From: Azolla caroliniana
Taxonomy: Eukaryota > Plantae > Polypodiophyta
Reading direction: 5' to 3'
NCBI GenBank assembly: GCA_043228905.1
Contig: JBHGNT010000010.1
Location: 9,796,001 to 9,860,000, forward strand
Length of the DNA: 64,000 bases
Part shown: positions 1 to 64,000 of the stretch, in pieces
Numbering within the stretch: the stretch's first letter is position 1
How the letters are laid out: each line of letters begins with the position of its first letter
Made by a program: the position numbers and the translations under genes
The notes under the pieces: generated by a model
Seen by the model: the letters and a program-made list of their open reading frames with translations, nothing else
Database searches by the model: none
What the model was told of the DNA's origin: nothing

Positions 1-2
1 CG

Positions 3-1454
3 CGATACACGAAGAGGGGGCAATGGCTTGCCGACGAGGAAAAGAGGGTTTCGGAACCGATTCCGAAACCGAGAACCGGATTGGAAGACCATCAACTGAG
101 GGCTCGAGAGACTACAACCGAGAAGGCGATTGATGCATCTACGGTGGAGCAACTATTGAAGGAGATGGAGAATCTGAAGATCGCGATGGTGAAGAAGTCG
201 GATGACCGCCCCACAAGCTCCAAGTATACGGACCGACGGTGCATATGGTGCGATAGCGCCGAACACGATCGGAGGGATTGCGACGAGCATAAGGAGGCGC
301 TACGGCGGGATCTCATCTACTACGAGGGAAACCGGATTCATTCGATGGACTCTCGGAAGCCACTCCGACCGAACTTCCGTAAAGGCGGCATGAAGAAGGT
401 GCTCGAGGAGGAATTGGCGGCAAGAAGCAACTATGCGACAACCGCGGGAATATGTGTCGGGGAGTCATCGAGAGCAAAGACGTCTTTTTGGCCGGAAGTT
501 CTAGAAAACACTGAGAAAACCGACTCTAACGAGATCCGAAGCACCGCGGAAGGCGTCCGGGAAGCTACGGGATGGGAGTGCCCTGTCGACAAGAATAGCA
601 TATACGCCCTGTGTCAATTGCATAAGGTGTATGTGGACGAGAAACGACGACGCACGGAGGATGCGGCCGGGCCATCGAAGATACCGGAAAGCTGGAACTC
701 CGGAGGTAAGGGAAAAGAAAAGGCGACTCCGGCATTCAAGCTCGCCTCGGACATAGAACAACAAACCGACTTGAAAAGAGTGTTCGAGGAAAGAATCTTG
801 GATAGTCGGGTAGATTTCTCCCTTCGGGAGCTACTCGGAATAGCAAAGAAGGAGTTCCACGATCTTCTCGTGGATCTCGTGAAGCGAAAAAGACAAAGTA
901 CGGAGGAAAATGCTCCAAGGGTGAATGTGAACACCGTTTTAATGAACGACACCGAAGTGGAGGACGAAATTCCAAACTCCCACTATACAAGGCCACATTG
1001 GGCACGCGCGACTACGGAGACTCCGGTCCGAATCGGCAACATCAAAGAACCCGTGCTAGCATTGATTGATCACGGATCGGAGATCAACTTGATGTCCAAG
1101 GAGTTCTACCGGAAGGGGAAGTGGCCTATTAACACAAACCATGGATGGAAGATTCGGGCGGCCACCAAAGCAACGGAAGATCTATTTGCGGCTTGTCCGG
1201 ATGTGACGGTGAAGATCGGGGATGTCGAGATCGACCAAAATTTCTTCGTGCAAGATGAGGTTTCACATTCCGTCATCCTCGGCCAACCCTTTATCACGGC
1301 ATCACGGATGGAGACGAAGGTGCTCGATAGCGGTGCGGCTTTTGCGCGAATTCAGAGCCAAAACGGTGGGAAATCCGTCCAATTCCTAACGGTGCCGGCA
1401 AATCACGAAAGGAACAAGAGGGAACTCTTGTCCCAAGTGAGAATGGATTTTTAA
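3..1454 (+). CDS. gag: Gag-protease polyprotein, 5' partial (frame open from the window edge)
   Basis: Zinc knuckle CIWCDSAEHDRRDC; aspartic protease motif ALIDHGSEINLM and VILGQPF; stop TAA 1452-1454. Confidence 0.9.
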   Translation, partial: RYTKRGQWLADEEKRVSEPIPKPRTGLEDHQLRARETTTEKAIDASTVEQLLKEMENLKIAMVKKSDDRPTSSKYTDRRCIWCDSAEHDRRDCDEHKEALRRDLIYYEGNRIHSMDSRKPLRPNFRKGGMKKVLEEELAARSNYATTAGICVGESSRAKTSFWPEVLENTEKTDSNEIRSTAEGVREATGWECPVDKNSIYALCQLHKVYVDEKRRRTEDAAGPSKIPESWNSGGKGKEKATPAFKLASDIEQQTDLKRVFEERILDSRVDFSLRELLGIAKKEFHDLLVDLVKRKRQSTEENAPRVNVNTVLMNDTEVEDEIPNSHYTRPHWARATTETPVRIGNIKEPVLALIDHGSEINLMSKEFYRKGKWPINTNHGWKIRAATKATEDLFAACPDVTVKIGDVEIDQNFFVQDEVSHSVILGQPFITASRMETKVLDSGAAFARIQSQNGGKSVQFLTVPANHERNKRELLSQVRMDF

Positions 1455-1508
1455 AGCGGACTGTTGTGGAGTGGGGAAGTGATAGTCCGAGAAGCCCTGA
1501 TACCCCAC
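1445..1508 (+). promoter_or_regulatory. Predicted -1 ribosomal frameshift signal: GGATTTT plus H-type pseudoknot
   Basis: Heptamer 1445-1451 directly before the gag-pro stop; stem1 1457-1466/1480-1489; stem2 1471-1476/1503-1508; conserved in two other copies. Confidence 0.8.
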
Positions 1509-4500
1509 ACAGGAAGAAAACTCTCGGAGCAAAACATGTACGAATTGGTCCGGATGGGGCATCTACGTACACGACCATAACCGGAGGATTGAAGAAAGGA
1601 TACCGACAAGTGGAGGATAAGTTGCGGTCGGCATCAATAATAAAAGAAGATGAAGAAATCGTGGGGATAGTCGAAGAAGTGTTCTATGGGAGCACACTAC
1701 AACGACTTGAAGAACTTGCGGAAGATAAAAGCCAAGGGAACCGGGTAGTCCCGGTGGAATCGGTCGAGATGTACGAGATCATTGCGAAAATGGAGCCGGA
1801 TACGCTCCGCAAAGAAGAAGCAATGGTAAGTACGAAATACAAGACCGTGGAGAAGAAGGTAAAACCGGCCGCGGGACCACTACCCGCCGATAGCGAACAA
1901 AAGAGGAAAGAAGTCTCGGGAGATCCGACACTTCGGAAGACCGTGGATATCGGACATGCCTTCACGGATGAGACCCGGAAGAAACTTCGGATCGGTGGAG
2001 GTGGGTTCCTATTACAAAAAGAAGAAGAACGGTTTCGCGAGATGTTGGAGCAATACGGCAAAGCATTTGCATTTACATCAAGGGAGATAGGGTGCGTCGA
2101 TCCGAGAATAGTGGAGCCGATGGTGATCTTCACGATTGACCATGTACCGTGGAACCTGAAGCCGATTCCGGTGCCACGAGCGCATATTCCGAAAGTCATT
2201 GACTTGCTCAAGGAGAAGGTGGCGATGGGGATTCTAGAGCCATCAACTGCTCCGTACTCAAATCGATGGTTTACGGTTCCGAAGAAGAATGGGTCACTCC
2301 GATTTATCCAAGACTTGCAACCGGTGAATAAGGTCACGATCCGGAACTCGGGAGTCGGTCCGATAGTGGACGAATTTGCGGAAGCTTTTGCCGGTCGTGC
2401 GATATACTCCATCGGAGACCTATACTCGGGGTATGACCAATTCCAACTAGCCGTGGAGAGCCGAGACATCACAACCATGCGAACACCGATAGGATTAGTC
2501 CGAATGTGCACACTACCACAAGGGGCGACAAACTCGGTTGCTCATATGATGAACGCGATGAACAAGGTGCTTCGAGACTGCATTCCGGAGATAACGATGC
2601 CGTTCCTCGATGACATTCCGATGAAAGGATGCGCGGTAGAAGAAAAAGATGAGACTATGGATGATCGGGGATGCCGAAAGTTCGTGGTCGACCATATTCA
2701 TGATTGCGAGAAAGTGTTGCGAAAGCTAGAAGATGTGCACCTAACACTTTCCGGGGAGAAATCGGCATTCGGGCAAGAAGAAATATTAGTGGTCGGACAT
2801 CTATGTGGGCCCTACGGCCGAAGACCGTCACCAACAAAGATCGATGCGATTCAAGCTATGGAGGAAGTATGCGAGTCAACATCCGAAGTCCGAAGGTTTC
2901 TCGGTGCATGTGCATTCTATCACATATGGATTCCGCACTATGCACATATAGCGGACCCGCTCTACCACTTGTTGCGGAAAGGTAAGAAATTCAAATGGAA
3001 ACCGGAACACACCAAAGCCATGAAGAAATTGAAGAAGACACTTCAGAGGGCGGAAGCACTTAAGAAGCCGAGCTATGACCGACCGATCATAGTAACGGTT
3101 GATACAAGTCCAACCGGTATCGGGTGGGTCATCAATCAAGCCGACTCGGATGGTTCGCGGTATCCGATCCGATTCGGAGGAAAGGTTCTCAACGAAAGGC
3201 AACGTGGATATGCGCAAGTCAAAAGAGAACTGTGGGGAGTCGTGTCGGCGATAAAATTAGATCGGGATTATTTGATCGGAGCCGAAGTGGTGATCGAGAC
3301 GGATTGTCTTCCGATACTCGGGATGATGCGGTGTTGTACGATACCGGATGTAGCTATGCTAAGGTGGGTTGCATATGTCAAGTCGCTTAATCCGGAGGTT
3401 CGACACATCTCGGGGAAGGACAACGCGGTAGCGGATATGTTATCAAGGGCTCGGTTCGGAGACGACATAACCGAATCGGATAATGAAGAAGTTTCCGAAG
3501 ACTACTTCGCGTCGGAGCACATATGCCGAGTAAACGTAATCCGGGAATTCCAGGAAGAAGAATACGAGGGAGAAAGCTTGATGATCGGGAAGATGTTACA
3601 AGAGGCTGAGGATTCAACAAACGATAAAGGAAGAAGAGCCGAGATCCGAAGAAAGAAGAGACAAGTCCAAAAGTTCTTCTTGGAAAACGGATTAATATGG
3701 AGGGCGCCGAAAAGACCGGATGGTATACCACTTCGAGTAGTCGGGACAAAAGAGCAACGAAACCGGATAATGTCCGAGTTTCACGAATCCGATTGGGCTG
3801 GACACCGAGGAACATGGGCAACATTTGTGAAGATCAAGCAAAAATATTGGTGGAAGAAAATGTACAAAGATGTCGCGGAGTTCACGGAAAGCTGCGAGAA
3901 ATGTCAAGTCTACTCCGGGGTTCGACATCGAGATGAGTTACATCTGACATTCTCACCGACAATCAACTTCAAGTGGATGGTTGCCATAGTGGCCATGCCG
4001 ACCGGGATCGGACAAAAGAAATACTTGGTATTAGCTCGGGAAGATCTCACGAATCAAGTAGAAGGTCGAGCGCTTCAGAGGAAAACGTGTTCCGCGGTAT
4101 GCCAATTTCTTTTAGAGGAAGTATTTTGTAGGTATGGGTGCGTAGGACAAGTGATTGCGGACCGGGGAGAACTCGACTCGGACAAAGCTAGGGGATTCTT
4201 CGCCAAACACGGAGTTCGGTTATCGCTGACAACGGCATACAATCCGGAGGCCAACGGGAAAATCGAACGAGGACATAGTCCGATCGTGAAAGCACTTGCA
4301 AAGGCATGCGATGGAAAGGTGAAGGACTGGCCGCAGATGCTTCCGTATGCACTATGGGCGGATCGGACGACGCATAGCTCCATAACCGGTTACATGCCGG
4401 CAGAACTCATGACCGGACAAGCACCGGTAATGCCGACGGAAACCGCGATCGCAACATGGAGAGTGCTACCGTGGAAGGAAGAGATGAGCCGGGAAGAACT

Positions 4501-5080
4501 ACTAGCGGTCCGGATACGACAACTAGAGGGAAGACCGGCAGACATAGCGGAAGCAATACGCCGACAACAAGAAGCACGATTAAAGAACAAAAGTCAGTTC
4601 GACACAAAGCACCGACTACGACCGAGGAGGATTGAAGAAGGAGATTGGGTGATCGTCTATAACAGTAGTTTGGACCATCAACATACAACGATGCGGAAAT
4701 TCGCGAAAAGGTGGTTCGGGCCATACGAGGTTCGGAAAGTCTTCGACAACGGAACGTACCGACTGTCCGAGTTGGATGGAACAATACTACGAGTGCCTAT
4801 AGCCGGGAAGCGGGTGAAGATTTTCAAGAAGCGGACCGACGACAAACCCTATGTGATCCAAGCCAAGGCCGACTACGAGGAGCAATCAGACGAAGACCAC
4901 GGGGATGCGGGAAGCGAAGAACGTGAATTACAACTCATAGTCGACATAAGGGGAGAATCGGAGGAAACTTTGGGTGAAGACGGATATGGGGAATCGAGAA
5001 CTTTGGCATATACCGGAGAATGTGCGGGTTCGGAGGGGGCGAGTGTCGTAGTGTATTCCACACACTACGTGAAAAAGTAA
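1451..5080 (+). CDS. pol: Pol (RT-RNase H-integrase) in the -1 frame relative to gag-pro
   Basis: RT motifs LPQGATNS and FLDD; RH VDTSPTGIG...NAVADMLSR; IN HH-CC, ADRGE, IERGH and WFGPY; uninterrupted ORF whose stop lies inside the 3' LTR. Confidence 0.92.
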   Translation, partial: LKRTVVEWGSDSPRSPDTPHRKKTLGAKHVRIGPDGASTYTTITGGLKKGYRQVEDKLRSASIIKEDEEIVGIVEEVFYGSTLQRLEELAEDKSQGNRVVPVESVEMYEIIAKMEPDTLRKEEAMVSTKYKTVEKKVKPAAGPLPADSEQKRKEVSGDPTLRKTVDIGHAFTDETRKKLRIGGGGFLLQKEEERFREMLEQYGKAFAFTSREIGCVDPRIVEPMVIFTIDHVPWNLKPIPVPRAHIPKVIDLLKEKVAMGILEPSTAPYSNRWFTVPKKNGSLRFIQDLQPVNKVTIRNSGVGPIVDEFAEAFAGRAIYSIGDLYSGYDQFQLAVESRDITTMRTPIGLVRMCTLPQGATNSVAHMMNAMNKVLRDCIPEITMPFLDDIPMKGCAVEEKDETMDDRGCRKFVVDHIHDCEKVLRKLEDVHLTLSGEKSAFGQEEILVVGHLCGPYGRRPSPTKIDAIQAMEEVCESTSEVRRFLGACAFYHIWIPHYAHIADPLYHLLRKGKKFKWKPEHTKAMKKLKKTLQRAEALKKPSYDRPIIVTVDTSPTGIGWVINQADSDGSRYPIRFGGKVLNERQRGYAQVKRELWGVVSAIKLDRDYLIGAEVVIETDCLPILGMMRCCTIPDVAMLRWVAYVKSLNPEVRHISGKDNAVADMLSRARFGDDITESDNEEVSEDYFASEHICRVNVIREFQEEEYEGESLMIGKMLQEAEDSTNDKGRRAEIRRKKRQVQKFFLENGLIWRAPKRPDGIPLRVVGTKEQRNRIMSEFHESDWAGHRGTWATFVKIKQKYWWKKMYKDVAEFTESCEKCQVYSGVRHRDELHLTFSPTINFKWMVAIVAMPTGIGQKKYLVLAREDLTNQVEGRALQRKTCSAVCQFLLEEVFCRYGCVGQVIADRGELDSDKARGFFAKHGVRLSLTTAYNPEANGKIERGHSPIVKALAKACDGKVKDWPQMLPYALWADRTTHSSITGYMPAELMTGQAPVMPTETAIATWRVLPWKEEMSREELLAVRIRQLEGRPADIAEAIRRQQEARLKNKSQFDTKHRLRPRRIEEGDWVIVYNSSLDHQHTTMRKFAKRWFGPYEVRKVFDNGTYRLSELDGTILRVPIAGKRVKIFKKRTDDKPYVIQAKADYEEQSDEDHGDAGSEERELQLIVDIRGESEETLGEDGYGESRTLAYTGECAGSEGASVVVYSTHYVKK

Positions 5081-5802
5081 AAATAATATAACCGATTTAA
5101 TTACATATAAATAAATAAAATAAGAATATCAAGATATTTATCACCAATCAATAAAATAAGAATATCAAGATATTTATCACGTGCATAGGGCAAGATTTGA
5201 ACCTTATACCTCCACATAGCCAAATCTTAACTTTACCATTATGCTACCTTATCTTTAGTGTTCTACAAATAGATTTAATAACTATAAGTCCTTTATTTGC
5301 GCCTATCTTTATTAAAAGGTAAATCATGCATTTTTAGAGTGCGTGAATATTTTATAGAAAAACGCAAGCAACTAAAAAGTGACTCATGCACATCTAGCGT
5401 GCATGAGCACTATATTTAACAAATAAAAGCAAGGATTAGAAAAGCATCACATGCACATTTAGTGTGCATGAACATATTAGAAAAAAGCATGTAGCTATGC
5501 TTAGTCTCTCCCATCACTATATAAGGATGGGGAGCACATTGTAGTTTTTATTGATTATTTTTCTATAATGATCAATCAATCTAAAATATTCGTGGGATTC
5601 ACGAATTTGCTAAAATAATTCTCTCTTACTACCTAAATATTGACTAAATATACTAAACTCGTGGGATTCACGAGATTCTTATCTTATAACTCTTTATACC
5701 TATTCTTTACTAGCCTTATTTGTATTTTTCTTTCCTCCTAGTCCAAAACCTCGGCGGTTCCCACCCGACTCACGCAACGATCCAGAGCCGAAAGGCACGA
5801 CA
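5044..5802 (+). repeat. 3' LTR of gypsy A
   Basis: TGTCGT...ACGACA termini, upstream PPT, TATATAAG at 5518; homologous to 58554-59319. Confidence 0.9.
5181..5248 (-). ncRNA. tRNA-like Pol III promoter module inside the gypsy A LTR (not a functional tRNA gene)
   Basis: Minus strand: A-box TAGCATAATGG (5246-5236), B-box GGTTCAAATCT (5203-5193), tRNA-like 43-nt spacing, TTTT downstream. Confidence 0.6.
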
Positions 5803-5829
5803 CCGGTATGGGAACAGGCGGAAAGCAGG

Positions 5830-8800
5830 GTGATGTACTGCTTCGCATCTAGTGTTGGCGATCAGCTGCTCAGCCACATCCGTGACGCCAAGACACCGAA
5901 GGATGCTTGGGGGAACCTGAAAAAGGTTTTCGCCGCAAGCACCGCTGCCCGGAAGCTGCAACTCAGACAGGAGTTGAGCAATGTTCGACAGAAGAACATG
6001 TCCGTGGCAGACTACACGGGCCGGATAAAGGAGATTTGCGACTCACTCGCCTCTATCAATGTTACCGGAGAGGAAGACGAGATGGTGCAGGTATGTCTCG
6101 GAGGCCTGGCGTCCAAGTTCGGAGCGTTCCGGACTGCGGTGTGTACAAGGGAGAATACCCCCTCATTCTTCGACTTACAGTCGATGCTCCTTGTAGAGGA
6201 GAACCACGCCGGTACATCTACCAGTGCATCCCCGGACAGCCGGATGTTGTACACGGGAACAGATCGGCACTGTGGGCATGGTGGAAGAGGTGGGTCGGCA
6301 CGCAATGGAGGTGGCCAGCAAGAGCAGGAACGGAGGCACTATGAGTGTGCCGACAGCAGTTCCGGGACTTCCACAAGCAGGGGGAGTCAAGGCGGTGCCG
6401 GAGGCCGGCAAGACAAATCCGCTACGGAATGCTGGTACTGTGGCAAAAAAGGCCACAGGGAAAGCGAGTGCTGGAGAAAGCGTGCCGATTCGGACAAATC
6501 CGGATCCGGCAAGACCGGTAAGGATGGCCGGCAAAACTCGCACTACGCAAACGGATCAGGAGGATCCGGAACCGGAAACATCGGTAAGGGGTCAGCCTTG
6601 GTGATGAATCACAAGGCAAACTCAATGAAGAAGACCACTTCCAAAACGGAGGAAGTGTGGTATGTTGATTCCGGCGCGTCGAACCACATGACGAGCCACA
6701 AAGAGTGGTTCTCCTTTCTGGAGAAACCGGATCAACCAAGAGTAGTTGAAACCGGAGATGATACTCCACACCCAATCGTGCACGTCGGAGAAGTGCCTCT
6801 AAGCCACGTCGGACAGAAAGGGAAGCTGATGAACGTATTACATGTTCCGACGATCACGAAGAACCTGGTGTCCGTCGGTCAGATTGTCGACCAAGGGATG
6901 CAGGTGCGGTTTACGCACCTCGGGTGCTTCATTGAAGATGAGGGCGAAGTCATTGCGCAAGGGCGCAAAGACAAGAGGATGTTTATCCTCAACACCAATG
7001 ACATTGGCACCGCTCTGTTCGCGAAACGACAGAAGGTCGAGTCGGACATCGACCTATGGCACAAGTGGATAGGCCACGTCAACTACCGGAGGCTTCAAGA
7101 CCTGCAAACGAAACAAGTCGTTTTCGGTTTGCCAAAGTTCAACGGCCGGAGAGCCGAAATTTGTGAAGCCTGCCAACTTGGGAAGCAACACCGGCTTCCA
7201 TTCCCCACCGAACGGAACCGGAGCCGTAACAAGCTCGATCTCATCCATTCGGATGTGTGGGGACCGACACAAAGTGTAAGCCTTGGCGGGAGCCGGTACT
7301 TCGTCTCCTTCATCGACGACTATACTCGACATACTTGGATCTACCTCATTGAGCGGAAGAGCGAAGTCTTCGACTATTTCCGGAGCCTCCAGAAGATGGT
7401 GGAACGGGAATTGGAGAGGAAGATCAAATGCCTTCGGTCGGATGGCGGAAAGGAATATTTTTCCGGCCAATTCACTAGTTATCTGCAGCAGAAGGGAATT
7501 CGGCGAGAGTTCAGCTGCAGATACACACCGGAGCAAAACGGTGTGGCCGAAAGGAAGAACCGGACACTCGTCGAAGCGGCAAGGACAATGCTGGAGGAGA
7601 AGAGCATGCCCCGGTTCTACTGGGCGGAGGCGGTCTAGACGGTCGTCTACATACAAAACCGAATTGGTGACAAGGTGTTAGCTCATGAGCTGTATTTCGG
7701 GCACAAGCCGAGCTTAAGACACCTTCGGATATTCGGCAGCCTAGCGTATGTGCATGTGCCGGATCAGAAGCGGAGGAAGCTGGATGCAAAATCGGAAAAA
7801 TGCATCCTAGTCGGTTATGCTCAAGAGCAAAAGGGGTATAAGTGCTATAACCCCCGGACGAAGGAAGTCCGAGTTAGCCGGGATGTCGAGTTCGATGAAT
7901 CGGCATCCTGGTACTCCGTACCGACTCTGACTTCCGATCCCGACCGAATGCCGGAAGATCAGGCCAGTGAGCCTGCATCAGCCTTGGAAGAGGATGATGA
8001 AGCCGGGACTCAAGATGAGAGTCCGGAATCGTTGCGGTTGAGTGGACCAAACGAGCCACTGAGTCGGTTGGACCAGTCAGATGAAGAGACGGCAAGTGGT
8101 GGAGACTCTGTCGTGCTCTCCCCGCGCAAGGAACCAAGGAAACGGTTCACGCGCAAAGAGAAGGGGAAGAGGAAGATGCCGGAATTCGAAACCGGCAATG
8201 ATGAGTCGGATCGGTGCATATCCGACTACCGAAAGGAGAAAGGCAGATCTTCGGCAACGAAGACCGAACTGGCCAAGAAGGGCCTCAAATCAGGTGACGG
8301 TGCGTTGCGCCGATCAACCCGTCAGAAGGATCCCGTCATGCGGTACGGGTACAATGAATACATGGCGCATCATTATGCGTACATGACTAAGGTGACAGAA
8401 GTGCGCGAGCCGGAGAGCTACGCAGAAGTAGCAAAGGACGCAAATTGGCGTGCCACTATGGACGAAGAAATGCGGGCACTCGATGCCAACGAAAGTTGGG
8501 ACCTAGTTGATCCTCCGCGTCACTGTAAACCGATCGGATGCAAGTGGGTGTACAAGGTCAAGTACAACGCCGACGGTTATGTTAACCAGTACAAAGCCCG
8601 ATTAGTGGCAAAGGGATATGCGCAGACCCACGGAATCGACTACGACGAGACCTTCGCTCCTGTGGCGAAGATGACGACGGTTCGTGTGGTACTAGCGGTT
8701 GTTGCGGCAAGGGGGTGGCATCTTCACCAGATGGATGTGAAGAACGCCTTCCTTCAAGGAGAGCTTGAAGAAGAAGTCTTTATGACTCAGCCCCCCGGAT

Positions 8801-10530
8801 TTCAATCGGAGATGAACGAGTCGGCGGTATGCCGACTGAAGAAGTCGCTTTACGGCTTGAAGCAAGCCCCCCGAGCTTGGAACGCGAAGATCACGCACCG
8901 GTTGCGTAAGCTGGGGTTTGTTGTCTCTAAGTCGGACTCTTCGTTGTTCATCCGGCAAAGCTCTGACAGTCCGGTATGTATACTCTTGTATGTGGATGAT
9001 TTAGTCATCACCGAGCCGGGTCTTCCAGAAATCAACCGCGTCAAGTCCCAGTTATCGAACGTATTCGAAATGAAGGACCTGGGGGACCTCCATTATTTTC
9101 TTGGGATCGAAGTGATCCGGACCCCCGATGTCATATTGCTCTCACAACAACATTACGTGTTGAATATGCTGTATAAGTTCGGCATGTCGGATTGCCGACC
9201 TGTCTCCACACCCCTGGATCGGAACTAGAAGCTCCGTCCCAACTCCGGTCCGGCCTGCAATGAGAAACGGTTCCGACAGGTTGTCGGAAGCCTGATCTAC
9301 TTCACCATCACCCGACCCGACATCAGCTATCCGGTCAGCATGGTAAGTCAGTTCATGCAGAAGCCGACCGTGGAGCACCTTCAGTGCGCGCAAAGAATAT
9401 TACAGTATGTCAGCGGCACTAAGGACCGGGGACTGCTATACCGGCGAGGTATACGAAGAGCTTGTCGGTTACACAGATGCTGATTGGGCCAGCGATGCGT
9501 CAGATCGCCGCTCCATTCCGGATACATGTTCTCCATAGGTAGCGCGGCCGTTGCGTGGAGCAGCAAGAAGCAGCCCACAGTGGCTTTGTCAAGCACTGAG
9601 GCTAAGTACCGGGCCGCTACCGTTGCCACTTGTGAAGCCATCTAGCTTCGGCGACTGCTGCGAGACTTGCGGATCGAGGTACCGACCCCGATCCCCATTT
9701 ACTACGATAATATGAGCAGCCTGCAGCTCGCCAGGAACCCCGTGTTCCATGCTCGCACAAAGCACATCGAGGTGCACTACCACTTCGTGCGTGAGCGGGT
9801 CCTGAGCGGTGAAGTTGACCTACGGTATGTTCATACGGATCGGCAAGTTGCCGACATCTTCACCAAGCTGCTCGGATCGGACAAGTTGCAGCACTTTACC
9901 GACATGCTTGGTGTTCAGCATCTCAACGTGCCGCACTTGAGGGGGAGAAGCAAGGACAAAGTCTCTACCGAAATGGGCAAAGGCCAACAAACTGTTGAAC
10001 CCGTCGGTAAGAGGAGAGCCAGAAGAAGAGGAGACAAGAAAATGAAGGAAGCCGAGTCGACGAAAGAAGTCGACACATCCGAACAGGTCAGAGTAAGCGG
10101 CTGTGAAGAAGAGTTGTGCACTCAGGAAGAGAAGTGCATGCTGTGCGGAGGTCATCACGACGGTACTGACCATGATGCGGAGTCGAATGAAGAATTCGAT
10201 TTCGGTTCACTGGCTGAAGAAGCCGAGGGAAGCATGGAGAAGGCCAAGACTCGGAAGTGGTCCGATGTGGTGAGAGGCCTGAAGCCGAAAGTCGAATCGG
10301 AGTGTACCGATTCAGACAAGAGCTGGAACGAGTCGGAGACAGCTGACTCGGATCAACAGATGGATCCGGATGAGTCGGATCGACTGAAGACCAAGAGGAC
10401 ACGGACACAGCGGAAGTCGATGCCATCGTGGGAGAACCGACGGATCGGCAAGCGCCGGAATCACAACAACGTGAGTGCTGAGATGGGCCTATTGAGCAGA
10501 CATTCCGACCGAGAGGGTCGAGGCGCGTAG
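5830..10530 (+). pseudogene. Copia B gag-pol, split into ORFs 5830-7638, 7675-9228 and 9667-10530
   Basis: Collinear copia domains broken by nonsense codons and small frameshifts. Confidence 0.9.
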
Positions 10531-10674
10531 AACCAAAGGGGTTGCGGCAAACGGGACCGGACCGGACGAGGAGCGCGAGCAAGGCGGAGTGACGCCAGGA
10601 GGAGTCGGTTGAAAGAACCGACTGCCACAGAGGTCGACACTACGACCCCACCTCAGGTTGAGCTTGAGGGGGAG

Positions 10675-10978
10675 TGTTGAGCGGCAAGCTCAACCGGAGC
10701 CGGTAAGCGAGACGGAACGGGTGAAACGGATCAGTATGACGGTGAGCAACCGAACCGGCAAGCAGTGGAGGCCGGGTGCAATTCGTAACCGGCAGTCCAA
10801 TCGGAAGCCTAGAATAGGATAGACTACTAGGTAGCTATAGTCTCGTAGTAAGTGTCAGATGCTCGTGTGAGCATTGAAGTGCATGGTACTTCTGTCAGTC
10901 CCAAGAGGACTTGTATAAATAGTGCTACTTAGCACAGTGTGTGTACAGAGTCTTGATATAATTTTGAAATTACGTTCT

Positions 10979-11017
<39 letters not shown>

Positions 11018-11280
11018 TGTTCTCTGTTTTACGCTTCCGCAAACACTCACGTTTACAGTACTTCTATCAGTCCTTTAAGTACTTGTATCAAAGTGCTCGT
11101 TGAGCACATTGTATGTATAGAGTGATATTTTGAAATTGAGTTTATGATGTTCTGCTCTCTCTCTATCTCTCTTGTGTACTCTTTGTGTGGTTTGAAGCTT
11201 CCATTAAACCTATTTATATTTTTTGTTAACATCCAGTGAAGTCGGTTGGGTCTTCAAACTTCCACACATAATTCTTTTCA
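10675..11280 (+). repeat. 3' LTR of copia B
   Basis: TGTTGAG...TTTTCA after the PPT; TATAAAT near 10915; (TC)n tract; homologous to 46123-46539 and 53520-53963. Confidence 0.88.
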
Positions 11281-11317
11281 GTGAAGATATTGGGTGATCT
11301 TCGAATGTCAAGCATGT

Positions 11318-12187
11318 TGTCGTAAAGTAGGGAAGCTTCACATTAAAAGTCTACAATAAGATAAATACATACCTAAAATAAAAAGAATCTTGATAGTGTT
11401 TTATACATAAGGATCATATGAACAAAAGCACTATGATAATATTATACAATATATGTAGAAGCAAAAAAAGAGAAAAATATTGTATTACATGGGCAAGAGA
11501 GGACTTGAACCGACAACCTCCACCTTATAAGAATCTTGTTTTATTTGACCTAGCATTATTTAGTCTAACCCATGTAATGTACTACATGTGCACCATATAG
11601 CCCACATGCAAGAGCCTCTCTACATGTGCGCCACATGGCTCACATGTAAAACTATCCATTTCCAATAAAAGGAGAAGGGAGTATAGTCACAAGGGGATAT
11701 CAGGATATCAAGGAATCGAAATGGAAGAACTATATTGTATGAGATATCAATCAAATCAAATAGAATTATATTGTAAGAGACATCACAATAGAGAAAGAGG
11801 GAAATAAGGTCAACATACAAGAGAAGCTCTAACTTGGCGGTTGTGGTGCTCAACTCTCAACAAAAGGGAAGAGGTCTGAGTCCTGCTCTCATCGAAAGAT
11901 AGAAGAGAAGATTATGGTCTACTATCAAGAAAGAAAATAGTTGTCACCTTGAGAGACAAAGTACAAAGGTTCAACGACGCTTGCAACCATTTGTAACTCT
12001 TTCATCAAATAATTATAAATTTCTTATATTCCTTCAAAATCTTATCTTGTCATATCTTGTTGATCTCTATCCTCTCCATCTCTACTCTTTCGTCTCTTCC
12101 GTCCATAATCCCAGTGATTCCTTCCTCACTTTCACGTTATCTTCGGTGTACGCAACGCTACGCTTCTGGGCGAGCCACGCCACGACA
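11318..12187 (+). mobile_element. Solo LTR (gypsy-A-like termini) inserted in the RT of copia E
   Basis: TGTCGT...ACGACA termini; copia RT is collinear on both sides; TSD only partly preserved (ATGT/ATGGG). Confidence 0.75.
11490..11555 (-). ncRNA. tRNA-like module in solo LTR
   Basis: Minus strand TAGGTCAAATAAAAC...CTTATAAGGTGGAGGTTGTCGGTTCAAGTCCTCTCTTGCCCA; clear B-box at 11511-11501; T-runs downstream. Confidence 0.55.
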
Positions 12188-15129
12188 ATGGGGTGCTTGC
12201 TTGAGTCCATATAGTGGCTTCTTGAGTCGGTAGACTGCTTTCAGGTGTTTGCTCAATTCGAAACTGGGTGGTTGAACCATAAAGACCTCTTCTAATTCGT
12301 CTTGTAGGAATGCATTCTTTACGTCCATCTGGTGGAGGTGCCACCCTTTTGCCGATGCGAGAGCAATGAGTATCCGAACAGTCATCATCTTTGCCACAAG
12401 GGCAAAGGTCCCCTCGTAATCAACTTCATGTGTTTGAGCATAGCCCTTCGTCACGAGTCTAGCCTTGAAGCGATTTACCGAGCCGTTAGCATTATATTTT
12501 ACTTTATATATCGCTTTCTTATGTGGAGAATGGGGGACAAGATCCCATGTCTCGTTTTTGCATAGAGCTTGCATTCCGTCATTCATGGCTTCAATCCATC
12601 GTGGATCCTTGGCTGCCTTGGAAAAGGTTTCTTGTTCTCAAACTGTCACCACCTTCATCATAAAGGCATAATGATATGCCATATACTCATTGTAGCTGAA
12701 TCGGCTAACCGGGTTTTTTTCTCGGGTGGAGCGACGGAGCTTCTCGTTTGCAAAGACTAAGGCTTTCTTTGCTCCATTCGTCTAGATGATTGGAATGTCA
12801 AGGCCTTCGAACTCACTATCAAGGGAGTGAGTTGACTCGTTGTCAATCGGATCTTCGTATTCTGGCATTTTGGCCTTCCCTTTGTCGAGCTTCAGTCTCG
12901 GCCAAGATGTGCTTTGATCACGCGGGGGGTCTTGTAATCCACTCAGCCTTGTCGTAATCGGACTTTCTTCGAACATGTGCCTCAATCGTACTTTCTCTCG
13001 ATCGGCCGAATCCGAATTGACTGCAATCGGAATCGACGTCGTCTCTAGTTCGTACCATGATGCGGATTCGTTGAAAACGATGTCTCGACTCACCCGAACT
13101 TTTCGGGTGGATGGATTGTAACATTTGTACCCCATTTGTCCGAGTGAGTACCCTACGAGGATACATTTCTCCGACTTCGGGTCGAGCTTTTGTCGCTTCT
13201 CGTCGGGAATATGCACATAGGCAATCGAGCCGAATATTCGGATATAAAAATAGACACTTTTCATGACGGGTTACGTCGTGTACCCCAGAGGTTGTACATT
13301 TGATCATGAGATAGACGGTTGCGTTAGCCGCTTCTGCCCAGTACGATTTCGGCAAGTTCTTCTCGTTCATCATGGCCCTTGCCACCTCTATTATGAGTTG
13401 ATTCTTTCTTTCATTCGGCTTCTCCATTTTGTTGAGGTATGTGTCGACACAAGAATTCTCGACGCATTCCTTCCTTTCGGAGTTATGCTATAAACTCATC
13501 TGACAAATACTCCTTACCTCCATCCGATCGAAGGCATCGGATGTGCCGACTTGTGGCTTTTTCGACTTCATTTTTAAACCTTTGGAACTGTTCGAATAGT
13601 TCACTCTTCTGACGCATAGGATAGATCCAAGTGTGCCTTGAGAAGTCGTCGACGAAAGTGACATAGTTTCGGCAACCACCGAATGTTGTCGTTTGGGTTG
13701 GTCCCCACACATCTGAATGTGCTACATCTAGCATCCCTTTGCTCACATTCCTCTCTTTCGGGAATGGTTGTCCATGTTGTTTGCTGAATTGGCAGGCTTC
13801 ACATACACCAACTATCTCCTTTTGGGTAAATGTTGGGAGTCCGTTTACAACTCCTTTCGACTGCATGCCTTTGAGCTTCTGGAGGTTGATGTGGCCAATT
13901 TGTTTGTGCCACAGTTTCAAGTCAGTTTCGACTTTGAGACCTTTTGCGAACATGGATGACTTCACCTCGTTCAATTTGAGGATGTACATTCGACCTTCTC
14001 TTCGACCGTGAGCTACAAGTCGGCCTTCCTTCTCAATAAAGCACCTGTCATTATCGAATCGTACTTGCATGCCTTGTTCAACAAGTTGGCCAACCGGCAC
14101 TAGGTTTTTCGTGATGGTTGGGACATGCAACATGTTCTTGAGGTAGATTTGTTTTCCGTCATTTCCAAATGGGACATTTCCGATATGTCGAATCGAGTGA
14201 GTTGTGTCATCTCCGGTTTCAACATAGTGATGTCGATCGGGCTTTCTCAACTCTCGGAACCAATCTTCGTGAGACATCATGTGATTGGACGCTCCAGAGT
14301 CTACAAACCATACATCTTCTGGGGAAGAGGTGCTAGCCGGACCGGGTACTAACATCAAATGTACTTTATCCCTCATTACAAACATCCCGCCATGATCTTC
14401 ATAATCGGAATTCGTGGCATAGTTCATGAGTTGTCGGCTAGTCGAAGCCGACTCTCGTTTCTTCTTTCGGGATTCCTCTTTGTAGAAACCGAGTTTTCCA
14501 CAGTACCCACATTCAATCGGGTTGTGGCAATGGCTCAATCTGGCAGGATGGCTCCCCCTTCTGCCAAACTCCCTAGACTTGTTCCCATTGTCTTGCCATT
14601 GGCGGGGGTTGCGTTCTCGGGTCAGTTGAACCTGTCGCCCTCGGCTGAATCGACCTCTATTTCCTCGACCGAATCCTCTTCTATCATCCAATTGGGAGTA
14701 GAGCATCTGACCATCTGGTGCATGGCTCCTTTGTCGGTGTCATGGACAGTCACACCAAGCGCGGACTCAGACAAAGAATGGATGATGGGGCTATGAACTA
14801 GACGTGACGAGGCTAGAAACTCAAGAAGTGGGGGAACGATGATCTGAGGAACTTAAAACACTAGGAATGGCACAAGAGAATGAAGACAAAGATGAAGATG
14901 AACGAGACAAGATGGGGCGAAACAAGAATACTATATTGATGTTTCAATGACTAGTGTTGAATCCCTTGAAAGGGACCAAAGAGGTTACAAGTATTTATAT
15001 TGTGAGTCGAAGTACATGCATTAGAATATTCGAGAGAATATTCTAGAACCTTCTAGTTCTAGAACTTTCTAAAAACTCCTGGAACTTGAAATACATAATC
15101 TACTAAGATATACATACCATGACCATATA

Positions 15130-15197
15130 TTTGGACGTGTTGGTTAGAACACAACACTTGATTATATATAAGAGGTCAAGAGTTCAAATCTTGACAT
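15130..15197 (+). ncRNA. tRNA-like module in the F LTR (second copy ~24728-24795)
   Basis: TGGACGTGTTGGTTAGAAC...AGAGGTCAAGAGTTCAAATCTTGA, with a T-arm-like hairpin. Confidence 0.5.
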
Positions 15198-15294
15198 GAT
15201 TGTTGTCATGTTTGTGACATTATCCTCCCCTTTACGACCACCTTTCCGAAAGCATGGTGTAGGGTTGAGTTGAAAGAGAAAACCAAAGTACGTG

Positions 15295-15897
15295 GAGGAG
15301 TGAGTGACCATGAGTAGTCCTCACCAGAAATAGGAGCACGGGTGAACGTGAGCGACCATGTATGGTCCTCACCAGAGACTGGAACACCAAGGGGGTGAGC
15401 GACCATGTACAGTTCTCACAGGATACAAGAACACCAACATGAGCTTGAGCAACCACGTTGGTCCTCACCAGAGACTGGAACACCAACGTGAGTGTGAGCG
15501 ACCATGTGCAGTCCTCACCGGAGACTGGAACACCAACGTGAGTGTGAGCGACCATGTGCAGTCCTCACCGGAGACTGGAACACCAATGGACATGAGCGAC
15601 CATGTGCAGTCCTCACCGGGAACTGGAACACCAACGGGCGTGAGGACCATGTATGGTCCTCATCGGAGACACGAACACCAACGGGTGTGAGAGACCCTGT
15701 ATGGTCCTCACCGAAGACACGAACACCAACGGAAATGAGCGACCATGTGTGGTCCTTGCCAGGAACTGGAACACCAACGAGCATGAGTGGCCATGTGCGG
15801 TCCTCACCGAAGACACGAACACCAACAAACGTGAGCGACCATATGTCGTCTCACCAGGAACGCGAACACCAACGGGCGTGAGAGACCATGTACGGTC
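15295..15897. repeat. Tandem array of ~47-50-bp units next to the PPT of element F (continues at 23283-23390)
   Basis: About 12 diverged copies of GAGCGACCATGTGCAGTCCTCACCGGAGACTGGAACACCAAC. Confidence 0.92.
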
Positions 15898-16680
15898 TGA
15901 AGAGAACAGCGCGGAATATTGCTCGGCCACAACCGAGTCTTGAATCACTTCAATAAGAATGAAACACAGAAATGGGAAATAGAGAGTGAACGCACGTACA
16001 CACACGATTCGATAGAAAGTACACAAGATGTTTGCGTGGAAAACCCTAAATGGGAAAAACTACGGGAGCCCACAAACTCCGATCTATCACTATATAAGAA
16101 ATGTAAAATCAGAGTCTCGGAGGCAACGACCTCGAGCTCTGTATCTTTGCCAACTGGCGGTTACAACAGAGTATCACTCTATATCTCCTCTCTCCTGCTC
16201 TCTCTCAGTACAACATTTATGCACATACAACAATATGACAAAAACAACCTTACAAAGTGATTGCCCTAAGTCATAATTTATACTTATATAAACTTAGGGC
16301 TATTTACAAATATAGGCTCGATAGGCTTACTCAAAACATATTTACAAATATTTCTTCTCTTCGGTTCTCATCAGGTACATCTGATCCAGTTTCTGGATCT
16401 CTTCCGGTTCTCACCGGGTCCATCCGATCCAGTTTCCGGATCTCTTCCGGTTCTCACTAGGTCCTCTTCATCCATAATCGGATCCCATCAAGAGGGACCT
16501 ATTTCCTAACAATCTCCCCTTTCACTCCGGCATGGGATGTCTCGCCAGCCCGATCCGCTTTCAGCACACGTTCAGCTTGTCGATTGTCAACACCTTGGTC
16601 AGCATATCCGACTCGTTCTCCTCCATGTGGATCTTCGTCAACATGAACTCTTGATCGTCTACTCTATCCTGGATCCAGTT
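15898..16680 (-). mobile_element. Copia G remnant: RNase H end, PPT and 3' LTR (15898-16511)
   Basis: WIQDRV...KIHMEENESDMLTKVL; GAAAGGGGAGAT|TGTTAGGAAA; same family as 55318-55910. Confidence 0.8.
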
Positions 16681-19600
16681 TTTACTCCTTGGGACAGTAC
16701 TAGCCCTAACACAGGGTGTCCCTCTAGGACACTTCACCAAAGGGTGGTGCAAGTGGGGTAGGCGTAGACTGTGATACAACGTATTCCTAACCGGCTATTA
16801 GCCGGCGTGGTTAATGACCTCAATACACGCATAAGATAGATTCTATTAAGCACAGAACTGTAATTAACTAAAGCTTCAAAGATTATACAAGATATAGAAC
16901 AACAACACTTTCATTAATAAACCGCTAATTGATTACAATCTAACCGAGTCCTTTTATAGGTCACCAGCTCTGGTTACGAACCGATGCCAACCGGCAACCG
17001 GCTACGAACCGGTCCGGATCCGGATCGGCATACCAAATCTAGGTCCGTCCATTTGCTTCTCAAAATATAATAATTATAAATATCCCTTTCCCATTCTAGA
17101 CTTTATCCGGCTTGTAAGTCTTTGCCGGTCAACACATGGCATGCCCGTGGGACAGTACCAGGTACGTCGAATCCCACGGTTCGCCCTTCAACCTTCCTCC
17201 AAAATGTCCAGAATGCTCTGGTCCATGCGTTCTAAAGGCTCATCGGGGAGTTGCTCCGTTGTCGTCTCCTGCTGCTACTCCGGCTCCTCTGGTCTCGAGA
17301 CTTCCGGTTCTGGTTCTATCAGTTTGGCCTCCTCCTGCTGATGGGTACCGGTGTGCAGGTTATCCTCCTTTGGCTGCTCCTCTAGAGTTTCGTTCGGCTG
17401 GCTTCCCTCGGTTCCGGCTTCCTTCCGCGCCTGCTCCGAAGACTGCTCTTCGTCACTGATATTGATCGCCACAGTTCTTCTAGCTACCTCTTGTCGTCGC
17501 CGTTCTCGTTCATACCGTTCGAACAGGAGTTGTGTATCCAGCTGGTTGTCATCTAGCTGTTCCACCAATCACCTCACCACTGCCAATTGGTCCCCAGGTA
17601 ACGATAGGAAGTCATCCGAAAATTCCTCCCTTATGGCTACAATGTTCTCTTCATCCAGTTTATAGAAATTGTCGTCATCCTTCCTCCGGTTCTCCGCATC
17701 TGCTCTCAGCAATTGTAACTCCGCTGCCTGCTTAGCCCATTGAGACCACCATTGAACCGAACTTTCTTCCACCAGTCTCTTCGTCTAGTCTCTCCATGTC
17801 CGCACCAGATCACGGATTCACCCCAGCCCCATCTTCGACTTATTCTCCGTGGCTTGTTTTTCGTCTTTCAACTATTTGATAAGGCTCGCAATTGCCACTA
17901 CTTGGCTTCAGTAGTGCATGAGCTATGTCTGATAGGTCGTCTGAACTTTGTTCAAAGCCAATGTAGCGCGTTCCGTTGCCTCAGAATGTTGCCGGGTCAG
18001 CTCCACCCGTTCTTTCGTCGCTTCTGCCCATCTTTTCGCTACTTCAGCCCCCTTCGACTGTTCCTCCACCAAGGTCGGTGCTGTCCGATTAACCTCATCT
18101 CGAAGTTCCTGTAACTTCTCCTACTGCCGGTCACTTTCCATGATCAATTTCTTGTGTTCCGCATCCAAATGTTTGTGATCCCGGTGCAGCCAATCAAAGT
18201 CGTCCGTTTTTTGTTTCAGCCTTTGATTGATCAGATGGCAAGCACGGTCCTCCTGGTCTTTTTGTTGTCAGAGCTCTTCTTTGAATCGCTCGATCTCTAC
18301 TTCCGCCGAGCGCCGGAGTTTGTCCTTTTCCTGTAGGAGTTTTTCTTTTTCTTCCTTTAGTCGGTCATATGCTTGATGACCTTTTCGCAGGCTTTCTTCT
18401 GCTCGCCGGAGGCTTTCAACTAATTTCTTTTGTTCTTCCTCCGCTGCCTTCTTCCCTTCATGTTCTCTAGGCCTTAAGGCCTCTTGGGCTTCCAATTCTT
18501 CTTTCCTTTTGCCCTAGTAGTGACTTGTTGTATATTCGCGACCTCTGCTACCACCATATTGACTATCAGTCGTTTTTCATTACTTTTCACTAGGCATTGG
18601 TTGTTGTAATGACCTTCTTGCCGGCAATAATAACAATACGCTTTCCGGGTATTGCTGGATTCTGCTTTTGGCCCGATACTTGGTTGAAATCCTGTTGTCG
18701 GCCATTTAGGCTCTTCCGTTCATCTTTGTTCTAGCTGGGTGCCACTCAGCCCTCTCTGGCTCTCGTGGGTATTCCTTTGCCGATTCCCGACGCTCCTCCT
18801 TTCGGTTGTTTCGTTTCTTATTAAAACGTTGGTGGTTATTGTATCCTTATCGGCAGCAATCTTCATAATCCGGAAACCGGTCTGTAAGCAAATCCGGAAA
18901 CCGGCCGGTAAGCAAAACCGGAATCCAAAAACCGGTCGGTAAGCAAAACTGGAAACCGGCCGATAAGCAAAACCGCAACCGGAACCGGCAAGCAAACCGC
19001 AACCGGAACCAGTCGGCAAGCAAAATGGAACCGGCCGGCGAGGGATTCGGCGATCGGGCGGAACCGGCTACTGGACGAGGTTGGACGCGGACGGACGGAA
19101 GATTGGATCATGCAACAAACTAAAGTAAAGTGAAGAGAAATAAAGTAAAGGCCATGTGGACGCAAGCAACTAAAGTTGGAGTGCATGCAAAAAATAAAGG
19201 TCATGTGGACGGTCGCATGCAAGTAAAAGAAAAAGTCATGCAACTAAAAATAGATGCAACTAAAAGAAAAAGCTAAGCAACTAAAAGTAGAGGCCATGCA
19301 ACAAAAAGTGGACATACAGATGATCAAGGGAGAACTCCATATAAAATTCCATTTTTTTTCCTACACTCATACTCTCTCTCCATTATTATTTTTCTTTTCC
19401 TTCTTAGCTCCCTTATCTTAGAGAAGCCATAACTCTCATAAACCCAAAAATTCCCTACGGAAGACACAACACTCAAACCCTAATCTTCCCTACGGAAGCG
19501 ATAACACTCAAAAACGCTAATCTTCCCTACGGAAGCCATAATACTCATATAACCATAATCTCTTATCAAAGCCAAGAACCCTAAATCTCTATGGAATCCA

Positions 19601-19800
19601 TATCTTAGTTTCTTCTAATCTATTATTCTAGTAATCTCCTTAAGATAAAACTTTTGTAATCTCAATCTTGAGATGGATTGTAATCTTTCTTTCCCTTTAT
19701 TAATGAAATTTGTCAATCTTTCTCAGTTTGTATTAATTGTTTAATATAATGATACGAATCTGATATCTTCCGATCGGAGGCCCCGGGGTCCTGCCTCAAA
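16681..19800 (+). mobile_element. Probable Tat/Ogre-like element fragment H: LTR-like 16770-17134, tRNA-Arg-type PBS, antisense degenerate ORF
   Basis: TG...CA segment followed by TGGCATGCCCGTGGGAC; minus-strand CYYCRQEGHYNNQC knuckle plus coiled-coil ORF fragments (17275-18860); AACCGG repeats at 18870-19070. Confidence 0.55.
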
Positions 19801-19829
19801 GTTCACGTATCCTCGTCATATTTTCGCAA

Positions 19830-22800
19830 CACCGGAATTGTCTTGAGATTCCACGGCACATGCGGTCCCGTGAAGATCACCATTGGTTCCACGATCGTCG
19901 GGACCACGCACCCGATCTCCCCCGGCGTGCACGAGAAGGCCTTCCCGTGCCTTCCGAGCATTCCCCGAAACCTCTCCTCCGCCGGCACTAGGAAGCCACC
20001 CCCACTTACCTTGAGCGCCCGTAGCATTATGTCGATGAACCGGTGTCCTATGCCCGCCGGATTCCGCAAACTTGGGTCCCACGTGACCCCTTTCATCCGT
20101 TCCTCGCTGCCCTCCGACAAGGGTGCCACGACTGGCCTCACCTTCCGGTCCATAGTCTTGTACCTTGTATCCACGCAGGCCATCCGATCTGACCTGACCC
20201 TTTCCCCGAAGTCGGCAACGACTTCGTACATTCCCACCGAGTTAATTGGAATCATCCGGTCTTCATCGATGCCTTCTTCGATCACCTTCCCGATTTCCCC
20301 GAGGGTGTCGTCGAAAGAGACTGCCTCCACGGCGCCACTAACTTCCTCACCGGGGTTGAGGACTCCGCATGTCCTAAGTCGGTCCTCTACCCGCTTCTTC
20401 TCCCGGACAATGATGTCGGCTATCATACAACCTCCACTATCAAAGAACCAAAACTTCCTACATGTGGTACAGGTGTGGGGATCCTCCGGGGCGTCCGAAC
20501 TATCATGGCTCCACACCTTGATAGCCCTCTCTAAAAATCCCTTCGTTCGCCGTTGTCGAGGGTTTCGCGGTTTCTCTCATGGTTTGGTCGTACGGTTAGG
20601 AATTGGACGGACTGCCGTCCATCTTGGCTCTTCACGCGCACATATGTCGAATCGTTATCCAGCACCCTTGTCTCCATACGCGCCTCCGTAATGTATGGCT
20701 CGCTGAGTATTACCGGGTGAGAGGACGTCTCCTGCACGAAAAAGTGTTGATCGATCTCGATGTCGCCAATCTTGACACGTACATTCGGGCACGCCCCGTG
20801 CAACTCCTCCGTAACGCAGGTCATCATGCGTATTTTCCAACCGTGCTTGGTGTTGATCGGCCACTTCCCCTTCTTGTAGAAGTCCATGGACATCAGGTTG
20901 ATCTCCGAGCTGTGGTCTATCAGTGCAACCACCGGCTCCTACACGTCCCCGATCCGAACAGGGGTCTTCGTAGTGGCCCTGGCCCAGTGCGACCTCGAAT
21001 AGTGGCTTTCTGCCAACTTGTCTACCATGGCCATGTCTTCCAGGTGCATGGTTCGCACCTCCACCAACTTCTCTGGTTCCGGCTCCGTTGAGAGCCGTTT
21101 CTACTTCACCAAGTCCACGATGGAATCATGGAACTCCTTCTTGGCGATCCCGAGAACCTCCCTCAGCGACAGCTCCACCTTGCTGTCGAGGATCCGTTCT
21201 TCGAGGACCTTCCGTAGGTCCGTTGACCTTTCAATCTCCGTGGTCAGCCGGTACCCGGCCCGCTTCGTTTTGTCCGGTGCGCCCGAGCCGGGTCTCGTAC
21301 TGCTGTGAGGGCCCAGCGCCTCCGGCCTTTCCCGCGCGCTTGTCTTCTACCAGAACTTCATAGTTCTGGCATGCGGCTTCCACGAGACCGGTCTCAACCG
21401 AGTCGTCCCATCTAGTGACCTCCCGGACCCGCTACTCTGCACAACTCGCTTCTTCCTTCTTCAGTCATGCACCGGGGAGGCCTTCTAGCACCAAGGGCCA
21501 GAAACCAGAGTCCTTTGTTTTCCAGTCTTCGTCACCTCCCACCTGGATCCCGGCCGACGTTGAATAATGGACGGCCTCCACATAGCGTGCCTCCGCTTCT
21601 TCAATTAGCCACTTCATCCCCCCACGCTCGAAATTCGTCTCCACCTCTCTCCGGGTATCACCAGTGTGCACCCGTCTGTTCCACAGGTACACCACATTAC
21701 CCCTAAGGGCCTCGGCAAACTCCACACAGTCTCGCCGGTTGTGTCTGACTACGTCGCACCACATACACCGTTGTCCAGCGGGTGACCTTCAGTCGCGTGG
21801 CTGCCCTCCACCGTCTCTCCGGGCCTGCGCGATCTGCAGGTCACGCACCATTTGTGTCAGCTCCTCAAGAGTCGCTCCCCCGGATGGACCCTTGACCACT
21901 CCGGTCAACGCTAGACCAATTTCAACCCAACCTCAGGTTTCCTCCTTTCGTGCCGGCGGAGGCTCGTCGAACTTCCTTGCCGGGGTGGGTCTCGTCACCA
22001 ACGACTTCTCATCGCCCCACTCTCGTCGTTTGTCGAAGCGGCTGCAAACCCCCTTGACCATGGCCCAGTCGGTCGTCAGCCCATTATCTGTCTCCAGCAA
22101 GAGACCCACCTGGTCCCTATCCCACGCGTCCACCGATTTGACGAATAACAGGACACGGCTCGTGTCCAGCACGGTCCTGTCCAGCATTGAGAGCCACGGG
22201 AAGCGTTCCTCGAACTCCCGGAGGAGCGCCAACGCATTCCTCCCCTTCACAGGGGTTTCCACCCACTCCATGAAGTCCCATTTCGATAGCCGAAGCGCGT
22301 CATCAAGCCCATACCTTTCGAGGAGCCGTGCTTCGAATTCTCCCTAGGTCCGGCATCCCGCCTGTACCTCGAGCACCTCTGCGTGGATGCCCGGTGTTGC
22401 CACCCGAGGGAACCCGGCCAGACGCCTATCCTTTGGGATGTCTCTCATCACCATCTCGGCTCGGTAGGCCACCAAATAGCTCGTGGCATCCTTCCCACCG
22501 AATCGGCCTATCGTGCCGACAATTGCTTCAATGGCCCTGTCGAGGGTGCCCGTGCCCTTAGGAGCATTTACTATTCGATTGATCGCTGCCGCCATGGCTT
22601 CGGCGAGCTCCGATCCCCTCATCTTCATTCCTCTGCAACCTTATTTCACGTCAAGTTCACCAAATATATCGGGTTGTTATGCTTTCACGTGTGGAATAAA
22701 GCGAGACGACGGGAGCCCTGAACCGAGGAGCAAGAGAGACAAGAGAGAGCGAGAAGCACGCAAGTGTATGGCCTACTAGACCTGTCAGCAGCCGGCAACA

Positions 22801-23282
22801 CTTGCCCGCCGATTGAGCCACCAACACGTATACCGACTTAATCAAGGGCACACACGACAGAAGCGAAAGAAGACACTCCCAAAAACACATGTAACACGGA
22901 TATTCAATTACAATGACAGTGACAATTACAACGATGGCAACCCTACAGAGAATGATGATGGTGGAGGAAAGAGCTCAATTCCCAGTCCGACAGCACTTCC
23001 TCCTCCCAAAACACGCGATCCCCTCTCATCCCTTTTTCTTCTCCCTTTATAGCCCCAGGAGAGAGCCATTTATAGATTGTTAAATCATTGTTATTCTCTG
23101 TCCTTTCGGACAGAGATCCTCTTCGATTCCCTACTTATTGAATTAGTGCTACCTAGGATAATTACATTGCCGGCCTGTACTTATCTATGCATGTAAATAT
23201 ACTAGGGCATGTGCCCGTGTGTAAGGGCTAGTTCACACACACCATCCGTCGATTCCTCCTAGGGACGGTTTTCTCCACGACA
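19830..23282 (-). mobile_element. 3'-truncated Ty3/gypsy element I (distant relative of A)
   Basis: 5' LTR ~22783-23282 (TGTCGTGG...CTGACA); gag fragments; PR ALIDHSSEINLM; pol start up to PWNLKTIPV. Confidence 0.88.
20472..20540 (-). promoter_or_regulatory. Predicted -1 frameshift signal of gypsy I
   Basis: GGATTTT|TAG; stem1 GGGCTATCA/TGATAGTTC; stem2 GGTGTGG/CCACACC. Confidence 0.75.
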
Positions 23283-23749
23283 ACGCGAACACCAAAGAGT
23301 GTGAGCAACCATGTGCGGTCCTCACCGGAGACACAAACACCAATGGATGTGAGCGACCCTGCACGGTCCTCACCGGGAACTAGAACACTTGAAGACTATG
23401 ACGGCTAGGCAAAGTAGTCTTGATGACGACAACAAGAGTGTTGAAGATGATGATTTCGAAGACGAAGCAATGAAGGCAATGATGTTGACGAAGTGACTTT
23501 GGACGCAATGACTTTGACTATGGAAATGATGGACGCAGAGAAAGAGATGAAGACGATAAGAAACATAGAGATCGAGGTGTTGAGGTTCTGAAGAAACACA
23601 GAGACACATATACAAAGAATGATAGAAAACACAAAGATAGGGATGAAGGTGATAGGAAACGCAGAGAAAGTGACGAAGATAATAAGAAACACATAGATAG
23701 AGATGAAAACGGTAGGAAACACAAGGAGAAGGATGACAATGACAAAAAA

Positions 23750-24480
23750 CGCAAAGATAGGGATGTGGAAGATGATAAGAAGTGCAGAGATAGAGATGAT
23801 GATGAGAAGAAACTAGGAGATAGGGATGTGGAAGATGATAAGAAGTGCAGAGATAGAGATGATGATGAGAAGAAACTAGGAGATAGAGATATGAAGGATG
23901 AGAAAAAACGCAAAGATAGGGATGTGGAAGATGATAAGAAGTGCAGAGATAGAGATGATGATGAGAAGAAACTAGGAGATAGAGATATGAAGGATGAGAA
24001 AAAACTAGGAGATAGGGATGTGGAAGATGATAAGAAGTGCAGAGATAGAGATGATGATGAGAAGAAACTAGGAGATAGAGATATGAAGGATGAGAAAAAA
24101 CGCAAAGATAGGGATGTGGAAGATGATAAGAAGTGCAGAGATAGAGATGATGATGAGAAGAAACTAGGAGATAGAGATATGAAGGATGAGAAAAAACTAG
24201 GAGATAGGGATGTGGAAGATGATAAGAAGTGCAGAGATAGAGATGATGATGAGAAGAAACTAGGAGATAGAGATATGAAGGATGAGAAAAAACGCAAAGA
24301 TAGGGATGTGGAAGATGATAAGAAGTGCAGAGATAGAGATGATGATGAGAAGAAACTAGGAGATAGAGATATGAAGGATGAGAAAAAACTAGGAGATAGG
24401 GATGTGGAAGATGATAAGAAGTGCAGAGATAGAGATGTGATGATGAGAAGAAACTAGGAGATAGATATGATAAGAAACTA
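23750..24480. repeat. Purine-rich minisatellite with higher-order structure (30+33+33 = 96-bp unit; 192-bp dimer)
   Basis: The ATGAAGGATGAGAAAAAACGCAAAG variant recurs at 23891, 24083 and 24275. Confidence 0.93.
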
Positions 24481-25554
24481 GGAGAGGAAAGACAAAGACG
24501 ATGATAAAAAGAAACTAAGAGATAGAGATGGCGAAACGAGAATACTATATTGATGTGTCAATGACTGATGTTGAGTCCCTTGAAAGGGACCAAGGAGCTT
24601 ACAAGTATTTATATTGTGAGTCGAAGTACATGCATTAGAATATTCGAGAGAATATTCTAGAACTTTCTAAAAACTCCTAGAACTTGAAATACATAATCTG
24701 CGAAGATATACATAACATGACCATATATTTGGACGTGTTGGTTAGAACATAACAATTGACTATATATAAAAGGTCAAGAGTTTAAATCTTGACATGATTG
24801 TTGTCATGTTTGTGACAGTCGGGCATGATTTTCTTCCAATATCCAGTGATATGGACTGAAGGTCGAAAAATGAGGGAGGATCCTCCCTTGCAAGAATGGC
24901 CGATCTGATCGTACCAAATCGCGATGTTAAGCCGTCGAGGCATATTTGCACCATTTCATCATCGTTGATGACGACGTTGATCGATCCAAGGGCATCTTGA
25001 TCGACATGTCCCTCTGTTGCATATTGTTTAACTCCTATCAGAGTTGGCGCTTACATGCAGTCATGTTGGCTGCGAAAATCTTCTTGAGATTGCCCCAAGC
25101 TTCTTTCAGCATTTTCGACTCTCGAATATAACCGAGCATCTGATCATGAACGCATGATGCAAGGCAATACAACACACGGATTGCAGCCTACTCCCATGCT
25201 AGGTAGTCGGTGTGTGTTGGGTTGGGTTGCGTTTCATGAATTCCTTTGATATAGCTCCAATAACCTTGTCCGACAAGGTATTGATGCATCTTGTATTCCC
25301 AAGATGCGAAGTTTGTCCTGTCGAGCTTCTTTGTAGGAAGAGCACTTCCCATCTAAGTGTTCATGATGTCGATTTCTTCTCTGTTGCTTGAACCGGTTTT
25401 GTTGATCGTCGGTGTGTAGCACAACACAGTTGAATAATCTTGATCAGACAACCACATGCTCCGGTACCATGTAAAGAGTGAGAGACGTAGATGGTATTGT
25501 GCAACGAAAGTGAGCTTTTTTTTTTTGTGTGTGTGTGTGTGTGTTCACGTAAGG

Positions 25555-25598
<44 letters not shown>

Positions 25599-25789
25599 TT
25601 AAACAAGAAGCTGTATATTAGTGAAAAAGTAGAATACATCCAATAGTAACTAAGTTACAAAGATTTGGTTTAAATACCAACTACTCTAGGGCAAGTGCCC
25701 TTTCTACTAATTTCAAAACTAGCCTAGTATGATTTCGATTGGCTAGTGTGAACACTATCTCAATGGGAAGTTGAGTTCGATTCTCAACA

Positions 25790-26440
25790 CAACTTGATGT
25801 GTATTCTGACAGTTAGAGTGCCATTCATTTGGCCAAGAACCAAGTCTTTCACTCACAGACGAAGCACATTGATGTTCGCTATCACTTTATGCAGGAAATT
25901 CTAGAAGAGGAGGAGATACTTCTCCAGAAGATTGATACTAAGGACAATCGTGTTGATATGTTAACCAAGGTAGTTACAAGGGCCAAGTTTGAACATTGTT
26001 TAAACTTGGTTAATATCTAACACATTTAAAGTTGGCGCTTAACGGCACAAATATGAAGGCACACTATTTTACTATTTGTTTGCTTGAGAAGCTTTGTATT
26101 TGGAAGGAATAAAGATAGTGCCAAGGTGGAGATTTGTTAACTTTTTGGCCCATTCTTTATCCCACATAGTTTGGGGTGGTGGTTTGAGAGTTATAAATAT
26201 GCTCCTCTTCCTCTTAGTTTTGCATCCTTAATTTTGTGTTCTTCTCTCCCAACCTTAATAGAGCATGCTACTTTGGAGGACGTAGGCTTATTTGGCCAAA
26301 CCTCGATAAATTCTAGTGTTGTTTTTCTCTCTCCTTCTTACTCTATATAATAGCTTTATTCTCAATTATATATTGTTATTTTGACGCTCTTCAAGACCGT
26401 TTCTCATAGTTAATAATCATATGACCAACCTTTTCATAGT
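25790..26440 (+). mobile_element. Old copia remnant (RNase H end, PPT, 3' LTR from ~26135)
   Basis: AKNQVFHSQTKHIDVRYHF...DMLTK; GCCAAGGTGGAGATT|TGT. Confidence 0.8.
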
Positions 26441-28075
26441 AAAAGCACTAATATGGCAAGCCTATGTACTCCACTTTCTGTGAACAAAAAACTCTATCCT
26501 CATTAGGAATAAAACCCTTAATAGGAAATGAATTCAATGATTGGACTAAAATTCTTGCATACACGAAACGGGATTCAAAGTGAAATTTTCTTGTGCCACA
26601 CTCTAACCTTCCAGCCAGAACTTTACCCCATTGTCCAACTATTAAGTTAAAACAAGGTGGATATTGTTTGGTGAATTAGGCAATAGAACCGAAACCCCTA
26701 GAGCAAGAGTCTCTTCAAGGCTGAAGAATGGCACCCCATTTTCATAGAAACCCTTGTCGAGGAAACCAACATCCAAAATGGTGCCCACTTTGCCTTGAGT
26801 ACGTCATGCAACATACCTCAAAGAAGTTGCCTATCAGGTTGGCGACCAATTACCTTACAGATAATCGACAACTTCTTCACACATTCTGTCTCATACTTGA
26901 CGGCCTCCAACACCTTTACTAAGAAAATAAACCATGTCACTTCGAGTAGATAGTAATCAATGATTGAATGTGCAATTATTACCCGCTAATGAAATCCATA
27001 GCAAGTTAGAATAAACATGGTATTCAAGCTTTGATGAATGAGTCCAAAGCATTGTCATAACAATCGCTTCTAACAAGTAGCAAGGTGTAGGACCCTAAAA
27101 AGTCAACTACTTATGAAACAATTGTGGGGATAGGCAACAATGGAGTATCAAGGTGAAGGGGGTTGTTTGATGTACTAGAGGAGTCAATTAATAGAATGTA
27201 CCAAACCAACCCACCAATGTTATTTAGGGAATGAGATCTTCGAATTCAATGCTCTATATTCAATATTCATACCTTTATCTAGCTGTAGTTATCTCAAACT
27301 ATATAAATTTATACATATTATTATGCCAGTAAAATCTCATGTTAGAGTTATTTGCATTAGATTAGGTCTGCATGAATTCAATTTGTAGACAAACTCAATC
27401 ATGCCTATCAATAAAATGTATGTTCAATATATTATAACTATTTACTTAACAATAATGAGAGGGAAATCTAATTAGTTGCTATATTATTGGAAACGAGTTT
27501 ATGCATAAATTAACAAAAATTGCCATGCCTCACCAAGATTAAATTACAACATTCTATGTAGGTGTTCCTTCGCTCTCACTCATATTGATCTTGCTCAGCA
27601 ACACAAGTATTGAATGCTAACAACTTCACCCATATCATCATATTATTGAATACGAGGTTTCAAAATATCTCAAAGAATTAGAATTTGGAATCCACCATAT
27701 ATAAGGGACAGATGCTTCCATATAGACCACAGCCTACGTGGTCGGGTGATGGTCAAGAGTGCACTAGCAAAGACCCTTGTCAGAGAATTTACACTACAGT
27801 TGTGTTCACCGACAAAATAGAATAGCTGATTCTGCACCAGCATAAACTTAAATCTAGAAAAGCTCATGTTTTTTACAGGCTGAGAATGATTGTACAATAT
27901 TTAGGTTGCCCCAATGTAATTTGCAAGGGAGAGGGCAAGATATAGTTAGGGTTTTATTTATTAGCATAGCTACATTGATTTGGAAACCTACTAGAACCTT
28001 TGAATATCCTCAGCCCAAGTAGGTTTAAAAAATATGGGTGATGGTCGTGAAGGAGAAAAGGGATTATCAAAATAA

Positions 28076-28800
28076 CTACACATGTGGACTGTGGTTCTGA
28101 AAAATCTGAATTAATCCTCCCAAGCTTGCAGTGACAATGACAAGCCCATGTGCTGCTGATACAACCGTTATCTTTTTTTCATCAATATTATCAACAGCAG
28201 CAGAGTGGAGCTTAGGTGAGCTCGTGACTTCTTGAAGGCTCTCTTCAGGCCATGTTGCTGACCCACTTCCGGTGGAAAAGAACCCACTCTGATTGTTTGA
28301 CAGACCCTGTGATAGCGCAGAACAATCTTCCAAATACCGATCCATGATTGAAGATGCATGGCTTACTGAAGCTGAGCTTCTGTCTGAATAGTCTACATCT
28401 CGATGAAACTCTGGACTACTTGACACAACTCTTTCATGCACTGAATTTGAATCTACACATAGAGATCCCAAATCGAACTTATTTACTAGTAAACCAGAAG
28501 GATTGCTGTTAAAATTTATCTCTGAATTGCTCCCATTTCTTTTGAGGATTGAAGAATCACCGTCATCCTTTCTTCCAGCTGGAATGGAAGATTTTTGAGG
28601 CCATGGTATTGCTACTGAAACATCTCGAACTGAGAAATGTTCATAGGCTCCTGGTACGGTATTTTTTTGTGGACTTTGTTGCTCAAGGTTTGTATCAGGA
28701 TATCTCCATATGCAAACACGTGAATCTTCACTTGCAGAGATTATATATGTTCCATCTGAGGTTAAAGATGCAGAAATTTGGCTCTTTGTGTTCCGTAAAC
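28076..28800 (-). CDS. WDR44-like exon 7 (terminal)
   Basis: CAG|..[11 protein letters not shown]...[12 protein letters not shown]; in frame with ORF 28076-28471 ending [15 protein letters not shown]. Confidence 0.88.
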
Positions 28801-31800
28801 CTGTAGAAAAATTTGGCTCTCTCTCTCTCTCTCATGGGCCAATTTTGGCCTTTGAAGACGTTAATATTTCTTTCTTTCTTTCTTTCTTTCTCTCTCCACC
28901 CACATACATGTGCTAAATTTTGGGGAAATCTGAAGGGGATGGCTCTCTCTCTCTCTCTCATGGGCCAATTTTGGCCTTTGAAGACGTTAATATATCTTTC
29001 TTTCTTTCTTTCTTTCTCTCTCCACCCACATACATGTGCTAAATTTTGGGGAAATCTGAAGGGGAAATTTGTTAAGAGTTATGGTGACTTAACTTTTGTG
29101 GACTTGGCTATGCATTGTAAGAATTTATATGAGCTACTAATTGTCAGAAAGATGATGTGGCTCTCTTTCACATATGCCTCCCTTCTTTATGCTTGAAAAT
29201 ATATGCATAGGCCTTAAGATATTGGCATCTTGAAAGACAAGTAATCTTAAATGTATAAAGGTTGAAATGTCGGCCAAAGGCAATCGATCTTCAATGTATG
29301 AAGGACGAAATACTCCAATGGCCGAGAAAGGAAACACACGCATGGATAAGTGATATGTTTAATCAGGCATTGCAACATAACATGCCCTACAATTGGACTA
29401 CGAATTAGATTTAACCTTTACACAAAGGTGGAGATGTAAATAATGTTAACAAATATCGAACCATCACGATTGGTTCACTAATGCCAAAACTATTTTGATG
29501 TATAATGGAATCAAAGGCAAGTGCAAGGGCTGAAAAAAATTATCAGAGGAGTTATGATCAAGGTGGCTCTCGAAAACATCATAGCACCATCAATCACCTT
29601 GTCACCCCTTGAAGTATTAATGGAAAAAATTTGCTTGAGAGGAATATGTTGCTTCATAGACTTCAAGAAAGCTTTTATTCGCTTGGCACCTTGAGTTCTT
29701 CAATGCACCTCCAGAGATGCTCACGCGGTACCATATCAAAAGCTTGCAGTTGCCCGAATCTAGGAATTGGCAACAGTTTGGTTTCAGCTTAACCTGTTTG
29801 GCCTAGTCCAAACCAAACTAGCTAAGCCTTAACCTGTTTGAGAGTTTTCAAACTTGCACCAAACTGGTTTAGTAGCCAGTTTAGCCAAACCGTTTAAGCC
29901 TCAACCGGTTTGTTCCTAAATGGTTCGGTTTAGGCTTGAGCCAAGCCAATGCCGACTCCTACCCAAATCCATGAGAAGGTTATATGTTGTGTGCGTATGG
30001 GCAATGAAATTTGAGATTTTTTCCAATAGCATTATTGGTGTTAAGTAAGGATGCCCACCCTCACCAACTATATTTGGTCTATGCATTGATAAATTAGAAC
30101 AAATGATTGTCAAGTTTATAAAGGAAGAAGGTATTGAAGAAGTTGTCATGGGGAATGTTATCATCATGCTTTTGTTGTATTCAAATGATGTGATACTTTT
30201 TGCAAATACCTTAGGAGATGCACAAAAGCTTATGAGGGCATTAAAAGAGTTTTGCATGCAGATGAAGTTGAGTGTCAATAACTCTAAAGCAAAGATTATG
30301 CTTGTGAAGAGCCAAAATAAGGACAAACCGTGCATTATCTGCAATTATAAGCTACTTGAAACTGTGGAAAGTTTTAAATACCTTGGCCTTAAAGTTCCTT
30401 CAAAATCATAGCTGGAAGTAGCAATCAGCAACAGTTCAGTTTGAACCGCAAAACTATGGCTTAAAGGCTTAAACGATTTGGTTCAAGCCTTTATCGGTTT
30501 AACGATTTTCGGTTTAAACGGTTGAAATGTTTTGACAGCTTAGGATTGACACTAGATAATTTTATTAAATATATTTTTTAACATTTTAAGCCTAATTTTG
30601 ATATTTTAAGAAAAAACTTTAAATTTTGAAATATTGAAAATTATAAAAAATTTTAAATTAAAATGTGAAATTTTTAATTTTGACCTTTAACTTGAAAACC
30701 AAAACCGAACCGCAAAACCCTGGTTTTAACGGTTTAAACGTTTAAAGGGTTGAAAGTCTCTAGAACTGTTCGGTTTAAATAGTTTCGATTTAAACGGTTT
30801 CATGGGAAGTTTCAACTTCTTTAACGGTCTGAGTTTGACACTCTTGGACCGAACCAAACTGTTGTCGATTGTTAGATGCAAGGAATGTGGTATCAGCTGC
30901 CTAGAGTGAGGAAAGAGAGCAACTTATGCATTTGAGAGCACATACAATCATGGAGAAACGAAGTGTTCAGTCCTCAAGCAATACCTTTTCGACACTTTGC
31001 AACGCCAATGTATCATGACATAGGAAAAGTGTGGAGACTCACGCTTCACACATTATACTACATATGTTGCACCTAACTACAAAACCATATTCTTTGCTAA
31101 ACAAAGAAAGTGCATATATCAATACGTGTTAGAGCCCATCCTTCTAAACCATTACTTCCATGTGACTTAGCTCACACTCACTACGATATGAGGCGAGGCA
31201 TTAGGGCACAAGTAATGAGAGGAGTCAACTATGTACACTTTGCCCTAAAAAGTCTGGGAATTTGAGTATCACAATTGATATCACGTTTTGCCTTTGATCA
31301 TATTCAATTATGCTTTCCGCACATCTTCAACCAAACATAATCCTTGCACGAATTTCTCTCCAATCACAATGTGCACTCTCGATTGTTACATTCATTAATA
31401 AGTTCTTGAACATCAAGAGTCGCTATTCACTTTCACATGTATTACATGAAAAAGTTATATTTTTGGTCTCATAGGTCGTATTTAATCTCTGAAGACAATA
31501 GTAAAATCTATTTATCTATCTCTTTAGACCCTAAAAAAATGTATCTAACCTCTATCTCCGACATTGTAATGGATACCCATCAAATGTAAGATTTGGCATA
31601 AAGGAGTTGATCAATGAATTGATATCATACTTCTCGTTGACACTCAAAGCATGATATAGATTCAAGGGTTGGGCAAATGCAATGTACTAGGTGAAAAATC
31701 CAAATTTCTAACTTTTATGTCTATCTCAATAGAAATCAACCCTCTGCCAATCTAGAAGATGATATCTTTCTTATTTCAAAGGTCAGGGGAAGTTATTGTC

Positions 31801-34800
31801 TTTGGTGACATGACGCTCGTACAAGAAGTTTACAACTTGATGCACTACAATCATTCATGCCACGTATCTCAATTTGGGAATTTGCAGTTGTACTGAAATG
31901 CTTATTGCAAATGGTGTATCCTTATGGCCCAACACATGGTTTTACATGTAGAAAAAACAATGGAAATAGTGTTATTAACTATGTCCTACTTTCCGAAGGT
32001 ATTTTGGATTGCATACACAAATTCTCACTTTGTGAATAGACATTGATGTCCAATCATAGGACCTTATGCATTGACCTCAAACGTATGAAAAGGTTCTGAC
32101 TGTGAAAAGGTCATTAAAGAAGGAAGAACCCGTATATAGAGAATATATTGTTTCTTTGCTAATTTCCTCGAGGCCTTTGACACTATACCATGTGCACAAT
32201 AAGTAATTGAGGAAATATGCATCATCACTTACACAATATAATCACATAACAAGTTGTCATGTCTTCGAGACATTTAGAGTTGGCCTTTGATGAGGCAACC
32301 TATGCATTACTCATCATTTCTAGCATACCACATCCAATCTACTCAAAACACTTCTCATAGCTATATATGTATGGTTGTCTATTCAAAAACAAGAGTTTCA
32401 ACTCATCAACATAGATACCTTTATGTTTGGAGCTGACTTTAGTACCATCATGTACACGGATTCTTGAATCACTAGATGTGATCAACACTTTATCATTGCT
32501 GCCAGGGATGAACTGTAAAAATAACAAAATATATCAGCCTGTTTATGTTATAAAAAGCTGATCTCATATTTCTAATATCCCTCTAAAAAGAAGAAAATGA
32601 AAACCTGAAGACCAGTTATCTTCTTTCCTTGTGATTGTTTGTATGTTTTCCTTTGTGGTTCATAGAACTTCTCAAATTGCAGTTTGTTATCCACTGCAAG
32701 GATAGATCTTTCCAAAATCAACAGTGCAAAAATGCAGACCAAATTTAGGTTTTCAAAACACTAAATTTCAGAAATCAAATTTGAAGTTAATGTGACTTAG
32801 AAAAAAAAGTTTCCTCCCAAGTATTTCCCAGCTTTCATGAACCTGTTTCAACCCTTTATCTTTCTGTGGCCAGATTATTGCTGTGATATTAGCTCATCTC
32901 ACATATGGTCAAGGGCTCAATTAAGTCTTTTTTTCTATGATTCTAAGTTCCTCCCAATTTAAGCCTCCAACTTTTCAAATTTATCGCCATGAGAAAAAGT
33001 ATTTCCCAGCTTTCATGAACCTGTTTCAACCCTTTATCTTTCTGTGGCCAGATTATAGCTGTGATATTAGCTCATCTCACATATGTTCAAGGGCTCAATT
33101 AAGTCTTCTTTTCTATGATTCTAAGTTCCTCCTAATTTAAGCCTCCACCTTTTCAAATTTATCGCCATGAGAAAAGAAAGATAGTTTTAACATTATTGTC
33201 AAGCAAGTTTTGCACAATTGGCTGCTACTTGGACATGAACTTCCCCCATGAGCAAAGATAGAAAGGTTGAATATTATTTCATTACATTAGGCAGAATTTG
33301 CATTCTTAGATGCTATTTGGATATCAATGGAAATATGTCCCTGGAACAAAAGAAAAACTTCCTGAATCCTCACTTACTGAACTAGCTTTATAAGTACTAA
33401 TAATTAGGCCACATGACAGTTTAACAGATCAAGACTCATTGCTGGAATGACTAAAGAGAAGCAAATGCCAAACAATACCTGACATCTTGAAGAAGCGACA
33501 AATCCCTTTATACGAACCCACAACAGCTCCCTGTAATGGTTACTTCGATATCTCAGAAAATGGAAAAACATTACATTAACAGATTTGAATAATGATCAAC
33601 AAATCAGGAGAAACCTGTCCATCGGGTGTATAGCATGCTGCAGTAACCATCTCATTCAGGTCAAACCAGTCTACAACCTGGCGATTTTTTATGTTCCATA
33701 TTCGCACCGTCCCATCCAATGAACCACTTATGAAGTAACCATCATCCACAGGGTTGAATTGAATGCATGTCACTGCCATTGGCAAAACAAGAAAACGATG
33801 AGATAAGACTGGATTTGATTCAACTTGTGCACTCTATAGCCATTATTATTCCTCCATCGCATTTACAGCGTAGGCAAAGAAGTTCTATAACAGTAAAAGG
33901 GATTAAGTTTCATAGGCATTTACCATAATCAGAATGTGTAAAGATCCTCAAGCATTCTCCCCTCAGAACATTCCATAAGCGCACTGTCTTATCCATAGAC
34001 GACGATAGTAAAACCTAGTACATGTGAAGGAAGCACTATAAGGCATGTGATTATCAAACAAACAATAAAATAATAGAGACTAATATCTATACAATGTGAT
34101 TAATAGGTATCGAAAGAATAAGAAAATATATAAAACTAGAATGCCTTGGTGGGACACGGAAATATCAGTCCAGCATTAAGAGAACATGTAACGCTGCTAA
34201 TGGTGAAAACAAATATTTATCTCCCTCCAGATTTGAGGGAAGTGGAGTACAGATGATGATCATGGAAATGTTTCACATTGCTGGAAGATGTTTCTAAAGA
34301 AGCTTTCTAAATTCATCTTGAGAAAATGGTCTTGTGATCGTAGATGGCCTCCGTAAGACTCCATCTATTGAGGTTTAACAATATACTCGTATCAAGTCAT
34401 GAACAGGACTTAAGAACCAACCATCTTCTAAAACATTATTCTAATCTTGAATGCTATATTTATTTTATTTGATATCAATCCAATGTTGAGTTGTAGGATA
34501 TATTTTGAGATCAAATTGATTAAGAACAAGCAAACTTAATTCCATTTTCATGTACGAAGATGATCTCATTATCTGAAACAAACCCTGACTTTTATCAAAT
34601 TCCAATCTTAGGTTTACATTTACGATGATACATTTTCATGTACAACATACTATATCAAGTTTTTGTAAGTTTTGCATGTCCTACTATGTGTTAAATATAA
34701 GCTCGTGAACTGTTTCATAAAAATTGTGTACAACCTAAGAATGTTCTCCTAACTGTTAACTATAAACTTATGAGTGGTTTCATGAAAATTATGTACCATC

Positions 34801-36781
34801 CAAGAATATGACATTAAAAGTCATGTATCACTCATGAATGGTTTAATAACATGTAGAGAAACCAACCCAGTGGTAAGTGGTTGTAAAGAGCAATTCATAC
34901 TTTGTCTATAGAACCAGGGGATGCATAAAAGATATGTTGCATTCGAAAGCATGCAATCTTCATCTCAAAGAGCCAAAACAACAAAACTTCCAAAAGAGAA
35001 CATATCAGAATTGATAAAGGCAGGAAAAAAGATGTTGGGCTGCATTTATGACACAGTGAAACACGTCAGCCAGACATTCGGATTATTTTCAATATGGATC
35101 TCCTGCTAGACATATGTGCAACTTCCAGAACTGACCGAACAACAAAGATCCACGGAACATAGAATGGTAATCAATGCATCTAGTTCCAGCATTTCAGGAA
35201 ATCTAGGCCTAGAATCACCAAAAAGAGAGAATATATTGATCACATACAGTGGTAAACAACACCGTATAATTTGACCCTTAGCCTTAGTTCATTGTGTATG
35301 CTTTCTTGCATGGATATTGATTTCACATATGCATAAGATCCAAGCCCAATAAGTGGAAATTGGATTTCCACGCATTTACAAGAGCATACAACCAGCAAAG
35401 ACATGGTTGCACTGAGGAGATGAAATACCTGAGAGGGTGACCACGATAAATCCATAATGTCTTCGGTGTGACCATGAAAGGACCATTTTGTGTTCTCTGA
35501 CAACAATAATAGGTGGTTGCTTCCAAAGTTATTGTGTAATAATGCCCCATTTTCCCTTGAAATCTGATTTACATATGAATTCCTTGAATCATCAGGGGAG
35601 CAATTTCCAATTTGCTCAATTACTTCCCACAATTTCACTACCCTATCTACACCAGCACTGGCTAGAAAACACCCATCTAGACTGAACTTCATAGTCCATA
35701 TTGCACCTTCATGAGCTTGGATGCGTTGTTGTAGATATAGATCTGTGAGCTCCTTTGTACTTTTCTTATGTGCTTGAACCTTAATTCGCTTTGGAATTTT
35801 ATGTGAATCCTTACTGTCATTACCCAACCTTCTTCCTGAACTTTCTACAGACGAAGTCCTGTCATCACTGACGCTCTTATTCTCACGAGAACTCCATACT
35901 ATTCCCTTTATAGTGTGAAACCATGTCTTCTTCTTCTTCGTCTTCTCAGATCCATCACCAATATCCTTCTTGACTTCTGCTGTTTCCATGATTTTTGTTG
36001 CTTCATCTCTCTTCCAGAGTTCTTGATCAATTGGGGACAATCCAGCGGGTTTCTTGAATTCTTCTTCAGTTATCTTTCTCTCCCTATTAGTACTCAGATC
36101 TGTAGGTTTATTGATCACCCTATTTTCAATACTCACTGGGTTCTTTATGGTTGCATTTTGCCTTCCAACAGCAGTGATTTCACGTGATGCACTTACCCCA
36201 GATTCTTGAGCTGAGACTCGAGGATTAACTATGACTTCTTTGGAAAGATCCTTTGAATCAGCAAAGGCAATTTCGCCCATACTAATGATCTCTTCTTGCT
36301 TATCATCATCATCATCTTCTTCTTCTGCTTGCCTCGTTACTACTGAACCAGAGGAGCATTGCTTCATATTCCTCATGATGGGATCATCATGGTCTGCGCC
36401 TCTGGTACCATTATTGAGTTTCTGCGCAGATCCAAACGGCACTTCAACTGGATGACCTGAAGAAGAAACAGTGCTGAGATCCACAGCATTCGCATTGCCC
36501 TGCTCCTTCACTCGGCCCATCTGCTCTAAAAGGCGTTGCCTCCTCTCAAAAATACTGATAGAATCCTTGGTCCATACTTCATATCTCGAGAATGTAGAGG
36601 TGATCATCACAGTACTCTCCTTCTCCTTTTCCTTCTCATTCTCATTCTGATCGGATGATATGATGGATGATGGCGAGCTGGGAATTACTTCTAGTGTTTC
36701 AAAGAATTCTTCTTCTTCTTCTTCTTCTTCTTCTTCTTCTTCTTCTTCTTCTTCTTCTTCTTCGAGAGGGAATGCGTCCAT
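28076..36781 (-). CDS. WD40-repeat protein, WDR44/Rab11BP-like, 7 exons, ~853 aa
   Basis: Exons 36781-35429, 34014-33924, 33772-33615, 33530-33479, 32693-32605, 32512-32419, 28800-28076; all introns GT-AG with compatible phases; motifs [66 protein letters not shown]. Confidence 0.92.
28813..29066. repeat. Near-perfect ~126-bp tandem duplication at the 3' end of intron 6
   Basis: CTCATGGGCCAATTTTGG starts at both 28831 and 28957. Confidence 0.9.
29761..29961. mobile_element. hAT-type MITE
   Basis: TIR TAGGAATTGGCA / TGCCGACTCCTA; 8-bp TSD CCCGAATC/CCCAAATC; internal AACC/GGTT motifs. Confidence 0.75.
30419..30874. mobile_element. hAT-type MITE related to 29761-29961
   Basis: TIR TAGCAATCAGCAACAGTT / AACTGTTGTCGATTGTTA; degenerate 8-bp TSD GCTGGAAG/GATGCAAG. 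Confidence 0.7.
32419..32512 (-). CDS. WDR44-like exon 6
   Basis: CAG|[23 protein letters not shown]...HK|GT. Confidence 0.9.
32605..32693 (-). CDS. WDR44-like exon 5
   Basis: CAG|..DNKLQF...GKKITGLQ|GT. Confidence 0.85.
32815..33175. repeat. ~178-bp tandem duplication in intron 4
   Basis: GTATTTCCCAGCTTTCATGAACC starts at both 32821 and 32999. Confidence 0.9.
33479..33530 (-). CDS. WDR44-like exon 4
   Basis: CAG|[17 protein letters not shown]|GT. Confidence 0.88.
33615..33772 (-). CDS. WDR44-like exon 3
   Basis: CAG|..[13 protein letters not shown]...YTPDGQ|GT. Confidence 0.9.
33924..34014 (-). CDS. WDR44-like exon 2
   Basis: TAG|[15 protein letters not shown]...HSDY|GT. Confidence 0.9.
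35429..36781 (-). CDS. WDR44-like exon 1
   Basis: ATG at 36781; poly-Glu followed by FFAT-like EFFETLE; first WD repeats; donor CAG|GTATT. Confidence 0.9.
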
Positions 36782-39371
36782 CCTAATTATTAGGACTGCA
36801 GAGCTGTAGAAAGGATAGAAAGGCTACCAGATGAGACATCGTCGTAATTATCGCCATCGCCATCGTATGTTCTCCTTCCTTCTCTCTGCTCCCCACCTGT
36901 CAGCGTGGGGGATTTTATGGAGGAGAGGAACCGGAGGAATTCTCTGCAGAGTCGTGGAAAGCGAGAGGAAGAAGAGTGGCAGCGAAGAAACGAAAGGGCG
37001 ACGCCTGCGGGGCCGCGGGCACACACACACAGAGACAGACACACAGAGACAGACACACAGAGAGAGAGAGAGAGAGAGAGTCGGTGAGAGTCAGTCAAGT
37101 CACACCAAAGAACATACATACATACATACATACATACACACAACTAACGGAGACGGAGACGACTCATTTTTCTCGCCGTCATCTTCTCCGTCATCTTCTC
37201 CTTCTTCTTCTTCTTCTTGAGCATATACATACATACATACATATGGAGAGCATGTCCAGATGTTGGTCACCCATCTTCTCTCTCTTCTTCTTCTTTTTTC
37301 CGTAAATCAATGTTTGTTATTAAAACAAAATTATAATACAACACCCCTTGCTATCTTCACTACTTCATATATAGTGATAGTGCAAGGGAAACCCTCTCAA
37401 AGTGTTGTAAAACTAGATGACATAAGTCTATCTCCTCTTGGGACAAAGATCCCCATACAACATAGTTGTGAAAATTGCCAAATCAATTTCCCTTTCATCC
37501 TACGGATTTGTTGTGCTATCCCATGAAGTCCATCAAACAAGAACTCATTTCTCATGGTCCAATTAAACCACATCCCCAATTATCTAAGGTAATCAAAACC
37601 CACCTTATATGATGGTGTGGGCATAACTTTATCCTCATCCATAAAAACCCATTTATAAGGTGACAAAATATTTCCTGTTATCGATGCCCAAATTTGTGAC
37701 ATAATCACCCAAATGGCCTTAGCTACCGAACATGTAATAAACCTATGTCTAGCATCTTCTTCAGCCACTATACAGAAAAAACATGTCCCATTCGAAATAT
37801 GTCTTCGTTTTAAGGCCATCGCCAAAGGCAACCCACCAACTATGGCACGCCAAAGAAACACCTTTGCACGGAATGGAAGATGAGACTGTCACCCGGCATC
37901 TAAAACTCTACGCCACCACTTTACATTTCTAGTAATGCTCCATGTATCCAACACCTTATTTTCTAACCAAGCTCTATCTTCGACCAACTTATCGTACACA
38001 TCATTAGTGTTCACCAGAAAAATTGTTTTCCCATTACCAAATGACCAATCTTTCCATGATTCCTCGACCACCAACTTTGGATTTGGGAAAACTAATGTAG
38101 GCATTGCCAAATATACCCATATCCACGTGGTATATGAAACTTATTTCTGATTGTCCGAAAGGCCATCATTTTTCTACATGACTCTAAAACACCATCTTCT
38201 ACAGTTATCAAACCTAGCCTTGCCATTCGATTGAACTGTGAATTTAGACTTTCTTTTCCCTCCCAGTGTAATATCCTTGAAGTTGCCAACACCTCTGCTG
38301 CCAATGGATTTATATCTTTTCTGCACTCAAGAGGCCTCCAATTAAACAACTTCAAACACCGTTGCCACGAAAGCACCAATTGTTGAACCATACTAGATTC
38401 TGAACATTTAAATTGCCAGGTACTATTAACTATAGGCCACCACGAAGCTGTAATTCTCGTTTTCCCATGGTAAATACCAACCTTTTCCACAAAATAAGTA
38501 ATTATTTCTACCCAAGGTTGGGTACCTATGCACATACCTTTCAAAAGATTGAATCTTCGAGCCACCATATGATCTTCTAAATTGAGTAAAGCAGCACCCC
38601 CTAACCGTTTTGGGGTAAAAATATTGTTCCATGATACCCAACTCATACTAAGGTTTGTGTCTTTCTTCCATAGTGTATATTTAAGTGAACGAGCTAAATG
38701 ATCAAGTGATTTCTTTGTCCACGGTAACAATGGCAAAAAATAAGAAATCATTGGAATCATTATAGCTTGTACCACTTTGAGACGAGTACTAAACGGCCAT
38801 GCTTGAGACTTCCAATACATAAATTTGTCCAAAATGGTTCCCGATATCCAATTCAAACTTTGTGATGATGAGATATCAACACCAATAGGGTAACCTAAGT
38901 GTCGACACACATTCCCTGGATCTAATATTTGGCCACCCCATCCAAGATCCACCAAATCACTCTCAGTGCATCTAATGAGCATCGACTTCTGCATATTTAT
39001 ATGTAATCATGATGCCAATGTGAACACATTCCACACCTCCATGGCTTTAGCTATGTTATCAGGTGTTGCTTTGAGAAATAAAAATGAAGCATCAGCCAAT
39101 GCTTGAGCGATCAAATGTTTCCCTGATGATAGAGCTAATCCAACTACTTCCCCACGTGTTGCCAACTCATGCATCCTCACCAAAATCGGGTGTGTAGCAA
39201 TTGCAAATAATAGTGGACTCAATGGACATCCTTGTCTAAGTGATCTTTTCAATGCTATTGCCTTAGTAACTCCACCATTCAACATAACATGTGAGACTGC
39301 ACCTAATCCCACCAACAACGATATTCGAGACATCCTTTCCCCAAAACCCATATGAGACATAAGTTGAGTAA

Positions 39372-42300
39372 TGTTAAGTAATTAGGTAATTAACTAGGGT
39401 TAATTAGAGACTAATTGTATGGTTACGTTAAGCAGCGGAAGATTAGTATGATATTCGCGTGAGAGTGTGTGAGAGGGAGAGGAAGTTACACTTGAACACA
39501 AAGATAAATGGGGGATGATTGACTATATTGAAAAGTGTCATCAACATACAAAAATACCCACAATGAGGTATATATACAACCCATGTGCAAAGGTGCACAT
39601 GTGTGGGTAGAACATAGGTACTTATGTGTAAGTCCTACGTTAAATGTACTAAGGAGTGGAGGATCTAGAATATCCCACTTAAGTACAAGGTCCTATTTAA
39701 AGGCTTAAGGTCAACACATTAACTAGATTCGATCTAGGTAACTACTAAGTTACATGTGTTGACTAACTAGATTAAACTAGTTGAGCTTGATATCTCAACA
39801 CGCCCCCTCAAGCTCAAGTGTGAGGCGTCCAACGTCCGGTTTAGCTTCCTTCGGCTTCGTCGGCATCAGTGCGGCTTGCGGCTTTCTTCGCGGCGTCGCG
39901 GCTTCATTGTGCGGTTCTCCGTGGCTTTGTTCTCCCCCTCAAGCCTATGACGAAGGCTTGGATCCTCGGGCTCTTGTTCGGCCACTACCTCCATCGCAAG
40001 GGCATAGTGATGGGCCATATACTCGTTGTAGGCGTAACGAGTGATTTGGGTCTTCGCTCGTGATGCGGCTTTCTTCGCGTCTTTGCGGCTTCGTTGTGCG
40101 GTTCTCCGCGGCTTTGTTTTTCGCGGCCTTCTTCGCGGCTTCATTGTGCGGTTCTCCGCGGCTTTGTTCTCCCCCTCAAGCCTATGACGAAGGCTTGGAT
40201 CCTCGGGCTCTTGTTCGGCCACTACCTCCATCGCGAGGGCATAGTGATGGGCCATATACTCATTGTAGGCGTAACGAGTGATTTGGGTCTTCGCTCGTGA
40301 TGAGCGGCGGAGTTTCTCGTTTGTCGATGTGAGCGCCTTCTTTACTCCGGGTGTCCTCATGATGGGTACACCGAACTCACTGTCTAGTGAGCGAGCCGAA
40401 TCATCTGAATCCCGGTCGTCGGGGTGGACCTCGACTTCGTATTCGGGCATCTTACCTTTGCCTTTGTCTGATGTCGGACTTGGCCGCGATGTGTTTTCAT
40501 CGCATGGAGGCTCTTGTGGGCCAATTAGCTTGGTAGAGCTTGGATTGTCCTTCGGTGGAGGACTTGGCCGAGTTTCGTCGTCCGAGTTGGCGTTCAACTC
40601 TTCCTCGATCGGGTCGGATGGAGTCGCATCGGGCTTATACCAAGATGTCAATTCGTCGAAAACGACGTCACGACTTATCCGCACCGCTCGGGTCGAGGGG
40701 TTGAAGCACTTGTATGCCTTTTTCGCGGACAAGTATCCTATGAGGATCCATTCTTCCGACTTCGCGTCGGGCTTCTCTCGACTTTCGTTCGGGATGCGTA
40801 CATTCGCAATGCTTCCGAACACCTTGAGGTGCGAGAGGATGGGCTTTCTTCCAATGAAGATCTCGTATGGAGTAAGCTCATGCACGCTATTTGTGGTGCA
40901 TCGATTCATGAGATAGACGGCCGTGGATGCCGCTTCCGCCCAATAGAAGTTTGGCATGTGCTTCTCACGCATCATGGTGCGTGCTACCTCGAGTATTTGC
41001 CGATTCTTTCTCTTGGCTACTCCGTTTTGTTGGGGAGTCTGTCGGCATGAGAATTCTCTACGAATGCCTTCACCTTGGAGGTAGGAGGTGAACTCGTCGA
41101 AGAAGTACTCCTTTCCTCCGTCCGATCGTAGGCATCGAATGTGCCGACCGGTTTCTTTCTCCACTTGTCTTTTGAGCCTTTGAAAGTGGGAGAGCACTTC
41201 GCTCTTCTTCTTCATCGGGTATATCCACGTGTAGCACGTGTGGTCGTCGATGAAGGTGACGTAGTAGCGGCATCCGCCGAGCGTCGGCGTTTGAGCCGGT
41301 CCCCATACATCCGAGTGTATGACGTCGAGGAGGCCTTTGCTTGTGGAGCTCTCCTTCAGGAATGGGAGTCGATGTTGTTTGCCGAGTTGGCATGCTTCAC
41401 ACACTCGATCGACTCGTTTCGATTCGAAGGCCGGGAGTCCGATTACGACTCCCTTTGATTGCATTCCGCGAAGCTGTTGGAGGTTTACGTGGCCGATTCG
41501 CTTGTGCCACAACTCAATGTTTGTCTCGGTCTTGAGACCTTTGGCGTACATGGCCGATTTTACCTCATTCGAGTTGAGGATGAACAAGCGATCGTCTCTC
41601 CGTCCCTTGGCTATGAGTCGGCCGTCTTTCTCGATGAAGCAACCTTCATTGTTGAAACGGACTTGCATGCCTTGCTCCACGATTTGGCCGACCGAGACCA
41701 AATTCTTTGTTATTGTGGGCACGTGCAAGACATTCTTGATGCAGGTTTGCTCGCCTTCTTTCCCGAATGGGACATCGCCGATGTGCCGAATGGGATGCGG
41801 AGTGTTGTCTCCGGTCTCTATGTAGCCGGGTCGATCCGGCGTTCGCAAGTCGCGAAACCACTCTTGGTGCGACGTCATGTGGTGCGAGGCGCCAGAGTCT
41901 ACGAACCACGTGTGTTCGGAGTCGGAGGTGCTTGCGGAGTTTGCAGGATCGGTGGCCATCATAGAGTTCGCTCTATGCCTCATCACGAAGAGTCCGCCGT
42001 AGTCCGCGTATTCCGCATTCGCGGCGTAATTTGTGAGTTGCCGGCTTGTTGAGGCCAACTCGCTTCGTCTTTTTCGGCACTCCTCTTCGCGATGGCCGAT
42101 TTTGCCGCAATAGTTGCACGTAGGTGGCGTCGTTCGCCGACTTTGTTCGGCGTGGAAGCTCCCCCTTCTTGTGAAGGTTCCTCGATGGCTTCCGTTTTGT
42201 TGCCGAAATTGTGAATTCCCTTCGTGGGATAGGTCGAATTGACCTCTTCCGCTTCGACCTCGTCTTTGGGCACCATCCGTATTGGAGAAGAGCATTTGTC

Positions 42301-43512
42301 CTTCCGATGTGGTGGTCTTTGGTTGAACGTGGTTTTCTTCGACCAATAGCATTGATTGGAGGTTGAAGAACGAGGGAGGGGTATCTCTCGCCAAGATTGC
42401 CGTTCTCAAGGGGTTGAATCGTTGTGTGAGGCCGCCCAAGCATACTTGCACCATCTTGTCCTCGTCGATGTTGACGTTGATGGAGCCAAGAGAGTCGCAA
42501 ATGCTCTTGATCTTGGCGGTGTAGTCCGTCACGAACATTTCTTTTTGTCGTATGTTGTTCAACTCTTGCCGGAGTTGAAGCTTGTGTGCGGATGTGTCCG
42601 CGGCGAAAATCTTCTTGAGATTTTCCCACGCCTCTTTGGGCGTCTTGGCGTCACAAATGTGGCTAAGCATGTTGTCGTTTACACATGTTGCCAAGCAATA
42701 CATTACCCGACTCGCGCCTTGCTCCCACGTTGGGTAGTTGGCGTGTGTGGTTTCGGGTTTGTTTTTTTGTGCACCGTTGATGTAGCTCCAATACCCTTGG
42801 CCGACAAGGTATTGATTCATCTTGTACTCCCAAGATGAATAGTTGCTTCGGTCTAGCTTTTCGCTAGGGAGTGAGCTTCCCATTTGTTTGTTCATGTTGA
42901 TTGTTATGTCTTCCGTTTTGTTTTTCTTCTCTTGGTCTCGTACACGTCCTTCGTAGCGACACTACGGTAACGGATAGCGAATAGCCGGGATTTGTCGTCG
43001 GCGTCTCGAACACACAATCACGAATAAGGGGTGGGCTTAGTGGATTTCCTAAACCACGCGCTCTGATACCATGTTAAGTAATTAGGTAATTAACTAGGGT
43101 TAATTAGAGACTAATTATATGGTTACGTTAAGCAGCGGAAGATTAGTATGATATGCGCGTGAGAGTGTGTGAGAGGAAGAGAGAGAGAGAGAGGAAGTTA
43201 CACTTGAACACAAAGATAAATGGGGGATGATTGACTACATTGAAAAGTGTCATCAACATACAAAAATACCCACAATGAGGTATATATACAACCCATGTGC
43301 AAAGGTGCACATGTGTGGGTAGAACATAGGTACTTATGTGTAAGTCCTACATTAAATGTACTAAGGAGTGGAGGATCTAGAATATCCCACTTAAGTACAA
43401 GGTCCTATTTAAAGGCTTAAGGTCAACACATTAACTAGATTCGATCTAGGTAACTACTAAGTTACATGTGTTGACTAACTAGATTAAACTAGTTGAGCTT
43501 GATATCTCAACA
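39372..43512 (-). mobile_element. Young, internally deleted Ty1/copia element C
   Basis: Near-identical LTRs 39372-39800 and 43072-43512; PBS TGGTATCAGAGC (tRNA-iMet) at 43060-43071; PPT TTGAGGGGGCG. Confidence 0.95.
39866..42895 (-). CDS. Gag-protease-integrase polyprotein lacking RT and RNase H
   Basis: Uninterrupted 1009-aa ORF with CNYCGKIGHREEEC, WFVDSGAS, HSDVWGP; ends in an in-frame 237-bp duplication. Confidence 0.85.
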   Translation of the reverse strand: MNKQMGSSLPSEKLDRSNYSSWEYKMNQYLVGQGYWSYINGAQKNKPETTHANYPTWEQGASRVMYCLATCVNDNMLSHICDAKTPKEAWENLKKIFAADTSAHKLQLRQELNNIRQKEMFVTDYTAKIKSICDSLGSINVNIDEDKMVQVCLGGLTQRFNPLRTAILARDTPPSFFNLQSMLLVEENHVQPKTTTSEGQMLFSNTDGAQRRGRSGRGQFDLSHEGNSQFRQQNGSHRGTFTRRGSFHAEQSRRTTPPTCNYCGKIGHREEECRKRRSELASTSRQLTNYAANAEYADYGGLFVMRHRANSMMATDPANSASTSDSEHTWFVDSGASHHMTSHQEWFRDLRTPDRPGYIETGDNTPHPIRHIGDVPFGKEGEQTCIKNVLHVPTITKNLVSVGQIVEQGMQVRFNNEGCFIEKDGRLIAKGRRDDRLFILNSNEVKSAMYAKGLKTETNIELWHKRIGHVNLQQLRGMQSKGVVIGLPAFESKRVDRVCEACQLGKQHRLPFLKESSTSKGLLDVIHSDVWGPAQTPTLGGCRYYVTFIDDHTCYTWIYPMKKKSEVLSHFQRLKRQVEKETGRHIRCLRSDGGKEYFFDEFTSYLQGEGIRREFSCRQTPQQNGVAKRKNRQILEVARTMMREKHMPNFYWAEAASTAVYLMNRCTTNSVHELTPYEIFIGRKPILSHLKVFGSIANVRIPNESREKPDAKSEEWILIGYLSAKKAYKCFNPSTRAVRISRDVVFDELTSWYKPDATPSDPIEEELNANSDDETRPSPPPKDNPSSTKLIGPQEPPCDENTSRPSPTSDKGKGKMPEYEVEVHPDDRDSDDSARSLDSEFGVPIMRTPGVKKALTSTNEKLRRSSRAKTQITRYAYNEYMAHHYALAMEVVAEQEPEDPSLRHRLEGENKAAENRTMKPRRRPRKTKPRRTAQRSRKDAKKAASRAKTQITRYAYNEYMAHHYALAMEVVAEQEPEDPSLRHRLEGENKATENRTMKPRRREESRKPH

Positions 43513-46122
43513 GTTGTAACCAACTCATCTTTTGTTTACGGATAGATGCTTGATAAATTCCATAATATCGTGTAAACTGTTTAATATTGGAAAGACAAAT
43601 ATCTCATGACGAAACACCGTGGATATTGACTTGTCTTGTAAACTCCCCCACCAATTGTCCCATAGCATGCTTAAATTTATCATGTCCAAGAAAGGATGAA
43701 TTAAATCTCAATGGTTGTCTCCCAATAAAGCTCTAAAACCATCCACAGTTTGATGTGTGCATTCCAAAACAACTGGGAAATGATTTGATGATCCAATCCC
43801 CCTATACACTTGCATAGTCAAAAACTCTGGCAAGAATGTATCATCATGCATAATATAAATGTGATCCAGTCTACTCCAAGTTTATCTATATTGTGCTGAT
43901 TGAAAGGAATAACCAACATCATTTCCATTGATCCAAGTCCATGCAACATACCTTACGACATCCATCATAAACAAATCACATACCTCTCGTTCGGGAGCAT
44001 CCATCAAGCCATGCATCGAAGTAGATTGGCCCACCTCAGAACACATATTAAAATCCCCTAACAAAAAACTAGATCTCCCATGAAGCAAAACTTGATTTAA
44101 GCATCTCCAAAGTTCCATAGATATCTTGCAACATTCGATCCATAAATACCAACCACCCAAATATGTTTTCCTTCATAATTAACTTCAACCACCAAAAACC
44201 GACCATGTACATCTCTTTGAACCACTACCGGTTTCAAGCTATCCCTTATAATAAGCATCACACTTGAATAAGGGCCCCCATTGGCTCCAGCATAAAACAC
44301 GTGATATTGCTTATGATGAAAAGAAGACCCAGATTTCCTTATGTTCTACTACACATAATATATCCCATTCACTAATAAAAATAGTTTTCCACATACCATA
44401 TTGCTTGGACGGAGAACAAATTCCCCTTACATTCCATGTGACTACCTTCATCACTCACTATTTATATTACTTCTTGGCTTGTTCTTGTTCCCATTATGCT
44501 AATATCTTTGGTATATCACCAAAATAATCACTTAAGACTGCAAATGCATTTTGCATAGATGGTCGATGATTATTGGTGGATCCCATTATACCCCATGAGT
44601 TATCTCTTTTCCAATTTTGTTTTTCTAACGGTAAATTGATTTTCCTGTTCTTATCAAACCTAAGGTTGAAAGGTTTTGTCCCTTGATTGAATTGTTTATA
44701 TTGTGACCCTTGCCACAGTTTTGACCTTCCTTTCAATTGATCATAATTATGTGTATGTGATAACCCCATAGGATCCCTAGAGGAACTACCATTCTTTTGT
44801 CCATTATGTGCATAAAATTTGTCTTTTTGGTACCTTGGATTATTTATCTTAGAGGCCACCTTAATCCAAGATCCACCCTCATCCATTAAATATTTTCTTC
44901 TTTCTTGATTATCTTTGTCATTATGTTCCAAAATAACAACATTCTTACCTTTTTCCACATTTGCCTCCTTGCTTTTCAACACCTCATTATCATTTAGTGT
45001 AGAGTCTGGCATTAACTCATTCCCATGGGAATTATCAGTCACCTCCATTTCTGGTGTTTGATGACATTCCGCCATGAAATGGCCTAAACGACTACATCGA
45101 AAGCAATGACTGGCAAATGATTCCCAATGCAATTGGCAACGGAATGATCTCATCTCCTCAGTCTTTATGTTTAGCCACAAAGGTCTCTTTTTTGTTGTAT
45201 TCCATAGCATACATAACCTATATTTATTATATGCTTTAGCATTTGGGGCTACTATCACCTTTCCCAATTGTTCCATGACACCTTGAATTATAGGCCATAA
45301 AAACGAAAATTTACACTCTACCTCCACCCATATTGGACACTCTTGTTTCAAAATTTCCTAAAACTCGGCTAATGGTTTCCAAGGGACAATATAGACTAAA
45401 TTGTTATTGTATAAGACCGGCACACGCGATAACAATCTATCTCGTTGTTCTTCGATTCGGAAAATGACCTCAAAAAACCCGCGTGGACCTTTATACACGT
45501 CTTCCACACTATTTCTACCAATCATTGCATTTAGCCATTGCGCCACCCAATTTACTAAAGGATTTTTCCCTGCAAAGAAACAAATAATGCCTCTCTCATG
45601 AAACATGGAAAATGCCTTTAAGATTTCTCTATGTGGCATCTCCACCTCGACAATGTCATCCTCTTCTACATTGGCCACCATATCAGTAGTATCTGGTAAA
45701 ATCTCATGTAGTGCTTCATTAACAACTACATGCATTAGATCCCAATATTGCGCTTTCCTCTCTTCCTCACCTTCTCCCATAACTTGTGCATATGATGGTT
45801 TTGGAATCATCTCTATATCCGCCTCATGCATATTATTAATGCCAATCTTTTGTTTCTTCAAAATAACTTCATCTTCTCCTTCTCCTCTCTTACTTTCTAT
45901 TTGTCTCTCAATTATTCCTTCATCCATTGCGTCCATATATACAACGCCCCAATTATAAAAATAAATAAATTAATAAGAGGATGGATGATTAACCTGAAAT
46001 AGAGACGAGGACATTCGAGCTTGCCGTCGAAGAATGTTGTTATAGCACTTACCCAATTATGTCGATGTAGCCACGACTAATTATTCCTCTCGCGTCTCCT
46101 CGTCCTTTTCCTCGTGATTTTC

Positions 46123-46173
46123 TGTAAAAACGAAGGTGCGGAAGTGTCAGACAAACTGGCTCCGCCAGATAGC

Positions 46174-46224
<51 letters not shown>

Positions 46225-46539
46225 GAACGTTAAAAATCTATTACAAAACAATAATAGTTCTCTCTGTTCATACAACGTGCTCAACAACACTTTTTATACA
46301 AGTCCTAAGAGGACTGACTGAAGTATTGTGTACTTCAATGCTCACACGAGCGTTTGACACTAACTACGAGACATTAACTACCTAGTAGTCTAGGCTGCTA
46401 CTAGGCCTCCGGTTACTGCTGGATTTGGCTAACTGGCTCCCCAGCTCATCGACTCACCGATCCGGCTCATCCTTCTGGATGTTGATCCGGCTCAGGCTTA
46501 TTCAGCCGATTCGGATCCGGTTGAGCTTGCCGCTCAACA
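46123..46539 (-). mobile_element. Solo LTR of the copia B family
   Basis: TGTTGAGCGGCAAGCTCAAC...TTTTTACA; perfect TSD TTTTC on both sides. Confidence 0.9.
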
Positions 46540-46772
46540 TTTTCTGATTTTGTCCTACTTTGTTTCTCTGATTTTCTCGTTTATCCTACTCTATTTCTCC
46601 TACTCCTACTCTCTCTCTCTCTCTCTCCCTATTTTTTGTCTTCTTCTTGAATCTGATTTTTTGATTCTCCCCTCGTCGCGCCTCTCTGTTTTCCTCTCTC
46701 CTCCCTAATCAATCTCTCTGTCTCTTTCTCTCTATTTTTGTCTTCCTGTCGTTGAGGCTGTACTCTCTCTCT

Positions 46773-49700
46773 CTTTATGTAGGGAGAGGGACGTCCTATA
46801 ATGCAATTAAAAAACTTGAATATGCATTTGAAGAAATGATCCCCACATGCTCTAAATTCCACATGAGGATAACTTTCAGCTTCTTTATATAGGCTTTCAC
46901 CCCATGTCTATTTTCAAACATGAAAGCATTACGCATATTCCAATTGTGTTGTAGACCCCAATAACGTAAAAATTGGAACAATATCTCCATCTCATCATTT
47001 GAACCATTTTGAACATATTGAGAAAAAACCCATTGTTGAGGTCTCAAACAACAACGGGTTAAAACTTGCCAAATGTCTGATAAGTACTTCCAAATGGTAC
47101 ACGTTATAGGACATTTAATGAACCTATGTGTACTATCCTCCAATGGAACGGTGCAAAAGAAACAAGTGACAGACCCTAGTTCTTGTCTCTTTAAGGCTGA
47201 ACCTAATGGGAGCCCACCAATCATGACTCTCCATATGAATACCTTTGCATGAAATGGTAAATGGGAATGCCAACCACGTTGTAATATTTTCCACCACCTT
47301 CCATCTGACTTACATATATTCCACAACTTCGCAGCTTTAGGAGATAGCCAAGATAACGATGTCATTGCATGATGATACAATATATTTGTAATGACCTGAA
47401 CAAGTATGTACCATCTTGTAACCGCCAATCCACCCAAGCTCCAACATTTGTTTTCAATGGCAAAGATCATTGCGACAATGGTATATCTTGTAATTTCTCC
47501 CAAATAAATCCATAATTCGGGGGAATACATAACCATCACTTGGCATCTTCAAATTCCGACAACCTTTAAGATTCATTATCAACCACATCTTCCAAATGTA
47601 CAATCCTCAATCGAAATAAACGATTGAATTGAGATCTCAACTTCTCTTTCCCATGCCAAAACAACACTCAGAAGTACCAAGCAATTCATTTTGCAATGGA
47701 TTACAAGATTCTCGATCACTTGATGGTCCCCATTCAAAAAGAGATAATGCATCTTGCCATGATCTTACCAAATGTTGTCCACATACAGAATGCATCTTGC
47801 CATGATCTTACCAAATGTTCTCCACATACAGAATCCCCAATCGAAATAAACGATTAAATTAGGATCTCAACTTCGCTTTCCCATGCCAACACAACACTCA
47901 GAAGTAGCAAGCAATTCATTTTGTAATGAATTACAAGATTCTCGATCACTCGATGGTCCCCATTCAAAAAGAGATAATGCATCTTGCCATGATCTTACCA
48001 AATGTTGTCCACATACAGAATCCCCAATCAAAATAAACGATTGAATTGAGATCTCAACTTCTCATTCCCATGCCAAAACAACACTCAGAAGTACCAAACA
48101 ATTCATTTTGTAATGAATTACAAGATTCTCGATCACATGATGGTCCCCATTACAAAAGAGATAATGCATCTTGCCATGATCTTACCAAATGTTGTCCACA
48201 TACAAAATCCCCATTCGAAATAAACAATTAAATTGAGATCTCACCATCTCTTTCCCATGTCAAAACGACACTCAGAAGTAGGAAGCAATTCATTTTGTAA
48301 TGAATTACAAGATTCTCGATCACTTGATGGTTCCCATTCAAAAACAGATAATGCATCTTGCCATGATCTTACCAAATGTTGTCTACATACAGAATCCCCA
48401 ATCAAAATAAACAATTAAATTGAGATCTCAACTTCTCTTTCCCATGCCAAAACAACACTCATAAGTAGGAAGCAATTCATTTTGTAATGAATTACAAGAT
48501 TCTCGATCACGTGATGGTCTCCATTCAAAGAGAGATAATGCATCTTGCCATGATCTTACCAAATGTTGTCCACATACAGAATCCCCAATCGAAATAAACG
48601 ATTAAATTGAGATCTCAACTTCTCTTTCCCATGCGAAAACAACACTCAGAATTACCAAGCAATTCATTTTGTAATGAATTACAAGATTCTCAATCACTTG
48701 ATGGTCCACATTCAAAACGAATAATGCATCTTGCAATGATCTTACCAAATGTTGTCCACATACATAATGCATCTTGCCATAATCTTACCAAATATTGTCC
48801 ACATACAGTATCCCCAATCGAAGTAAGCAATTAAATTGAGATCTCAACTTCTCTTTCCCATTCCAAAACAACACTTAGAAGTAGCAACCAATTCATTTTG
48901 TAATGAATTATAAGATTCTCGATCACTTGATGCTTCCTCATTCAAAAAGAGATAATGCATCTTGCCATGATCTTACCAAATGTCATCCATATACAGAACA
49001 CATCTTTCCATGATCTTACCAAATGTTCTCCACATACAGAATCCCCAATCGAAATAAACGATTGAATTGAGATCTCAACTTCTCTTTCCTATGTCAAAAC
49101 AACACTCAGAAGTAGCAAGCAATTCATTTTGTAATGAATTACAAGATTCTCGATCACTCGATGGTCCCCATTCAAAAAGAGATAATGCATCTTGCCACGA
49201 TCTTACCAAATGTTGTCCACATACAGAATCCCCAATCGAAATAAACAATTGAATTGCGATCTCAACTTCTCTTTCCCATGCCAAAACAACACTCAGAAGT
49301 AGCAAGCAATTCATTTATTAATGAATTATAAGATTCTCGATCACTCAATGGTCCCCATTCAAAAAGAGATAATGCATCTTGCCATGATCTTATCAAATGT
49401 TGTCCACATATAGAACGCATCTTGCCATGATCTTACCAAATGTTGTCCACATACAGAATCCCCAATCGAAATAAACGATTGAATTGAGATCTCAATTTCT
49501 CTTTCCTATGCCAAAACAACACTCAGAAGTAGCAAGCAATTCATTTTGTAATGAATTACAAGATTCTCGATCACTTGATGGTCCCCATTCAAAAAGAGAT
49601 AATGCATCTTGCCATGATCTTACCAAATGTTGTCCACATACAGAATGTCGAATCTTTAGAGGAATACTTCCATTGAGTAATGTCCACCAGGATGCTTGAA

Positions 49701-50570
49701 TCTTTGTTTTCCCCTGCACCAATCCTTCATGCTCAAGAAAACATTGCATCATAGATATCCATAGTTGATCTTGTTGACACATATCTCGTAATAATGCAAA
49801 TGGATGAGCCATCAAATGCATTTCCAAATCCAATATTGTTGCACCACCTAACCTTGTAGGAGTAGCCAAATGGTTCCATGAAATCCATGTAATTCCCATT
49901 ATTTCTCCCTTCCGCCACAACATGAACCGAATAGGTTGTAACATGTTTTGCAATGCCTTCTTAGTCCAAGGTAGTAAAGGCAAAAAATATAATAACATGG
50001 GTATCAAGATACATTGCACCACTTATCAAGATACATTGCACCACTTTGAGTCGTACATGAAAGGGCCATTGTTGAGACTTCCAATACATAAATTTGTCCT
50101 TCAATTTAGTACCAATCCAATCAATCAATTGAACATTTGCAACATCAACACCTAATGGATAACCCAAATGTCGATAAATTGATCCTCGTGTAATGACTGA
50201 CCCCCACCATCCCAAACATTCCAAATCATTCTCCGTACAAGAAATAAGGTGAGACTTCCTCCAATTTATATACAACCTTGAAGCCAAAGCAAATTGATCC
50301 CAAACTTGCATAACTCCTTTCAAGATTTTCTTTTGAGGCTTGTAAAAAATTAAAAGAATCATTAGCCAATGCATGTGCCACCAATTGTCCACCAGAAGGA
50401 AGATGCAGACCCACAATATCACCACTGGCCGCAAGATTCGACAACATTACTAGCAAAGGATGTGTAACAATATCAAATAACAATGGACTCAGTGAACATC
50501 CTTGCCGCACGGATCTAGTAAGAAACACTTTCGGAATAACTCCGCCATTAAGCATCACACGGGAGGTTGC
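46773..50570 (-). mobile_element. 5'-truncated L1/Tx1-like LINE 2 (related to LINE 1)
   Basis: SVRQGCSLSPLLF, YRHLGYPLG, CFFC...HRFIKC. Confidence 0.88.
47603..49647. repeat. Tandem array of ~10 x 187-bp units derived from LINE 2 ORF2
   Basis: TTGAGATCTCA starts at 48046, 48233, 48420, 48607; several units carry an extra ~42-bp sub-duplication. Confidence 0.95.
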
Positions 50571-53500
50571 ATCAACCATGCTTTCCCCGCACAAGGAACT
50601 GAGGAGAGAGTTCAGGCGCAAAGAAAAGGGGAAGAAGAAGATGCCGGAGTACGACACCGGAAGAGAAGAGTCAGATCGGAGCGAATCTTACTCCGGAGAC
50701 GGACCTTCAGGAACGAAGTCCGAGTCAGCCAAGAGGGCCTTGCAATCGGCGAACGTGAAGTTACGTTGATCGACCCACTAGAAGAACCCCATAAAAAGGT
50801 ATGGATATAACGAGTATATGGCGCATCACTATGCGTACATGAGGAAAGTGGCAGAGGTGCGTGAGTCAAAGAGCTACGCCGAAGCGGCAGAGGAAGTGCA
50901 TTGGTGTGCCACAATGGAGGAAGAAATGCGGGCACTTGATACCAATGATACATGGAACCTGGTTGACCCTTCCCGACATTACAAACTGATCGGTTGCGAG
51001 TGGGCGTACAAGGTAAAGTATAATGTTGATGGTTCGGTCAACCGGTACAAGGCCTGGTTAGTGGCCAACGGGTATGCGTAGACCCATGGAATCAACTACG
51101 ACGAGATCTTCTCTTCGGTAGCGAAGATGACAATGGTTTGTGTCATGCTGGTAATTGCCGAGGCACAGGAGTGGCATCTTCACCAAATGGACGTGAAGAA
51201 TGTGTTTCTTCAAGGAGACTTTGAAGAACAGGTCTACATGATCCAACCCCCGGTTTTTAGTCGGTAGTGTGCCGACTCAAGAAGTTACTTTATTATGGCT
51301 TGAAGCAAGCCCCCCAAGCTTGGAATTCGAAGATCACGCACCGGTTGCGTAAGATGGGGTTTGTGGCCTCGGAGTCCGACTCTTCGCTATTCATCCATAA
51401 CGGTCTAGACGATTTTGTATGTATCTTGTTATACGTGGATGATCTAGTCATCACTGGACCTGAACTTGTTGAAATCGACCAAGTGAAGTCCCAACTGTCG
51501 GATGCATTCGAAATGAAGGACCTAGGGGACCTTCATTACTTCCTCAGGATCGAAGTGATCCACACCCGCGATGACATGTTGCTCTCACAACGACACTATG
51601 TGTTGAATATGTTGTACAAGTTCGGCATGACGGATTGCCAACCAGTCTCCACACCCCTGAACCGGAACCTGAAGCTTCATCTTGACCCCGGATCGACCTA
51701 CGATGAGAAATGGTTCTGACAAATTTTTAGAAGCCTTTTTTATTTAACAATCACCCTACCCGACATTAGCTATCTGGTCAGAGCAATAAGTCAATTCATG
51801 TAGAAGCCAACCGTGGAGCACCTTCAGTGCGTGCACCGAATACTGAGGTATGTTGGCGGCAGTAAAAACTGGGGATTGTTATACCGACACGGTATAATCG
51901 AAAAGCTAGTCGGATATACGGATGTCGATTGGGCTAGTGATCTGTCGTTTTGTTGATCCACTTCCGGTTAAATGTTCTCCCTTGGTAGCGTGGCTGTTGC
52001 GTGGAGTAGTAAAAAGAAACCGATTGTGGCTATATTGAGCACTAAGGCTGAATATTGGGGCGCTATTGTTGCCAACTATGAAGCTATCTGGCTTCGGCAA
52101 CTGCCGCAAGACCTCTGGATCGAAGCACCAACTCCGATCCCAATCTATTGCAACAATATGAGAAGCATGCAACTGGCCAAGAACCCCGTGTTTCATGCTC
52201 AGACAAAGCACATAGAAGTGCACTATCACTTTGTGCGCGACCGGGTCCTGAACGGTGAAGTCGAACTCCGGTATGTCCAAACGGATCGACAAGTTGCTGA
52301 CATCTTCACCAAGGCCCTTGGGACCAACAAGTTGCAACATTTTTTGGAGATGCTTGGTCTTCAACATTTCGACATGCCACACTTGAGGGGGAGAACCGGT
52401 ACTGATACGGGGAGAACCGGAACCGGAATGGAAATCGGGAAAGTAGGAAATGGCACCGGACAAGCAGCCAGAGAGAAGGAAACAAATGAAGCAAGGGGAG
52501 ACAAGAAGAAAAACGGAGCCAAGTCGGCTGATGAAGTCGGCACATCTTAACAAGTTGAAACAAGCGGCGACAACGGTAGAGTCAAGAAGGACAGAGCCGT
52601 TCAGAAGGAGAAGGCCAAGACCCGGACGTGGTACGATGTTGTGAAGGGTCTGAAGGTTGATGACAAATTGGAGACAACCAATTCGGACAAGAGCTGGTAT
52701 GAATCAGAGGCACCCGATTAGGAAGAGGAGTTCGATTTGAAGAAGCCGAATCAACTAAAACCCAAACGAACGAGAAGGCACTGACACGGATGTACTGACA
52801 AGTCGAGAAGTGCCGAAGTCGCAACAACGATAAAGCTGAAATGGGCCTTATGAACAGACAAGCCGATCGACAAGGTCGATGTCACGACACAATGACGTCA
52901 AATACGTAGTTAATGAAGATTGAACCTGCAACCTCATATCTACAAGATGTCATGCTCAACCATTTTGATATGAGCATGCATTTGTATAATGGTTTGGTAT
53001 TATATAGTCTAGCAGATAGTATATTTCAGAACCAGAATATTCTAGTCGTTCGTAAATTCTTGAAATATTGTATGGCATATTCTAGATGAGTATATTCTAG
53101 AGATATTCAATCTCGAAACATCTATAAATACTTGTAAACTCCTTGGTCCCTATTAAGGGATTCAACACCAGTCATTGACACATCAATCTAGTATTCTCAT
53201 TTCGCCTCATCTTTGTCTCCTTGATCTTTATTTTTGTCTTCATGCCCTCATGTCTCTCACAACATCTAGAGTTCCTAGCCACGTCACATCTAGCTCAAAG
53301 TTCATCCATCACACGTAGCCCAATCATCTATGCTCCGTCCTAGTTCACGTTTGGTGTGTCCGTGACAGTCGAGAGGCGCGGAACCAGATGGGTTGTGGAA
53401 AGCGGGACCGGATGAGTCGATGAGCACGAGCAAGGTGGGAAGACGCCAAGAGGAGCCAGAAGGAAGGACTGACAGACACAAACACCACGATCCGACCTCA

Positions 53501-53963
53501 AGTTGAGCTTGAGGGGGAGTGTTGAGTGGACAAGCTCAACCGGACCCGCATCGACTGAATAAGACGGAACAAAGAACTGGATAGGTATCCGAATCTGTAT
53601 CCGGAAGCAAGAGATGGATTGGAGAGACGAATCTGATTGTAACCGGTAGACCGTTAGATGTCTACAATCTTAGCCTAGTACGTAGACAGATTCCTTGGAG
53701 TTAGTGTCAGTCACTCATATGAGCATTGAAGTACTTGTTCGTACTTCTATTAGTCCTTTTAAGGACTTGTATAAAAAGTGTTCTGTAGGACATTTGTATG
53801 TACAGAGTGTTATTATTATTTAATTAAGTTTATGCTATTATGCTCTCTCTGTCTCTCCCATGTATTGTGTATTCTTGAGCTTCCATTAAACCTTCATTCT
53901 GTTTTACTGTTGTTATCCGGTTGAGCCGGTTTGTCTACAAACTTCCGCACAATATCTTTTACA
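50570..53963 (+). mobile_element. 5'-truncated degenerate copia D (B family) with 3' LTR 53520-53963
   Basis: RT LYVDD, RH KHIEVHYHFVRD, PPT TTGAGGGGGAG|TGTTGAG. Confidence 0.9.
52880..53367 (+). mobile_element. Solo LTR of the F family
   Basis: TGTCACG...CGTGACA; perfect TSD GTCGA; TATAAATACTTGTAA core shared with the F LTR; tRNA-like module at 52915-52972 on the minus strand. Confidence 0.92.
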
Positions 53964-55131
53964 ACCTAACAATGCCCAATGATGAGGCCGTTTTGGCATG
54001 GATGTCCTCCATGCTGCCCACATGATGATCATAATGATGATGATTGGGATAATCAGAATTGTGATTGGGTTGTTGAATGCTTGCACGATCGTGATCCTGA
54101 AGAAATTGATGTTGGTGTTGTTCATGGTGGTGGTGAATCAATAATGAAGAAGGAGTAGGAGGAGGGGGAGGAAGAAACCGTCATCACTTCTTCCTCTGTC
54201 TCTCTCTTGGCCACCTACCTCTTCCTTATTATTCTTCTTCTTCTTTCTCATTCACTCCATCATTCTCTGACCACTAGATCTTGGCCCATGTTCCTTCTTT
54301 TTGCCACTAAAAAAATATGGTGACTCTAGTTCATCTCCCAAACTTTCTACATTCTATATCTGTCCATCTGTAAGTGATGGAGAATCCAAGCTTCTAGTAT
54401 CCATTGATGTTGATAGGGAAGAAGAAGAAGAAGATGTCCCTACATCGAAGGAATGGCTCTGATGTAGTGAAAACAAAAAACAAACGAGGTTCCGCTTGCA
54501 TCTTAGAGGGAGGGAGTAGGGGTGTTTGCATCTCAATTGCTACTATCTCTAGAAGTGGTGGTTGAGAAGAGGCGATGGACATGGTTACAAAGAAAACCAA
54601 TGATATTATGATGTTAAAAAATAATCTTATTCTTCTTCATCCTTTTCTTCCAGAGATACAAACCATCTAGGTCCATTGTTTTCAATCCAAAGGGTCTTCA
54701 ACATCCTCTTTCTAGAACCTTGCAACAAGTTTGGTAAACTGATCATCGATAGAGAAATAGTTGGGAGGCTTGACTCTAGACATATTTGGCCATGGCATCT
54801 CAAGAATAGGGGAAGCAGCCAAGAGCTCATCTCTTCTTCTTGCTTCATAATCATGCTTTTCTCTCATCATGTGAGCTTTGTCGATCTATTTAGCTTTCTT
54901 CCACTGCATACACTGCCTTCCTTGCTTAAAATCAATGGCACCAAGACCTGAGCTCTCTGTCTCTCAACACCTACACACACACACACACAGGCACAAACAT
55001 AGACACAGAGAGGGAGAGGGAGAGAACGGAGAGGAAGAGTGAGGGATAGACCTCTTCTCAAGGGAGGGAGGGTCGGTCGTTCGGGCATGCCAATGTTAAT
55101 GCGTTGGCTCCATCCCCTCCCAAGGGGGTTA

Positions 55132-55171
<40 letters not shown>

Positions 55172-55317
55172 ATAGAGAAACAAAGAATGACTCAAAATGT
55201 GAGAGGGAAAATTTGTATCTTACATTATGCCCCATGGGAGGGTTTATATAGTACAAGAGGTAACCATTGCAAAAGAATGAGACAAGTAGGGAGTTACATT
55301 ATCATTGGGAAGAGAGC

Positions 55318-55910
55318 ATTGGGATGCAATCAAGTGGATTCTCTGGTACCTAAGAGGCACCTCGAGCATGTGTCTCTGATTCGGCTCAGGTAACCCCATA
55401 TTGGAAGGTTATATTGATTTAGACATGTCGGCTGATGTGGATACCAACCGGTCCACGTCTGGATACATAATAATTTATGCAGGGGGAGCCATCTCGTGGC
55501 AGTTGAGGTTGCAGAAGGTCGTGATGTTGTCAACCACGAAAGCGAAGTATATGGTTGCGGTAGAAACCGGCAAGGAAATAATTTGGATGAACGAGTTCAT
55601 TGGAGAGTTGAGAATTCGGCAAGAAGAATTCTGACTCTATTGTGACAACCAAAATGCCATCCACTTTGCGAAGAATGCCGCCTACCACTCGAGGACCAAG
55701 CACATCCAGAGGAGATACCATTGGCTCCGAGATAAGATAGAAGAAAAGGAGTTTGCTCTAGTGAAGATCCACACAACAGAAAACGGATCAGACATGCTAA
55801 CAAAGGTGTTGTCGACAAAAAAGTTCAACGCGTGCTGGAGATAAGTTGGATTGACAAAGCATCCCATGCCGGAGTGAAGGGGGAGCTTGTTAGGAAACAA
55901 GTCCCTCCAG
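55318..55910 (+). mobile_element. Copia RNase H remnant with PPT and LTR start
   Basis: STSGYII, STTKAKY, KHIQRRYHW; GAAGGGGGAGCT|TGTTAGG. Confidence 0.8.
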
Positions 55911-55949
55911 ATGGGAAGGAGAGTGCGAGGTGGAGAGAAGAGTAAGCTA

Positions 55950-58553
55950 AATTAGTCGAAGCCGACTCGAGGCTGTGAGAACAAGATGCATGAGTCAGAT
56001 CAATATGATCTAAGATGTCTTCAGCAAAGATATTTGTCTTGAGAGCATGACGAATACTATTAATAATGCTTGAATCTAGCGGAGTATCAAAGACTGTAGT
56101 TGCTTGAAGTAGTGCAGGACCTAGGATTGCATGTTTTCTATTATCCAAGGTCGGATCACCATGAAGAGGTGCTAGATAGGAATGTCATGATAATGCATCT
56201 ACTTTCCCTTGTTGCTTTCTTGGACAAATTGTAATCTTGAAATAGAAATGAGTAAGAAAATGTGTCAATCGTGCACTCTGGAAATAAGTGAGGTTTTTGT
56301 GATCACTAAATACAGTTACTTGATGGGGAGAACCTTCCAAAAAATGTCATCATTGTATAATGGAATAAATTATAGTAAATAACTCCTTGTAATGTACCTC
56401 ATAGTTTATCTCGGCAATGTCAAATTTGTGTGAATGGAAAACCATTGGATGTAGTTTCCCATCATCTCATTGTTGTGACAATATACTACCAAGTGCAAAA
56501 TCTGATGCATCCACTTCAATAATAAATGGTTTTTGCAAATCAACATGACCTAGAATAGGAGTGGATATAAATGCCTTCTTGAGATCCAAAAAAGCATTAT
56601 TTGCATCTACATTCCAAACAAATTATTGGTCCTCCTTTGTGAGTTGTGTGAGAGGTAGAATAAGTTTTGAGTAATCTTGTATAAACTTGAGTTAGAAGTT
56701 GTGAATCATAGAAAACATTGCACAACTTGCACGGATCATGGAGTCTCCCACTCCAACACTATTTGGACTTTAGTTGGATCCATAGAGAATCCTTTAGGAG
56801 AGATAACGTACCCTAAGAATTCCACCTGTTTGCAATCAAAACTCCACTTCACTAGTTTTGCATAAAGGCCATATTCCAATAGTAATTTTAGTACTTGATG
56901 AGCATGAGAATCATGCTCCTTTTGTGTCATTGAATAAAACATTAGATCATACAGATATATGATAAGAAAGATGTCTAAAAGATCTTGAAAAACGTCATTC
57001 ACCATATGCTGAAAAATTGTTGGTGCATATGTGAGCATAAATGGCATAATTGTATACTCAAAATGCCCATATCGGGTGCGGAAAGTTGTTGTCATGGACA
57101 CACCAACCGCGGACTCGGACGGAGCACGGATGATGGGGCTAAGAGCGTGGAACTTAAGAAGTGGGGAATGACACAAGAGCATGAAGACATAGATAAAGAT
57201 CAAGGAGAGAGATGGGATGAAACAAGAATACTAGATTGATGTGTCAATGACTAATGTTGAATCCCCTAAAAGGGACCAAGGAGGTTACAAGTATTTAAGA
57301 TATTGTGAGTTGAAGAACATGCATTAGAATATTCTGGAAAATATTCTAGAACCCTCTAGAACCTTCTAGTTCTAGAACTTTCTAGAGGTATGTGACTAAA
57401 GAGTATTTCTAGATCAGGTACATTATATACAAATAAATGCTCATATCAAAATGGTTGAGCATGATATCTCGTTGAGTGAGGTTGCAAGTTCAATCTTCAC
57501 TAACTATGTATTTTATGTTAGTGTGTCATGACAGGTGTCTTCCATTCATCACTTGGACGGATCCATACAAGGTTATATGCACCTTGTAAATCAATCTTTG
57601 TAAAATATTTTGCACCATTAATCTGTTCTAAAAGACTAGAGATCAAGGGGAGTGCATACCTATTCCTGATAGTAACTTCATTCAAACCCCGGTAATCCAT
57701 GACTAGACGAAGTGAACCATCTTTTTTCTTTACAAAGAAATGGGTGCACCAACTGGAGATTTTGAGTGTCGAATGAATCAATTTGCCAAAATTTCCTCAA
57801 TATACGCTCGAAGAACCTCAAGCTGAAATGGTGAAATATTATAGATTGATCCCCATGGTGGCTCCTTTCCTGGTTGTAAATCAATGTGACAATCATATGG
57901 TCGATGATGTGAAAGTGTATTAGCTTTTATGTTATCAAAAACATCGACATAATCTTGGTACTTCATCAGAAGATGAATTTTTTATTCTTTCCCAACGATA
58001 TGGGACTGCTTCACTAATACTACAAATAAAAACATTTATTCCTTTCGTCCTTCCTTACGTAATTGATGTAGTGAAATAGTTGAAATTCTTTGAGTAAATG
58101 CTTGAGGAATCAAATTATCTTGTTGGTGATACTTGATTTTTCTCTTTTTCCAGTTGATTTTGGGTTATGCAGTTCAAACCACGACAACCCTAGGACAATT
58201 GGATATTCAGGGTTACTAATTATATTAAAAGATATTACGCATGAGAAATTATTTTGTATCACATGAATTGGCTCAAACTCCTCTATGATATTTCTAGAAG
58301 CAATGGGGAGACCATCAATTACTACTATAGAAGTTGCGCAAGGAAGTTTTCTTAGAGATACCTAATGAATTCAAGCAAAATCTCTATCCATGAAGCAAGA
58401 ATTAGCCCTGGTATCTAGGAGTGATGGAACATGAATTGGATGATTACTTGCAATACTAACTTCTGTTTGAGCTAAGAACACCTTGCTAACTTGCTTAGAA
58501 GAAAATGGGACCACTAATGGGCTACATAGATATGTGATTGTCCAACCAAATGA
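55950..58553 (-). mobile_element. Highly degenerate chromovirus-type (Tcn1/Tf1-like) gypsy pol fragment
   Basis: [51 protein letters not shown]. Confidence 0.85.
57090..57533 (-). mobile_element. Solo LTR of the F family
   Basis: TGTCATG...CATGACA; TSD GTTGT/GGTGT; splits DEWKT|TFRTRYG; tRNA-like module at 57440-57498 on the plus strand. Confidence 0.88.
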
Positions 58554-61500
58554 TGTCTCGCCTTTGGGCACCGGATCGTTGTGTGAGTCCGTTGGGAACC
58601 GTTGGGGTTTTAGACTGGAAGGATGAGGAATTTGAGGCAAATAAGAATATAAGATTGAAAGAGAGAGATGTAGAAAACCTCGTGAATTCCACGAGTGTAT
58701 TATATTAGATTAATCAACCCTTAGAACCCTAATAGTATATTGGAATAGATTAGAAAAGATAGATTGAAAAATCGTGAATGACACGAGTATAGTACATTAG
58801 ATCAATATTTAGAAATCCTATTAAAACCCAAGAATCAACAACCACAATACTTATTTTTCTTCCCCTCATATAGTGATGGAAGAGGCTAAGTATAGCTTAC
58901 CACATGACAAGCATCAAGCTTTCTCTAAAGTTCATGCACACTAGATGTGCATGAATCCATTTTTCTATCATGGTTTTTCTTCTAATTATAGTGTTCATGC
59001 ACGCTAGATGTGCATGAATAGCTTTTTCTATCATGTGTTTTCTTCTAACTAAAGTTTTATGCACGCTACAGGTGTATAAGTAGCTTTTTCTAGAATTTAT
59101 ACTTAAGGATAAGGTTTTCTAAATGTTAAATCCATAATCATATTACTCATAATGATTTGGTACAATGGTAAGGTTTGGGTTTGTTTACATGGAGGTATAA
59201 GGTTTGAATCCTGCCCCATGCATGAAACATATCTTTTAGTAATTTCTTCTATTTCTATATTTTTATTTAATCGGGTATTCCATATGTTTTTTACATGGTG
59301 TACAAATTACACTACAACACTTGCCTCCTCTGAACCTGCACATCCTCCGGTATGTGCCGAAGTGGCCAGTGGTTGTTACTTTGTCTCTTCCCCTATATTG
59401 ATTATTAATTCTAACCCACTTTCTTTGCTTTCCACACCTCCATGATCCTTGTTCGATTGCTCCTCTATGTCGAGGTTGTTTAAGATTATGTAGGGTTTGG
59501 CATCACTTCACTTCTTGAATATCTTCACCCGCTTCCCCGCTATAGGCACCCGTATTATTGTTCCATCCAGCTCACATAGTCGGTAAGTTCCATTATCGAA
59601 TACCTTTTGAACCTCGTATGGTCTAAACCACCTTCAAGTGAATTTCCGTATCGTTTTGTGTCGATGATCCAAACTGTTGTCGTATACTATCACCCAATCC
59701 CCTTCTTCAATCTTCCATGGTTGAAGTCGGTGCTTTGTGTTGAATCGACGTTTGTTCTGGAATCACACTTCTGGTTGTCGGCGTGTCCCTTTCGCTAAGT
59801 CTTTTGGTGTTCCTTCTAGTTGTCGTATCCGGACCACTAGAAGTTCTTCCCGACTCATCTCTTCCTGTCATGGTAGCGCCATCCATGTCACAATTGCAGA
59901 TTTCGTAGGCATTACCGGAGCTTGTCCGATCATAAGTTTTGTTGGCATATAACCGGTTACTGAACTATGCGTTGTGTGATCCACCCATAGTGCATACGGA
60001 AGCATCTGCGACTAGAGCTTCACCCTTCCATCACACACTTTTGCCAGTGCTTTCACGATTGGACTATGTCCTCGCTCGATCTTCCCGTTGACTTCTGGAT
60101 TGTATGTCATGGTTAGTGTAAACCGTACTCCATGTTTGGCGAAGATTTCCTTAGCTTCATCGGAGTTAAGTTCTCCCTAATCCGCAATCACTTGCCCTAC
60201 GCACCCGTACCTGTAGAATACTTATTCCAAACGAAATTGGCATACCGCAGAACATGTTTTCCTTTGTAACGCCCGACCTTCGAATTGGTTTGTCAGATCT
60301 TCCTGAGGTAGCACCAAGTACTTCTTTTGTTCGATCCGGGTTGGCATGACCACAATGTCAACCATCCATTTGAAGTTGATTGTCGGTCGGAATGTCGGAT
60401 GTAATTCATCTCGGTGTTGAACTCCAGAGTAGATTTGACATTTCTCACAGCTTTCCGTGAACTCCACTACATCTTTGTACATATTCTTCCACCAATAATT
60501 TTGCTTGATCTTTGCAAATGTCGCCCATGTTCCCCGATGTCTGTGAAATTAAGATATTATTTGTTTTTGTTGTTCCTTTGTGCCAACTACCCGTAGTGGT
60601 ATGCCATCCGATCGTTTCGGCTCCCTCTAGATTAATCCATTGTTCAAGACGAACTTCCCGACTTGTCGCTTCTTTTTCTGAATCGTGGCTCTCTTTTCTT
60701 TATTATCTGATGATTCCTCGATCTCTTGTAGTGCTTTACCGATTATCAAGCTTTCTCCTTTGTATTCGTCTTCCCGGAATTTCCGGATTACGTCAACCCG
60801 ATATATATGCTCCGAAGTAAAGTTGTATTTCGAAACTTCTTCATTATCTGATTCGACAATGTCATCTCCGAACCGTGCCCTTGACAGCATATCTGCTACC
60901 ACGTTGTCTTCTCCCGAGATGTGTCCTACCTCTGGATTAAGTGACATTATGTATGCAATCCATCTTAGCATAGCCACATCTGGTATCGTGCAACATTGGA
61001 AGACAATATGTTTCGATCACCACTTCGACTCCAATCAAGTAATCCTGATCTGATATTATTGCTGACACGAGTCCCCATAATTCTCATTTAACTTGTGCAT
61101 ATCCGCGTTGCTGTTCGTTGAGAACCTTTGCTCTAAATCGAATCAGATATCGTGAACCATCCAGATCGGCTTGGTTGATGACCCAACCAATCCCGGTTGG
61201 TATGATCGGTCGGTCATAGTTTGACTTCTTAAGTGCTTCTGCCCTCCGTAGTGCTTTCTTGAGCTTCCTCATGGCTTTTGTGTGTTCCGGATCCCATTTG
61301 AACTTCTTCCCCTTTCGCAGTAGGTGATAGAGTGGGTTTGCAATGTGTGCATAATGTGGAATCCATATGTGATAGAATGCACATGCCCCAAGGAACCTGC
61401 GGACTTCGGATTGTGACTCACATATTTCTTTCATGGCTTGGATCGCATCAATCTTGGATGGTGACGGTCTTCAGCCGTAGGGCCCACATAAATGTCTTAC

Positions 61501-64000
61501 TACCAATATCTCTTCTTGTCTGAACACTGATTTCTCTCCCTACAGTGTTAGGTGCAAAACTTCTAACTTCTGTAGCACTTTCTCACAATCACAAATATGG
61601 TCAACTATGAACTTTTGGCATCCCCGATCATCCATAGTCTCATCCAATTCTTCCACCGCACATCCTTTCATCGGAATGTCATCTAAGAATGACATCATTA
61701 TCTCCGGAATGCAGTCTCGAAGTACCTTGTTCATTGCATTCATCATATGTGCAACCGAGTTCGTTGCTCCTTGTGGTAGCGTACACATCCAAACTAGCCC
61801 TATCGATGTCCTCATTGTGGTGATATCCTGACTATCCATGGCTAGTTGGAATTGGTCATATCCAGAGTATAGATCTCCGATGGAGTATATCGTGCGTCCG
61901 GCAAACGCTTCCACAAACTTATCCACTATCGAACCGACTCGAGAGTTCCAGATCTTGACCTTGTTCACCGGTTGCAAACCTTGAATGAACCGGAGTGACC
62001 CATTCTTCTTCGGAACTGTGAACCATCAATTTGAGTACGGAGCGTTTGATGGATCTAGAATCCCCATCATCACCTTCTCCTTGAGCAAGTCAATGATTTT
62101 CGGAATATGCACCTTTGGCACCGGAATCGGCTTTAGGTTCCACGGCACATGTTCAATCATGAAGATCACCATTGGCTCCACTATCTTCGAATAAACGCAA
62201 CCTATCTCTTTTGATGAGAATGTGAATGCTTTGCCATGCTGCTCCAACATCTCTCGAAATCATTCTTCTTCATTTTGTAAGAGGAACCTACCTCCACCAC
62301 TCCGGAGTTTCTTCTAGGTTTCATCTGTAAATGTATGTCCAATATCCATGGACTTCTGAAGTGTCGGATCTCCCGATATTTCTTTCCTCTTTTGTTCACT
62401 ATTGGCAGGTAACGGTCCCACTGACGGTTTCACCTATTCCACGGTCTTATATTTTGTACATTGCTTCTTCTTTGCGGAGTGCATCCAGCCCCATTTCTGC
62501 AATGATCTCATACATCTCGACCAATTCCACTGGAACTACCCGGTCTCCAGGCTATCCTCTTCCACAAGCTCTTCAAGCCGTTGTAGCGTGCTCCCATATA
62601 ACATTTTTTCGACTACTCCCATGATTTCTTCATCTTCTTTTATTATTAATACAAACCGTAGCTCATCTTGCATCTTCCGGAGTTCTTTCTTCATTTCTCC
62701 GGTCACAACCATGTATGTAGATGCCACATTCGAACTTATTCGCACTTGTATTGCTCCGAGATTTTGCTCTTGTTTGGGGTATCATGGCTTCTTGGACTAT
62801 CACTTCCCCACTCCGCGACAATCCTCTTTAAAAATCCCATTTTGTCTAGGACAAGAGCTCGCTCTTGTTCCTTTCGTGATTCGACGGCATGGTTTGGAAT
62901 TGAATAGGTTTCCCACTTGGCTCCAAATTCGTGCAAAAGCCGCTCCGTTGTCAAGCACTTTGGTTTCCATCCGCGAAGCCGTGATGAAGGGTTGCCTGAG
63001 GATCATGGAATGTGAGACCTCATCTTGCATGAAGAAATTTTGGTCAATCTCCACATCTCTGATCTTCACCATCACATCCAGACAAGCTGCAAATAGATCT
63101 TCCATTGCTTTTATGGCTGCCTGAATCTTCCATCCATGACTGGTGTTAATAGGTCACTTCCCCTTCCGGTAGAACTCCTTAGACATCTGATTGATCTTCG
63201 ATCCATGATCAATCAACGCAACTACAGGCTCTTTGATGTTTCCAATTCGGACCAGAGTTTTCGTAGTTGCTCGTGCCCAGTGTGGCTTTGTGTAGTGGGA
63301 GTTCGGAATTTCGTCCTCCGCTTCCGCTTCTATGTTGTTCATTAGAATAGTATTCTCATTCACCCTTGGAGCATTTGAATCTTCCGTATCTTGCCTCTTT
63401 CTTTTTACGAGATCCACAAGGAGATCGTAGAACTCCTTCGCAATTCTGAGCAATTCTCGGAGGGAAAATTCCACCCGACTATGAAGGATTCTCTCTTCGA
63501 ACACCTTCTTTAGATCCGTATGTTGTTCGATGTCTGACATGAGTTTGAATGCCGGAATCGTTTTCCCTTTTCCTTTCCCTTCAGAGTTCCAGCTCTCCGG
63601 TGTCTTCAATGGTTCGGCCGCATCACTCGTGCATCATCACTTCTCATCTACATACACCTCATGTAATTGACATAAGGCGTATATGCTACTTTTATCTATG
63701 GGGCACTCCCATCCCGTAGCTTCCTAGTTGCCTTCCGCCGTGCTCCGGATTTCACCAGAGTCGGTTTTCTCGAAAATTTCTAGCACGTCCGGCCAGAAAG
63801 ATGCCTTCACTCTAGATGTCTCACCTACACGTATTCCCGTGGTTGTCGCATAATTACTTTTTGCCGCTATCTCCTCGTCTAGGACCTTCTTCATGCCGCC
63901 TTTTCGGAAGTTAGGCCGGAGTGGCTTCCGAGAGTCCATCGAATGGATCCGATTTCCCTCATAGTAGATGAGATCCCTTCGTAGAGCCTCCTTGCGTTCA
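58554..64000 (-). mobile_element. Degenerate gypsy J (same family as A; 5' part outside window), 3' LTR 58554-59319
   Basis: Collinear with 290-5802 in reverse; many stops and frameshifts; frameshift signal at 62775-62837. Confidence 0.95.
59155..59224 (+). ncRNA. tRNA-like Pol III module in the gypsy J LTR
   Basis: A-box TGGTACAATGG at 59158, B-box GGTTTGAATCC at 59201 (43-nt spacing), TTTT about 15 nt after the module. Confidence 0.6.

Follow-up and report, generated by a model that had tools for sequence, protein, structure and literature searches.

A conserved recoding signal, probably for −1 frameshifting, between protease and reverse transcriptase in DUF4100 Ty3/gypsy elements of land plants

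Introduction

In Rous sarcoma virus the protease is encoded in gag, upstream of the position where ribosomes change frame. The −1 shift from gag to pol in this virus uses a slippery heptamer followed by a pseudoknot (as described in PMC5009743), a combination that we report here, with a predicted pseudoknot, for plant retrotransposons of the DUF4100 type. Rous sarcoma virus is, however, a vertebrate retrovirus with a different heptamer and a different structure, and the two signals likely arose independently.

The heptamer of the plant elements, G_GAU_UUU, is also a slippery site of dianthoviruses, and in umbraviruses the stimulator consists of a long stem-loop that interacts with a distant sequence. 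The preliminary description of this DNA had likewise named G_GAU_UUU as an umbravirus site, in agreement with the section of PMC5009743 on pea enation mosaic virus, where the identical heptamer has a stop codon close behind it and is read by plant ribosomes. In the virus the site serves an RNA-virus replicase, whereas the compact pseudoknot is a feature of the DUF4100 elements.

Where gag and pol of plant elements lie in separate frames, a 2003 survey cited in Atkins et al. (2016, PMC5009743) has only two types, both with +1 shifts. Among the lineages tabulated by Neumann et al. (2019, PMC6317226), Ogre and Retand (Tat) have their reading frame interrupted between protease and reverse transcriptase (RT), as do the elements described here, but by an intron in Ogre and by a single in-frame stop in Retand, with overlapping frames in neither. 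Tcn1 and Selgy of mosses and clubmosses also have two overlapping frames (GAG:o:PROT-RT-RH-INT), but the break lies before the protease, and the table gives neither direction nor signal. No plant lineage in that 2019 table has overlapping frames between protease and RT, so that the earlier remark that such an arrangement is unusual for plant LTR elements holds against it.

Results and discussion

Three copies of a DUF4100 element

The window, by which we mean the whole stretch of 64,000 nucleotides of Azolla caroliniana DNA analyzed here, contains three copies (A, I and J) of a DUF4100 Ty3/gypsy element whose kin occur in mosses, liverworts and ferns. Decay has affected I and J, and only copy A is intact. 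Their features are as follows.

3-5802, + strand: copy A, Ty3/gypsy element, part inside the window
3-1454, + strand: copy A gag-protease ORF (DUF4100), 5′ end beyond the window, C-terminus ...MDF-stop
1445-1451, + strand: copy A slippery heptamer G_GAU_UUU, identical in 66 of 76 located loci
1452-1454, + strand: copy A gag-protease stop TAA, abutting the heptamer and within the spacer
1457-1465, + strand: copy A, 5′ arm of stem 1 of the predicted pseudoknot
1471-1476, + strand: copy A, 5′ arm of stem 2, inside the loop of stem 1
1481-1489, + strand: copy A, 3′ arm of stem 1 of the predicted pseudoknot
1503-1508, + strand: copy A, 3′ arm of stem 2 of the predicted pseudoknot
1448-5080, + strand: copy A pol, −1 frame, without stops from 1331 (a frame of 1249 codons)
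5081-5802, + strand: copy A 3′ untranslated region and 3′ LTR, LTR end at 5802
20471-20540, − strand: copy I signal, heptamer 20540-20534, then TAG
20527-20520/20504-20497, − strand: copy I stem 1
20518-20511/20478-20471, − strand: copy I stem 2
22645-22662, − strand: copy I primer-binding-site motif, two changes relative to the family motif
62775-62837, − strand: copy J signal, heptamer 62837-62831, then TAA
62824-62815/62803-62794, − strand: copy J stem 1
62810-62806/62779-62775, − strand: copy J stem 2

The protease of copy A has an aspartic-protease-like DHG motif at about nt 1068. Its pol, open for 1210 codons counted from the shift site, encodes in this order a linker of ~130 aa, RT (FLDD at nt 2603), RNase H and integrase; a Pfam scan detected RT, one RNase H region and integrase, and neither a chromodomain nor an extra archaeal RNase H in this pol. 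The 3′ LTR end at 5802 is directly followed by CCGG, which has the NCGN form; the other end of the element lies outside the window. Since a copia ORF has its gag match starting exactly where the LTR of copy A ends, copy A is likely a nested insertion in a copia element. This copia element (5803-9228, + strand) has its ORF split by a single stop at 7636-7638.

The protease regions of I and J are 67% and 83% identical to that of A at the DNA level. Copy I has stops in gag and is truncated at its 3′ end, with pol cut off after 244 codons, while pol of copy J stops after 32 codons.

The signal in the three copies

The heptamers, stops and both stems of A, I and J all lie where the preliminary description had placed them, with the qualification that stem 2 of copy I pairs in a shifted register. 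Its statement that gag-protease ends at the heptamer and that pol lies in the −1 frame is correct for A and I, where the heptamer is in frame, but the heptamer of J is out of frame with the protease upstream because of a 4-nt gap near 62915. Pairing is indeed kept despite sequence change, although among the three copies the changes are mostly one-sided (A-U/G-U), true double changes being found mostly in the larger family.

The sequence GGATTTT occurs at eight sites in the window, three of them at the end of a protease region. A pattern built from the three copies has exactly three matches in the window and none in 100 shuffles; because it was derived from the copies themselves this serves as a uniqueness check only. 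For an alignment-free measure we scored perfect H-type pseudoknots that start 4-9 nt behind the heptamer, limits that were set with copy A in view. The scores were −30.3 (A), −28.7 (I) and −28.4 kcal/mol (J), and were equalled by 0/150, 1/150 and 0/150 dinucleotide shuffles and by 2/200, 2/200 and 0/200 synonymous recodings, respectively. Within the same element no other window equalled the score of the signal (0/687 for A, 0/347 for I, 0/681 for J). Nested folding of the 86-nt regions gave no significance (z of +1.62, −0.47 and 0.01) since only one of the two stems fits a nested fold, and Rfam had no match in the window.

Heptamer, stop and pol frame across the family

Protein searches, from which the best 120 of 245 and the best 120 of 178 matches were listed, yielded proteins from metagenomes as well as some assigned to Physcomitrium patens, Riccia sorocarpa and Adiantum nelumboides, the Physcomitrium homologues being up to 62% identical among the matches listed. 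The family is accordingly one of non-seed plants, likely of mosses and their relatives. Of 162 homologous gag-protease ORFs, 131 end at the site or four residues past it, the tail length being variable; their C-termini are DF (89), NF (5), GF (3), [DG]FxxxP[LF] (32) and VF[DY] (2).

A metagenome scan gave 169 loci, of which we kept the best 80; a single assembly series contributed most of these. Clustering yields 38 groups at 90% identity and 26 at 80%, and the median identity is 66%. A slippery heptamer at or just before the end of the gag-protease frame was located in 76 of the 80; L042, L058, L062 and L079 were left out because the site could not be located, and L032 was too short for the structure tests. 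The heptamer is GGATTTT in 66 loci, GGATTTC in four, GGTTTTT in three, GGGTTTT in two and AGATTTT in one. It is followed by TAA (29), TAG (28), TGA (11) or a sense codon (8). With pol in the −1 frame, 30 loci have an open stretch of 1000 codons or more, 19 have one that runs to the contig end, 15 one of 100-999 codons and 10 one of fewer than 100. In two others pol is open over 1000 codons or more at −2, and an in-frame fusion was found in none of the 76. In most loci stem 1 begins 5-6 nt past the heptamer (scorer range 4-9), within the 5-9 nt given for stimulators of −1 programmed frameshifting in PMC5009743.

In five loci (L059, L063, L068, L069 and L070) the gag-protease stop lies four codons past the heptamer, inside the pseudoknot. 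The corresponding DFxxxPL ending occurs in proteins of Physcomitrium and Adiantum, too. The structure is retained in this subgroup even though the pseudoknot now contains the stop, which indicates that the signal is independent of an adjacent stop.

Several of the distant representatives (33 inspected of 99 listed) still end in DF, GF or NF. Very distant gag-protease proteins of the DUF4100 type, namely P0181, P0188, P0214, P0226 and P0245, have the ending DF, NF or GF. Judging from such endings, the signal may be much older than the DUF4100 element family. No relative was found among viral contigs, and two contigs with relatives in GTDB genomes are probably contaminants.

Conservation and covariation of the pseudoknot

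A pseudoknot with perfect helices is present in 55 of 61 distinct regions and absent from six, one of which (L060) has a stem with one mismatch. Of 38 family representatives, 34 score better than sequences recoded synonymously from their own peptide, and in 33 the signal ranks in the top 1% of windows along the respective element. The rate of synonymous change is lowest at the signal (0.33 compared to 0.575 overall), the minimum of 118 windows along pol.

The MAFFT alignment of the 38 representatives is nearly gap-free. With the full pseudoknot 80% of cells are paired, compared to 39-43% when the partners are slid, and nine of the 11 stem-1 pairs show double changes. None of 500 shuffles reaches any of the measures, in a shuffle that ignores relatedness. 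RNAalifold, unprompted, predicted stem 1 (columns 14-21 with 37-44), with double changes in six of eight pairs.

To account for relatedness we used a tree-aware null, in which independent columns were simulated on a tree of 56 rows. Under this null p ≤ 0.001 was obtained for the stem-1 pairs 15-43, 18-40 and 21-37, and p = 0.0003 for the sum over stem 1. Covariation in a larger family alignment had been set as the test of the pairing seen in the three copies, and for stem 1 it is significant here. In an all-against-all ranking 17 of the 20 top column pairs nevertheless lie outside the proposed pairs, so that the tree-aware null is imperfect and shared ancestry not fully removed.

Stem 2 is weak when taken pair by pair (p of 0.04-0.20 under the same null) because its register moves. 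Since the shift affects its 3′ arm, we used a partner-swap test among 26 families: the loop of a family pairs with its own arm at −13.3 and with swapped arms at −10.9, and none of 20000 permutations was as good. Three of four control offsets were null, the one at +150 nt being nominally significant (113/5000). Stem 2 is thus supported as a whole, not by individual pairs. Its sequence varies widely across families, with GUGGGG/CCCCAC, GCGAGA/UCUCGC, UGAGGGU/ACCCUCA, CAAGG/CCUUG and GCAGGGA/UCCUUGC all represented. A locus fetched later from another collection (L081) has 10 of the 11 stem-1 pairs at the same columns with only 14 of 31 bases identical to A, and its pol is open for 908 codons in the −1 frame.

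Proposed −1 mechanism and alternatives

We consider it very likely, on the strength of these comparisons, that the signal of the DUF4100 gypsy elements directs programmed −1 ribosomal frameshifting. The −1 reading of the preliminary description has gained from the family-wide survey, with the heptamer fixed where gag-protease ends, each of the three stop codons found behind it and pol open in −1. The family has the canonical features of such signals, i.e. a zero-frame heptamer, a spacer, a covarying 3′ structure and a −1 ORF open through the site. Most ribosomes would stop after the heptamer and release Gag-PR. A minority would pause at the pseudoknot, with the P- and A-site tRNAs slipping from GAU/UUU to GGA/UUU; P-site re-pairing on G_GAU_UUU is imperfect, as it is at the umbravirus site. 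By analogy with established −1 frameshifting, the product of slippage should be Gag-PR-linker-RT-RH-IN. Since Gag-PR-Pol would be made in a minority of events, the protease should reach the level of Gag, and rationing would be confined to the replication enzymes.

One alternative is that partial splicing joins pol to gag-protease and that the RNA structure has another role. It has a model in Ogre, whose ORFs are split at the same protease/RT boundary by an intron that is removed (PMC6317226). For the DUF4100 elements we regard it as very improbable because of the stretch between the stop and RT, which is open in the pol frame and conserved as a protein. This linker of ~120-155 residues is free of stops in the pol frame and has a dN/dS of 0.15-0.38 in three of the four pairs computed (the fourth was saturated), a sign of purifying selection. 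The interval is therefore a selected coding linker and not a non-coding intron of the Ogre type. The donor-like motif GGT[AG][AC]G was found in no more than 4 of 20 intact families, at differing positions, and splicing would leave both the fixed heptamer of the X_XXY_YYZ type and the fixed spacer unexplained. Of the polyA reads that map to 600-2600 (two runs, 40 + 30 reads), none spans the junction. The few skips at the junction were seen in single low-depth contigs of probable DNA runs and have no GT-AG ends. The polyA reads of two runs, mostly less than 95% alike, cover part of gag (600-930), which suggests that a related copy is transcribed.

A ~100-aa part of the linker (window 1550-1835, + strand, pol frame) is conserved with the pattern I.G..EE.SF.DT..ELE....I.V.S..MY. 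It has no Pfam match, and a PDB sequence search gave weak matrix-protein matches only (E of 0.046 and 0.56).

Covariation proves a structure, not its function, and the coding regions of LTR elements can contain cis-acting structures. The pseudoknot might accordingly be an element for packaging, dimerization or reverse transcription, with pol expressed by internal initiation or by re-initiation from its own AUG. Such an explanation appears equally improbable, given that heptamer and spacer are conserved along with the structure. Independent initiation is further opposed by the lack of a conserved start codon, the first methionine in the pol frame being found anywhere from residue 5 to 107 across families, and by a pol frame that is open right back through the heptamer.

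Stop-codon readthrough driven by the pseudoknot, with the frame change incidental, would recall the single stop between GAG-PROT and RT in Retand (PMC6317226) and the readthrough that a pseudoknot at 9-nt spacing can cause (PMC3458567), but its chance is negligible as it is largely excluded by the frame, a long zero-frame pol ORF being found in 0/76 loci, and the stop itself varies (TAA, TAG, TGA) and in one subgroup comes four codons later, inside the pseudoknot.

A clade with a candidate −2 signal

The two loci in which pol lies in the −2 frame have the following candidate signals.

L061, 2835-2900: AG_GUU_UUU with a 5-nt spacer, candidate −2 signal
L066, 2497-2560: AG_GUU_UUU with a 5-nt spacer, candidate −2 signal

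In the MAFFT alignment both are placed one base shifted relative to all other rows. Their pseudoknots start 5 nt downstream of the heptamer and score −35.3 and −33.3. The −1 frame closes after one and six codons, respectively, whereas the homologous linker and pol are encoded in the −2 (=+1) frame, which is open for 1153 and 1100 codons. The two loci, which stand for two families, form one clade (100/100) nested among −1 families (midpoint root). Between them pol has a dS of 1.16 and a dN/dS of 0.088, and has thus been under selection after their split. Contigs from two runs, each belonging to a different study, span the L061 junction gap-free, one without any difference and the other with a single one.

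The motif RG_GUU_UUU is the −2 site of arteriviruses (nsp2TF) and permits re-pairing in the A site (PMC5644247). It is matched by AG_GUU_UUU in L061 and L066, where the −1 frame likewise closes at once or soon. The arterivirus site, as described in PMC5644247, is stimulated by a protein complex bound to a C-rich motif 10 nt downstream, RNA structure being dispensable, while the two loci have a pseudoknot 5 nt downstream instead; their slippery sites may act alike, but the two loci do not represent an arterivirus-type system. According to PMC3458567, the best spacer for −2 slippage in vitro is 1-2 nt shorter than that for −1, and this holds with a pseudoknot too; the rule was demonstrated on a U6A heptamer, which is unlike AG_GUU_UUU. 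The spacer of L061 and L066 is one base shorter than in their −1 relatives, in agreement with this rule. Their site looks like that of the family shortened by one base in the heptamer, so that a single event could have yielded both the −2 motif and the shorter spacer.

It thus seems likely, although less firmly so than the −1 signal of the family, that L061 and L066 use −2 frameshifting with re-pairing of UUU in the A site, pol being reached in the −2 (=+1) frame only. We give a smaller but real chance to a +1 shift, or to an inactivating loss of one base in elements mobilized by a helper. Both +1 and −2 lead to the identical frame, the site is apparently one base short relative to the −1 relatives, and the pol side of the −2 claim is visible in two loci only. 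An inactivated element is hard to reconcile with a pol that is intact and has kept a dN/dS this low over such a distance. Furthermore, all seven cluster members that reach the end of gag-protease (19 of 39 members listed) share the VFD or VFY ending. As for a +1 shift, re-pairing on UUU_G would be poor in L061, and stem 1 begins with a base that is also part of the stop, so that the knot could hardly stay folded with the stop in the A site.

Taking both signals together, we lean towards a scenario in which a land-plant lineage rations RT and integrase, not protease, by pseudoknot-dependent −1 frameshifting and in which one branch has switched to pseudoknot-dependent −2 frameshifting via a one-base change.

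Classification

The DUF4100 elements probably belong to the Phygy lineage of non-chromovirus Ty3/gypsy elements, which is characterized by the lack of a chromodomain and of an archaeal RNase H, a tRNA-Trp primer-binding site, a 4-bp NCGN target-site duplication and a length of 7.7-10 kb without extra ORFs. Phygy-like traits of the elements in the window are their moss homologues and the absence of a detected chromodomain; the one flank seen, at the 3′ end of copy A, has the NCGN form that such a duplication would have. A primer-binding motif is conserved in 41 of the 47 loci in which the upstream sequence is long enough or the motif is present, and it may correspond to tRNA-Trp; a search of 31 viral loci found no tRNA for this motif. 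In the table of Neumann et al. (2019, PMC6317226) the ORF organization of Phygy is given as 'ND' and the clade is called species-specific. The elements described here differ from Phygy as surveyed in their defined layout, GAG-PROT followed by RT-RH-INT in −1, and in having protein relatives in Riccia and Adiantum.

We found no description of the signal in the literature searched. In the text portions available, the term 'frameshift' gave no passage in PMC7466625, PMC2864245 and PMC3248453 and irrelevant ones in PMC11963269. Two ORFs may have been mentioned earlier in subscription journals, Repbase or GyDB, especially for fungal relatives.

Implications

The recoding signal is conserved; its parts are canonical and its setting is new. 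The blank left for the ORF layout of Phygy in the standard classification of plant retrotransposons would be filled, and beside the Ogre intron and the Retand stop, plant gypsy elements would have a third means of limiting expression at the protease/RT boundary. For studies of frameshifting on plant ribosomes, the family provides dozens of compact natural pseudoknots that covary. With the −2 clade, the mRNA-tension/spacer model, so far based on engineered constructs, could be tested on natural sister signals. If true, the −2 reading would provide a natural −1/−2 pair on the same stimulator and an essential enzyme that depends on a −2 site, for which we found no report in the literature searched. 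Annotation pipelines probably count such intact elements as broken.

Other features of the window

A second copia element (39371-43512, − strand) has terminal repeats that are 96% identical and a 1031-aa gag-protease-integrase ORF, in which no RT match was found. Pieces of a host WD40-repeat gene lie in an A+T-rich stretch at 28076-36823 (− strand), and self-comparison revealed tandem repeat arrays at 47591-49654, 23533-24530 and 15297-15897. A zf-RVT (LINE-like) fragment is located at 46796-47548 (− strand), and remnants of more distant gypsy RT/RNase H sequences at 56359-57739 (− strand).

Follow-up and report, generated by a model that had tools for sequence, protein, structure and literature searches.

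Putative tRNA-derived A-box/B-box modules in the LTRs of Phygy-like gypsy elements from Azolla

Retroelements of the window and their modules

The window, a 64,000-nucleotide stretch of an Azolla caroliniana contig (JBHGNT010000010.1, positions 9,796,001 to 9,860,000), is rich in repeats and contains pieces of copia, gypsy and LINE elements together with a partial WD40 gene, whose frame has its best named match in Adiantum (42%). A gypsy element with an unbroken pol frame lies at its left end (Table 1). The frame upstream of pol (3-1454) contains DUF4100, and no match to a chromodomain was found in the 1248-aa pol product. A second, decayed gypsy copy, with its LTR at 58554-59319, shows 78% identity to the first. 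The seven LTR copies considered here form two groups, group A with three members of ~760-870 bp and group B with four of ~480 bp, and not the several families that had been proposed for the window. The group B element at 14738-24817 spans 10 kb including nested insertions, is flanked by a 5-bp target site duplication (TSD), CCGAC, and has no coding sequence of its own that we could find. It holds nested gypsy and copia pieces and tandem arrays of 48-bp and 96-bp units, the latter growing from the 3' part of the 5' LTR; no primer binding site (PBS) was seen. Another tandem array, of 187/230-bp units, lies within a LINE-like region at 47497-49654.

All seven LTRs carry a module composed of an A-box, an AGGT motif and a B-box. 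The original prediction had named seven such segments, and each is present inside an LTR. Orientation relative to the element, judged from the polypurine tract (PPT), the termini and homology, is antisense for 7/7 modules, which lie 22-240 nt from the LTR 5' end. A TTTT run inside the LTR follows four of the seven, as had been noted, and the invariant C of the B-box is kept in five. At the single B-box mismatch of the module at 52916 (position 52917), the box letter prevails in three runs, at 91%, 93% and 68% of contig depth. Short, repeated palindromes lie in the part of U3 that separates the module from the TATA box (5374-5470 and 58920-59090); they recur across families and may be transcription-factor sites.

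Table 1. LTRs, modules and associated features of the window. Bits are scores against the profile matrix described in the text; spacing is A-box to B-box in nt.
Feature	Position	Strand	Remarks
pol frame of gypsy element with 3' LTR 5044..5802	1331..5080	+	1248 aa, unbroken; RT, RNase H, integrase
Group A 3' LTR of gypsy element	5044..5802	+	TGTCGT...ACGACA termini; PPT immediately 5'; TATA-like box ~5518
A-box/AGGT/B-box module	5193..5246	-	spacing 43, 0 mismatches, 35.7 bits; first TTTT 5156-5153
Solo LTR, group A architecture	11318..12187	+	nested in copia element
Module	11501..11558	-	17.5 bits; B-box perfect, A-box decayed; TTTT 23 nt past B-box
Group B 3' LTR	14738..15219	-	482 bp; PPT from 15220; element 14738-24817
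Module	15133..15191	+	spacing 48, 23.6 bits; TTTT absent within 60 nt
Group B 5' LTR of element 14738-24817	24530..24817	-	3' part merges into 96-bp tandem array
Module	24731..24789	+	spacing 48, 18.2 bits; invariant B-box C lost
Group B solo LTR	52880..53367	+	nested in copia element; 5-bp TSD GTCGA
Module	52916..52970	-	spacing 44, 19.5 bits; one B-box mismatch (52917)
Group B solo LTR	57090..57533	-	flanks ACACC / ACAAC
Module	57444..57497	+	spacing 43, 17.0 bits; TTTT 13 nt past B-box
Group A 3' LTR of second, decayed gypsy copy	58554..59319	-	
Module	59158..59211	+	spacing 43, 31.6 bits; invariant B-box C lost; TTTT 22 nt past B-box
CG-containing TSD/flank sites	5803-5807, 14733-14737, 52875-52879		also in loci L002, L032, L040, L046, L058, L066, L069

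The modules were scored with a profile matrix trained on 12 modules, all from loci outside the window. The seven sites are the top seven distinct matches in the 64 kb, with scores from 35.7 down to 17.0 bits. Shuffled windows (n=100) gave 0.26 matches at 16 bits or more, and the 95th percentile of their maximum was 19.0, so that the three weakest sites carry weight only when taken together. For five sites (11501, 15133, 24731, 52916 and 57444) the surrounding LTR has no BLAST match among the 80 related loci described below; their recovery is therefore independent of homologous training rows. A plain consensus scan allowing up to 4 mismatches listed 6/7 sites amid dozens of chance rows. Modules scoring at least 16 bits are present in 7/8 clade-type LTR copies of the window and in 0/9 copia LTRs. 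The two LTRs of the copia element at 39373-43512 each contain an A/B look-alike of 12.1 bits and spacing 44 (39725-39779 and 43437-43491, minus strand); we rejected it as chance level, since shuffled windows give 1.96 matches each at 12 bits. This copia element is young, has a 1030-aa frame and apparently lacks most of RT.

Carriers, distribution and origin of the module

Relatives were gathered by the integrase C-terminus, blind to the module, giving 80 loci, of which 72 are plant-type contigs. Among viral contigs no relatives were found, and six matches to the PBS pattern lacked any gag or pol match. Three related contigs came from prokaryote genomes; neither of the two scanned carried a module. 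Plant-type gypsy integrases (57-59% identity) are present in contigs of two bacterial genome assemblies, L089 and L090, the former with the clade's PPT and an LTR start, and are probably contamination. Contigs from DNA runs with two organism labels matched the first LTR (5044-5802) in numbers of 3779 and 3029, with the module covered, and the group B module is also present in contigs of a third organism label. Among the variants listed for the first LTR none changed the boxes, but an expected A-box difference was missing as well, and we set this listing aside. Of two runs that we presumed, by guess, to be RNA, one yielded a single contig matching the first LTR and the other yielded none; 2 contigs matched the group B LTR, and no contig spans a module.

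The carrier elements measure 6-7 kb, code for gag and pol and contain a TATA box. In six module-bearing contigs of high coverage (L001, L004, L006, L017, L018 and L026), the frames for gag (702-730 aa) and pol (1158-1241 aa) are intact. The nearest named pol relatives are from Riccia sorocarpa (54-73%) and Adiantum nelumboides (68%), and the PBS resembles, by eye, the tRNA-Trp rows of Kojima's supplement (PMC10886601). CG occupies flank positions 2-3 in 7/8 host-side LTR flanks of the loci, in agreement with the NCGN target preference given for Phygy; the target site is duplicated over 5 bp, as CCGAC and GTCGA in the window. Insertion of the clade at such CG-containing sites is often into the coding regions of other retroelements. 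Phygy is a non-chromovirus Ty3/gypsy clade described by Neumann et al. 2019 (PMC6317226). Its resemblance to the carriers lies in short elements filled by the polyprotein, the lack of a chromodomain match, a non-Met PBS and a CG-containing target. In contrast to the carriers, Phygy has no tRNA-like LTR module mentioned in the available text of that paper, and the likeness is one of traits. The carriers appear to be Phygy-like gypsy families plus one non-coding family; for the latter, group B, we infer from its termini and CG-containing TSDs that it was mobilised by the Phygy-like clade.

Thirty-seven LTR starts formed 16 U3 clusters. An antisense module is found in U3 of six of them (the main cluster, in 17/17 copies, L004, L006, L069, the window solo LTR and L026, which has two in tandem), and a sense module in three (L009/L011, L016/17/21/31 and L018). 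Only remnants are found in two (L037 and L041), and five are without a module (the L007 3' LTR, L008, L024/25, L050 and the window LTR at 22674-23282). A sense module also lies 3' of the TATA box in four LTRs (L005/L006, the L007 5' LTR, L025 and the L026 5' LTR). In two more distant relatives the module score is below 9 bits. Antisense orientation near the 5' end, proposed as a general trait, is therefore true of the window copies but does not define the module. All ten U3 modules from the loci (7 antisense, 3 sense) have TTTT 5-29 nt past the B-box, with AAAA in 1/10, and so possess the oligo-T terminator of a type 2 polymerase III promoter. In the sense U3 modules this run is reached within 14-29 nt of the B-box; 3/4 of the post-TATA modules lack TTTT in the 30 nt after it.

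A quick integrase tree, drawn without three short rows (L040, L067 and L069) and subject to possible LTR swapping or chimeric contigs, places the sense lineages on separate branches with antisense lineages in between. Closely related integrases are joined to unrelated LTRs in three sets (L016, L021 and L050; L024, L025 and L026; L006 and L007), and the two LTRs of L007 differ, as do those of L026. Assembled repeat contigs may be chimeric, and these joins suggest either frequent swapping of LTRs or U3 regions or chimeric assembly. Other repeats in this contig set contain similar modules too, three in L064 and single ones in L058 and L036, so that a source for capture was at hand. The L064 repeat (1500-2100) is a non-LTR repeat with long palindromes and three modules spaced at 44 nt, one of them inverted relative to the other two, scoring up to 40.9 bits; it is possibly a foldback or Helitron-like element bearing a like promoter.

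The boxes stand at a fixed spacing. The consensus used to scan for pairs agrees with section 3.5 of PMC10886601 and with PMC4228148. When up to 2 mismatches are allowed, the plant-type loci and the window contain 24 A+B pairs spaced at 43 nt and 13 spaced at 44 nt, representing 35 distinct sites, compared to 0-3 at any other spacing from 25 to 79. Shuffles (n=20) gave 0.45 pairs at 43-44 versus the 37 observed. The same A-to-B spacing, 43-45, is seen in 6/6 short-arm E. coli tRNAs, and the boxes are thus arranged as in a type 2 polymerase III promoter. Among 15 module types, the rows of which are not independent, tRNA positions not used to call the modules are enriched (U33 in 11, A38 in 12, A44 in 11, G45 in 13, G46 in 14 and U47 in 14), with no enrichment at positions 32, 37 and 48. 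Pairing in the cloverleaf stems is near chance: 47/105 for the acceptor, 28/60 for the D and 30/75 for the anticodon stem; the T stem has 45/75 pairs, counting two box pairs. ARAGORN found 0 tRNA genes in the window and none in 40/40 loci, and Rfam gave no tRNA match at E up to 10 in either. We therefore rejected identity as a tRNA gene, and the earlier description of the segments as tRNA-shaped does not hold. A shared fold was sought in the predicted 78-109-nt RNAs and none was found, with folding z from +2.2 to -3.6. Taken together, the spacing, the enriched tRNA positions and the chance-level stems indicate, at the level of sequence, that the module is tRNA-derived and has kept its promoter letters while the cloverleaf has gone.

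Conservation and decay of the boxes

The view that the boxes outlast the sequence between them was borne out between homologous LTR families. In pairs that share flanking U3 (L001, L002, L003, L004 and L069), 23-24 of 26 positions in the boxes and AGGT are identical (88-92%), compared to 9-11 of 20 in the spacer (45-55%). The contrast has p of 0.0006-0.013 in 4/5 pairs; the closest pair shows no difference. Among lineages at 69-78% integrase identity, key box columns have conservation of 0.73-1.0 and the spacer 0.10-0.50, a cross-family identity that is partly circular because modules were called by their boxes. Within the main family, however, the boxes stand only modestly above the rest of the LTR. 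In 15 aligned copies the two boxes are at 0.85 and 0.83, the spacer at 0.72, other U3 at 0.68-0.77 and the TATA region at 0.79; LTR parts outside boxes and spacer range from 0.67 to 0.80. No indel falls between the boxes in 15/15 copies, and one falls in the A-box block.

The main family also shows decay. The invariant C of the B-box has become T in 9/15 copies, and one contig lacking it has 104x coverage and retains 29/35 other CpGs. The B-box CpG survives in 4/15 copies versus 58% for other CpG sites; this faster decay indicates that the box sites were methylated and unprotected. In yeast, loss of the invariant C severely lowers binding of TFIIIC (PMC4228148). The CpG decay and the loss of this C together indicate that most copies were methylated at the box, and that at least one sublineage amplified while lacking a canonical B-box.

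These observations bear on whether the module is a mere passenger. On that reading, heads of tRNA-derived SINEs or tRNA pseudogenes landed repeatedly in AT-rich U3 and U5 and multiplied together with families that did well, and the boxes seem preserved since selection had worked on the donor before capture. Such a history would suit the patchy presence of the module, its mixed orientation and position, the similar modules in non-LTR repeats, the fast CpG decay and a sublineage that amplified without the invariant C. It does not readily account for LTRs with common flanking U3 in which about half of the spacer has diverged and the boxes have not, or for an inter-box length that is unchanged in every main-family copy with a single change in the A-box block. 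Nor does it sit well with the window's copia LTRs, which are free of the module, or with the ends of the module: an A8 tail is absent in 8/8 families tested, and direct repeats around the module, 8-nt and AT-rich, occur in 2/8 families only. We consider the passenger reading somewhat unlikely. The same ends, and the presence of the module in every copy of the main cluster, led us to reject insertion of a SINE2, in keeping with the original prediction of a retained LTR component and no sporadic SINE insertion; descent of the module from an old SINE is possible. The module is real and recurrent in these LTRs, and probably under selection.

Possible roles and comparison with known systems

The explanation we tentatively prefer, by analogy with yeast, is that the A/B-box unit of Phygy-like LTRs may serve as a docking site for TFIIIC at the DNA level, keeping the adjoining polymerase II promoter open and shielded from read-through. 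TFIIIC would bind the LTR unit as it does in yeast, and would load TFIIIB, with "extra-transcriptional" effects like those at yeast tDNAs; the neighbouring polymerase II promoter of the LTR would then stay open and protected against read-through, and the 78-109-nt RNA from the module would be a by-product. The modules face either way, vary in position, can be duplicated in tandem, and have kept their boxes while losing the RNA shape, all of which fits a product-independent TFIIIC/TFIIIB site beside a polymerase II promoter. In yeast, TFIIIC sites and tDNAs phase nucleosomes, form boundaries and block read-through near polymerase II genes, and ETC sites bind TFIIIC without TFIIIB (PMC4228148). 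Yeast tDNAs are also able to silence nearby polymerase II promoters (PMC4228148), so that the sign of the effect on the LTR promoter could go either way. A vital role is argued against by the U3 types without a module (5/16), the frequent loss of the B-box C and a CpG decay like that of methylated DNA; the module may rather aid a few master copies without being essential, most genomic copies being methylated and decaying.

A different role would be through a product, a polymerase III RNA of ~80-110 nt acting on the element RNA or on silencing, comparable to the miRNA cassettes in the U3 of foamy viruses (PMC7104284). Retention of the A-box alongside the B-box, the co-orientation of the T-run with the module in all ten U3 cases and the U3 precedent itself would fit such a product. 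We nevertheless think it unlikely, given that the predicted RNAs have no common fold or sequence, that products of sense and antisense modules would be unrelated, and that most post-TATA modules have no nearby TTTT.

Ty3 integrates just upstream of tDNAs. The module could similarly be a landing pad, recruiting TFIIIB and drawing other retroelements to integrate just upstream of it. One locus is suggestive, a single ~240-bp insertion (L047:1021-1258) whose start lies ~20 nt before the A-box, close to where polymerase III is predicted to initiate. None of the 7 window modules, however, has an insertion directly upstream, and the clade itself targets CG-containing sites, inside copia and gypsy coding regions; this role seems very improbable.

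Least credible to us, and extremely unlikely, is a reading in which the module, as in Helenus, drives transcription of the element's genomic RNA. Box conservation of this same kind is reported for Helenus (PMC10886601, section 3.5), and sense modules do exist here. Against this, every window module faces away from its element, the sense U3 modules soon run into their T-run, and the elements are of full coding length with a TATA box of their own.

According to the reviews and papers in the literature searched, as far as their available text goes, autonomous plant LTR elements are polymerase II units, and polymerase III promoters are confined to the miniature Cassandra and Helenus; a 2025 review names Cassandra as the only plant exception to polymerase II transcription (PMC12786077). 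The original prediction knew of no description of such modules for plant gypsy LTRs. We likewise found none for autonomous plant gypsy elements in the openly accessible literature, and no such module is described in the available text of a fern genome paper (PMC6786969), a sugar-beet paper (PMC13570524) or a meeting report (PMC12859917). The prediction had, however, overlooked the closest precedent, Helenus. That work (PMC10886601) analysed TRIMs only, yet remarked that "not a few" Repbase LTRs contain tRNA-like pieces, so that the trait may have been seen and left unstudied.

Full-length families in which tRNA promoter boxes persist although they have been inverted, duplicated and relocated point to exploitation of TFIIIC, at the DNA level, by a selfish element. 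If TFIIIC does bind, this would be an anti-silencing or anti-read-through strategy of which we found no description in the literature searched, and the LTRs would offer a natural series for the study of plant tDNA-type boundaries, with and without the module, in both orientations, and with the B-box intact or mutated. A wider claim, that an autonomous clade of plant retrotransposons has more than once equipped its LTR with the promoter of a tRNA gene to act as a portable chromatin boundary, so that every fresh copy would come with a TFIIIC/TFIIIB site keeping its polymerase II promoter open and solo LTRs would seed the genome with many tDNA-like insulators, we regard as possible but doubtful. 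Even if the module is only a passenger, one LTR clade would have captured tRNA heads recurrently.

Four known systems invite comparison. Yeast tDNAs and ETC sites resemble the role proposed here, since they bind TFIIIC and, independently of any product, influence nucleosomes, boundaries and read-through around polymerase II promoters, but they are host chromosomal sites and not parts of mobile elements (PMC4228148). The Cassandra TRIMs likewise have a long-kept polymerase III promoter in a plant LTR; theirs, however, is a 5S-derived type 1 promoter of non-autonomous elements and drives their own RNA (PMC10886601, PMC12786077). Helenus, or TRIMp3 (Kojima 2024, PMC10886601), comprises non-coding TRIMs of 311-1263 bp, the sole plant case being a 325-bp element of Selaginella with its tRNA-like part in the element's sense (supplement to that paper). 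Helenus shares with the elements described here a tRNA-derived LTR sequence with conservation centred on boxes A and B and, in most cases, no working tRNA. It differs in being short (up to ~1.3 kb), non-coding and transcribed by a sense module, whereas the carriers here are 6-7 kb long with gag and pol, and their modules are mostly antisense and terminated. The same paper argues that the autonomous partners of Helenus must use polymerase II. The foamy viruses, finally, are autonomous LTR elements with a genome transcribed by polymerase II, and they too have A/B-box units in U3; those cassettes yield miRNAs from conserved hairpins, with no tRNA origin described in the available text (PMC7104284), whereas no common fold was found among the LTR modules.
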